From the NCBI GenBank assembly GCA_036172245.1, contig JAYWIR010000019.1, positions 1,984,001-2,048,000 on the forward strand: DNA of 64,000 nt, given 5' to 3'. The DNA is from Raillietiella orientalis (lineage: Eukaryota). A program made the position numbers and the translations under genes. Position 1 is the stretch's first letter; each line of letters starts with the position of its first letter. Positions 1-64,000 of the stretch are shown here, piece after piece. Below the pieces are notes generated by a model. That model was not told the origin of the DNA, did no database searches, and saw only the letters and a program-made list of their open reading frames with translations.

Positions 1-676
1 GTCGACCTGGAGATCTTCAGGAGAGGGATGGTCTTTTTCTGGTTCGTGCAGTGGTGGATCAGAGCTCTGCTCAAGCACTTCCTCCTTGTCCTGTTCCTCC
101 CTCTCCCGTTTCCTCCTGTTTCTTCGAGGAGGTGGTGACAGACTTTGCATTCCACTCTCACTTTCTTCTTCTTCTTCTTCCACAACTCCATCCCTTCCTC
201 ATGATCGGGCGACCCAGCAGGACGCGCACTACCTCTACTTCCATACGTCCGCTTGCAGGATGGAGTGGCGAAGAATCGTCCACTCTTTGTTCCTCTGTCT
301 CAGACGGAAGGGAAGCGCATTCGCACCAGCGGTGCGCTGCTTATCTCAAGTTGACCCACTGCCATCGCTGGCACCCGGTTCCTCAAGTCAGCAGTAGGCG
401 GTGGGTGACACCTGGGGACGGCTCAGTGTCTCGCGCCGATGTCCCATCTTGAGAATGTGGCACTACGCGCACGTGGTTCTATGGAACGAAATCCCGTTGC
501 TGTGGATGCTGCTGCTGGCACCGCGGATCGTGTGGCGGCGAAAGAGGTCGTGAGGAATTGCTTTGCTGCAAACTGCGCGTCCCGCGGGTTCAGTCGCATT
601 GGGCCGTCGTGGTGGCCGAACAGCGTCAGTGCGTGCGTCAGTGCTTGCGTGCGTGAGTGCGGACTTTGGTGCAGCA

Positions 677-1290
677 GAATCCCGAACGATCAACATCCGG
701 AAAGATCTTAAAAATAAATGCATAGGTTCATTTCATACGTTAATACATATATATCTATAGACACACACACACACAGAGAGAGAGAGACTAATATACAGAT
801 TACTATATATCACAAAAATCATAAAAAAATACAGATGCTTATTATGTACACTGATATGTACATTTGTCCAAAAATATAGGTTAACGTAGAGATCTTGAGG
901 AGGAGGGTTTTCCATGAACGACGACGCGACCTTTCATGCTTTCGATCAGATCCTTCCAGCTATTGGTCTGGAAGCTGCCTGGACTACCTGGCAGCATCTC
1001 TTTCAGTAGTCGCCCTCATGAAGGTTCGCAACACGTATCGTCCATGGTCACTCCGATGCGCTGCATTCGTGGATGGACGAGACAACTGAAAAGCTTCAAG
1101 TACCAAGAAGCACTTCGCTGTGATGCACTCCACAATTTATCAGTCTATTCCAAAGATGATAGCTCCTTTAAGATAGAATTCGCACACAATACGGAAACAC
1201 GCAACAGCTTCCTAGGAGTGCATCCAGGAAATCACACGGACTCTGGAGGATATCTCAAAGAAAATACGCATGATTTGCGAACCTAGAGCG
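677..1290 (+). mobile_element. Decayed, internally deleted Mutator-like (MULE) DNA transposon remnant: TIR-like motif, AT-rich spacer, transposase C-terminal traces
   Basis: 677-708 GAATCCCGAACGATCAACATCCGGAAAGATCT resembles the AATCCC-unit TIRs of Ricksha-type MULEs and recurs at 51134-51180 (+) and 52137-52170 (-). Across frameshifts, 900-1290 gives LDYL...PWS...TRQLKSF...HSTIYQSI...YLKENTHDL*, resembling the MULE C-terminus (LDYF..WS..RTNNxLExF..HPTIWxFI..YLxxIAHNL). Confidence 0.45.
760..788. repeat. (CA)n(GA)n compound microsatellite
   Basis: gacacacacacacacagagagagagagac read directly. Confidence 0.9.
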
Positions 1291-2299
1291 ACAAGCTTGA
1301 GGAAATGCAAGAGTCCGTTGCCAGGGGAGCAGTGTTTCGACACAGTGAAGCCACGGGGCTGCACACACTTTGTTGCCAGCTTCCATTCGTTCATCTTCCG
1401 AGGATCTGTTTCTTTTCGACACAGACACATAACACAGGGCATCCGAAAGAAGGGGGCTGTAAGAATGGGACGCTCCAAAATGCCAGCAACACATTTCCGT
1501 ACAAGTCTCGGAAGTGTGATCAATAGAGAGCATTTTAAGTATACAGCTTTTCTGATGTCTGTTCTTGTGGAATGAAACATTCCGATGTTTTCGAATATCA
1601 ATCCAGAGAAACTCTGGACTGGTAACATCCGAAGGAGATAAACATGAGAGGCTCATCTCTTCGATAGCCAAAGAACCAGCAAAAAACACAAACAGTCACA
1701 GTGGAGCCCGTATAACGCGGGAGATATGCACCGCGTTGTACGAGACCTGTGGTTTATACCTTGATAGCATGAGATGCATGCAATGTATCTGATACGCTGT
1801 AACGGTTTATATTTGTTATCTCACTTCGAAACAAAAAAAGGATAAAACGCTGCGAGCGTTTATTTATTAGCAAACTTAAGGCAAACAGAACAAGGTTTTC
1901 GGCTTTTGTTCCTATCCAAGCAATTGGAACAATCTTTCTATAATTTCCATGATCCTCGTTGCTACGCTCGAACGCGCTATTTTATCCACGGGAACGTGGA
2001 TGCTGGATTCGAGCACAGCGGCGAGAGTTGGTTGAGTGTTACTTTCGCAGTTGGGTCTCGCGTGTTGGCATTCTTCTCGAAGGCAGCTGAACGAGCGCCA
2101 TGCCGGAAGATTAAAACTTATCGGCAGGCAGACTGCATTCGCCCACCTCCTCACAGGCGGTAGCCATCTTTTTGGCGCATCTTTTGGCGGCTGTGCGAAC
2201 TTGCGCCGCATGGGAGCCAAATGCGTTCCCGTCCGCGGACCGCCCCGTGAATCCACGTGAGCATCCGTTTTCGGCCAGCATTCGGACGCTGTGGTGTGT

Positions 2300-2620
2300 G
2301 GAGCCATCAGGAGAACGGAGATAATCCCCTCCCCGAATTACCCAGCCTCCGGAGGGACTGAAAATGAGCATCCTTCTCTCGGGAGATCAGAATGCGCAGC
2401 GACAGCACCACGCAGTTGAGATAAGCGGCTCTGCCGAGAGAGAGAGGCCCTGCCTGCTATCAGCCATGGGAAAATCCCGCCAGCAAAACCAGAGATGCTG
2501 GTGATACGGGGGCGCGCTCCACCATACCCACCGGCACAAACGCTTGACTTCGGTGCTGCCATCACTTCCTTCGTGATGGGCTGAAAGAAGCAAGGGCGGT
2601 GGTGTGGATCGATGATGGGC
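2300..2620 (-). mobile_element. Decayed LINE AP-endonuclease domain fragment
   Basis: Minus-strand frames give AGRA...LINCVV...WVIRGGDY, resembling the GR..NxY..GGDFN motif order of L1-type endonucleases. Confidence 0.35.
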
Positions 2621-2744
2621 GTAGATGGTGGCACCGGCACACTCCTCTTTGGCTCCAAGTCCGGATGCTTGTGGTTTTACTCGGCGGGAACCAGGGAACA
2701 CCGCGCGCTATTTTTCCGTTTCTTTTTTATTTTAAAGCTGAAAT

Positions 2745-3000
2745 CAAGTTAGGGAATAACCCGGAGGGACCACCCTTTGAATCCAAGAAGGATACAGAGG
2801 AAGCAGTCCGTTCCTCTTGCACTTGGTAGGGGAGCCCCGCAGAGAATTCTGGGCTGTCTTCGAAGGGGGCTCAAAAGGGAAAACCACTCCCTTATTCTTC
2901 CTTATTCAGACGGGGGAGGCCACCACTCATTTCTTCACTGAAAGGAACCCGGAAAGGGAATTTCCCGATTTCTCTGAAGAGCGCTCCTCGAAGGCGCTGT
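2745..3000. repeat. Family B dispersed repeat copy (GGAACCC/GAGGA-rich)
   Basis: Shares gtccgttcctcttgcacttggtagggga and ccactcatttcttc motifs with 11490-11710, 47280-47480 and the reverse complement of 45385-45990. Confidence 0.7.
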
Positions 3001-3089
3001 TTTTTTCGAGCTGTCTCAGTCACACAGGCTTCTTTAGGCAAGTTTCGAGCACAAGACTTCCGAGGAACGGATGGATACGGATCTGAATT

Positions 3090-4170
3090 GCTTTCTATGA
3101 AAAAAAAAAGGGGGAAGGGGGAAGGGGGGAAAGGAGGGAAAGAAAGTGGTTTTACAGTAGCAGCTGCACGTTCTGACTGCCATGCACCTTCGTAAAGGGT
3201 GCAGGTAATCGTGAGATGTCACAGCTGGCTGGGTCTTCTCTGCAGAAATCTTCGGAGAGAGCTGCAACGAGGTTTTGTACACCTTGAGCTTGCCGAGAAT
3301 TCTCCGGCCTTAGAACTCGAGCTGCTGACTGTCATCGAATGACCCCCTAGGAGGTCGTCGGCAGGAGAAAGACGAAGGCTTGCTAGGTGGCTTCCGTCCT
3401 CTTTCTGGCAAGCAGCAAGGTTCTTGCTGCTTGCTCGGTTCTCAGCTGTAAGGGCGAGGCACACGCTGCACGAGCTCTCGAGGGCATGCCGTTTCATCGC
3501 ACTGAATTTCGATCATCTCCACATCTCGAAGGAGGTTTTCCACTGAAACATCGGAGGCAACGATGGAACAAGATTCACCCGGAAGCAAAAGCGCTTCTCA
3601 GCCTTTTGCTAAGATCAAAGTGAAGCAAAAGCTCAGCAGCAGAGTCGGCCATGGCGCCGGTACCATAATAAATTTATGATTAAATATTACCCCAACATAA
3701 AATTCCATTCAAACATCTAAACTTTTTTCATCCCAAATGTTTGTTTATAATAATTATTAATTATTAATCTATAATATATTATCTTTTTTCCAGCACCTTA
3801 AGATAGGGTGACACCTTCCCACAACATTGAATGAGATCGTACCTTTCCCTCCTGTCATTCAAAGCTTCCAAGTGCGCACCTCTCAGATTTGCTCGCATGA
3901 TGACTATGCTCTCCTCCCAGGCCTGCAAGTAACGGCAGGGGACTCGGGATGTCGCTCATCCAGAGAGAATGGATTTTCTAAATTGCCAACTGCAACGTCC
4001 AAATAAGAATTAAAAAGAAAAAAAGGGTGCAAGTGACTTGAAAAGTGGAAGAAAGAGGGAAGAAAGGAAAGCGGGATCGCAGTAGCAGCTGCAAATTTCG
4101 ACTGCACTGCATCTTCGTAAAGGATACAGATGACTGGTAAGACGACCACATGAAAGATGTGAACCGAATA
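3090..4170. repeat. Two diverged direct copies (about 3090-3225 and 4010-4150) of a repeat with a purine-rich tract followed by cagtagcagctgca...cttcgtaaagg
   Basis: Direct sequence comparison. Probably the 3' end of another retroelement on the minus strand. Confidence 0.6.
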
Positions 4171-4959
4171 TTTGCTATAACGAGCTGTGCACATCTTGTT
4201 TATCCGAAGGATGAATGGATTTTATTTGCTCTCCCAGAGGAAGTGGACGTGGTGAGAGCATAGCCTCTACGGTCTGCTTCCAGAAGAGATCCGCATCCTC
4301 ATCAACGTCAGGCGGAATAAGAAGATAAGAAGGACCGGAGTGGAGCAAACAGCTGCAATACTCAGCTTAACGTTCAGCGTAAGCTTCATGGATGATATCC
4401 ATTTTAATGACGCGACAGGTAAGTTGTTGCCGTGGTTTCGAAGGCATGAATTCGCCGCGCAGCACTCAGCAGTGCTTCTAGTTTCTTTCGAAGATTGTTC
4501 AAGAGCCTCATTTTCGAAGAATGCCCATGTCTCGTGGGCAACTAGAAATAGAAATAATGTATCAATCAAACAAAATGGAGATCAGAAATGAGATGCAAGT
4601 GGCTCAACGTAAGTAACTAATGTGGGAGCCAAACTATTGCCTACTGGACTTGTCATGGAGAGCAGCTCTCAGCCAGGATATCAAGTTATTGATGCAAGCA
4701 ATTACTAGGCAAACAATTTTCCTGCAAGTGAAAATGCATTGCCATCTTTTCCTTATCCATCATCACTAATATCACATCTTCCACAGAATCAGCTTCCTGT
4801 GATGGGAAATTTTCCAATGGTTTTTATCCTCACATGGGGCGACAATCTAGGCTGTCTAAGATGATGAGATTTTCAGGAGTGCATCCACTTTGCCGAAGAT
4901 GTGGATGAGTGAGCAATTATTACCACAGCTTTCTATGGCTGGAAAGATGGCTACAGAAA

Positions 4960-5266
4960 GAAGATAGATGAGGATGATGAATTAGGACATGTTAAGACAT
5001 ATGCCGACTACATGCCTATTAGACTGAAAATTGGCAGAAGACATCCTGATTCTGTTGTTGAAACTGCATCTTTGGCTAGTGTTGAATCACCAGATATCAC
5101 ATATCAACCGCATTTAGAACCTCAATCCTAAGGACTGGAACATTGTCTGCCTTGGAGCTAGAGGCTATTGTGTATGCGTGTCAGCAACATGAACAGATGC
5201 TCCCTAACGGAATGCAGCACCAGCACGATTTTTCAATTGGTGATGGTGCTGGAGTTGGGAAAGGCA
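4960..5266 (+). pseudogene. sno: Strawberry notch (SBNO/sno/let-765 family) pseudogene fragment; decayed N-terminal sequence may extend upstream to ~4600
   Basis: Translates as [47 protein letters not shown], then after a frameshift near 5123 [29 protein letters not shown]...[10 protein letters not shown]. This matches the conserved strawberry notch N-terminal helicase-like region. Homology stops at the GDGAGVGKG motif. Confidence 0.9.
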
Positions 5267-5659
5267 TCTATGCGCTCATCAGTGATTCTTTTCTGGTTGC
5301 CTTCATATCTTCGGACCCCAAGAACGAAATTTTCTATGCCTTATCCCGAGAGAGGGGCGAAGAAAACGAGCATCAGCACCTGCTGTTTCCAAACATCAGT
5401 GAATGAAAACTTTGTCGATCGCAGAAGCATTGCGTCTTCTTGCAAGAAGAGCTCAGATGCGTCGCCTCAAAGAAACCACTGCTCGAGTGAATTCATGCGT
5501 GCATGACCCTATCCAGAAGGAAGAAGCAGGAAGTACCTTTTTGGAGTGCACATATGGGTCTTCTCTATAAGATTCAACTTCCAAAAAAGAAATGTGTGTG
5601 GAAACCTGAAACTGATTTTTGTGGTTTGAACAGTTGCTCTTCCTGCTTTTCTTGATAAT

Positions 5660-6760
5660 CCTCATATGCATGGCTTGTGAAAAAACGTTCCATTTTTTAA
5701 ACTGAAGACAAAGACCGGCGGGGTTGTTACAGTCGTAGGATTCAGACAGGATTTGCAGTGCCATCCACAGGGAAAGACCATTCGCTGAGGTGCTTGAATA
5801 AAGAACTAAGTGAAAATTTCTGTTGTTTTTTTGTGCATGTGCTCAAAATGGCACCATTTGTTGCAAAGCCGTTTCACGCATAGAACAGGAATTTCTTAAA
5901 TTTGCAAAGTTAAAGACACAAACTCCATCTAAAACGATTTGAGTGCAGCGACGCTGATTTAAGGAGGAAGGGACATCTTCTTCCAGGCGCTGAGGGTAGA
6001 TCAGAATCAGCGAAATGTTGATTATGGATCCAGCCTCTTCCAAAATGTTCACCATTTCAAAAAGACTGAAAAGGGCAAGCGTTCCTTAATTTCTAGGGCA
6101 CAGTTCTCGTATACCACCTTACAGATTCCTCCGACTCACCTCTGCGCCCCGGTGCGCTCTAATTCCCTTCCTTTCTCTTCTCTCTGGAAAAAGTGATTCC
6201 GCACGAGCGTAGAGAGGCTGCAAAAGTACACATCCAAGGTGCACCTTCCAAGAGAAGCGCCATGTGTTTATGGATATGGCAGAGTTGATGTCTAGAAGGT
6301 TCTTGCAAGGTCTCCTGTCACATCAGGTGTTTGGTACAAGTGATTACCTTTGGGAGATGTCGATCAAGGATAAAGGCGGGAGCTCAAGAAACCTGTAGTT
6401 ATGTTGAGGCTCGAAGTAAGAGGTGTTCTTTTTTCATTCTTCTCCTTCTGTTAGTCTACAGAGATTCCGAAAACACTTTTCTCCGGCTTAACAAGTCGAG
6501 AAAAGAATATTGTAAGCCACAGTTAAGAGAGCAGACAAGCGACCTCATAGGACAAAACCCTAAGCCACGATTCCAGCAAGAGCAATCAAGGGCGTCCCAT
6601 TATTCAACCATTTCCGGTCTCTGGCAACTTGTGCTTTCCCATCGGAAATCTCGATTCCAGATGTCAGGTCAAATCAAGAATCCAATTCCTCTCTTGGCTT
6701 TCATTTCATTGGTGGATGCCCTTTGAAATTGCTCCCGAGCTCGTTTTTTCCGACTTATCT
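5660..6760 (-). mobile_element. Decayed piggyBac-type transposase
   Basis: Motif order on the minus strand across frameshifts: TNEMKA..., LDVYFCSL...KGIRA (cf. DNYFTS..KGI.A.GT), DGV..FANLR (cf. GGVD.ADQLR), and terminal Cys-rich WHCKSC...LCL...NVF..MH (cf. CxxC..LC..CF..FH). Confidence 0.55.
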
Positions 6761-9379
6761 CCATTGAAAGAAGCGAAAATGTCCCAAAAATTTTTCTGAT
6801 AAGAAAAGAACAACTCTCTTCTATCCCTTGATTCAGATGGTCGCTGTCCGTTCGGGTCCTTTGTAGCGATACCTGTGCTTCTTACTGAAACTTTGGTGGA
6901 CCATTCTCATGACAGCCTCCCTTATGCATGCCGGCAACGAGGCAAACAAGAATGCAAGAATTCTTAAAGAAGTTTCCAAGAATCTTTTTTTATTTTTTAG
7001 ACTGCCATCTGTTTCCACGAAGTCAGGTCGGACAGATGTTGCTGCCTCTCATGCTTTACCGCGCTCCCATGATCCGTTCGACTGGAACGCAGGGGAGGCT
7101 GCATAAACAGAGGATGGGCACCGCTTGACTTCTACTTAACAAGAACGTTTTCTTGTTCGCAGCTGTCACTCGTTCGTGCCCAAAAGTTAAGCAGCCCGCA
7201 TCCTGTTCTTATGCTGCTTGCTTTGAGTGCAGTCGAACGGATCATAGGGATGCAATAAGGCATGAGAGACAACAACACCTGTCCGAGCATTGTGGAAGCA
7301 GAGACCACCAAGAGTGCTACTAGACAATGTTTCACTCTTCACGATCCTTCTTGGAGAGACCACCTGGCTTGGGTTCCCTGCAACTTGCACCTTGAAGTCT
7401 TTAGATAGAAGTGCCTTTAGTTTGAACCTGCAAGAGGCGATCTTTCTGCACCGCATCCACAAGTGCCTTCTAACTGTACCTGCCCATCTCCAGAAATTTC
7501 CAAAGCTTTCCTAGAAATGTTTCTGCCTACCTTTGCCCGGAAAGCGTGGATGCATCTCTGTTGCATCCACAGAGGAGGCGTCGTGGAAGAGAAGCAGCAT
7601 CCGGTTTCTCGAGGGAAGTCTCATTCCGACATCCGAAAAAGATATGACCGAGAGGAGATCAATGAACAGTGGCCAAAGGTAGGTAACATAAGATGGCAAG
7701 CTTCAACCTTTCGTGACCTTCTTTCGGAATGAGAGCACACTCCTTGGACGGCAGATCGGTCATCGGAATTCGGAACGGACGGTTCCTCTACGCCGAACCT
7801 CAGCCACGAGCACGGCCATCCGGTCAAGGAAGGACGCAGATCTCCGACGAATGCCTCGAAGCAAACAGTTGCATTTCTGGCGAATGCTGCAGGATCGATC
7901 GCCTTGTCCATGCGAACTCTTGTTGTCGTCTCGGAGATGGGAACGTCCGAGCCCTTGACAGTCAGCGACAGAATTCGATTGCTGCTTCGCGTCCTTAATC
8001 GAAGATCAGCGGTCCCTTCATTTCTCCAAAAAGCTGGCGATAGCTGGGAAAGTGGGTTCCACGAGGGTCGGGAACCCTCTTGGGACAAAAGGCAAACTCG
8101 AATTTCTCTGCTTCCCTCAGAGCTGATCTTCCTGCCAGAACCCCGTTGAAGCTCGGAAACTCGATGAGACGCTGCTTCCGTGCACCACGGACAGCCTGGG
8201 CAGGATGGCGGGAAAACCATCAAGCAATCCACCAGCGAACCGCGCGAGAGGCTAAAGCGCCCTCTCTTGAGCTCTGGTTCGACTTGGCACCGCCGGAACG
8301 CGTCGCGCTTTGAAAGCGGAGACTGCGGGGTGCCGCCGAATCCACGCTGGCAACCGGCTTCCTCCCACTCGAGCCAACGGAGCAGAGTCTGTCCTAGGAA
8401 ACGGAGGTCCATCCTGCTGGTCGAGGCAAGAGCGTCCCTGACGAGGCGGCGGGCAGGACTGTAGCCGCCCGAAGCGAAGAGGAGAAGAGGCGATGACGCA
8501 AGAGGATCCGAACCTCTCTACCCTTCCCTCCCGGTGAGCGGAAGAGGAAACCAGGAGCCGACCTCTGTGAAGAGAGCTGGGAAGCGTAGCGAAGCAGCTG
8601 GAGGGTGGATACGGCCGCTTCCCAGAGGAACCTGGCGACCGCGTGCAGCGTGGTGGACAGGAGGAGAGGAGAGCGAAGCCGGGGAGCAGGTGGAAGTGGT
8701 GGGCATCGCTGCCGGTTGGCTTTCGCGCCTTTGCTCCAGCGCCCACGCCGCTGAGGCCCGGCGGCGAGCGCGCACGCAGCTTATCAGGGAGAGATGGAGA
8801 GAGAAGTCGTGACGGTCCAATCAAATGAGATCATCAGATTCAGTCAGATCCAATCCAATGATGGACGATCATCTCTCGCGGCTACCGGGCCAAAGGAGAC
8901 GACAGCAAATGGGAGGCGCCTGAGCGCGCGGGAAACGGGTTTCCAGGCTCCGGATGGACATCTTCCGTGATTCCTCACATCTGCAAAGGCGCAGCTGCAA
9001 GAGCTGTCCTCGAGGTTTGAGGGTTTCCGGTACGATGCCCAGCAGGGAGGAAGTGGCATTTGACGGCCGCAGCCGCACCGAGAAGCATCAGAGCGGGTAT
9101 CGTCAGGAGTGAGGACTCTGGGGCCAGCTTCAGTTTTTTGGAGTCGATGGGGGAACGGAGTGGAAGCAGGGACCTCTTCAGCTGGTCCGTAGGAGAACCT
9201 TCCGGTGGCGGAGTGGGAGATCCTTATGTTGCATTGGGGCCTCCCGTGCAACTCCCGCCGACTCTATAGGGCCCGGAGGAGTGGGTGAAAGCCTCAAATG
9301 CAGCACGTGCAAGAGATAGATAGTCTCTTTCACACTTGCTTTTGAAATGTGCTGCCCTCCGGCCCCTCTGATGACGCTT

Positions 9380-9870
9380 TGCTGAGACCATTGGAACCCC
9401 CGGCGGCAACTCCAGAGACGTCTTGAAGAACCTCGTCCTGCGCGACGCCCTCACACCGGCCACATCCCTAGCAGCATTTTGCGGGACCGTGGCTGCATGG
9501 AGCGATGCCAGAGGAGGCCAGAACGACATAAACGCCATCTCTTGTACTGTCTTCTTCATTAGGATAGCGTCAAGATGGCCCCATCTGGGAGTTTTGAAAC
9601 AGGAAGTTGCCGGCATCCTCACAGGAATACAGTGGATGCTCGCCAGCACACAGTAATCCCTTCCCGATCCTCCCTCCCCTGTCTTCCAATTTTTTGCATT
9701 TTTGTATTTTTTTCCTTTTTGTTTGTCTCCCCTTCCTCTGTGCTGCTGAGACAAACCACGCCGGACCACGCGCCGGTTCTCGGCAGGTTCCCATGGTTAC
9801 ATATGTAACGTGGCAGCACCACTGACTTGTATGCTTACTTTTTAAAAATAAATTCTCTGGCGCAACCAAA
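9380..9870 (+). mobile_element. L1/Tx1-like LINE (family A) 3' end: ORF2 C-terminus plus T-rich 3' UTR
   Basis: ORF ends ...IASRWPHL...EVAGIL*. The RWPHL motif is shared with copies at ~17480, ~42770 (-), ~43965 and ~53320 (-), which lie downstream of RT/CCHC sequence. Confidence 0.7.
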
Positions 9871-10029
9871 TGTCAATCCGGTGGCTGCTGGAGAAGATAA
9901 GATTGGTGGCCAAGAACCTCCCTCTCTGTGAGGGCAGAGGAAAATGCCCTTTTCCATCGGTCGTCCGCGAAAGGAGAGTTCCTGCTCTTTTGTAAGAGAT
10001 TCTGATAGTTCCTCCTTTCAGCATGGATG

Positions 10030-10670
10030 GCCGTGTCTCTCCGGAAAGAGGTAGAGCGTTCGGAATTCGAGGCTGGCCGCGTGCCGCGACGAGAGGCGCC
10101 TCCGGAAAGAGATCCCCCAAATCCTGAGAGAAGAGACTCCCAACCGAGCTGTCCTTTGCTTGCGGCGCCCTACAGCGAATCCAACGGAGCGGCCTCTCCT
10201 CTTCAGGGGAGCCTCGGGGTCGGGCAGAAGGAAGGGAGGCAGAAGTGGCAAGCAGCGCGTCCCCGCCGCTGTGGGAAGCGCAATTCTTCCTCTCTGACTG
10301 GTTGCAGACAAGTGAGAGCGTTCGCACGGGCGTGGAGACCGTTGCTCCCAAGGGAGGGAGTATCGCAGGCGGACTCCTCCCAAGCTACTCTGGAATCCAG
10401 GAGTCCTTCCAGGGACAGAGAGCTACCTCAAATCCACCTTCTTCCTGAGCAGCTTCGTGCCTTGCTTGCCGGGAAGTCCCAGACTCGGTGAGGCCACTCC
10501 TGTTCGCGCACTCCGGGATGCCAATCCAAGCCCTCGCGAACGCAGTCCTGTGCGAGGAACGCTCCCCTTTTCCGAAGTGCGCCACGCGCGTTCCTCTCGC
10601 TTGTGAGCGACCCGCACACGAACGTACACGCGAGACCGCTGGCTACCTCTGCATCCACGAGCCTTCCCCT
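10030..10670 (+). mobile_element. Decayed LINE ORF2 post-RT segment
   Basis: Weak similarity to the LPERAAVWN...GGLG region of the copy at 30960-31200. Confidence 0.4.
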
Positions 10671-10829
10671 TGAGGAGCAGGCGAGCGAATGACATCAGCA
10701 CACGTCAGCGCGGAGAGAAAAGCACTCTAACCTCTCGGCTCAACGCACACCCACGGCTCAGTGAAATCGGAGAGGCGGCATCCGCACTCGTTGGCCACCG
10801 TGACGTTGTCGGAAGCCCCATTCCCCGAC

Positions 10830-12520
10830 CCATGGAATCCCAGTTGACGGAGCGGTCACGTGCGCCATCGTGCCGGAACTCCCGGAAGCTCGCGTGCGTC
10901 CGACTGCAAGAGGGCGTACTGGATGCCCCGGAGCGCGGATGTCGATCGGGGAGTGGGCTGCATGGTGTGTGCGATCCACCGGCCGCCGAGAAGCGGAGAA
11001 AACCGATGATAGATGGTGGCTAATGTCTTTCGAGGGTGGCGACAGCTCATCTACGCATGGTTCTTAAAGGTGGGGAAAGACAAGTTCCCCGATAGGTCAT
11101 GATTACGTCGGGAACGGCAGACCTCGATTCAGACCACCACCACGACGGCAGAAGGCGAATGTCAAGAAGTCTTATCCACTCACTGAGGCAGAGCTACCGA
11201 GCAGTCCTTCCTCTTTCGGCTACGAAATCGGTAGCCTACGCGACGCATTTCCACTGCTGCTGGACAGACCTCACCGCGGTCTCCTCCTTACCGGCAGCTT
11301 CCGCGAAGGAGAGCTGCTCTCAGAAGGATGAGATCTGAGGTCATCAAGCATAGTTCCTGTTCCGGAGTCGAGAGCGGTCGCGCCGTCACAACCCATGCGC
11401 GTATTGCGTGCGAAGATTCGCCAAGTGCCGAAGGATCGTTGGCCTCCTTAGAAGGCGCTTACAGAGATCATCTAAAGACTATCAACGCCACCCGAGGGTG
11501 CGCGTAACTCTTCAAGTTATAAAGGGCATCCCTAGAGGAGACGAATCCAGAGAGATTTCTGTAGGAGGAGTCCGTTCTTCTTGCGCTTGGTAGGGGAAAC
11601 CCTCGTCCTAGTTGACTCCAAAGGGAACCCCGAAGGGAACCTCTTCCTCATTCTTTCCGGAGGGGCTCCCTAGGAGCTTTTGGAGAGCGGGCCACTCATT
11701 TCTTCTTGGTGTCGTGGGCGCGCATTGCATTCCAAGGAAGGAAGGATTGGGCTCTATCCAATGCGAAGAGCTCGGAGAGTGTTGTTTTTTTGCATTCCTT
11801 TGCTCCTTTTGCCGGAATTTTCCCAAGGTTGTTGCGATCACTGCGTGGATCTGAGCGGCCCCACGCATCTGGTCGCCGGCTGTGGGTCTTTCCGTTCCTT
11901 GTTCTGTGCAAAGTGAGTTCTCCAGGGACCATGGAAGGCACAGGAACAGTTGCTATGGGTGCACTAGTGAAGAATGCGGGATGGCTGCCCCCGTTGGCCT
12001 ACGCTGGCCCCGTTCTTTTTCGAGCCGCATGGGGTATCGGAGGGGGAAAAGAAGAGGAAAGGAGCGGCGCTTTCGCTTGCAGAGACCATATTTTCCGATC
12101 AGCGGCTTTCCTTTGTTCGGTGAGCAGTCGATGCTCAGCCTCTCTCTGTTTGAAGGCGAAGTCCCCGACAACACCTCGCGATGGTGCTTGAGGTAGGAGG
12201 GAAGGGGGGACAGGCGGAGCTGGTAGCTCAACCTCCGCATCGGCGATTCCCGGCGCGAATTGAGAAGGAAAGATGCTGGAACATTGGGAGAGGGCGGGAA
12301 GTCACTAGTCTCTGCATCGGAAGGAGCGTTGAGGATGCTGGAACGTATGGTCCGGTCAGTCAGTGATAACTTCCATGGTAGCCAGCAGAACGAGAAGGAA
12401 CGGAGGTGCGAATGTTGTGATTTCTCCACGATGGCTATTGCATAGTTGGAGTTGTTGTGAAGAAGAGGTGCATTCTTGAACGCTCCTGTGCTGCCCAGCG
12501 AGGTTTCCTTAGCAGTGCTT
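10830..12520. repeat. Family C dispersed repeat, copy 1 (blocks 10830-11130 and 12035-12520), interrupted by a family B copy at ~11415-11710
   Basis: Clearly alignable to 24900-25195 and 25505-25980 (e.g. gtgcgccatcgtgc.ggaactcccggaa; tctgcatcggaaggagcgttgaggatgctggaacgtatggtccggtcag). Confidence 0.85.
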
Positions 12521-13249
12521 TGAAATTTCGGCTGCTTCTTCTCTGAAGCGTATCAGCTGCCTTTCATTTTGGATTGTCAGTTGTCGCAGAGATTATTTTC
12601 CGCAGTGCTATAACTGCCATCTGGAAATTGAACGGAGGGAACGCTGGATTCCCAGGAGATCTACCCGACTGAAGTCATCCCAACCCAGCAGAACGCTACA
12701 GCATTATCGAGACATTCTCTGGGTCTCCATGGGCACCGTGGTATCACATGGATAACTTTCAAGAGGAAATGTGGTCCGCCCTTGCGTCCAGGTTTTTTGG
12801 CAGCAACATCAGTCTTGTTCTGTAGAAAGTCTTCCCATGTGGGAATGCCTTCTTCCACGTTTTGTAGGCTCCGCCTGGAGCCTCTTCTTCCGAGCGCAGC
12901 TGCTCGTTCTGCCGCTGGGAAAAAAGGCACACACAAAAAAACGCTGATGCGACAGAACCACGAGCCACAAGGGGAAGGTTCCCTTTCAGCACATACCTCT
13001 TAGGTGCGTGCAGCTTTGAGCCTTCCTTCCTATGCCCCCTTCCTAAAAATGGTTCTCGCGAAAACCAGCGTAGAAGCGACCACAGTTGCCGCGGAAAGCA
13101 CCACGAACTGGCTATGGGGGTGACAAAAAGGCAGTTCAGTACAGACGAGCAGACATATACGACACCATTCTTTTCAATGCATGGTAGCTTGAAAACGAAC
13201 AACTAAATCCCGAATGCGGGCGGAGCAAGCATCACACGAGCATCGGAGA

Positions 13250-13900
13250 TTCTGCGGGTGTGCGATTCGAGCAGGGTTTGCCGGAACTACAGAGGGGGTT
13301 TCCTACCGAGGAGGCGGTCGCGGAGGACTCCATCTGCTTGCGGACGACTACAACCTCCCGAGGAACAAAGCTCTGGCCATCGAGGTGTGCGCCTCAGTGC
13401 ATTCTGCAAACTGGCTGGCCAGCGAACCTGGGATCGAAAGACCGCCGGACCACTTCTTCCTCGATGAGTACCTGGTCTCCCAAGCAGGGAGGAGGGGATG
13501 AGTGCTGTCTGCTCTTTCCGACCACCCCAGGCCGGAGTTTGAGTTTCTCTCGCCCAGCAAGGGGCCTCCGATGAACATCTGGAGGATGCCAGCAGACTGG
13601 CTTAGCCATCCGAAAATGGCGGAGCATCTTCGTGCTCATATAATGGCATTAAAAGAGCTTGGCGATGTTGCTTTCTTGATATTAGTGATGGGATACCACA
13701 AGGTAAAGCACTTTGCAGAATGCAGACAACAATCGATAAGTTTAATTTTAGCATCATCGGTACAAATAAATACGAAGATACAAAAAACTCCGATGTAGTT
13801 ATAATAACCTCTGGTATTGCGAGAAAGCCAGGGATGAACTACCTCTGCGACTTCGCCATCTGTGAACTCTCAAACTGGGACGATCTCAAAAAAGATCGGT
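13250..13900 (+). mobile_element. LINE endonuclease/linker remnant interrupted by a bacterial insert
   Basis: LLADDYN (GDFN-like), PDHFFL (RIDYFF-like), LSDH and IWRM before the insert; NWDDLKK (WDxLK linker motif) after it. Confidence 0.6.
13634..13837 (+). pseudogene. mdh: Wolbachia/Rickettsiales-like malate dehydrogenase fragment (nuclear insertion of bacterial DNA)
   Basis: AT-rich island translating [12 protein letters not shown]/frameshift/[13 protein letters not shown]...[35 protein letters not shown]. This is the N-terminal region of LDH-like alphaproteobacterial MDH; from memory it is closest to Wolbachia. Confidence 0.85.
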
Positions 13901-14299
13901 TCTCGAGTTCTGCGGCCGGTTCCCCTTGCACCTGCTTCCTCGAGGCCTCGAAGAAGGCGTGGCTAACAGCAGAGCTTCTCTGCAGTTCCGCACTTTTTCC
14001 AGGCGTGTGGAACGTCCAGGACCTCCAAAGTGCAAGGCAGGCGCCGAGCGCCAGATCTGAAAATCTGGAACAGCTTGCGTGCTCGACGACCAGGGTCGGG
14101 AATGCTCGGTCCCAGACGACGTACGCTGCAAAGTACAGCGAGGAGGTCACTCCTTGCTGTACTCAGAGATGCCGACGGAAAGCAGTCTCTCTGAGCTTGC
14201 TGTCGACGAGGAGGAACGCTCACATCTCAATGAGCCCTGCGATGGAGGAAATTTCTTTCACCATCGCGGGGCTCAAGAGATGGAAGGAGCCAGGCGAGG

Positions 14300-16200
14300 G
14301 CGGCCAGCCCGCGGAGTTCTCAACAACTCCTCCAGGGCACCGCAGTCCCTCAAACAGTTCGGAGAGTCAGCTCCCCCAGAAACCAGGTGTCTGCACTGAT
14401 TGCACTGGAATCACCAGTGCAGAAGCAACAGCAGAACATCCTGAACATTTCCACCAGAGCGAAGACACGAAGGCATCCTCACACAGGGAAGGGACCAGGA
14501 ATTCTCAAGGGGGTGCACACCGAGCAGGTCTGCACGTCCAGGAACGAAGAGTGGCGGCGTTCGCCAACTCGCTGGTTCTTGCAACCGTTCAGGAGTTTTT
14601 CGACTCTTGCAGTTCACCAGGAGAACTCCCATCCCACCGGTTGGCTACTGTCATTTATTGCCCTGAGGGTAGACAGCTCTGTGGTAAGGGGTGTGACGGT
14701 TATCCAGGACCACTGTTTCCAATCCTGCAGATCTCCCAGTGGTTTCCGTGGGAGATTCTGCAGCGATTCACGGAGTTCCTCTGGGAGCACTTCCAAAGTT
14801 GCAACCTAGGACTAGACAACCTCCTGCCTCCAGGCATTCCAGTTTACAGGGAGGCAGAAGATCCACGGATGGGCTACCAGTATTGAGGACAGATGCCTCA
14901 AAGGGGGTAGCCAAATCCCGTCCTCGGAGTAGTTTGCGCGGCAGCAGCGAAAGAAGTTCTGAGCTTCCAGAGCATCGCCGGAGCACATCCATGGGAGGAC
15001 CACAATTTCCCACACAGGGAGAGACGTTGGAACTGCACCTGTAGCCCGATGTTCTCAATGGTTAAGATATCCGTCCTGGCGCAGAGCCACCAATTCTTTC
15101 AGGCGGATCAGGGACCTTGCAACGCCCTACAAGGCTTTTCGTAGGAGGTGCTACACCCAGATCTTCACCGAATGGGGTGCGGGCAAACAAAAAACAGGGG
15201 GCGGAGGAGGGGAGCAACGGAGGTGTTCCAGATGAAGGCCCTCTCCGGCAAGACGAACTTGCCTTCGAGGAATGAGCTGAGAACCAGCCAACTCAGCCTT
15301 TTGAGGGTAGTCCGACCACGCTTCGGCAGCACCGAAGACTCCCAGCAGAACTCCAAGGTACCTGAAGTACCTGTCAGAGGGGTTCCTCAGGCGGATACAG
15401 TCGGCCTGCTTCTCCCACAACGCACCCGCCGGGAAGACCTTGCTCTTGCTCCTGTTGACGCACAGCTCGCTCCCCAACGAATCAGCTCTAAGAAATCCTC
15501 GAGACTGGACACCAGGGTGGAAATGAAGAGGAGAAGAAGCAGGTCGTCTGCGTAGGCGGCAACGACCGGCGTGCCCAAGTAGGAGCTGGGCCGGTCAGCC
15601 TGGTCAGCCTGTATGCTCTCAGCACCAACTCAAAGATAGGGAAGAGCATGGGGCTTAAGCTGTCGCTCTGCCTGAGGTCTCTGCGCACGGAAATACCGTA
15701 CTATGGCAGCTGCTGAAAGAAATGCAGGTTAGCGCGTGGCGCCAGCAGAAGTGCAGATAGACTAGAAGGTGTTCTGGGAGACCGAGATGTTCCAAGCGTT
15801 CCAAAAGAAGCTCTGGTTGACTCAGTCAACTCCTTGCGGAGATCGACTGCGACCGCCAAGGCACCCGGCGTTCCCTCTTGCTGTCTTCACCTACGCTTGC
15901 CTGCGACAGAGGCTCTTTCTGCTGTCCGGCTTTACTGGGCGACGCAATTCTGCAGCGCGAGCCAGGGGCGTGCCGAAAGGAAGTTCTCATTCATGAGCAG
16001 AAATACGCTCCGGGAACAGCGTAAGTTCGCTCCGGGCTTACCAAAAGCTCGGCCATCCTTCCTAGTCGCGCAACCCACGGCTTCGAAAACAACTTGAAGT
16101 CCCAATCCATTAAGGTGATCGGAAGCCAGTTGTTTAGATGGCGCAAGTCTCCGCCTTTGTCGGAACGGGCTGCAATTTGGAACATCTTCATGCCCCTCTC
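14300..16200 (-). mobile_element. L1/Tx1-clade LINE ORF2 with reverse transcriptase domain, decayed
   Basis: DKGGDLRHLNNWLPITLMDWDFKLFSK...SPERTYAVPG, LRQSDSLSPMLF, AAYADDLLL and RYLGV occur in canonical order, with stops and frameshifts. Confidence 0.9.
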
Positions 16201-16319
16201 CCCTCCTCCGTCTCCTGTTTTTTCTTTGTCCCTTCCCCTACGAGCCGAAACTTCGAGCTCAACTCCTGTTGAGGAACGTCCTCTAAGGACCTGCAAGGTC
16301 CAGGATCCGCCTCAAAGAC

Positions 16320-17875
16320 ATGGCGGCTCCACATCGGGATGCCAGCTTAAGCATCCTGATGCCGGAGAGAATCGATCTCCAAGTGCAGTTCCCAATTCGT
16401 GGCACTTTGTGCCACGCTGTGGACTTCTTCGTTGTGCGCGCCTGCATGCATCATCCAGCGAAGATGCACAGGGAGCTAGGGACTTCTATCGTTGCTGCGG
16501 GGCTGCCAGTACTGGATGTGGGGCTTCGGCTTCCCCTTGAGTCAACCTGCCTCTCTAGTGGAAGCCCAAACATGGATCTCCTGGTGTGCTATGAACTTCA
16601 GTGCCTGAAGGCAGGAGGTTATTTGAGTCCTAAACTGCATTTCAGGAAATGTTCCCTCAAGACCTTTTCCCCCTGCGACATCTGCTGCGGTGCTCTCTGG
16701 AAGCAGTGATGCAGGACGCAGTGAAGGGGCACACCTACCTTCTCAGCATACGCGGACGATCTTCTGCTGCTGTTCCCCATGTCCACCTTAGCATGCGCAC
16801 TTGATTTCCACCCGGGTGCGCCGGGACGTTTGACTCAGAACCAAACATTGGCCGCTACACCTCTTACCGCAGAGCTGTCTGTCCTCAGGGAGAGCGACGG
16901 CAGTAGCTGACCGGCGAGTTGGGAGTTTTCCTGCAACATCTCGGGAAGGACCAAACTCCTGGGCGATTGGAAGACGGAACGAGCTGGTGGATGCTGCCAC
17001 TCCGTGCGCCGTGGCGACGGAACTCTTTCAGCTTAGTGAAAGGTTGGCGTGTTTAGCCCCTGAGGAATTGTGGTCCTTCTCCGTTGCCTGGACACTTCTG
17101 TGTTCCCGCTCTCCTGGAAACAGGCTGCGCTGCTCTTGCTCCATTGAGTATTCCAGTGTAGCGAGCGCCTGCACCCTCGTTTCCGTGATGCTTGCATCCC
17201 CGAACTGTGCCAGGTCGGCGGAGTCGATCCCGCACCTGCTTTTGGACTGCAGTGCTTTCCAGGAACTGTGGTAAAAGCTGGCAACAGCACTCTTGCACCG
17301 GGAGGACACTGCCCGAGATGTGCTGCGACGGTTCTCGCGCTGGAGGACGCTCGATAGGCGCGGTGGTCGCAACCATGGGTTACATCCGTGCCCTCGTCAC
17401 GGCCCACTATGTGCTCGAGACGACCACGCAGCGAAGAGAGGTCATCGGGATGGCAGCCGCCTACTTGAGAACGGCTGCAAGGTGGCCTCACCTGGAAAAA
17501 GAAGTGAAAGAGGAAATCGTTGGCATTTGGCTGCGATTTTGAAAGTTAGGAGCGGCAGACACCAGTGACTCTTGTCCACACCCTCCCTTTATTTTATTTT
17601 ATTTTCTCATTCCCCTTTTCTTTTTTCGCTCCATAACTTTCCCGGTTCTTGTATATTGATCCCGGTAAACAGAGCAAACCCGAAGATTCCTGTCTCAACC
17701 CCCCAGAATTCTTATTTTTTTTTGTAGTCTGTCTCGCCTCTCCCGTTGCGGACTTTCGATATCCTGACCTGCATGTCGGTGGACCCTCCCCTTCAGCTTC
17801 TCTTGTCCTCAGTTGGGAACTAGCGCGTTCCCAGCTGGTTTATTTTTCTAAAATGAACGCCCCGGCGTGACCGGT
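16320..17875 (+). mobile_element. LINE family A 3' half with CCHC finger and 3' UTR
   Basis: PNCARSAESIPHLLLDC zinc-finger motif, ARWPHL C-terminus, T-rich UTR and terminal ccgg-cgtga-ccgg stem-loop. Confidence 0.85.
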
Positions 17876-17880
17876 TGAAA

Positions 17881-18205
17881 AACAGAACCGCATCCAAAAA
17901 AGGTCGCGAGGTTAGACTAGAAAGCTTCATTTCATTCCCGATCACGAGGGTGCTGCTTTATCCCGGTGGCGGATTCCGGAGAGGGCAGGCGATATTCCAG
18001 TCCTCCATCGTGCATCCTCGAATTCGAGACTTTGCCCTCATCTCGTAGGAAAACGGGTTACGAGGATGCATGCGCTGATGTGCCGTTCTTCCCTCATCTC
18101 CGCGGGTCGATCCACGCTGCGAATTCCGCAGTGGGGATCGAACCCACCATCCGTGTCACAGAAAGACGACTGTTCGACCTCAGCCTGCCTACCGGGCGCG
18201 TCTGT
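17881..18205 (-). mobile_element. tRNA-derived SINE-like element
   Basis: B-box GGGTTCGATCCCC on the minus strand at 18133-18145, followed by ggatcgac and ttggatgcgg motifs shared with the other copies. Confidence 0.5.
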
Positions 18206-20692
18206 CAGCAACGTGGGGTACTCGAAGGCGAGCAGCAAGAGTGAAGACATCCAGAAGCTCAATCTCTGCGTTTCGAATTTCCTTAGAGACAGACTGCTGT
18301 ACTTCTCCCTCCCCAGGAAACTGTGAAGTGCTTAAGTGGTGAATCCTTGGAGTGAGGCAAAGGGAAGGTAAGCGACGCCGCCGGCTTCACAGACTGCTTG
18401 TTCACGGGAAGCTTCGAGGGTGCAGATAACATGATATGAAGTGTCGAGATTCCGAGGTGGTGATTCACCATCTCCCCGCGGTCGATGAGCCAAAATACAC
18501 AGCTCTGTGTGCTTTGCACATGACGTGACGCATGGCAGCGGGAGGGAAGGCTGATTCACCACCGCCACGAGATCTCTACGCAAGAATCCCTCCCAGCCCT
18601 GCATGCCTTTCCAAACCCAAGGAAGAAACCGAAGACATGTCGACCGTTCTCCACTTCGAGTCCTCTCCCATTCGAGGGGAGCAGGCTTGCCACGGACTCC
18701 GAGAAGGGCCTTGATCCACAGGGGATGCAACGTTCCGTGCGATCAGCTCCGAGGCGACGCGCGCGCCTTCGTGCGTGGCCACGCCGTGCAGCGCAACCGG
18801 TTGGAAGACGACCGACTACTGCAAACGGCGCAGGGTCACCCGCTTCGATGACCTTCTTCATCGCCATTTTTGCGGCGATCACACTGATGTGGGTGGGTGA
18901 GCATTGGACAAGAAGTCCGATGTATTCCTTATCAGAGTGTCAAACAACTCATTGCACTATTGGTTCACAGGATCAGCAATGACGAAACCTGAAGCACTAG
19001 ATAAACTGGAAAGGTCAGACAGCCTGCAATGGCAGAAAGTGCTCGATCTCTTTGGATGTGTGGAACGGTTCGATGAATTCCCGCGAGCAGAGTTAGCAGT
19101 TTGGTAGCAGCTTCTACCTTTTGCTGAAAGACATGAGATACCAAGCAGTGCGGATTGTCCTCCTGTGGTGTTTTTTGAGTGTGCACACCTGCGCCGAAAC
19201 ACCTGATATCCTCTCATCTAACGAGCGACGGGGACATGCGAGTGCGAACGAGGTAGGCAGATTTCTGGCACGGAAGGTGCCCGCAGTCTTTGCTGTAATT
19301 CGAGCGTCGCACCGGCACTTTACGAGATGGGCACCGCTGCAAGAACGGCGGCGAGTCACGCACCACGGAAGAATTCAGTAGGAGCATCCCGAACCTCGGA
19401 CGGCAGCTGGAAGCAGGAGAATTTGAACCCCGTGGTGAAACCACGACGACGCTGCAGTCTGCGGCTCCATCTTCAATCGCGCAAAGCGGGAACGGGACGG
19501 ATGATCTTCACCCGCAAGACATCGATGGGCGAGAGGACCTCGGTGTGCGTCGGGAACCCGAGTTTAAGGGAAGAAAGGTGTAGGACTGCGTAGGGATGAG
19601 GATCTGCGACCAGGTGAAAGCATCATGCTGAAACGCTGACTTTTTTACGCCGACAGCCCGGTTCACAAGGACAAGCGCCCAACACCCTTACACTATTCTT
19701 CGATCAGCGGACTCCCAATTGTCTTTCGTTGTCGGGAGTGCCTGGAAAGCAGGGAGGGTTCACGGCGTTCACCTCTGCGCTGCTTCAAACGCGAAGCAGT
19801 CTTCTTCTGAAAGAATCACAACTTCAGCGCGTAGGAAACGCCAGGGTTACAAGAGGATGAGGAACCTGGATGCTGCTTGCGCTTTCATCTGGCCAAATCG
19901 AACGTATCCAACTGCTGTGGAAGACGGGAACATGGATGCTTAAGGTTACCTGCCACTCACTGCTCGAAGAAAGTGTGGCTGAAGATTATCTTGTGAAGGC
20001 AGATGACACCCAAGATGTATGGCGTGAATGCGCAAGAAATGAATGCTTGTTGAGGATTTTGGTCAGCAGAATGAGTTCCTGAGGAAGAACAGAGCTTCAT
20101 GAGACGAAGGCATTCGACATAATCCGGATAGAGAGAACAGAGTGGTCGACAAAGACAGATCATTTCGTGCACGCATCCGTGGCAAAGTTTACCCATCTGC
20201 TTACCAGGGATCTGGTCAGGACAGGCATCGAGGCGAAATCGCTTACGTCAGGAACGGTCAAGGAAAATCTTGAGGCGTGGATTTGCTGACTGGAAGGAGA
20301 AGTTTGCTTTTCATGAATCCCATTAAGGAAAAGGAACATCTAAATGAGAAGACCATCGAACTATGCCGCGCCTTCGATGTAAGGTGGTGAGGTCACAACG
20401 AGAAACAAATGCTTAAAGGATACAAGAAAACGAATCTTTGATTTACCTTCCAGTAGCTAAGCAACTGTAGGAAGTCTGATGCTGCGACCACAGTGAGAGT
20501 TTCGATTCGAGGAATGCAAGCAACTGGATGGTCATTCTCTGACCTCACACCATCCAAAGGTAGCTTCACATCGGCCACATGGATGGAAGCGATCCTCGCA
20601 AGTGCAGAATGTTCCCAGGAAGGAAGGGGGCATCCCATCGTCGTAAGCGTACTGGAATCCACGATCACCTTTCTCGTTTTTCGATCTACAAA

Positions 20693-23600
20693 ATGGGATG
20701 CACTGAACCGACAACGCTGCTCACAATCCTTACTTTGGCTGCGCTACCCAGGGGACATTCCGTACATCCGGAAGAGAGCGCACAGAGAAAGATCGAGCAG
20801 TTGAAAATTTTGAAAAGAAGAATCGAATGGCGGGCATTTAGGATACGCACAGAACACCTGTTGACCACTGCAATGATCTTTGTTTTCTTTTTTTCAGGAT
20901 GGGTCACATGGTGGATCGGAGATTCTCGCAGGTACCCTCGCCGCCACAGGTACGCTTTTCAAACGTCTCACTCCACAGGTGGCAGGAAGGACGCGGCGGA
21001 AATGTCCGCGCGGTCTGAGCAGACGGACTTCATAGTGATAAAAGCGAACCCTTCCTCTGACAGCAATCACGAAGAACCAGAAGGGAAGTCCCCCATTGAA
21101 TCGTCTTCGGAAAGGAGGATCGGAAAAGAGTCGCAAGGAAACAAGTAAGCTGACTCATGCGAATCGAACAGAGAACCCCGCATTTTTACACAGGGAAGCA
21201 GCGAACATGGCCAACGGGGCAAAAAAGCCCTTCACCAACAACTCTGGGTCAAGCCTCGTTTATGAGCTTTCCAGAGCTTTCCCCAATTCAAGTTCCTCCA
21301 AGCCAACCACCACCCCCAAGCCAACCACCACCCCCAAGCCAACCACAACCCCCAAGCCAACCACCACCCCCAAGCCAACCACCACCCCCAAGCCAACCAC
21401 AACCCCCAAGCCAACCACAACCCCCAAGCCAACCACAACCCCCAAGCCAACCACAACCCCCAAGCCAACCACAACCCCCAAGCCAACCACAACCCCCAAG
21501 CCAACCACAACCCCCAAGCCAACCACCACCCCCCAGCCAACCACCACCCCCCAGCCAACCACCCCCCACAAGCCAACCACCACCCCCAAGCCAACCACCA
21601 CCTCCAAGCCAACCACCCCCCACAAGCCAACCACCACCTCCAAGCCAACCACCCCCCACAAGCCAACCACCACCCCCCAGCCAACCACCACCCCCCAGCC
21701 AACCACCACCCCCCAGCCAACCACCCCCCACAAGCCAACCACCCCCCACGAGCCAACCACCACCTCCAAGCCAACCACCCCCCACGAGCCAACCACCACC
21801 TCCAAGCCAACCACCACCTTCAAGCCAACCACCCCCCACAAGCCAACCACCACCTCCAAGCCAACCACCACCTCCAAGCCAACCACCCCCCACAAGCCAA
21901 CTACCACCTCCAAGCCAACCACCCCCCACGAGCCAACCACCACCTCCAAGCCAACCACCCCCCACGAGCCAACCACCACCTCCAAGCCAACCACCACCTC
22001 CAAGCCAACCACCACCTCCAAGCCAACCACCACCTCCAAGCCAACCACCACCTCCAAGCCAACCACCCCCCACAAGCCAACCACAACCCCCAAGCCAACC
22101 ACCACCCCCCAGCCAACCACCACCCCCCAGCCAACCACCCCCCAAGCCAACCACCCCCCACCAGCCAACCACCACCTCCAAGCCAACCACCCCCCAAGCC
22201 AACCACCCCCCGAGCCAACCACCCCAAGCCAACCACCACCTCCAAGCCAACCACCCCCCACGAGCCAACCACCACCTCCAACCACCAACCACCACCTCCA
22301 AGCCAACCACCCCCACAAGCCAACCACCACCTCCAAGCCAACCACCACCTCCAAGCCAACCACCCCCACAAGCCAACTACCACCTCCAAGCCAACCACCC
22401 CCCACGAGCCAACCACCACCTCCAAGCCAACCACCCCCCACGAGCCAACCACCACCTCCAAGCCAACCACCACCTCCAAGCCAACCACCACCTCCAACCA
22501 CCACCTCCAAGCCAACCACCCCCCACAAGCCAACCACAACCCCCAAGCCAACCACCACCCCCCAGCCCCCCAGCCACCACCACCAACCACCCCCACAAGC
22601 CAACCACCCCCCACGAGCCAACCACCACCTCCAAGCCAACCACCCCCCACGAGCCAACCACCACCTCCAAGCCAACCACCACCTCCAAGCCAACCACCCC
22701 CCACAAGCCAACCACCACCTCCAAGCCAACCACCACCTCCAAGCCAACCACCCCCCACAAGCCAACTACCACCTCCAAGCCAACCACCCCCCACGAGCCA
22801 ACCACCACCTCCAAGCCAACCACCCCCCACGAGCCAACCACCACCTCCAAGCCAACCACCCCCCACGAGCCAACCACCACCTCCAAGCCAACCACCACCT
22901 CCAAGCCAACCACCACCTCCAAGCCAACCACCACCCACAAGCCAACCACCACCCCCAAGCCAACCACCACCCCCAAGCCAACCACCACCCCCAAGCCAAC
23001 CACCACCTCCAAGCCAACCACCACCTCCAAGCCAACCACCACCCCCAAGCCAACCAGCCAGAAGCCCATAACGAACGCAACCACTGCACACAAAACGACG
23101 GTACCAACCACAACGGTAAATGTCTTTTGCCCATCCAACATTCGGAAGTTTCAGCTGCCTCGCACTCTTTCTCTTCTGGTGCGCATAACCAGAAATACTG
23201 GCTGAAGGGGCTTTCGAATTCGCGCGCGGCACTCTTCGGCCCGCGTCCACGAGGTCTGCTCTCGCGCACGCACCGATGCTCTTCTTCTCCAACACAGTCG
23301 CTCGCTCGCAAAAGCGGAGGTGATCCGTTCTTTCCGGCGCTTCTCTTCCGAAGACACAGCGCAGCAACAGCGAGGGGTGCATCGCGGGGCACGTCATCAG
23401 CATGGAAGCCAAAGTCCCACCGTCCCGTACCGCGCACGCCGAGAATGCGACGTCAGCGCACCAGCGTGCAGCATCCCATACCGGACACCTCATTTGTCCG
23501 CAAGCCTCCTTCAGTCCACGCGTCCGCCGCGAACGAGCCACTTCCTGCCGACCACGGGGATCGCCCGAGACCTGACGGAAGCGCGCCAGCGGCGACACTC

Positions 23601-24186
23601 TTCTCGATTCCCGTTACCTCCCTCGGTATAGCACGGCACAGCCTCCGGACCATCTCGCAGTTGGCTCCGCCTCGTGCGTGGCAAGGGGTGTTTCGAACCA
23701 CAGGGACGCGCGCCGTCACACCGTGGCGAGAAGGACAGGGGCTCCTGGAGACACAACGCGCTGCCGGAGCTGACGAGTCTTCCGGCACACCTTTGTCTGG
23801 CTCGTAGAGCGTCTTCTGCCGGCATCGTGCGTGCGTCCGCACAGGGGCAGTGAGATGAGATGACCGTCGCCACCTCTCGTGGGCCGGAACGCGTGTTGCT
23901 GGACACCTTTCCATCTGCCGCGAGGTCGAGGCAGCGCTGGGACCTGATGCGCTCGCGTCTCACGACCTGTGCCTTCTTCGGCGAAGAGTGGATTTCCGAC
24001 ACGCGACGCGTCGTGCGAAGCTCGCTGTGCGACCGGCGCCAGTGCTTGCCCTGCGCCCCAATAACGTGGCGACTCTTCTTGCAGCACAAAGGAGCGTCCT
24101 CGTCCCTGGTGTTCTCCACTGGAGTGATGCTGCTGTGCTCGTTGCTGGTGCTCGCCAACCCTGCACGCGTGCTGACCACGAGCTGA
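20693..24186 (+). CDS. Mucin-like secreted/GPI-anchored surface glycoprotein, paralog 1 (spliced; net frameshift inside the repeat as assembled)
   Basis: ATG 20693 opens a signal-peptide-like MGCTEPTTLLTILTLAAL. A 49-nt GTAAG..CAG intron (21145-21193) joins in frame to the KPTTTP repeat exon 21194-23115. Phase-0 donor GTAAAT at 23116 and acceptor ttcttgcag at 24084 lead to the last exon HKGASSSLVFSTGVMLLCSLLVLANPARVLTTS*, with AATAAA at 24208. Possible extra introns at 20762-20897 and 20950-20978. Confidence 0.65.
21300..23046 (+). repeat. 18-bp coding minisatellite (AAGCCAACCACCACC(C/T)CC; KPTTTP/KPTTTS/KPTTPH/EPTTTS), roughly 97 units
   Basis: Read directly. Irregular C-run lengths at ~22130-22590. 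Confidence 0.97.
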
Positions 24187-24207
24187 GGTGAAAGATCGAC
24201 GTGCCTG

Positions 24208-24213
24208 AATAAA
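24208..24213 (+). promoter_or_regulatory. Polyadenylation signal of mucin paralog 1 (equivalent at 39268-39273 in paralog 2)
   Basis: AATAAA 21 nt after the predicted stop codon. Confidence 0.6.
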
Positions 24214-24899
24214 GTCCCTTCGAATGCGAGCAACGCGGTCAGATCATTCCTTGCAGCTTCCTTCTCCCGCATGGCTATTCCGGGTTCTCCCTGTGAATCA
24301 AGGGTGGTCAGGTGGACAAACGGTGCACCGTTTTCCGCAGCGACGAATTTGGAGTCTGCGGCGCGCGACGTGCGCAAGGTGCACGAACGCGTGTCTCTGC
24401 GTCGGCCTGCGCGCAATTGGTAAATCTGCGAGGGTTGCGCAGGAGCGTGAAAGGTCAAGCGCATGCGCAGCTGAGGAAAGAGCGCGGCATGTCTTGCCGA
24501 TGTGTTGCTGTTGTCGGGTGGCCTCGTGTGTGGGGAAAGGGGGCACGTTGCGGCTGATTTCTGCAGAGGTGATTGGCGGCTGGGAATAGGGATTGCGGCA
24601 TTGTGGTGTGCAGGTGTCGGTGTTGGGAAGGGCTTGCTGCTTTGCGACTTTCCTGGGAGAGCAAAGAGAGGAAGGGCTGTACGGCGAAGAGGGAGTTGCG
24701 GTGTGCGTGGAATCCCTGGGATACTGTTCCTGTTCTTTTCGAGTTGTGTTTGGAGTGGGAAGATGTGGTCCTCGCCGACTGCATCGCGGCTGGGAATTTC
24801 ATCGTGTGATCGATATGTGGAGAGAACAAGCCCTTTTCTGAGACACACCAGTTTCCGGTTGATCTTCTTTCGACTTTCGAAACAAAGTTTAGTCAAAGT

Positions 24900-25980
24900 G
24901 CCATGGAGGAAGCGGTAGCGTGCGCCATCGTGCTGGAACTCCCGGAATCTCGCGTGCGTCGGACTGCAAAGGGGCGTGCTGGATGCCCCGGAGCGCGGAC
25001 GTCGATTGGAGAGTGGATTGCGTGGTGCGCGCAATCTGCCGATCGCCAGAAAACGGTGGAAACCCATGATGGATGGTGGCTGATGTCATTCGAGAGTGGT
25101 GACAGCTCATCCACGCATGGTTCCTGAATGTGGGGGAGAGACAAGTTCCCTGATAGTTCGTGATTCCGTCGGGAACGGAAGACCTCGATCCGCGACCACA
25201 GCAGGGAGCGTCTTGTCTTCTCACTGATGCGGGGGAGCCACCAGAGCAGTTTTTCCTCCCTCGGCTAAAGATGCCTCGTTATCGGCTGGATGCGAGTACG
25301 AGTAACTGTGGTTCATGCAGGTTTCGGTCGTTCTCTTCAGCATCCGTCAAAGGCTGGAAGGCGAGTATGTCCGTATTGCAGCCGCTGGGTCCAGAAGTTA
25401 GTTTTCCGTGGGTGCGAAGAAGCGCTTCGATCTGTCCCCGGGCATTAGCTCTCCGAGTGGTCAACATCATAGGGGAGCGGCCGCACAGAGCGGTCCGTGA
25501 AGACGTTCATCGGGGGGAAAGAAGAGGTAAGGAGCGGCGCTTTCGCGTGCAGCAGCCCCGTTTTCCGATCAGTTGCTTTCCTTCTTTTGGTGTGCAGTCG
25601 ATGCACAGCCTCTCCTCTGCTCGAAGGCGAAATTCCCGACAGCACCTCGGCGATGGTGCTTGAGGTAGGCGGGAGGGAGGGGAGGCAGGCGAAACCGGTG
25701 GCTCAACCTTTGCATGGGCGATTCCCGGCTCGGATTGCAGAGGAAAGAGGCATCGGGAGAGGACAAGAAGTCACTAATCTGCATCGGAAGGAGCGTTGAG
25801 GATGCTGGAACGTATGGTCCGGTCAGCCGGTGGTACCTTCCATGGTAGCCAGCAGGACGTGAAGGAACGGAGGAGCGAATGTTGTGATTTCTCCACGTTG
25901 GCTATTGCATGGCCGGAGGAGCTATTGTGAAGAAGAGGCGCATTCACCAGCTGTCCAGCCAGCTTTCCTTGGCAGTGCTT
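24900..25980. repeat. Family C dispersed repeat, copy 2
   Basis: Alignable to 10830-11130 and 12035-12520 in the same orientation. Confidence 0.85.
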
Positions 25981-28109
25981 GGACGCCGTTTGATATAAGG
26001 TGACAGCGTTTGTGCTCACCCAAGAGGAAGAAACTTTCTCCGTGTGGCTGGCATTGATGTGCCCTTTCGCAGAACGTAGTTCCATGGAGACTGGTAAAGG
26101 GGGTGAGTACACATCTAACTGTTTTTTTGAACGTTGCTTTCAGATTTCCCTCACAGATGACCTGGAGCAGGCATCGAAGTTCTGTGTCTCCGGATCGCTG
26201 CCCTGGCTCTCGTTGGACAGGAAGTGTTGGAAGAATGCTTCCAGTCCTTCAGCTGCCATCGAAGCGTGTGATTCGTATGTGGCAGTGGGGAAGGACGCCG
26301 CAAACTGTCATTGCGATCCACGAATCTTTCCTTGCTGCCGTTATGTGTGGCTACGTTTGTGGATGGAGGCATTTCAGATCCACTGTTGACACCGAGGCGC
26401 AAATGGTACCCGGGAATCACACGAACGAAAGCACACATGCTTTTTCTTCGGATGTGAGGCATCCTTGTGCTTGTCCTTTCCTCAGCTTCCTTCATCAGCT
26501 TTCTCAGTTCACGTGGATTCGCTTATTGTGGGGGAGGGGGGTCATCGCTTTCAGCCACCACGGCCAGTTCGAATCACATAATATCACGACTTCATCCGGA
26601 AACGAAGATGTATGAAGGTATTCCGTGCTCGCAGCCGTCGGCATAGTTCTCTCCTCCATGTTGGAGCAGCTATTGGTACGCACGTCGCGTGCCCCACCTT
26701 CTACAAGACAGTCCTTCCTTCCGGATTTTCCGTCTCGAGTTGGCTGCCTCGATGTGAGATCTGTACAAACCCAGTCAATGAGTGTCTCCAGGGATCACAA
26801 TTCCACCTGTGGATCGACACCCTACGCTGACGCCAGCATCATTCTATGCCCCTAGGATTTTTTTTCCTATTGGTGTTTCTGTGTCTTGGAACGTTTGGCT
26901 GTGGAATAGCAAGTGCAGGCAGCTGTTCACTTTAAAAAATGAAGGATTTTTCCTGATGCTCTTTTTTTAAGTCACCCTTTGTTTTTTATGTATCAGGGTG
27001 TCGTAATTTGACTACGCAGTTGATTGTGGTGAGTGTTCACGCCACTGTCAATGGTGTTCCTCAGACGTCAGTCTAAGTCATCTGAGCTGATGAGCCAATC
27101 TCTCAGAATCCATGGAAAATACGAGTTTCCTGGAAGGGTTCGATCTCGAACATGGATGCCCAAGATCTAAGCACTCGAACGTCTAGCTACATCTTGCTGT
27201 TTGAGCTCTCAATTATGTCGCCGTAAGGTAGGGTCGGGTCTCCAATTGGATTTTTCTTCTCTCTCTTTTCGGTTCCAGGAGAGGACAGACTGTTCCCCGT
27301 CCTGGAGGCCTTGGGTCCCACTCTCGATCTCCATAACCCTCCTGAAAATTCTCACGAACTATGAACTGACCGCCCCGTGTGACAAGAGTAGGAGAGTGTG
27401 GTCCGTAATCAAACGCATGCTGCTCGTCTTCTGTAGTCGGGATACTCGCAATCACCATCAGCTCGTTGCTTCACTGTGCTGAACTTCGCCTCTTTTCAAG
27501 ATTTCATCTTCCCCTCCTCTTGCCTGTTACTCTCTGTCTGAGAACTCGTAATGAAATAGGTTAACCTCGTTCGATTACTAACTATCCGCCTTCGGGCTGT
27601 CACCGAGGTTCTTCACTATTCTGAATCCAACTCCCCATGTTGCATTCCACTGTCGTCCTCCCAGGAGGATCTACCCCCTCTATCCACGTGCTTTTGGATC
27701 GGCACTGGAAATTTTCCAGAAAGCCTTCAAAGTCCGGCCACCGGACCCATTTTCAAGAGCAAACATCCAGGTTTGCCCAAGGTTGCTTTCGAAAATGGAG
27801 CTGTTCCCGCCACGACCATGGCAGCGGTCAATGCTGAGAAACTGAAAAGCACACACCGGTCATGCCTACGTAGGGCTTTGCCTCCCGGAACAAATTCGGG
27901 GCAGCAATCGCAACAAGGAGTTCTGAGGAACGCAGATTTCGCTGTCCCTCGGGCCCTACAGATGAGTTTCTAGCAGACCGCTCGTAGAGAGCGCTTGACC
28001 TAGATCTAAAGGCCCGTGAAGGTTTGCCTGGAGGCAGAAATGTGTCATTCCGCTCCCTGAGGAAGCGCAGGGATTTGCAGGTTACGTATGTCAGGCAGGT
28101 AAGGTTTCG

Positions 28110-29760
28110 TTCCCGGTCACGTCGGGGCATTTATCTAAAAATAAGTAAATTACAAGTCAGACAAAAAAAAAAGTTCATTGGGGATGACCACCAGCTCGCG
28201 GGCCGACTTCTAAGGGAGTCAGGAGAGGGAAAGAAGGAGCAATAAATAAAGTAAAAGAGGACGGGATATTTGAGTTCAGCTGCTCCTTTCTCACGATAGG
28301 TGGCACTGGATCTCCCTGGCGGCTTCTTGCAGGCGGAGCCGCCTTACAGCCATCCTCATCAAGGCGGCTGCCATGCTGGTGGCCTCTCTTTGCTGCGAGA
28401 GAGACTCCATCACGGAGCCGACTGCGACGATGGTGCGGTTGCAACGTCTCGTCACAATCACGGCGCCTGCCCGTCAGTCCGCCTCTAGTGAAGAATCTCC
28501 GCAGCAAGTTCAAAGCTGTGTCCATCTGGTGGTGGACCGCCGAAGCGAGTCTCCGCCACATGTCCGAGGGGGCACCGTAGTCCGGCAAGAGGTGCTGGAA
28601 GGATTGATGCAATCCTTCCATCGCCCCTTGCACCTCGCACAGTTCTAAGAGGCAGCTGAACCCTCGGAAACCAAGGTGCCTGCGTTGATTGCACTGGAAC
28701 CCTCCCAGTGCAGAAACAGGACATCTGACATGTCGTTTCCAACGGAGCGGGCACACGAATGTGTCCGCATACAGCAGGTCGCTCCACCGAAAGAGCCCTT
28801 TTGCCGGAAACGAGGAGTGGCGCTCGTCTTGCAGCCATCGAAGAGTTTCTCGACTCCTGCAACGTTGCAGAACTCCGACCCTGACGGTTGGCTTGCCGCA
28901 GCATACTGTTTGTCCCGAGGACAAGGAATGTGACGGCTTTCCGGACCATACTGCAGACGAGTCTTGCAGGACACCTCCGAACTGGCGGCGGAGAAGAGTT
29001 CGCAGGCAATGAAGTGTCCCTGGGGCACTTCCGGGAGGCAAGCCAGCTCTCCGCCTCCTCCTGCAGCCAGGCGCCCAGTTCTTCTGGCTGCAGGAGACCC
29101 GAAGATGGGATTCCAGCTCTGAGGGCAGATGGGTGCCTCGAGAGGGTGCCCAAATCCACTCATCCTATGACGGCTGCTCGGCGGCATTGAGAGACTTTCT
29201 TCGCTTTCGGCGCATCTCCGAAGGATGAGGCGCACGGGCGCCCAACACGTGGAAGTCCACAATTTGGCGCAGAGTGCCGAAAGACTGAACTACACCTGCG
29301 GACTGACCTTGTGAATGATCAGGATGCTCAATTTTGAATCCTGGCGTGCGATCACCAAGTCTTTTAGGCTGAACCGGGACCTCGTTGCGCCCCATAGGGC
29401 TTTCCTGAGGCGCTGCGGTCGGACCTTCACCGAATAGGAGGCTAGGCAAACAAAAAACGGGGGGAGGAGAAGGGGAGCGGAAGAAGTGTACCAGATGCTT
29501 GCCTGTTTCGGCAGCCCGTTTACGTCTGCCGTGAGGGAAGGCAGGCCGAGACCCATCGCAACCTCCTGAAGATAGCCCGTCCGCGCTTCTGCAGCGCGGA
29601 AGTCGCCCAGCGGAACTCTAAGGCTCTTGAGGTATCTGTACGTGGGAATGCCACAGGAGGATCTGGTCGGACTGGCCCTCCCGCGACGCACCCATAGGTG
29701 CGACCATGCACTTCGTCCTGTTGGTGCTCATGTCCGTACTCCGGCGGGTCGACTCGAAGA
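28110..29760 (-). mobile_element. 5'-truncated LINE family A copy
   Basis: Reverse complement aligns to 16320-17560 and parallels 14400-15400 (RYL.. region to C-terminus). It ends in ataaatgccccgacgtgaccggg. Confidence 0.8.
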
Positions 29761-29794
29761 CATCCTGCTGCCGGGGTGGGCACGGGCAGCAGGA

Positions 29795-29900
29795 TGGGCA
29801 GGTGGGTTAGGTTAAGGCGGGGTAGGTGAGGTGAGGTAAGGTAGGGTTAGCCGAGGTTGGTTCGGTTGCAGTAGGATATATTAGGTTGAATCCGGTTAGT
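29795..29900. repeat. Degenerate (AGGTT/TTAGG)-like pentamer tract
   Basis: gggttaggttaaggcggggtaggtgaggtgaggtaaggtagggttag... read directly. Confidence 0.7.
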
Positions 29901-29984
29901 TTTTTTCCATCAAAAGACAGCCAAAATCACTGGAGGGGAAGAGATTCCTCAAGTGTTGTCTCATGACAATGAAAATGTCCTACT

Positions 29985-30400
29985 TGTCCTCGAAGGGAAC
30001 TTCTTCCTTATTCTCTCCGGAGGGACCCCCCTAGGGGGATGATACATTATTTCTTCTCCTAAGGGAATCAAGTAAGGATCCGCTCCTGGAATTTCTTCTT
30101 CAGAGGCAACCCACAAGGGAACCGCTGCTGGTTTGTCCCTCTGAAGAGAACCTGGAAGCGACGCATCCCAATTCCTCTAAGGATCACTCCCTGAAGGGGA
30201 GCAGTGCACATCTGACACTCTAGAGAGGCAGGAGGCAAACTTCAAGGCAAGCATCAACCAGATCCATGGTACACGATGGAAGGTCTCCCCACGAGGATAG
30301 GGGCTGGCTCTCTTTTCACAACCGGAGGGGAACTTCTAAGGGAATCTGTGTTCCTTGATGTGCTGAAAGGATCCCGGAAGGTCACCTTCCATTCCCGGGA
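29985..30400. repeat. Family B repeat copy
   Basis: aggatccgctcctggaatttcttc and cccctctgaagagaac motifs match the reverse complement of 45600-45700. Confidence 0.75.
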
Positions 30401-30499
30401 GCCATCCGCTTTCCGGATTCCACCTGTGTTGAACCCTGCTGGAGCTGCTGGAACACTTGGACTTTCCGGCCGCATTGTGGGCCTGCCTGCGCTCCAGCT

Positions 30500-31807
30500 G
30501 GCGCCACGCGCTCATCAACTGCAGACGGTGCACGGAGTGCCGGCGCGATGCGGTATAAGGCAGGACGACAGCCGGGGCCCCCTGCTCTTTGGCACCAATT
30601 TCGAATTCGTGCTGAGAGCATGCAGCAAGACTCTGGCTCCCCGCCTGCACGTATGTTCCGGCACGCCTGCCGTCTCAGCATTCGCGGACAATCTTCTGAT
30701 GTTGCTTTCCATATCCACCCCGGTATGCTCACTCCAGGGTTTCTTCGAGTTGCTTAGTCGTGGGACGGGCCTGGTGATGAACAAGGCGAAGTCATCCGTG
30801 TTCCCGTTGGTGCGTCGTGGGCAGAGCGGCTGACTGGATCCGCCTGGGGATCCCCATGAGCAGGTACTTAATGTACCTGGCGTTCCGTTGGGGCTTCGCA
30901 GAAACCTGGTCCAGTCGTCTTCAGAAAGCACTGCAGGCTCTCGACACGTTCCAAAGAGACAGGTTTTATCTGCCGGAACGGGCCGCGGTGTGGAACACGC
31001 TTGTGACTCCCCTCCTCCGTCCCCTCCCTGCTTTTTTTTTGACTCCTGCCATGCATCATTAAAAAGCGAACAAAGGACTTCCTCCGGAACGCCCTCTAGG
31101 GCAAAGTAAGGTCGGTCTCGAGTCCGCCTAAAAGACTTGTGTGCTCCGCGCCGGGACGGCGGCCTAGGTCTCCCCTGACCCTGGCGTGGATGGAGTTGCA
31201 GCGTGGGACTCACGTCCTTCCTTGCGCGCCCTCCACGCAGCCTCACCCACTGCGAAATACACCATCGGCAGGTGGCCACGCTGGTCAGGAAAAACGGATG
31301 GGTCTGGTGCCTCCCAGAGAACAGCAGTGCCTGGTTGCAGGGAACCGTTCGCACGTGGGCGAGGATCCAGGAGCCAAGCGCGGGAAAAGTCTGTCGTTTC
31401 CTGTACGCGCGTAACAACAACTGCACGCTCCAGGAGATCCTGGAAGATCCCGCGAAGAGCAAGCAGAATCTCCCTCGCCTCCGCGCTGCCCTCTCTTAGA
31501 GAGCATATGGGCAGGAGCCTCACCTCTAGATGGGAGGTTACTGTGGAAATCTTGGAAGCAGGAAAGGACTAGGCTAGTGGACGACGGGACAGCTCACTGA
31601 CACTGCGACCCCCAGTGCTCGACCTCGTGGACTTTTTTCCTTTTGTTTGCCTCCCCTTATCCTGTGCTGCCGAGGCGAACTCCGCTGGTCTGCATGCCAG
31701 TTCCCAGCAGGTTCCTTTTCGTAGTGATAAGTAACGTGGCAAGATCAAACGTCCTGCCACAGACATGTATGTTTATTTTATAGATAAATGCCCCAGCGTG
31801 ACCAGGT
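30500..31807 (+). mobile_element. LINE family A copy with RT C-terminal half and an internal deletion before the 3' UTR
   Basis: GIRQDDSRGPLLF, SAFADN, GLVMNKAKS, LPERAAVWN. At ~31632 it jumps from ORF2 sequence (homologous to 43255-43390 rc) directly to the T-rich UTR. Confidence 0.85.
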
Positions 31808-31810
31808 GTC

Positions 31811-31985
31811 AACCAGTGTCGCATCCGAAGCCCGTGGGTCAACCAGCGCCATCCTGTGGAGGAACTCGAAACCCACTATCTACCAGTTCCTCGGATTCGA
31901 TCCTTCCTCAGTTGGGATTGGAGCCCACCACGCTTGGTCCCACGAGCAAAGACGCAGCCGCAAAACCGCCAGGGCGAGCTGTAGG
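31811..31985 (-). mobile_element. tRNA-derived SINE-like element, 5' part
   Basis: Reverse complement aligns to 45000-45152 and 59040-59206. Degenerate B-box gggctccaatccc. Confidence 0.65.
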
Positions 31986-32249
31986 TTTGTTCAGTGATAG
32001 GTTAGATGAGATCAGGTTGAATGCGTTCAGGACCAAGCTGGGAATTAAGGGAAGATGGATTCGGTGTTCCACTGGGATGCCTTCATTCGAATCGGACGTG
32101 CGCGCCAACAACTCTAGAATGTCTCCAATTGTCAAGGGATTGGGAGCACACGCGGATCCACCCTGGTGCGATCCAGCCTCTGTGCGTTGATTTCGGAAGC
32201 ATTCGCTCGCTCCATCTGCAGACTCCTTTTCCTCGCGTTTCGGCCTGAA

Positions 32250-34200
32250 AGCTGACTCCTGTGAGGAGTGCCTTCAGCACGTGCTTCCTCCATTAGACGC
32301 AATCGCCGATCGCTTCGAGAGATGCCATCGCTGTCGGAAGCGATGGCACGACAGAAAGGATGGGAGGCATCCTCAAAAATGACAGTGGAACCGGGGAACG
32401 CGAATCTCCTCGGACGCTCATCCACCGGACGCGACGTCCCATCAATGGGCACGGAAAGTTTTTCCTGACCGATCTCCGCTGCGAATCCTCGACGGTCCGC
32501 AGTGCCGTTCAGTTCGCATCTGACATCCTCCCCTCCCCTCCCCTTCCCCCCAAAAGACTTCCCCGTTTCGGCGCCCGTGATCCATGAGCGCGCTTGCGTT
32601 TTCCCGCCCGCGAAATTCGTAAATCGTCTCCTAGTGACGCGCGTGCAGGTCGTCCCGGAAAATCGGGTGCCTCCTGCCGCAAAAACCGAATCTCCAAGAC
32701 GAAAGTCCGATCTCTCCCGTTCCCGGAAATTCTCCACGAGCGCCTTACCCCGAAGACGGGACAATCCATTCCTTATCTCTAATGATGTGACCTCAATCTT
32801 CGCATAATCGCGCGCACCCCCCTCTCCCTCCCCCGTCTCGGCCTGCCGCCGCTCAGTCGCTGAAAAACCCATGCGGCGAATGCACCGCTGGCTGGATGTG
32901 TACCGTCGCCTTCGCAGACACGTGGTGATCTGAACTGGGTCTCTTGGAAACCGAGGGAAACTGCAACTCGCGAAGCAGAAGTCTTGGAATTATTTCTTCC
33001 AGAATTCGCCTCACGCAGAGATGGTGCACGCGAAGATTCTGTTCTCGTTGCTCTGGGTTTGCCTGGAGCTGCACGCTTCCTCCCAAACACGTGCTCCCTA
33101 CTCTCCGAGCGAGCGGGAGAGATACACAGTCGTGAACAGGGTAAGTCGGCTTTTCCGTTCTGATTGGTGATGGGGCTGCTGCACGGGGCACGAGGATCGC
33201 CGAGGATCGGCGCTGTCCAGTGAACTGCGCGCGCTCCAGTAGAGAGCGGTGGGGTTACCGGAAACGCTGAGGCGGAAAGAGACTCCGCCGCTCGGGTCGG
33301 TGCGTCCGGAGAGCCATCGATGCGCGTGTGGTCTCCGTGGAGCCACTTCAGCCCGAGGTCGATCCGCGGAGCTTCCTCCCTGGGAGACTCGCTGCTCGGC
33401 AGTCCTTCCGCAAGGTTCCCAAGATCGGATCAATCCCGAACCGGGCATGGGGAGGAGAACCGATGACCGAGCTCCGCCACTCACCCCGTGGTGACCGCAG
33501 GGGAGGGGGAAGAAGGAGGTCAGTTTTTCCTTCGTCTCGTTGCGGAACTCGTGGTCACTGGAGGGGGAAGCGATTGCCCGACCTTAAGAAGAAGCAGCGC
33601 GGTGCTTCTGCAGGCCATCCGAAAATCCTGCCTAGACTGGAGAGCTAGCGGGAGCGCTTCCGGGAACGGAAGAGGGTCAGCAGTTCTGGATTTTCCAGGA
33701 AGAAAGGGGAATTCCCCCTGCTCGCTCGGGAAGCGAAAGGTTCACCCTCCTGCCTCGACCGCCAGTCGAACCTCCGACCTTCCTATGGACTCAAGGAAGC
33801 CTCCCCCCCCGCGAGCGGCCACGCGTGGAACTCGTCTGCGGGGCCACGGGAGACGGAGGAGAATCTCCTGTTGCGGCTGCTCCCCCGAGGACGCGAACCT
33901 GGGCACCCGCTCCGGACCGACCTCTGTCCGGGCATCAGGAAGGTGGCCCCACAAAGCGTCCCGACAAAGTGCACGGAGAGCGGGGCTCCGCCAAGTGGAA
34001 GGGGGGGGGGACGATAATTCGCGCACTTGCCCTTGCTGCTCTTCGAGCTGGCGCACGGGGATGCTCGAACGGACGTCGCCCTCCTCTCACCCCTCTCACG
34101 CCTATCTCTGCCGCAGGTAACTCCGCGAAGGTGCAACGCGGATCGAAGACCTCGACGCGGAGATTCTCTCTCTCCCTTCGTCGATTCCCCCTCCCCTTCA
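32250..34200 (-). mobile_element. 5' part of a LINE: ORF1-like region and AP endonuclease, decayed
   Basis: LGFQETQF (LQETH-like) near 32950 and GGEDVRCEL..TADR (GGDFNC-like) near 32520. The upstream GC-rich region is assigned to ORF1 by position only. Confidence 0.55.
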
Positions 34201-34949
34201 CCCACCCTCTAATTCCAAATCTCTGCTACTCCCCGTAAGAAGTCAGGGGGACTCGTGTGAGACGACTGTTTGCCTACGCGGGAGCCGTTGACTCTTCCCG
34301 TTTCAAGGTGACTCTCGTGTCGGCCTTCAGAAATCCGACGGAAAACGGACCGAAAGACGGGACCTCTCGGAGGTGCACGTGGCTCTATCGGGCAACCTCG
34401 ATTCAGGGGAGGCACCCCGAGTCACTGGTTCTTCGTGCTCTGCATCCTCCGCGAATCGCCCTTTCTTCCTCCGTAGAGAAATTCCGTTCTCTGTCCAATC
34501 CGCTCGGAAATTTCCGGGACCGCGAGGGCCTCTTGAAATTCCTTCCCGGCGGCGCTGCACTGGCAGAAGTGTGGCCGCGGGCACCACCAGCGAGCTCCAC
34601 CCCATTCCCTCCCCTGCCCGTGGAGGGTCAACCGCTCCGCTGAATGCATCCTCGGTCTCCTCCCACGCGTGACGACGCCGAGATGCCCCTCGGTCTTCAA
34701 ACGCTGCTCATTGGCAGGACGTTTCTTGCGTCCGCGGCGGGTGCACATTTGACCGAAAGCGAGGAACTGGCAGTGAACGGTTCCTCCTGACCTCTTCATG
34801 AGCACCTCGGGTGCGTGACAGCCTAGTGTGAACACTCAGCTCTCTCGGAGAGTAGGGAACCCTCAGGGAGTGAAGCAACGCTTCTTGAACTCGAAAAAAA
34901 AAAAAGCCTGGAAGAAGTAGGAAGCATGAGAAAAGAGTCAGAACTCCCC

Positions 34950-36600
34950 TATTGCGTGCTCCTGTACCCATGATGCATTCGTTGATGCAGGTGTCTTCGC
35001 CAAACTGGTAAACGGAGGTGGTCGATTGCTGAAAACTTTTTATAATGGACGCAGCTGCGGCAGCACTCGGGTGATCCGGATCTGTACCACAGCATCCCCC
35101 TATCCGCGGACTCCGAGAGCAGAGACGCTTTCCCCCTCATCTCTCCAGAGCGAAACCAAATCACCAGATCAGGTGCTCTCCAGAAGCGAATCCCGTGGTG
35201 TCCCGAGCAGATATCGGAAGCCTCTTTGCTTCCTTCGCACATCTTCCGACTAACCTAACTCCACTTTCATCTGCTCTGAATTTCCAAGTTCTTCGCAGCT
35301 GGAAAATCCCTTTGCCTCAGTTGAGCTTGCACGCTCGCTGAATCCAAGATCCCAGTCCTGCCACATCATCCGAGAGCAGCTGGAAAAAGGTCACCCTTGG
35401 CGCAATTTTAGGAGCGGGTGGTCATTCGTGTCGCAGTCCAATTTCCACGTTTTCACGATGCTTGCTGAAGATGTTCCGGCTGCTGGTTCCCGCGGAGGAC
35501 GCTTGCGAACCGAGGCGAAACCCTCCTGGTTTCTCTCCGAGGAAAACCAAAGAGATGGAACTGCTTGCATGGAGGATGAACCAACCATTGGCGGCGCTCG
35601 TCCAGATCCCAGCACACGGGGAGACAACTGGATGATGATTACGGACCACTTTTCTGCTCGACGAAAGAGGCAACCCAACGCCCCTCATTCGTCACTACAT
35701 GAATGTCTTGATAAGCCATATCGTTTCCATGCGTGGAAAGACAGGGGCCTCTTGCAGAAGGAGGTGACATTAGTGGTGACGTTGCATTGCACTTTCTGCG
35801 AGCGGATGGATGTTGTATCGAATTCAGAGGGAGCTTTCGTGATTCTTCACGATGGCTCCACAAGCATCACAAAACCAACTCCATCCCAGGAAACCGCAGG
35901 TTGATTTCAATCCAGGATTTCACCCTTCACAGACAGTCTGCAGCCGCGATCGATCGGTGCTGCTCATCTGATGCGTTTCGCAGCATTGCGAGGTTCTACT
36001 GGTGGAATGAGACTCGAATCGAACCACTGATGCAGCTTTTGAGAGCAACCGGAAAGTCGAGTCACAAGCGAAGCCCTGAGCTGACCTCAAATGAATGATA
36101 AAAATCCGCATAAAGAGGAACCATCACTCCTAGAATGAGGATGAACTGTTCCTCTTTATTGCCTTCCTGCTGACAGAGAGAGAATTTCTTGCAATGCAAT
36201 TCAGAAGTTTCCTTAAAGGCTCTAGAAAATGGAAAACATAGAGAAGTGTCCCATGCTGACTTGGACTGCGGTGCCTGCATAATTTCCACTCTTGCACAGG
36301 ATTCTGGAATTTCGAACACATCAAAACGATTCCCTGTTTCCCTTATATTCTGAAGCGTTTCTAAACGAACCCAGGCGAGGCAGGATGCACACCACGAAAC
36401 CGCTGCCGTTGATCGGTATCCCGTCAACAACTGAGCAGGCGGACTTTATCGTGAGACCGCATGACGTGACCACTTTAGCAGTCCACGGCATTACCCTTAC
36501 TTGCCTTTCCACAGCAAATTTTCCGCCAGATTCCTTGGTTTGGAAAAGGTTGCAAACATCTCCCAACCTTTCGCCATCCCTTGCGCACGGAAATTTTTCA
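34950..36600 (-). mobile_element. Heavily decayed Ty3/Gypsy pol remnant (protease-RT)
   Basis: WVASFVEQKSG (cf. WASPxVxVxKKxG), LSDDV (YLDD-like) and HYKKF (YYRKF-like) in the expected order. Confidence 0.4.
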
Positions 36601-37278
36601 CATATCCCGTCTCACTCATCCTCAGAAAATTCGAGTTCCTCCTTGACACTGACCTCCTGTGTGTCTACTTCACTCACTTCTGCCTTCCAACAAGCGCAGT
36701 TCAAGGTAGAATGTAGCTATAGTTGGCCGGCGAATCAGTAGGATCGCGTTCTTAATCCGTGGAACCAGCAGACGTCAAACAGCAGCTGTCCTACCAGTCG
36801 CTGCTTTCCATCCCAGTCATCTGCCTTCTTCAACAACAGCAACAAAATTGACACTAGCGCAACGATGAGGTCCATGGAAAACAGATCTGTGCGTCCGAAC
36901 TGAATGTCCAAGTATTCCGATGGTGCAGACATTTTAATTCTCTCATATATTCACATCGTTCTCGCCACCCCCAGGAAGGTCACACAGAGAGAATTCCAGG
37001 GGCACCCCCCTGACATAAAACCCACCGCAGCAGTTCTCATTAATGCAAGCTCCAGCATTTTTTCAAAACATGTGTTCTGACGTCATAGTGTGACTGACTA
37101 TGCGAGAGGTACCATAGTGAAAGAACGATTGGTACCATCGAAGTCCACCTTCACATCGACCCCAATGGGCGGAGGCGATCCGCGCACGCACAGTACGTTC
37201 CTAGGCAGGCAGGGGGCACCTTATCGGCATACGTGGACTCGCATACACGACAACCTTTCCCGTTTTCCGATCTCAAAA

Positions 37279-39246
37279 ATGGGATGCTGCGAACGCACCA
37301 CAGTGCTCGTTCTGCTCAGCATGTCTGCACTGTCCGCCAAGGGACATCGTACATCCGGAAGAGAGGGCACAGAGAAGGAGCGAGCAGTTGAAGATTTCGA
37401 AAAGAAGAATCGAACGGAGGGCCTTTCGGAGGACACGCGCAGAACACCTGTTGTCCACTGCAATGATCTTGGTTTTTGTTTTTTCAGGATGGGTCACATG
37501 GTGGATCGGAGATTCTCGCAGGTACCCTCGCCGCCACAGGTACACTTTTCAAACGTCTCACTCCACAGGTGGCAGGAAGGACGCGGCGGAAATGTCCGCG
37601 AGGTCTGGGCAGACGGACTCCATAGTGATAAAAGTGAAGCCTTCCTCTGCCAGCAATCAGGAGGAACCAGAAAGGAAGTCCCCCATTGGATCGTCTCCGG
37701 AAATGAGGATCGGAAAAGAGTCTCAGGGAAACAAGTAAGCTGACTCATGCGAATCGAACACAGAACCCCGCATTTTTACATAGGGAAGCAGCGAACATGG
37801 CCAACGTGGCAGCAGATTCGACAACCGTCCCCAAAAACAGCACCACAGTCCCCATAAAGCCAACCAGTTATAAGCCAACCAGTTATAAGCCAACCAGCCA
37901 TAAGCCAACCAGCCATAAGCCGACCAGCCATAAGCCGACCAGCCATAAGCCGACCAGCCATAAGCCGACCAGCCATAAGCCGACCAGCCATAAGCCGACC
38001 AGCCATAAGCCGACCAGCCATAAGCCGACCAGCCAGAAGCCGACCAGCCAGAAGCCGACCAGCCAGAAGCCGACCAGCCAGAAGCCGACCAGCCATAAGC
38101 CGACCAGCCATAAGCCGACCAGCCATAAGCCGACCAGCCATAAGCCGACCAGCCAGAAGCCGACCAGCCAGAAGCCGACCAGCCAGAAGCCGACCAGTCA
38201 GAAGCCCATAACGAACGCAACCACTGCACACAAAACGACGATACCAACCACAACGGTAAGTGTCTTTTGGCCGTCCAATTCGCGCACGGCACTCTTCGGC
38301 CCGCGTCCACGAGGTCTGCTCTCGCGCACGCACCGACGCTCTTCTTCTCCAACACAGTCGCTCGCTCGCAAAAGCGGAGGTGATCCGTTCTTTCCGGCGC
38401 CTCTCTTCCGAAGACACAGCGCAGCAAAAGCGAGGGGTGCATCGCGGGGCACGTCATCAGCATGGAAGCCAAAGTCCCACCGTCCCGTACCGCGCACGCC
38501 GAGAATGCGACGTCAGCGCACCAGCGTGCAGCATCCCATACCGGACACCTCATTTGTCCGCAAGCCTCCTTCAGTCCACGCGTCCGCCGCGAACGAGCCA
38601 CTTCCTGCCGACCACGGGGATCGCCCGAGACCTGACGGAAGCGCGCCAGCGGCGACACTCTTCTCGATTCCCGTTACCTCCCTCGGTATAGCACGGCACA
38701 GCCTCCGGACCATCTCGCAGTTGGCTCCGCCTCGTGCGTGGCAAGGGGTGTTCCGAACCACAGGGACGCGCGCCGTCACACCGTGGCGAGAAGGACAGGG
38801 GCTCCTGGAGACACAACGCGCAGCCGGAGCTGACGAGTCTTCCGGCACACCTTTGGCTGGCGCGTAGAGCGTCTTCTGCCGGCATCGTGCGTGCGTCCGC
38901 ACAGGGGCAGTGAGATGAGATGACCGTCGCCACCTCTCGTGGGCCGGAACGCGTGTTGCTGGACACCTTTCCGTCTGCCGCGAGGTCGAGGCAGCGCTGG
39001 GACCTGATGCGCTCGCGTCTCACGACCTGTGCCTTCTTCGGCGAAGAGTGGATTTCCGACACGCGACGCGTCGTGCGAAGCTCGCTGTGCGACCGGCGCC
39101 AGTGCTTGCCCTGCGCCCCAATAACGTGGCGACTCTTCTTGCAGCACAAAGGAGCGTCCTCGTCCCTGGTGTTCTCCACTGGAGTGATGCTGCTGTGCTC
39201 GTTGCTGGTGCTCGCCAACCCTGCACGCGTGCTGACCACGAGCTGA
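37279..39246 (+). CDS. Mucin-like secreted/GPI-anchored surface glycoprotein, paralog 2
   Basis: Signal-peptide-like MGCCERTTVLVLLSMSALSAKG at ATG 37279; 49-nt intron 37735-37783; uninterrupted repeat exon 37784-38255; canonical GTAAGT donor at 38256; last exon 39145-39246 identical to paralog 1; AATAAA 39268. The 5' exon structure is ambiguous (1-nt indel relative to paralog 1). Confidence 0.7.
37857..38201 (+). repeat. 15-bp coding minisatellite AAGCC(G/A)ACCAGCCA(T/G), 23 units (KPTSY x2, KPTSH x9, KPTSQ x4, KPTSH x4, KPTSQ x4)
   Basis: Counted directly. Confidence 0.97.
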
Positions 39247-40799
39247 GGTGAAAGATCGACGTGCCTGAATAAAGTCCCTTCGAATGCGAGCAACGCGGTC
39301 AGATCATTCCTTGCAGCTTCCTTCTCCCGCATGGCTATTCCGGGTTCTCCCTGTGAATCAAGGGTGGTCAGGTGGACAAACGGTGCACCGTTTTCCGCAG
39401 CGACGAATTTGGAGTCTGCGGCGCGCGACGTGCGCAAGGTGCACGAACGCGTGTCTCTGCGTCGGCCTGCGCGCAATTGGTAAATCTGCGAGGGTTGCGC
39501 AGGAGCGTGAAAGGTCAAGCGCATGCGCAGCTGAGGAAAGAGCGCGGCATGTCTTGCCGATGTGTTGCTGTTGTCGGGTGGCCTCGTGTGTGGGGAAAGG
39601 GGGCACGTTGCGGCTGATTTCTGCAGAGGTGATTGGCGGCTGGGAATAGGGATTGCGGCATTGTGGTGTGCAGGTGTCGGTGTTGGGAAGGGCTTGCTGC
39701 TTTGCGACTTTCCTGGGAGAGCAAAGAGAGGAAGGGCTGTACGGCGAAGAGGGAGTTGCGGTGTGCGTGGAATCCCTGGGATACTGTTCCTGTTCTTTTC
39801 GAGTTGTGTTTGGAGTGGGAAGATGTGGTCCTCGCCGACTGCATCGCGGCTGGGAATTCCATAGCGTGATCGATACATGCGTATGGAGGGAAAGCTCTCT
39901 TTTGAAAAATACCAGGTTCCGGTTGATCTTCTTTCGGCTTTAGGACTGAAGCCACTGGATCGTGTTGGCGTGAATGGGATCTTCTGAAGTGGGGGATGCT
40001 TTTCCCTACGCTCGTGGTTTGGCAAAAGTGCATTTGCTGACTTCTGTTGTGTCGTTTCCGATGCGTGGCTTTTCTCATCAAGGACTGCAGCCTCCTTCAT
40101 CAAGGAATGAACTGTTGGATGAGTGAGTCGATTCCGTGAGGTCTCTTCGCTTCCTGTGCAAGCGCGCCGAAATCGTGTCGAGACGAATCCTCGTCGACCC
40201 TTCTCGACTCTGCTCTTTCACCTCTTCTTCACTGAGCTGTGAGTTGCATCTTAGGTATTTGAAGCGCAATCTTGGAATGCCTCTCTGATATGAATCTTCG
40301 GAGGCTTTCATCGAAGTGCAGTTTTATGTACGAGGCCTGGAAGGAACTTTCCGCTGGAGAAGATGAGTGCCATTCTAAAGGTGAGGGAACGACACATGAC
40401 AGTAGCACGCGATGATGGTAGACAAGGGATTCTTGTCTGGTATAAATCGCAGCATCCCTCTAATTTGCCCACATGAGAGCGGGTCCAGAGGTGGTTCTGA
40501 GATGAAATTCTGCTGCACCCCCGAAGGCACTTCCTCTGAGCTGGCTGGTGAAGAGCTCCTCCCTTCTTCCTGGCCTGTGCCTGAAGAACGCGCGGGCCTC
40601 CTGGGGGGCCATGGCTGCCCGTGGGCAGCTCCTCCGTGGAAGGGTGGAGGCGACACGAGAAGCCGCTTTTGTCCGCAGCGTTTCCCCGACTTCGTGTCTA
40701 CCTAAAGGTGCCGTGCCTCCTCTGCGCGCCTTCACGAAGAAGGGACGCGCTTCCACGGGCGTCCTTGAGAGCTCAGCTCGACGACGGAAGACCCTGAGA

Positions 40800-41250
40800 T
40801 AAATGGGGTGGTGGCAGTGCCAGTGCGGGGACTGCCTGGGCGATGGGGGCTCTCAGCTGAAATCAGCCGCAGTATTCAGCCACTGCGAGCTTGGAAAAGG
40901 CAGGAAACATCCTGGAGAAAAATTCTTCCTCCCGGAGGCGCGGAAACGGACGCAGGGGTCGCGGTAGGCCCGCGAGCGACGAGAGTTTCGGATAGGCCCC
41001 ACTTTCGGAGAGCCTGCCAGCTACTCAGTGTTCCCTCCGGGAGGTCGCAGAGGACTTCCAGGAGGTCGAAAGCCTTCCTTCAGTGGGTGCGCACCTGGGC
41101 GGTCACGAGATGGCGCGCTGCCACAGGTGCGCTCTTTGCTGCCGGGCCCCGGGGAGGAAGGCAGCGAGCGGAGCAGCTTGACCAAGGCAGGTCGGTCCAG
41201 CACTGGCGAGGAGGTCGCACGTTCTGGCCCCTGGGCGCATGACGAAATTC
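40800..41250 (+). mobile_element. Decayed LINE endonuclease N-terminus
   Basis: VRGL...RQETS spacing matches NVRGL...LQET. Confidence 0.4.
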
Positions 41251-42489
41251 GTGTTTGTTTCTCCTGGGGTAGGTACCCCCTTATGGTCACCGACTGAACT
41301 GCATTACGGCCAGAATAACCACCACTTTGCGGGGAGAACTCCATCGGAAGAGAGGAGGGGAGGAAAGCTGCAGGTAAACTGGGTCAAAGGTCGTCCCTGA
41401 TCTGTTCCGACGTTTTCGTCTTCTGCAAAAAGATTGATATTGGTGCCGACGACAAACTCTCGGACGACGCGATAGACAAAAGAGCGGCGTTGGCGGTAAC
41501 TTGACCAATGGAGCGCCGGAGGGTGGGAGTCTGCGTCGGCGGGAAGAGGCAAGGAGCGAAACGGAGGAACGCTCGTCGGCGAAGGCGATTGGCGTGCGGG
41601 CTGGGTGCGGCGGCAACTGCTTTCCGTATGCAACCGCTCAGAGGCGGGAACCTGCAGCCTATTAGAGATGAACGGACGGCTCTGCTCAACCGATTCGCTG
41701 CTGCGTGGACTCGACCGCGGATCACAGACGAAGATCGCAGACGCGGGCAGCGCGGATGCTGCGGACAGAAGTCGCTCTCTCAAGTGGGCACCCGCGATAG
41801 CGGAGGACGTCCTGATGGAGTTGCCAGAAAAAGTAAGCAGTGAATCCAAGGCTGTGGTAAGGGAGGGGTGGGGGATCCCAGCACGGAGCACCTTCCGCTG
41901 AGCCCTCCGGAGGCTTGGAGAAGCAGATGTCCTCCACGATGGCAGAACCGCTGGTGTAGAACTGAGGCTTCTTGGATTCCCGAACCACCTTTCTGCTAAA
42001 CATGAGCCCTACGGGAACAATCCACAGCAAACAGGAACGAGAGCGGCGGAAACCCCTTTCGTGTTGCCCGTGGCAACAGCAAATCGTGAAGCTGGTCGTT
42101 TCCGTAACGGTTGCATTGGTACCAATGAATCCACACTCCCCCCCTACATTCCCCCCTCCCCCGAGAGCTGGACTCAAAGAGAAGCTCAGCGAGTATCTTT
42201 CCCGAGAAGGAAAGGCCGGCGTCTCCAGAATCTCTTTGGTCCCTCGGCCATGTCTGCATGGGCGGAACCGGAAGGAAACTACGGATTGCCCACGACCCCG
42301 GAAACACATACGGTGTTCCAACCGGAGATAGCAGTGCCCGAGGGTATCCAAAGACGGTGCCGCTCCGGGTCCCGTGGCCTCTTGCCTGCTACCTGTCGGG
42401 ATCGCAGCAGGTCTGGAGGGAAGTCTTGCCAGCGGTGGGAAATAGATGAACTCCCAACCTTCACCTTAATCCGGGAACTGGCTGAGGGG

Positions 42490-43425
42490 TTTTCCACCCG
42501 GGTTCGCATTTTTTTTGTGGTTGGATCGGTGGTCCAAACACGTCCTTTCTGTCGATACCTTGCCGTGTTACCGGTTCGCAGGCCTGTGAGGTCTGCCACG
42601 GTAGCAGAGGGGAGGAGGCAAACAAAAAAAGGAAAGAAAGAAACAAAAATAAAAATGAATAGAAAAGCTTAAGAGGGATGCGGGAAGAGGTCCCATTCTG
42701 CTCAGAGATCCTCTGCTTCCTTTCGAGATGCGGGCAAGCTCCTGCTGCAAACAGCCCTTGATGTGGGGCCATCTCCTTGCCATCCTCATCTATCGGAAGG
42801 CGAAGTAGATGTGGCATCCCTGTCGATGTGCCCTCCTCTTGCTGCGCTCCGGACAGCGACGATCCGGTGCAAGTAGCAGAGGGCTGCTGGCGAGACTGCC
42901 GGCCGAAGTGCGTCGCGAACGAGGAGTGGTTTTAAAGCGTCCCTGGAGTTGCCTCCGGGGATTGCTAGGATCGAGGCGAAGCGTCCCCAGAAGGACAAGT
43001 GGGCAACAGAATCCACAAGCAGATGAGACGGGGATTCGTGCTCTCCCTACTTGCCACAGTTGGGGTCCACACACACCCTGTGTTTAGTGATGCCGGCGGA
43101 CGTCGCACGAGAGCTTCAGTGCAGCAGCAGTAGCAGCAACAGCAGCGCCGACCCCTGCCACTACAAGGAGAGGGTGTGTACGTGTCGAAAAGCGCTGGAG
43201 GACACTGCAGTTCTTCCTCAGGAATACAGAGTGGCTCGCCTCAGCACGAAAGTCCTCGGAGGGAGGGCACTCGGAGTCTCAGCGTCCGTAATCTGGCCGT
43301 CGTCCACTCACTCATCTTCTCGTGACGGAGATTTCCACCGAGACATCCCCATCTAGCCGGAAGGCTGCTATCCATGTGTTCCCTCAAGGAAGACAGAGCT
43401 GCGGCGAAGGTTGAAGATTTGGAAG
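42490..43425 (-). mobile_element. LINE family A 3' portion; 42940-43425 is nearly identical to 47545-48028
   Basis: CVDPNCG..HESPSHLLVD finger, MARRWPH and T-rich UTR. Confidence 0.8.
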
Positions 43426-43499
43426 GGCGGTGCTTTCGTGCACGCGCCGGCGCATTCCCGTCGTAGTGAATAAACCGATGTACTGCGCTGATCTCTGTC

Positions 43500-44460
43500 T
43501 GTCCCTCGGACCTGTCGACTGTGCCCTGTCGAAGAACTCGCTGCCCCTCCCCTGTGCGCAAACATCTCGGTGCTCTCCTTGAGGTGGAAACAGGAGATCC
43601 TGCTGATTTTGCAGCTTCGATGCAAATGGTGCAAGCGCCTTGGTTACCGGGGAAGTTGCACCCCCAAACTGCTTAAGCTGCAGGGCGATAAAATCGTTCC
43701 CCGCACCTCTTGATGCACTGCGGTGCCCTCCGGGGTATCTGGCGGAGGCTGGCTTCACACCTCCGCACCGCGGACGCTGCCGAGGAGTTGCTGCGGGGAT
43801 GCACTGCTTTACCAGAGGTGGAGAAGTTCCCCTACAGGCGCCGTGATTGTGACTGTGCGTTGCATCCGCACCATCGTCACGGCCCGTCATTTGCTGAGGT
43901 CTCGAGCGCAATGAGGGAGGTCACCCTCATGGCAACCACCCTATGAGTGAGGGCGGCTGCGAGGTGGCCTCACCTGCAGGAACAGGTCGAGTCCGAGATC
44001 GCCGGCGTCCAGCATCGATTTTAGAAAGAAGAAACGGTCATCTCCGGTGACTCCTGTCACCACGCTGTCTTTTTTTTTTTTACGCATTTATTTATTTTTT
44101 CTATTTCTCTTAGGGAAAGAGAGTGTTTGTACAGACGCGTTGGACTCGCGTTGCTGAGAAACCTCCGCGATAACGTAAAAAAAAGAAAATTTTTAATTTC
44201 CTCGCCTACTCGTTCCGGACTTTTTCCGGTTTTCCAAGAAGGAACGAGACGCATCAATGACCCTTGTCCCCACCCTTCGCATTTGTCTATTCATTTTCTG
44301 TCTTCTTCCTCCCGTTCCGGACCTTTCGAGATCCCGATCCGCATGTCGATGGACCTTCCCAATGAACTTCTTTTTTGTGTCTGTTTCGGAACTGCCCGTT
44401 TCCCTTCTTGTTTGTTAAGTTTTTTTTTTTAATGAAACGAATTCTCGGATCGTCCACCGG
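43500..44460 (+). mobile_element. LINE family A 3' portion
   Basis: Aligns to 17000-17800 (gctgcgaggtggcctcacctg), followed by the UTR. Confidence 0.75.
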
Positions 44461-44994
44461 ATGAAAATCTGCCTGTCGGGCTGTTGTTTCTGGTGGAGTC
44501 TTCTTTGCATTTAGGGAAAAAGAGCGCCATCGCTCCGCTGAGACGGTAGACCGAGGTCATCTAACAGGAAGAGTAATCTTGTCTTTCGCGGAACATGCAG
44601 CCCTTCTGTCGAAACGACGCTGACCTGCTGCTGTCGCAGTCGCTTCCGCGCTGGTGGTTGCGATGCACGGCTGACTGACGTCCATAGGACCTCCTCACGA
44701 TGCGGAGAGCACTTCAGCTCCTCTGCCGATCTCAGCGTTAAACGGAGAGCCCCCTTCGAGGCATTTTGGCAGGAAGGAGGAACGAGGATAGGCAGGAATT
44801 TCCGTCACCTGAGGGAAGACCATGGCGACGGGCGGAGTCCAATGCTCCTCTCTGTGCGCTTGTCCCTTCGAGAGAGAGGGAAAAAACAAATGGATGTGGA
44901 AGGAGTGCGCTCTGCCTCGACCAAGCCCACTCATGACGAGCCCCGTGCATCCGCATCTCTCAGAAGCCTGCGAGATCCTATCCCTGCTGAATAG

Positions 44995-45155
44995 TTCGCG
45001 TGTGGCTATGGCCTCCTCCTTGCGTAGTACCAAGCGTCGCGGGTTCGAATCCCGCCCTGGCGAGGATAGACGACGAGAAATAGGTGCTTCGTGGGTTCCG
45101 AATCCCCTCGGCAAAGATGACTCTGGTTGGCCTATTTGGATGCGGCACTGGTGAA
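44995..45155 (+). mobile_element. tRNA-derived SINE-like head and body
   Basis: Perfect B-box GGTTCGAATCC at 45042-45052 with a weak A-box-like tggctatgg upstream. Does not fold as a complete tRNA. Diverged copies elsewhere in the window. Confidence 0.7.
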
Positions 45156-45159
45156 CACA

Positions 45160-46000
45160 GGATGACCCCGTTGACTGGCCGGGATTTAGAGTCGACCCTC
45201 CCAGGGTCCTTCGCGGACATCAATGAGACACGAGCTACTTTCTTCGGTCGTGCACATGGAGCCATACCCTATCCTCGTGGGGGGACCTTCATCTCGTACC
45301 TTGGAGCTTGTGGAGAGATACCACTCCAGAGCGTGAAGAGGTGCTCTTCGGATGAGACACTGATGAAAGCCGGAAACCGGATGCCCCCGTTGACTAGCCG
45401 GGATTAGAATTTGACCTCCGTAATCCTTCCAGGATTCAAGAAGCCATGGTTTCCTTCGGGGTTCCTTTCCTGTTGTGAGAGTGGAGCCAATACATGGAGC
45501 CGGTTGATACCTCCCCCTCGGGTGGCGAGTTGCCTCTCCAGGGTGTTAGTAAGAGCGCTACTCCCTTCGGAGAGCGACCCTTCAGAGAAATCGGGAAGCG
45601 TCCCTTCGGGGTTCTCTTCAGAGGGGAAAACCAGGAGTGGTTCTCTCGCGGGTGCTCTCCGGAGAAAGGAATTCCAGAAGCGGATCCTTTCCGGGTTCCG
45701 TTAGGAGAAGGAACAATGAAGAGTCCCCCTATAGGGGGTCCCTCCACAGAGAATGAGGAGGAAGAGGTTCCCTTTGGAGATGATCAGGGCGACGGTTTCC
45801 TCCCAAGCGTCAGAGAGGAACGGACCCCATCCTCGAAGCCTTCCTCGATCCATAGGGTGGTTCCTCCGGGGTTGTCCCTAACATGGAGAGTTACGCGCAC
45901 CCTCGGATAGAGTGGAGCAGTGTTGAAGAGCGTCACGATCCCCAGCTGAAGAGGCGGACGATTCTACAGCACTTGGCGAACCAAAGAAAAGAAAAGAAAG
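45160..46000. repeat. Two tandem family B copies (45160-45345 partial, 45385-45990 long)
   Basis: ggatg.ccccgttgact.gccgggatt.aga occurs at both 45160 and 45379. Confidence 0.8.
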
Positions 46001-46759
46001 CCGCAAGCCGCTGTTTCTGGTCTCTGCGCGCGGGAGAGCGCATTTCCGCTGAAGCGCGGACTCTAGCATGACCAGCATGAGGCATCTTCCCTTCTAGATC
46101 TCCCGATGGAACGGCAAAACCCCAGAAGCAGCTGCTTATCCGTAATGTTAGGCTTGAGGGATTTTCCGCGTGAGCACGGCGTGCAGCAGTGGACGACGCG
46201 TGGGTTTCCCGTGTTCCCGAATGGCATGCGCGTAAACGGGATGACACTTGCGCGCATCATGAGCTACATGACCTGCAACGCCCAGCTTCCCGTCCGATGG
46301 TATGGTTGCGAACGTTCGCTCGCGAAATCCGGCGGGGAAACCGGGAAAAAGGTTCGGGAGCGTGAAGACGTTTCTCCGGACCAGATAACGTGGTTTTGCG
46401 GCGAAGAACGAAGCGGCCAAAATCGAGCTGCTCGAATGTGCTGTTTGCACGGGGTCCCCTGGGTTTCATAATCGCCGTTATCGCCGAGCAATCATTGCGG
46501 CAAGCAAACCGCGGGGTCTCCTTGAGCCAACGCCCCCACCCAGGACTCGATGAATGCCTCCGTTGCCTAGCAGTCTGCTACGCCCGGGCTGGATGCTCGG
46601 CGAGAAAAACTCGCGCTTCCGCGACAGCCCGGACGAAAGCAGCTCTGGATAGGAAGGACCAAACTGTTCAGCGGACGAGGCGGCGGCGGGGGGGGGGGGG
46701 AGAGGAAAGGCATGATCGCCCACATCCCGTAGTTCACCTTCCTGGAAGGTTGGATTCCC

Positions 46760-49700
46760 ACCTGGGTGCGCCAGGACGTTCATTTCATATAGGAAAAAAA
46801 AAAAGAAACAATCATAGTCTCTGTGTGGTCCAATCACTTGCAATTTTGCAGGAGCCTGCAGGGTTACCAGTGCTCAGACCGGTGAGGTCTGCCACGGCAG
46901 CAGAGGAAAGGGGGCAAACAAAAAAAGGAAAGAAAGAAACAAAACGAAGGAAATTCTGGTTGCCGGCACGAGCAGCTCTTTTACGTCCCCCAAGTTCGTC
47001 TGCTGGCGTTGCTCACCCAGCGGAAGGGGAGGGGGATCATCGAGCAATGAACGAACGCTGCCCGAGTTCTCTCTTGGTTTTCCGCTGCATTCTTCCTCGG
47101 GAGCAGCATCGATGTTCGTTGCACCTGCCTTGTGGATTCTACCGACCGTATGTTCGACGCTGCGATGCTTGTGATTCTCGATCCACTGCTTCCCGAAATC
47201 CCCCAGCCAGCGGTTCCATCCTTGGGTTGTCTAAGGAAGCTCTCCATTCCCACTTCTACCTTTACCAGGAAGTCTCAAGGAGTGCTGAAGAACCATCCGC
47301 TCCCTTGGGGGGAGCTCACGAAGCTCTTTAACGCCGACCACACACCCCAAGGGTGTGCATAACTTCAGATTATAGGGAGCAACCCTGGGAAGACCACCCT
47401 ACGGATCCAGGAAGGCTCTTGAGGAAGGAGTCCGTTCCTCTTGCGCTCGATAGGGGAAAATCCCGGAGGGAACCCCTCCCTTGTGGTCTCCGATTTGCAC
47501 CCGGACACTCCAAAGCGTTTCTTAAAATTGAAAATAAAGTGGTCTCTAGAGTTGCCGCCGGGGATTGCTAGGGTCGAGGCGAAGCGTTTCCAGAGGGACC
47601 GGGGGATAACAGAATCCACAAGCAGATGAGACGGGGATTCGTGCTCTCCCCACCTGCCACAGTTGGGGTCCACACACACCCCGTGTTTAGTGATGCCGGC
47701 GGACGTTGCACGAGAGCCTCAGTGCAGCAGCAGTAGCAGCAACAGCAGCGCCGACCCCTGCCACTACAAGGAGAGGGTGTGTGCGTGTCGAAAAGCGCTG
47801 GAGGACACTGCAGTTCTTCCTCAGGAATACAGAGTGCCTCGCCCCAGCACGAAAGTTCTCGGAGGGAGGCACTCGGAGTCGCAGCGTCCGTAATCTGGCC
47901 GTCGTCCACTCACTCATCTTCTTCTCGTGACGGAGATTTCCACCGAGACATCCCCATCTAGCCGGAAGGTTGCTGTCCATGTGTTCCCTCAGGGAAGACA
48001 GCTGCGGCGAAGGTTGAAGGTTTGGAAGTTTGTCAACCAAATTTGGCTTTATGATTAAAATTTTATAAAAATATTTTTATGACAAAGTCATATTTTTTTT
48101 AAATATCCTGGTAGAACACGTAGTTCTACCCAGCGCGAAAGACTTGCCAAAGCCGATACGGAGATCGGTGAGGTCCTCTCCAGCGGCGAGGGGGGAGGAA
48201 AAATCAAACAAAAAAATAAACAAAAAATGAAAGAAAAAAGGAGGGGAATGTTTCCTGGGGAGAAGAGGGAGGGATTACTATTCGCCAGGAGACGTCCTGT
48301 GCATCCTGTTCAGGATGCTGACAAGTTTTGTTTTTTGGCTTCGAAGTTGGGACCCTTGGGAAACGGTCTTCAGGAAGATTTCAGCCCAATGGATGGCATC
48401 CCTGCTATTGTGGCCCCTTCTGGCGTTCCAGCTTGCCATGATTCTGAGTACACGGCAGGGAACTGCCAGAGATGCGGCTGGCGGCAAGGCGTCACGTATG
48501 AAGAAATGCCGGAAAATGCTTTTGAGGTCGCCTCCGGGCACTGCGGGACCTATTCAGTCCCAAGTGGGACCATCTGGCCTCTGTCCGCAGGAAACAAACT
48601 GTAAGCTGGACGGCGTCCCTCCCGTTTCTTCCTCTGTCGGTTTCGCTCCAGCCCACCGCAATCCTGTGGATGAAGCAAAGCGTTGGCAGGGTTGCGGCTG
48701 GCTGCAGGGTGTCCCACACAAAGAGCCGTAAAGCGTCCTTGGGGTTGTCGCCGGGAATTCCTAGAGTCTCAGAAAAGCGCTTTCATAGGGGACGGAGGGC
48801 AACACAATCCATAAGCAGGTGCAGGAGGAGGGATTCCCGTTCCCCGCACCTGCGACACTCCGGGCTCGCCCTCCCCGGCGTCCGGTGGTGTCAGCGGGAG
48901 TTGCAGTGAAGACCCAAGTGCAACAGCAGAAGTGACAACTCTCGCCACTTCAGGGGGAGAGCACTGCTGTTCTTGAGCACCGGGGGCAATTCCAGGCCTT
49001 CGCTTAGAATGCCGAGCAGCTCGCCCCAGCGTTGTAGCCCTCGTGGAAGAACACTCGGGGTCGCAGCGTTCACTACACATGTCCCATGGTCCATCCACTC
49101 ATCATCTTCCTCCTGCCTGCGATTTCGCAGGAGATTTTACTCCTTGGCGGTTAGCTACTGCCAAGTGCCCTCCTTGGGAAGAACATCGTTTCCGCGATAG
49201 GGGTCTGCTCCTCCCACGCGCTCATCCTGGGGCACTCCGGGATCTTCCACAGTGAGCAGCGAGCGTGGATGCCGAGTCACAGGCAGTTCCTTTCTTCGCT
49301 GCCTCCGAAGGGGATTCCGGAGGCAATCTATTCTTCATTTTCTCCGGTGGGACCCCCTAGAGGGGGCTGCTTCATTATTTCTTCTTTGGAGGGAACCCGG
49401 AAAGGATCCGCTCCTCGTTTCCTCCTCCGAAGAGAACTCCGGAGGGACGCTTCCCAATCTCTCGGAAGGGCACTCCTCGAAGGGGGCAGCACTCCTCCCA
49501 CGCTGTGGAGGGGTTTCGAGAGGGAGATCAACCGGCTCGACGGAACGGCTCCGTCTCCGCAGCCGGAAGGGAACCCCAAAGAAACTGGTTCCTCGGTTCC
49601 TGGAAGAACTCATGGAAAGGGGTTTCCTGGAAGACTTGTCTCGAGCTGGGCCTCATTCCTGAATTCTGCATTCCTTCTCACCCGCCTCCCCTTGTGCCCT

Positions 49701-49960
49701 CGAGGACTTGTGGCGGCATCGACTCGCTTCGGCACTACGATCTCAGGATGCTGCGGCGGACTTGCTGTGGCGATTCTTTGAAGAAAGCGGACTGAAGGAC
49801 GGCGCTGCGAGACAGTCGGTTGCATCTGCGCCATGGCGACAATCCGCCGCGTGCTGGAGTCCGGTCCTCGGCTAATGGAGGCCACCAGCATGGCGGCAGC
49901 CCTCATAAGGGCAGCAGCAAGGTTACCTCCTCTTCCAAAAGAAGTCTCCAAGGAGATCTC
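46760..49960 (-). mobile_element. Nested cluster of LINE family A 3' fragments (46760-46940, 47545-48028, 48030-49200, 49780-49960) with family B copies (47280-47480, 49300-49620)
   Basis: Direct similarity to the 9380-9870, 42490-43425 and 28300-28440 copies. Confidence 0.75.
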
Positions 49961-50759
49961 CACCGTCCACTGCTGCTTCTGAAAATTAAGGAACGTTTCA
50001 TACCCATGACCTCTGTCCCCGCCCTCCTATTCCCTAGTTTTTTGAAAGTCGGCCTGAGTGCTGGTGTGATCCCGGATGAACTTTCTGTTTTGTGGCTTTT
50101 CTTGTTGTTTCGAGAGGATACCCTTCCTCTCCTCTTCCTTGTAGTTTGCTTTGTGTGCTTTTTGCAAAACAAAGGTCCCAGCATGACCTGGTTCAAAGCT
50201 CCCCCTGGTAAAATAGTGGACGGCTCCCGCCGGGTTCTTCTGCCCATCCACTCCGAAGTCCGCGCCGGGGCTTCCCGGGGTCTTTCATTTCGGTTTTTCC
50301 TTGACAGTCTTAGCTGAGAGCTGCAAGAAAAAGCCTGACCATCGATACATCCTAGCGTCTTCCGCCTTCGAAACCACTGCGTTGCTTCCTGACGCGTCTG
50401 GGCAACCGGAAGATGTATATTTTGGTACACGAGTTTCGGGTCAGATGGCCAGTGGAGCGAAGCCACCACCTGAAGAATTGTGCAGGAACGCCTCCGGCCA
50501 TAAGTGATGACACAACCGCCCGTTCCAAGGGAGGGAGATTTTTTTCATGGAACCCCTACATCCGCGAGCCTGGACCGATCCCAGTCGTCGCACCTCCGGC
50601 ATCGGGTGGGCAGTCCAGGACGCTCCTCCCGTTCTCCGGGGACGCAGTCCGCCGAGGCCGTCGAGCCCTAGCAAGCGGAAAACCTCGCGCCCCCAAGTAC
50701 GAGCGCAGGGGTTCCGCGCCGAGTCTTTTCCTAAGAATGCTTGAGGATCCTGGAAAGGA

Positions 50760-51012
50760 CGCAGTGGACTCCCTCCAGCGGTCAGTGACCGCTTCCCAGC
50801 CCCCTCCAATTTTTTTTTTTTCTGTGTGTTGATTTCATTGAATATTGTTTTCCCCTCCCTCCGCTGCCGAGGACGGCGAGGTGGACCTCTCCGGCCTGCG
50901 GACTGGCGACCCGGCACGTCCACCCACAGTCCATTCGGGAGTGGTGGGACCATGCGTGCCCTGCCACAAGACGGAGTTTGCTGTCGATTTCAATGAACGC
51001 CCGGCGACCCGA
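50760..51012 (+). mobile_element. LINE family A 3' UTR fragment
   Basis: T-tract, ggacctctccggcctg hairpin and terminal aatgaacgcccggcgacccg. Confidence 0.55.
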
Positions 51013-51133
51013 ACGGCGCGCGTTTCCGCGACCCGGGTCGAGCATCCTGCTTGACCCAACTGGGCCGCTTCAGATCGCATCCACCAACTGGATCTTTGTA
51101 CTTAGTAGAGCGGCCACTGCGCGCGTTCGGTTT

Positions 51134-52175
51134 AAAATCCCGAACTCCGAAATCCCCTAACGATAGAAATCCTGGAAGATGATTATAAATAAATAGAGAT
51201 GAATATGTAAATATATAATTCATATATACTTCATGTATAGATTAATATGTGTTATAAAGGTTATAAAAATAAATCTATATGCTTATTAGGTATATTAATA
51301 TGTAAATTTATATGTACATTAACGTACAACTGTGTTTTAACATAAATATCCATTAATACTATTGATAGTAATATTGTTTCAACATATATGCATATTCTTA
51401 TTTATTAACATATGCATTATTAATGTAATCAATATGTTTATCATGCATATTAATATATATATAATAGATTAATAGATAGGTGGATGTATATTGTGAAGAT
51501 TACAAACATAAATATGTATGTTTATCGTGTACATTAATTTGTGCCCATATATATTTATACATGTAGTAAATGCGTATTAAATCAATATGTAAATGCCGTA
51601 TGGTAAAAATAAAAAATAATGGCAACAATTAAAAATTGGGAGAAAAAAATAAAAAAACAAACCAAGTTGAAAAGGAAAAAAAACCAAAAGGAATTTGGTA
51701 TTTCTGTTTCCTTTTCCTTACCAACACAATTAATGGCACTCTCTGAGTGAGTGATGTTTTCTCAGCAAATGATCCCATTTGGGGGATTTTGATCGTTTGA
51801 TAAATACATATTTTCATAATTCGATATTTCTACATTCATTTTATATATACATTTATTACATGTATAATATATATGCATATATGCTATTTATTACAGGTAT
51901 AAATATGTATTAACATGTACAATAAACACATATATATTTTTTTTATAATCTTGATAATATGTATTACTCTATATGCAAATATATACATTAATATCTACAT
52001 AATAACCATAGCGTTAAGTACATTAAAGTATATAATAAGCATACATAGTAATAATCTTCACAGCAAACATTAATCTGTGCACAAATGTATATATCAATAT
52101 ATATAATAAACGTATGTCTTTTTTTTTTTTTTTTCCAGATCTTTTGGGATGTTGATCGTTTGGGATTTCGGCGTC
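51134..52175. mobile_element. Non-autonomous MULE-like element (MITE-like): ~950 bp very AT-rich core between imperfect inverted repeats
   Basis: Left gaaatcccctaacgatagaaatcctggaagat vs right (rc) gaaatcccaaacgatcaacatcccaaaagat. An extra internal unit lies at 51778-51798. Confidence 0.6.
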
Positions 52176-52969
52176 CGCTGTTTCGATGGGCGTCGCCACC
52201 GCAACGAGGTCCATTGCGATGAAACCCTTCTTGTCGAGGATTTGCAACAAGAATTTCAAGATATCACGCAAAGCCTAAGCAAATGACGAGAGCTGCTGCT
52301 ACTGCCTGTCTCTAGGGGTGACCAGCAGGTTTCTTCCTTCTCTCAAGGGTCACGTTCCTCCCCAATCCAATTTCCCCTTGGTCCGTTCGTGGGTCCCTTT
52401 GATGCACTATCAGCATCCTCTCGCTCTTCACTGACGAGTCCAACTAGGAAACTTTCTTTGAGAAATGGACGTGCTAAGAATCCCTCGTGTTCCTCCTACG
52501 TTTTTCTGCTCCGCGAGAAACAGGGACGGCGTGCGCTGTGCCTGTCGTGTGGTTTCATTTTCCTCCGAGCTCCGAGGCCTGGTTCCCGCCATTGCACCTT
52601 CCCTCACCATTTCCTTTCTCTTCTTTTCGGCTCTCCTGTTTTTCCGCGTACGCCCCAGACTTTTGGCCGCCCCCACTTTGCTTCGGTCCGGTGAGTTGTG
52701 CGTCCAGATGCCAGAGGTTTCCCTGGGAACCCCCTCTTGCGATGCCTCCCATCCGTTCTCCTCATGGCCTACGAAAATGAGGCCGAAGAGACAAAAAGCA
52801 GGCTCGTGTGGGGGCGCCTGTGGCCCGCCGACGCGACCTTTCTTGACAAACTTGTGGGTTCTTGGTCCATCACGACCCTACTCCCCTTCCTCATTAGATC
52901 TGCCTACTTTTCCATTCTTGGAAGCTCCGAGGCATCTTGGGAAGCTTCCAGACGATCGGCGGTTTGTCA

Positions 52970-53750
52970 CCCGGGATTTCCGGGGCATTTATTATAAGAA
53001 ATTATAATAAAGGTCGTCTATATTACAGACTCGTGGTAGAACTACTGGTTCTACCACGCGCGAATCACTTGCCAAAAACCGGTAGGTGAGGACACCAGTG
53101 AGGTGTCCGCACCTACCGGTTGAGCAGACCGGTGAGGTCCGTTCCATCGGCGGAGGAGGTGGAAGAACTACAAAACAAAAAACGAAAAAAAAGGGGAAAA
53201 AAGGGGGGAGAGAAGTTTCTTAGGGAGAAGGGCAGGAAGGGAAGGGATCATTGTTCTTCTGGAGACGTCCTCTGCATCCTGTTCAGCATGCTGACAAGTA
53301 CTGTTTCAGCACTGCCCAGGTGGGGCCATCTCGGCGCGGCTCTCAAAAAAATCGTCGTCTAGTGGATGGCATCCCTGCCATTTTGCCCTCCCCTTGTCGC
53401 GTTCCAGGATGCCACGATTCCACGGGCACAGCAGCAGAGGCTAAGGGCAAGGGCTAAGGGCGCGGCTGGCAGCAGATCGGAACACCGGAGGAGGCGTCAG
53501 AAAACGCCCCTGGGTTGGCCCTCCAGATTTCCTAGGATCGTCAAGAGACGATTCCAAAGGGGTCAAAGGGCGGAACAGTCTACCAATAAGTGCGGGAAGG
53601 TCCTTTTTTCCGCACTCTGTACACTGGACATCGACGCTCCCCAGTGTCCAGTGAGAGAGGCGTGCTCTGCATGGGATTCCCCAATGCAACAACAACGCCA
53701 CCTCTTGCCACTTGAAGGGGAATGTGCCACTGTCCCAACACGCTGGGGGT
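52970..53750 (-). mobile_element. LINE family A 3' end with well-preserved structured UTR; family B fragment follows at 53810-53920
   Basis: Aligns to 9380-9870; contains multiple perfect hairpins. Confidence 0.8.
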
Positions 53751-54799
53751 CACTTAACCTCCTCCGGAGGTATCGTGAGCAGCTCGCAACAACGTGGAAG
53801 TTTTTTTGGCGTCCCTTCGGGGTTCTCTTCAAATGAGGAAACCAAGAGCAGTTCCCTTGCGGGTGCTCTCCGGAAAAAGAAATTCCAGGGAGAGATCCTT
53901 TCGGGGTTTCCTTAGGAAAAGAAATAATGGGACCAGGGGTTAAATTTCTAGCCAGCAATAATCACGTCTTTGCTGCTGCCCTCGGCTATGATATTGCCCA
54001 TGCGCAAAGCTGATTAGACCCTCTTTATAGATCTGCGATCGGGGGTGCGGGGTCGCGAAAGGTTGAGTTCCCATCGGAGGAAGCCCATTTGCCCTCTTCC
54101 TCCAGCACACCGCTCGCAGATCTTCATTCCGTTCAGAGAGTTCTCTGGAGTCATCTCCATCTTCAGACCAAGGAAGTCGCCCCTTCGATGCTCCCGTGAT
54201 TCTGAGGTGGGCCGGAATGGAGATGGTTGAATGAAAGGCAACTCTGGTCCCTTCATTCTTCCATTTTGCATTTTCATTTATTTGTTTATTGCAGTCCTCA
54301 CTCGTTTGGACCCTCTTTGGTTAAAAAAGTCTGTTTCTTTCTCAGTTGCCTTTCTGCTGCCGTTGCTTTTTTTAAGATCCTCCGTTTCGGGCAAACGGCG
54401 GCTTCGAAGGAGAACGCAAACTTCCGTTGGAAGCGCGGGAGTTCTTTCCCTAAAGATCACGGTCGTCCTTCGTTCCTTGGCAGCCGCTGTGCGAAACGGC
54501 GGATCGTCCCCTCCCCTCCCTTCCCCACGCAGGTCTGCTGCATGTCCCAGCAGCGTTCGAAGCTCCTGTGTCTTCAAGTTTTTGCCGGAGAGCTGTTTCT
54601 GCCCACCCTTGTTGATCCCAGAGCTGTCTTGGAAGAAGAAGTCAATCCAGAAACTCCAATCCCCCCCTCCGTGCTTGCTGAATGACCCGTAGTGCGCTCC
54701 AGCAGCGAACTGCTCGGCATCAAAAACAAACGAACAAAACAAATGGACCCCGGAAGCGGATCACGAAATCCACCACATCCGCACGATGGCATCGGTTCC

Positions 54800-55320
54800 G
54801 TTTCTCCCGTGGGTTCGCCTTGTCTTCGGGAACCGAACACGAAGAGAAGAGTTTTGGAACCGTGAGCGCGATTCGTTCCAGAGCAGATGGCACGCGATCT
54901 CCGCGACGCGTTGTCATAGCGTACCCGCGGGCTGGAGGCCACTGTTTGCATTGCCGAGATGCCGATATCAGGGCCGGGGCCGCGTTCAGATAACGCCTGC
55001 TGACTCCGAACGATCCCGTGTTTGCAAATGATGCACGTGGTTTGAGAACGCTGACGAGGCTCCTTGATACAAGCAACGAAAACCAGGATATAGCAGACGA
55101 CTCCTTTATTGAAACAGTGGAGAGATAACTTGTGGATCCCTCCCGCATCTCTCCTGGCGCGCGCACGGGATCGGGAAAGGTAGGCAGGGGAGCGATGCAT
55201 TTGTTCCCTCTTGCCTGGGTCTTGGAGCGCTTGCTCGGACGCACAGAGATGCAGATGCGGTGTTGTGCTAGCGGTGTCCCGCTGCTCCGGGAAGTCAGAG
55301 ATTGGAGGGGAAAAAAAAAG
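54800..55320 (-). mobile_element. Decayed Ty3/Gypsy integrase core
   Basis: APLPTFPDP, ALSERGP (SDxGP) and LERIALTV (ERxNRT) in order. Confidence 0.45.
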
Positions 55321-55589
55321 AAAATTGGTTTGCTATGAAATCCGTGTGCTCGGAGGCAGAGAATTCTGGCTCACGGAGCAATGGATGTCGGATGCGATAA
55401 GAGGAATGATGCACAGTCCCGCCGTCCTGACTGAGGAAGTCACGTCCTATGGGTCCGTCCCATCGATGGTCAATGAGGGACCCGGGATCATGGAGCGTGT
55501 ACCGCATGGATGGATCGATTTTTAGGCTTCCACATTTCCTCATGTGCTTTACATCTTTGGGGAGATGCGAAAGCAATAAGTAGTCAGTA

Positions 55590-56945
55590 GCTTTCCTGCG
55601 CTGTCGAAAGGGGCAGAGAAAAAGTTCATACGGTGCTAAGAGGTCTCGAAAGCAACCGAGCAGGGATCGAGCAGCAGTGGAAGAGAGGAGGCAAAGTTTC
55701 TTTGAAGCTCTGCTCTCCTCGCTGCAGCAGTGCGGGGGAGGAGGGAAACCCTACCTAAGGGAACGAGCACGTGTGCTAAAAGCGGTCACATCTCGTCGTT
55801 TCCTGACAGACTCATTCCTGGGCGCCTGAATTGGAAAACCACTCCACGCCTTCCCTGGTGAACGGCTACCGTTCCAACCAGCTGTGGTCGCAAAACGGTT
55901 CGTTTGGGGAAGCAGGAAAAGAAGTCACGGAAAGACATCTCCAGAACCGTCCGCTTCGAAGCTGTGATGCACCCTTTCATTCCTTTTCACGCCCTCAAAG
56001 GATGACCCATTAAAATGCGGGGGGGGGGGGAGAAAAAATAGCGAATGTACGGAGATTGTTCGATCTTTGGATTAGTTCTTCCTTTCCAAGACTTGTTGGA
56101 GGTCGAGGACCAGAATGTGCGCTGCCTTGTAATCATTCTGTCCGAACGACCCTTCCGTCTATTTCTGTGTTGAATTGCTTGGGTCCTCCTTCTAGAGTAC
56201 TTTGAGTTTACCACCCTCACTCAAGTGAGTTATAAGCCTTGTCTTAAATCAGTCTTCACTTTGACCTCGGTGATCACATCCGGATCCTTTTCCATCATGG
56301 GTAAACTGTGCTGGCAGATCATACACGCAGTCCGCGGGTGGTTAGCCAGTGATTTCGAGACGCGAATTCTTTCCCGAGTCCTGCATCCTTGACCTTGGAT
56401 CAACCCGAATGTCATTCGAGTGCGTCTTGAGGGAAGCGACGTCAACTGAATCTTGGAGGCGGAACTGGTTCCATCTGCCACTGCCCAATTCATTCGCTGG
56501 AATCTCGACCAGAAGATGCTGGGTGGATAGGCAGACACTCCATTGAATCGGTCACAGTGGCGTTCACAAAGCGAGTGACTTTACACGGCCAGAGTTCAGA
56601 AGACGCACTGTTCAGCTGCGAGCATCCGGATGTGCAAACATTCTCGGAAAACGTTTTCTGCTTTCCCTCGTCAGAAGATGCCAGCAAGAATAATCCACTA
56701 AGCAAAGGGAAGACATTCCGACGTGACCCGTGGAATTGATGGCACTGGAAAGGAAGACACGAAAACGTGCTTTGGATCCGTCTTTCGGCTGATTCAAAAA
56801 ACGTCTTTCGGTGTCCGTATCTTTCCTGTGCTGTCGAAAGGGAGAGAGTTCTTACTGTCACGGTGCTAGGAGATCTCGAAAGAAACCCTTGACCAGGAGC
56901 AACCGAACAGGGATCGAGCAGCAGTGGAAGCGAGGAGGCAAAGCT
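55590..56945. repeat. Diverged direct repeat of ~110-125 bp (55590-55696 and 56820-56943)
   Basis: ctttcctg.gctgtcgaaaggg...agcaaccga.cagggatcgagcagcagtggaag.gaggaggcaaag in both copies. Confidence 0.85.
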
Positions 56946-57199
56946 GACCAGGAAAAATTGAAGTGCATCCTCGAAAAGCTGTTAGCTGGAATCGAAAAGA
57001 ACTCGCATTAAAAGGAACGATTCTAAACTGGAAATCAAGGAAAGCAACTCCCTCTCTCTCTTTGACATCTTTGACGATTCCCAACCGAGGTATCATGCCG
57101 ACTGGGGACTCCGCAACGAAGGACACACGTAGAGCGAGCTCCTAGGAGCAACTGAAATGAAATGGAAGACAAAGAGCTACTTCTGAGGAGCGGGAATTC

Positions 57200-57830
57200 G
57201 TCTCTCCTTGTTGTTAATTTTTTTTCTATCCACTGTGTACCCAGCGCTGTGGTTGCCGTCCCTGAATCCCTAGAGGTCAGTATATTGAATCTCTAACGAT
57301 CCTCATCTTGCTGTGACTCACTTAATTCTTCGATTCCAGCCATTTTATTCTTATATTCCTTCGCAATTTCTAAGCGCTGCATTGCTCTTTCCTCAGGGGA
57401 TGCTGGTCATCGTTCATCTGACCAGACCATCTAGCCATCATTCATTAGTCGACCCTAATGGTTTCGATGCATGATCTCCTGTACTCCAGAGAAACAGCTC
57501 TATTAACTACAAGGCGTTAAAAACACGACTCTTAATGCTGCCTTATAGACCTTCTAAGGTCACTTCCATACCTATTTGGAATTCTGTTTAAAGTCCTCTT
57601 CCCAACTGTTTTGAGCTCTTTGTTAGATAGATGATGGCTTGTCAGAACAGTGGTGGTAGAGATTCAAATTGATACCATTTTGTTCATGTTTTTCTCTTGC
57701 AGACGCTCATTTTGCCGTATCCCCCCCCCCCCCCAAAAAAAAAAAAATCGTCAACATCCAGTCCTCGTTTCAAGAGATCTTTCATCTTTTTGCTCCCATA
57801 ATCATCATGACCCATTCGGCGTCATTCGCT
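57200..57830 (-). mobile_element. Heavily decayed Ty3/Gypsy RT-RNase H remnant
   Basis: KELKTVG (KELRSFLG-like), KQNSK.VW..KAAL, DHAS..LG (TDAS-like) and ARW-like segment in order. Confidence 0.4.
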
Positions 57831-59039
57831 TCCCCCCTCCTCCGAGGAGAAGCTGAACGAGGAAAGAGAAGCGGAAGAACCCAGCAGCCAAGACTTCACT
57901 CCTGTTTCCTCTCTGAGGAATTTGATCTTCCTACTTGAGAGGGTCAGTCTCTTTCTCGTTGGCTCTCTCACTGAATCCTACCAGGAAGGTGCTGGCTTTG
58001 CTTGTGCCGCCCTGTGGTTCCGCGTGTCTGTATTTTGCGTCACAATGTATTCGGTGTCATGAATTGCCGCATGCTTCTGGCTTCCTGCGTGCAATTATCT
58101 CACGTTGTCTCTGCCGGATCCAAATCCAACAAATCTTTCTATAGACAAAAAGATTAGCGTCGGCAACGAAAAAGATAAGAAAAGGCTCAGCAAGGATGCA
58201 CGGAAGGATTCGCGTTAAAATAACGCCTTGAAATGAATGAAGACCGTCTGACATTAACATCTGATGACGGCCGATATTAGGATGTACAACCGTCAAAGGC
58301 AATCACCGACTTGAACGTACAGTCTCGGTTTTTCGATACATCCCAAAAGTTCTGCGTTTCGGCGGGATTCTTCCGTTTCTATCCAGCACATCAATCAGGT
58401 ATTCCTTCCGGAGAAATCTCGTTTCTGCAGCTCAACACTTGGTTGGTTTTCTATGCTTCCAGCACCTCCGATGTTCTTTCGTAACCAGTTCCTCAGCAGC
58501 CAGAAGAATGCCTAGGCGCGCTCCAGTTCTGTGCATTCCTCGCAATCGAGGACCCAACACGATCGCTTTTCTCATTCTCTCCTCCTTCCCCTTCTTCCAT
58601 CTTCCAACTCTTCGATACTCTTTTCCTCACGTTTCTGGTACGAATCCGTGACGTCGGCTTTCCGACCGAGCGTAAACACGGCGCTCCTCCCGACGCCCCT
58701 AGGCGCCGTGTTTACGGGTTTTCCTTATCTCCTCCGCCTGCCGAGTTCTCACCTCTCGAGGAATGAGCCTCTTGCTCCCCAAACTCGCTCCGGGATCCTC
58801 AACGTGACCCTTCTATTCCAAGCCACGCTTCGCGTCGGAGGGTGCGCGCCTACTGAATCCTCTCTATGGCTCCTCGATTGCAATGGGAGGAAGGAAAGTG
58901 TCCTTAACGGGCCTGAAGGAACGAAAGACGCACCCTTGACGGAAAAGACGCTGATGCCTCACTTCCCCCCTCCCCCCTTCCTCCTATGCCGTTCCCGTGT
59001 CTTCGTTCAAACTTGTGCGGCTTGTCGGCGCGGCGATCA

Positions 59040-59910
59040 GGTGTCGACCCGCATGGCTGAGGTCTCCGCTCGTGGCTCCAGGCGTTAGGGTCTCGAACCC
59101 CCCTCGGGGAAGGATCGACGTCGAGAAATGGGATGCGTCGTGGGTTTCGAGTCCCCCTCCCCAGGATGACACTGGTTGGACTACGAGCTTTGGGTACGGC
59201 ACTGGTAGAAGTCCGGATGATTCGTCGACTGGAAGGGATTCGAAGTTGACGCTTTGAGGTCTTTCCAGGACTTTTTAATTTCGGAGTTCCCTTCTGGTTG
59301 TGAAAATGGAACCGTGCTTCCACTTGGGATGATCCTCCATTAGGTACCATGGAACTGGTTGATACCCCCTCGGCGTGTTGGTTGCCTCTCCAGAGTGTGA
59401 AGAGCTGCGCCCTCCCCTCCGGGGAGCGTCCTTAGGAGAAAATCGGGAAGCGTCCTTTCAGGGTTTTCCTCAGGGCAGGAAACGGAGCGGTTCCCTTTTG
59501 GGTTTCCTCCGGAGGAGAAATTCCAGGAGCGGATCCTTTCGGGGTTCCCTTCGGAGACAACCAGGGCAGAGAGTTCCCTCCCAAGAGTGAGAGGAACGGA
59601 CTCCCTTCCTGGACTCATGGAGTACTCCCTAACTCAGCTTGCACCCCCGGGTGGTGTGGAACGGTGTCAAAGGACTTCGTGAGCCCCCAGGAGAACCGTT
59701 CTTCAGCAACTTAGCCAACACCCCCCTCCAAAAATAATAATAATAAAAGAATAGGGAGAAAAGGGATAAGATGAAATGAGGATGAGGATATCAAGAACTC
59801 CCCATCAAGAGGAATGAACTCCTTTTTCCAAAACCCTTCCTGGATTCGTGGAATGGTCCCCTTTAGGGGTATCTCCTAAATTGAAGAGCTTATACGCACC
59901 TCCGGGTGGT
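59040..59910. mobile_element. SINE-like head (59040-59206, +) joined to family B (59215-59720) and a further B fragment (59800-59910)
   Basis: Colinear with 45000-46000. Confidence 0.75.
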
Positions 59911-60889
59911 CTGGTCAAAGAGCTGGAAGTCAAAGAGCCTCCAGGCGACGGTTCTTTAGTATTGGGAGAAAAGCTGTGAGGGAAAAAGAAAGCAGGAAAC
60001 AACCCGGAAAGGATTTTCAGAGCATCTTGGGGGTTTAGGTTCCATCAAGTGTCCGAAGTGTTCCAAACTGCGACACGAAGAGACCTGTGTTTTTTCTGGG
60101 AGCTCGCCACCGAGTTCCTGGAGAGAATCCGGAAGGGGAACCAGACAAGGACGGGGTCCCTGCCACTCGCACGGGAACGGTTAGCACATTCACCTCTTCG
60201 CCCCAACGGGAGGGAAGGGGAGCTGCCATTCCACACTTTTCGTGTTTGCGCTCTCCAGACCCCCTCCCCTCCCTCCCTCCTCTAGGAGCAACTCGGCCTC
60301 TGTGTGTAGTCAGCCGGGCTTTCTGTTCCCGTTGCCTCTCAGTAATCCATTGGCGGTACGTCCCTTTGACACGCGAGAAAAATGTCTCGAGATAAATGCG
60401 CAGACGACACGATAAGGGGAAGGCGGCTGCGAAGCTTCTTTTGAGATTAGACTCGGGGCAGCTTCTGCTTCTCGTCATGCTGTCGCCGAATCGCTCATGG
60501 ATATGAATTCCATGACTACCGCGGTAGCAATACTGCAAACCCAGGGTGCCTGTCTGTGCATCTGTCCCTCCATCAGATGGATGCAGTCCACCCTTATGCT
60601 TGAATCCCAAGAGGAAATTATCCTTCACTTCCAAATTTGACTCATCTAGATGGAGCAGGCGTCGATATGCGCGGAGATGCATCCATTTTGATTTTTTTTT
60701 TTTCTTTCTTCCCAAAAAGTCAGCAGCGGCCCCGTGGGAAGGTCGCTATGGTCGGCATATGGGATGATCCTTCCAGGGTCGCTGGGATACTCACTCAAGG
60801 GCCGTCCACCTCCTGGAAGTGTCCCTCAGCGATATACAACCAGGGAAAGGAATTTCCCACCTACGGGCAGCTCCACCCAAGCAACTAGG

Positions 60890-61292
60890 GCGGCCCCCGA
60901 CGGGACCACCTTGATGAGTGCAGTCACCTTCCTCTTTCGGGAGGAAAACCACCCCTTCCTGGTTGTGTCCGAAGAAAAGAAATACAAAGGGAACCTCTTC
61001 CCCTCATCCTTTTCGAAGGTAGCCTCTCCGTCAGATGGATGCAGTCTAACCCCTCTTCATCCCTTCTCCGGAAGGAACCCGGAAGGGATTTGCTCCCTGT
61101 TTAATCTTCCGAAGGTCGCTCCCCGAAGGGAGCAGCACGCTCCCGGCACTCTAGAGGAGAACCCCCAAGAGAATCGCCTGCATGATTCCTGGAAGGACCC
61201 CGGAGAGTCAGCTTCCGATCTCGTCACAGTCGACGGGGTCATCCATTAGTTCCGCACCCGAAGACCGTGGGACTACTAGCGCCTTCCTGCGG
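60890..61292. repeat. Family B copy ending cagtcgacggggtcatcc, followed by antisense SINE body (61245-61292)
   Basis: 61245-61292 aligns to 31812-31860. Confidence 0.6.
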
Positions 61293-63299
61293 GTGGGGTG
61301 TTCTCGTCTTAGAGGTGGGTTATGTCCCTTGCATGAATTCCGTATCAGCTGAGAAACGATGATAATGGTCCAGGTCGAGCCGCTCAGAACCGAGTCGAGA
61401 GCGGACCCTTTCACTCTTCTTTCACTCCCTTTGTCACATATGCTGCAACCTAATTTCGGTAGCAAGGAAGAGCCACAGACGGTTCCGGTTCCCATACCTG
61501 GAGCTCTGAGAACTCGGCGATCTGCTGAGAGAGAACGGCGGAGTCGTTCTGACAGGATCTGGTTGCCGGACAATCATCGACCTATGGTTGCTTTTGTTGG
61601 CTAGCCTTCCAGAGGTGACCGAATGGGTAGGAAATGGAGAAACTGGAGAAACTGCGGATGCCTTGCGCTTCATAATCTGAGAATTCCCGGGCTGCTGATT
61701 CATCCATCACACCATGAACCGAAGAACTGCACCGTCAGAACGTGGGGGACTACTGAACTCGCGACGGCCTCAAGACAGCAGCAGGTTTCTTTTGAGAACT
61801 TCGCGTCCTTGCTTGGCGCTGGTTGCCATGGACAGCAGGACGGTGGCCATGGGAAGTCGGAATCCGCTAAGGAGCGTGTGACGACTCGTCTGTCCGAAGC
61901 ACATGAACCTGAAAATAGATGGCACCCAACCGCCGGGACAGAGCCGCTCCTGACTCCCGGAGGTTCCATCGAAGCAGGACCGCCTGCGGTCCTCAGCTGC
62001 CGGCGAGAAGGAGATCGCGACGGCGCTTGCGCGAAAGATTTTGGGCGCGAGACCACCAGGAACCGCCACCAGTGCAGGTCTGGGTGGCAGCAGTAAGTAC
62101 TCTAACGCAGTCCTGGAGGTCCGACGGAGGCGGAGGATTCCACGAGAGCGGCCTTCGAGAGTGGCTCAGTCGATGCAAACAAACCTCCCTTGAAGAACTT
62201 GTTGCGCGTCGCATCCGTGCAATCTCTTGACCGGGCTCGCTCTTCTGCCTGGAAACCAAAGATGTTTTGTCAGCCGCTGATTCCAAAGTCCGCGCACTTC
62301 GAGTGATGGGATCCCGAATCAGAGAACGACCTCGAGTAGTCGATCGAATCTAGAGGAATCAAAAACAAACGGATGCTGTCCCTCATCCGCCTCCCGCTGC
62401 TTCCCCTATGAATCCTCCTGGCGCTTGTCCGGAAAAGAACCCCAAATCCAGGAATCTTTCCTAGGCCGGTCAGAAAGCTGGCTCTGCAGAACCTGCCCAG
62501 CACTTGCGGTCCTGAAGAAGAAGAAAAGAAGGAACGGGTAAGAGCAAGCAGTGGAAGTGGACTTGCAATGTATGTCGTCCTCTAGTCTCCACCTTCTTCC
62601 TTTGGAGTTCCGTTTGCTTCCAAGGGAACAAGACGCATCTCTGTCCCCAGTGAGCAGTCCCGGAGGAAAGCAGACTTCCTCCCCCATCCGGTGATTCCCA
62701 GAGCTCGCCGCATGCTGGGGACGCTCGGCTGCGAGTCGAGGAGTCCTTTACCCGCCCGCCCGCCATCTTGTCTCCAGGGTTTGCCTTTCTGCAAACCACA
62801 GCGTAGCTCCACAGCGGAGTCAATTTCCTTGCCGCCTCTTCAGACCTTCTCCGTGAGTCGAAGAGGGTATTCTGCTCCCCTTCTAAAGGGCAGCAGAAGC
62901 GCAGTCGGAGGCAAAGAGTCAAGGAAGGCAGCCTTCTGAGGAGGTGGTCCATCTCCAGAGAGTGGACGTCTAAGCACACTTGGCACGGAGCTGCAGCTCA
63001 GGAAATGCCTCCCCTGCCGTCCACTGGGAACCTTTGCTCCCTCCACGAGGAGATGAGTGACGCAGCCCTTGAGAAACTGTTCCTCTGCAGCGGAATGTAC
63101 ACATACTGATTCCTCATGGATGCCGGTTGAGCATTAGGATCACCACTGTGTTGGCCGCTCTGGAGTCGACAGCGGTCCTGCAGCGGGAACCTTCCAACGT
63201 TTTCCCTACGCTTCGTTCTGGCATCGCGTGGTCCGGGACAACCTTCTGTAGGATGATGCTAGATGTGCACGAGAGCAGACTACTCACGCTAACTGTGAG

Positions 63300-63700
63300 G
63301 CTCTTGGTGTTCCATAAGTTGGTAACCAAGGAAGGAAAGAAGACTCCAGACCTCGTTCCGGTTCTCACTTGTCACTGCTCGGGTCTGCGTTTCCCAAATT
63401 CGGAATGAAATGGCAAATGACTTACCTCAGTCTGAGAACAGCGATTTGGACAGATGTGCGAGAATCGAAATCCTTCCCCAAAGACCAGAAATCTATGTGT
63501 TCTTAACGTGTTGTTCCAAAATGAGGATCCATGAAACAAACGCGAACCTCGAGTGTCCAGGATAAAAGCAGCTCGCTCATCGCTCCCCCACCTCCTTCCT
63601 CCAGCCATCCTCGTGCATCCAGCTCTTCTTTCCATGCGAGGTAGAGGAGCAAGAAAGCTCTTTCTCTCTCCTTCTGCACCGGCTTCTTCTTCTAATGAGT
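63300..63700 (-). mobile_element. Decayed LINE endonuclease C-terminus/linker
   Basis: GSDERAA (SDH-like) followed by FWNNTL (WxLNxSLL-like). Confidence 0.3.
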
Positions 63701-64000
63701 TGGCGACTCTGGAAGCAGCAAATTCATCTGGCGTGTCGCTGCGGTCGTTTCCGTAAGACCATGCCAAAATATCCTTCCCTTATAGCGTTATGTGGCTCCA
63801 GAGCTCGAAGAGAGCATTTGCTCTCTCATCCTTCACTACAGTGCGGAAGTCTCCTGCCTTCGGCTAAGGCCGCTAGGATCACGCTTTTCTGTTGCCATTC
63901 CCAGGGCGGTTTCTAGAAGGCTTCCAGATCTGTCGTACATCCTGAGCGATAGATTCATCCCTCTTAAAAAGGTGATACAGAAACAACGCGAATGGAGATT

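Follow-up and report, generated by a model that had tools for sequence, protein, structure and literature searches.

Repeat X, found in the 64-kb stretch of Raillietiella orientalis DNA analysed here (the window, to which all coordinates refer), is in our preferred reading one long retroposon, and some subgroups of a LINE, family A, preferentially entered, in antisense, a single 15-bp site within it, 85-91 nt past the first B box; we hold this reading with moderate confidence. At 29935-31955 the order is body, site, truncated LINE, site, head. Empty copies of X carry the same site, a second LINE end stands in equal register, and the reverse transcriptase (RT) of the LINE belongs to the L1 superfamily. 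Insertion of the LINE antisense at one fixed X position is seen once clearly (copy A4) and probably a second time (copy A1), and the parasite is probably one SINE-targeting LINE subgroup rather than two families. The A4 locus is composed as follows:

29935-30421, minus strand: body of the X copy that LINE A4 interrupts
30422-30436, plus strand: copy of the site at A4's 5' junction, 11/15 identical to 31812-31826 and overlapping LINE-like sequence
30437-31811, plus strand: A4, a 5'-truncated, decayed LINE that runs from part of the RT to the 3' end, antisense to X
31812-31826, plus strand: copy of the site where the 3' end of A4 meets X, one side of the candidate target-site duplication (TSD)
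31827-31955, minus strand: head of the X copy interrupted by LINE A4

The site was defined as the motif ACCAGTGCCGCATCC, and the window was scanned with up to 3 mismatches accepted. Six matches were obtained against 1.87 expected, a number reached by 0/100 shuffles:

45138: site match, 0 mismatches
31812: site match, 1 mismatch
59192: site match, 2 mismatches
56455: site match, 2 mismatches; absent from the first-pass annotation and adjoining none of the LINE termini found
17881: site match, 3 mismatches
45350: site match, 3 mismatches

The copy at 61245-61259 has 4 mismatches, beyond the motif cut-off, and lies within a genuine partial head, which nhmmer matches to the 31812 head with E=8e-4. 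The site corresponds to positions ~139-153 of the head beginning near 45000, in agreement with the SINE position of ~140-155 assigned to it previously. The first-pass annotation had described five places where a repeat terminus meets the site. As sequence these are real, four of the five being among the motif matches and 61245 lying in the partial head; as five insertions they are not, for they comprise one clean LINE insertion (31812), one degenerate yet significant LINE/site junction (17881) and three uninterrupted repeat copies. The junctions in these three copies, which had been read as the termini of a second element, 'family B', are by nhmmer and multiple alignment most likely the internal head/body boundary of one repeat. 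U2, 5S and 28S were discarded as targets, as Rfam gave no match at the site.

What had been termed family B is thus, most likely, the body of a single tRNA-headed repeat X, 0.7-1 kb long, non-coding and SINE-like. By nhmmer and multiple alignment, B continues from the head in all four head-bearing copies and none of these runs into other sequence. Head, site and B are contiguous at 45000-45985, 59045-59755 and 61292-60926, and the fourth copy has its head at 31955-31827 and its B at 30421-29935, with the LINE fragment between them. The X copies are 68-80% identical and make up 6.4% of the window; one common far boundary is reached by 5/11 X body fragments. A-rich runs follow the far end in 5/7 copies as judged by eye, the A fraction there being 0.35-0.48 in 4/7 and 0.17-0.28 in 3/7, and the head strand of X carries 13 CTTCGG against 0 CCGAAG motifs, at homologous positions and hence not independent. 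These counts together with the A-rich tails indicate a head-to-tail polarity, while a test of polarity by T runs was null (11 T4 vs 11 A4). A 143-aa frame in the X body has no Pfam match, and many of the body indels are, by eye, not multiples of three. No TSD was seen by eye around the two longest X copies. With B read as the body of X, the copies with head and B are the empty target sites. Such uninterrupted copies, which the annotation had proposed to look for, are present with their sites at 59192 and 61245:

59045-59755, plus strand: uninterrupted X copy with head, site (59192-59206), body and A-rich tail; an empty target
59799-59970, plus strand: 3' part of a further X copy that lacks its head, immediately following the tail of the one before
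60926-61292, minus strand: partial X copy with the end of the head, site (61245-61259) and body; an empty target

The copy near 45 kb has a more complex organization:

45000-45137, plus strand: tRNA-like head of X, with an exact B box, GGTTCGAATCC, at 45042-45052 in a T-arm hairpin
45138-45152, plus strand: 15-nt site, first copy, 0 mismatches, at the head/body boundary of X
45153-45349, plus strand: B1, the first ~197 nt of the X body, 70% identical to the following body copy B2
45350-45364, plus strand: 15-nt site, second copy, 12/15 identical to the first; CTTCGG microhomology joins it to B1
45365-46000, plus strand: complete X body (B2, 'family B') containing CTTCGG hairpin modules; it terminates near 45985 with a run rich in A

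The earlier observation that a truncated B lies between two versions of the site is therefore correct, 45153-45349 being flanked by copies that are 12/15 identical. The 70% identity of B1 and B2 rules out a recent local tandem duplication and indicates that the two derive from different X copies. Three origins may be considered for this unit. Two X RNAs or loci may have been joined at the CTTCGG microhomology; several CTTCGG motifs occur in X, so that a junction falling at the site by coincidence would not be surprising. Alternatively, nicking there may have been followed by extension on another X template, which would make the unit a by-product of nicking. Finally, B1 may have been inserted, as in the model of the first-pass annotation. 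A hammerhead reading of CTGATGA at 45360 was dropped because the other X copies, inspected by eye, lack the motif.

In that earlier model, B is a separate non-autonomous element, in LINE sense, which inserted at the site of a short SINE of ~160 nt, so that X would be a composite. The site-B1-site-B2 tandem at 45138-45985 does resemble the SINEU-3 tandems in which copies sandwich TSDs (PMC4494074, as excerpted). Moreover, CxGCACT(T)GGxGAA occurs at both B ends in some copies (4 window matches to a pattern defined post hoc), a weak resemblance to family-A termini is seen at 2/5 of the B near-ends (p 0.01-0.02), and three LINE fragments are immediately preceded, on their 5' side, by X body in antisense. 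Against this, none of the four heads in the 64-kb window is without B, a profile of eight family-A termini gives no significant match at the B ends, and the other 3/5 near-ends do not resemble A termini. The likeness at the far ends (p 0.02-0.05, 2/5) falls below the best match within the body itself, and both the A-rich tails and the CTTCGG bias, with the same proviso on independence, indicate that the repeat runs from head to tail. A fossil TSD around B and an A-like tail of B were rejected as weak and post hoc. We therefore regard a separate B as distinctly unlikely. The claim that two families parasitise the SINE is not supported, B following all four heads and the profile giving no match at the B ends; the alternative offered alongside it, in which B belongs to the SINE as its long tail and family A alone targets it, is supported by the continuity of head and B, the common far boundary and the A-rich runs, the targeting by family A being seen at 2/13 termini. 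The same terminus profile gave no match at the X far ends that would identify family A as the partner LINE for the X tail.

Judged by its sequence, family A is a dead non-LTR retrotransposon of the L1 superfamily. Its copies are decayed and truncated and retain remnants of YADD-type and zinc-binding motifs, with zf-RVT matches below threshold in 2/13 fragments (E=0.017 and 0.14). In the Atlas, the A4 RT fragment retrieved RT clusters with a score of 0.95, 46% of whose members carry PF00078, and it is 59% identical to an intact relative, P0001, over the RT stretch (E=4e-18). P0001, which is encoded on a 2,870-nt contig, matches Pfam RVT_1 (E=5e-24) and is closer to human L1 ORF2 (E~1e-39) than to R2 (E~1e-17 or weaker). 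By tblastn it maps onto A2, A3, A4 and a piece at 16197-16623, and it covers 30436-31451 of A4 with E=6e-46. The remaining homologues of P0001 are 23-32% identical and include proteins from ticks, frog, fish, lizard, plants and a fungus. Many of the distant homologues carry PF03372; P0001 begins past the endonuclease. All copies mapped in the window are 5'-truncated, and the search for an endonuclease region in it was negative. When the A4 RT fragment was used in a word-indexed search for homologues, 0/113 candidates passed, a PDB search with it gave no match, and P0002 was rejected as an RT relative, being a repetitive non-RT protein. Seven metagenome loci are related to P0001, six with 22-35% identity and one with 61% over a stretch of 28 residues, and are too distant to be suited to a flank test; no viral loci related to P0001 were found.

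The first-pass annotation had called the system Tx1-like and had proposed placing the RT in a phylogeny. The L1-superfamily part of this assignment stands, and the Tx1 position is not supported by the tree: in a FastTree analysis of 81 of 90 proteins (9 were dropped by matched-region length), from a homologue set that contains no named Tx1 reference, P0001 has no supported sister group or position (0.41, 0.20). At the 3' end, two groups can be distinguished, A1, A3, A5 and A10 versus A4, A6, A7, A9, A48, A50 and A53, and with at least two such groups 'family A' is not a delimited family. The GC hairpins at the family-A ends fold weakly, at -5 to -10 kcal/mol (no shuffle control).

Thirteen family-A termini were found in the window, those at 42490, 48030 and ~51015 being poorly defined. 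A4 is the sole filled case in which the TSDs that had been suggested as a check were found, as an 11/15 duplication. At its 5' joint, an alignment with A2 shows that the RT sequence of the LINE is itself similar to the site, which would fit microhomology-guided joining. The chance that any of 11 ends lies no more than 3 nt from an X site, in the orientation seen for A4, is ~0.003, as calculated post hoc. The second junction is that of A1:

16803-16840, minus strand: family-A terminus of ~40 nt, standing alone within a different LINE copy; flank weakly site-like, score 13, 95th-99th null percentile
16857-17880, plus strand: A1, decayed 3' part of a LINE, with a zf-RVT hint (Pfam E=0.017); 3' subgroup other than that of A4
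17881-17900, plus strand: A1 flank, degenerate and site-like, in the register of A4 (GTGAC + 9 nt)

The spacing between the terminal GTGAC and the site is equal in A1 and A4. The A1 flank has an anchored score of 24, a value as high as this being found at 0/4369 random non-X positions, and with an 18-nt matrix only 7/127,966 positions are as good, 5 of which are training sites. Its resemblance to the site lies mostly in CCGCATCCAAA, beyond the A[A/T]CC stub that nearly all family-A termini carry and that overlaps the start of the site. These properties bear on a rival explanation in which there is no true targeting: family A would have a broad A[A/T]CC-type preference, A4 would have landed by chance in an abundant repeat, and the A1 flank would be a coincidence or an eroded relic. 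Such a view accords with the 11/13 termini that are off site, with the 6.4% share of X, with the common stub and with terminus 47492, which abuts X body elsewhere and in the same sense. It does not account well for the exact register of A1 and A4, for a flank score that exceeds 4369 null draws or for a likeness that lies outside the stub, and we consider it unlikely.

The A1 junction may also be viewed as a passenger. Neither an X head behind A1 nor an X body ahead of it was found, and with 3/15 mismatches in addition, the A1 flank may be a relic target or a carried-along flank. If an early LINE-in-X junction had been copied with its flank, by hitchhiking or 3' transduction, the repeated junctions would not be independent; the ~20 nt of site-like flank at A1, with no X on the other side, is what a read-through copy would look like. 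A1 and A4 belong to different 3' groups, which argues against a single duplicated junction, and A4 is bordered by X on both sides and carries a duplication of its own. Hitchhiking therefore appears highly improbable as an account of both.

The remaining termini limit how strict the preferred targeting could have been. Ten other termini have flank scores of 2-8 and, with that at 16803, make up the 11/13 termini that miss the site; both flanks are present in 1/13. The 2/13 at the site amount to 15%, compared with the cut-off of >20% given by Kojima 2015 (PMC4494074, excerpted text). Site-bearing termini number 1/4 and 1/7 in the two 3' groups (11 compared), and the nearest in-window relatives lie off site, A9 (of A4) with a score of 6 and A5 (of A1) with a score of 4. 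The ends at 28110, 42490, 46760 and 52970, which had been noted as sharing AACC alone, indeed carry the A[A/T]CC-like stub only. Because most termini in the window sit elsewhere, the preference would be loose or limited to subfamilies.

Additional contacts between X and family A were seen upstream of LINE copies:

49316-49611, minus strand: X body fragment ~55 nt ahead of the 5' terminus of A10, a distance compatible with a junction at the site

The likeness of the A10 5' linker to X is not significant (p 0.14-0.33). Antisense X body stands directly 5' of a truncated family-A copy at 30426, ~49611-49665 and 53808; three such joins exceed the 6.4% share of X, and the proven insertion is that at 30426 only. 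At 53808-54011 (minus strand), a U4 snRNA is represented by its 5' part (Rfam E=4e-4, below the gathering score), which is joined to antisense X body and then to the truncated LINE A53, an assembly that is possibly a three-part template-switch chimera or a set of nested insertions. Other LINE rearrangements include two pieces, 42939-43425 and 47542-48028, that are 93% identical, the second of which is accompanied by LINE terminus 47492 and then by same-sense X body and 330 nt of unassigned DNA. At 15700-16860, two LINE copies are arranged head to head; between parts of one of them lie a stretch of RT that is out of order (16725-16802) and a LINE terminus of 40 nt in reverse orientation.

The heads of X have features like those of a Pol III promoter. 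The B box is exact within a T-arm hairpin in 1/3 full heads and degenerate in the other two; a second B-box-like motif lies ~50 nt beyond the B box at 45042-45052, and no convincing A box was found in the X heads. Rfam matched tRNA in one X head, in the T arm only and below threshold (E=2), and did not do so in a second; ARAGORN predicted 0 tRNA genes in the window. The start of the site is 85-91 nt past the first B box and 32-37 nt past the second motif in 3/3 full heads. This regular spacing would also be expected if the specificity were one of position and not of sequence, with Pol III machinery on the X head steering the LINE to a fixed distance downstream. Dictyostelium TRE3 offers a precedent, landing 40-150 bp downstream of tRNA genes under the guidance of internal or external B boxes (PMC5911963, as excerpted). 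The TRE3 window is broad, however, and its orientation is that of the target, whereas the LINE in X is inserted in the opposite orientation and in an exact register, and the site at the A1 junction lacks any head. Steering by Pol III is, in our estimate, improbable.

It had further been proposed that a Pol III promoter points antisense into the 3' UTR of each element. As a predicted geometry this applies to A4 only, where the first T4 run on the Pol III strand is at 31388 and predicted read-through would cover ~420 nt of the LINE from a head that is decayed. A bolder picture joins a long-branch L1-superfamily LINE with a SINE-site endonuclease, an antisense Pol III trap, and same-site nicks that rebuilt the SINE by taking up body sequence in antisense (site-B1-site, perhaps the whole body); we regard it as doubtful. 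Were it true, the retroposon would be a safe harbour of the LINE and the host would gain a built-in antisense trap.

Under the preferred reading, that of sequence-guided entry into a single long retroposon, insertion may be pictured by analogy with Tx1L and other APE-type LINEs. The LINE's own endonuclease would recognise the site sequence and nick the X-sense strand directly past ...CACTGGT, where reverse transcription would be primed. A staggered second cut ~15 nt away would give rise to the TSD, and the 5' end of the LINE would be joined through microhomology.

The surrounding DNA is repeat-rich, with 54% GC, and contains several unrelated features. An exon at 5086-5301 (plus strand) with neighbours at 4300-5450 matches Pfam AAA_34 (E=2e-14) and is apparently damaged, a possible pseudogene; we take it to be strawberry-notch-like. 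Together with the named RT relatives, this exon is consistent with DNA of an animal. A lactate/malate dehydrogenase N-terminal fragment at 13670-13840 (plus strand; Pfam Ldh_1_N, E=2e-6) adjoins LINE debris and looks bacterial to us, perhaps a piece of an endosymbiont if so. A 110-nt fragment of eukaryotic LSU rRNA (61820-61929, plus strand; Rfam E=2e-14) is isolated among repeats. A block duplicated at 20564-24877 and 37149-39941 is 86-98% identical and has a tandem array coding for PTT-rich, mucin-like repeats, which spans ~1.8 kb in one copy but 0.4 kb in its counterpart. Another, unassigned two-copy repeat, 82-84% identical, pairs 10851-11137 with 24911-25199 and 12042-12523 with 25512-25983, its first copy being broken by an X fragment. 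At 51150-52150 there is an AT-rich block with 23% GC, compared with 54% around it.

Several LINEs with defined targets offer comparisons. In crocodilians, Tx1-Mar (and SINEU) reside in Mariner-N4_AMi and Tx1-9_AMi in Harbinger; Tx1-Mar enters Mariner-N4 antisense at one position, ~240, with a TSD of ~16 nt, and the target strictness of SINEU families ranges over 13-90% (Kojima 2015, PMC4494074, as excerpted). Like Tx1-Mar, family A would be an APE-type LINE with a preferred antisense position in a dispersed transposon. The two differ in that the crocodilian targets are a DNA transposon or LTR element, whereas X is a tRNA-headed, SINE-like retroposon of a host outside the crocodilians, with 2/13 termini at the site. 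Tx1L of Xenopus laevis sits in Tx1D, and its endonuclease nicks almost exclusively its own site (excerpts of PMC1950540 and PMC4494074). It shares with family A a fixed site inside another mobile element; its specificity is strict and biochemically demonstrated, whereas that of family A is deduced from decayed junctions (PMC1950540, excerpted). Keno, Mutsu and Dewa target U2, 5S and a tRNA-Leu spacer, respectively, and are comparable as sequence-specific LINEs at multicopy small-RNA loci; their targets are host genes or spacers, unlike the dispersed, diverged repeat X (passages of PMC3706591 and PMC4640811). TRE3, of the L1 group, likewise lands downstream of a B box and at a comparable distance, within a 40-150 bp window, in the same orientation and at true tRNA genes, unlike family A (PMC5911963, as above). 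X resembles tRNA-derived SINEs in its tRNA-like head with a B box, its non-coding body, its A-rich tail and its dispersal (PMC4494074, in the excerpted part), and departs from the typical ones in an unusually long body of hairpin modules.

No SINE-targeting LINE was found in the literature searched, a scope that leaves Repbase and subscription papers outside it and makes this weak evidence of absence; the excerpted portions of PMC5203782, PMC8869645 and PMC5786205 contain nothing on SINE targeting. LINEs that target transposons are known (Tx1L, Tx1-Mar and Tx1-9_AMi), and a tRNA-headed SINE as a target would probably be new. If the preferred reading is true, a new target class would be added to LINE targeting. 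Retrotransposition would then be the mode of spread of target and parasite alike, and each could be dated against the other. Should an intact copy exist as well, it would provide a new sequence-specific APE endonuclease.
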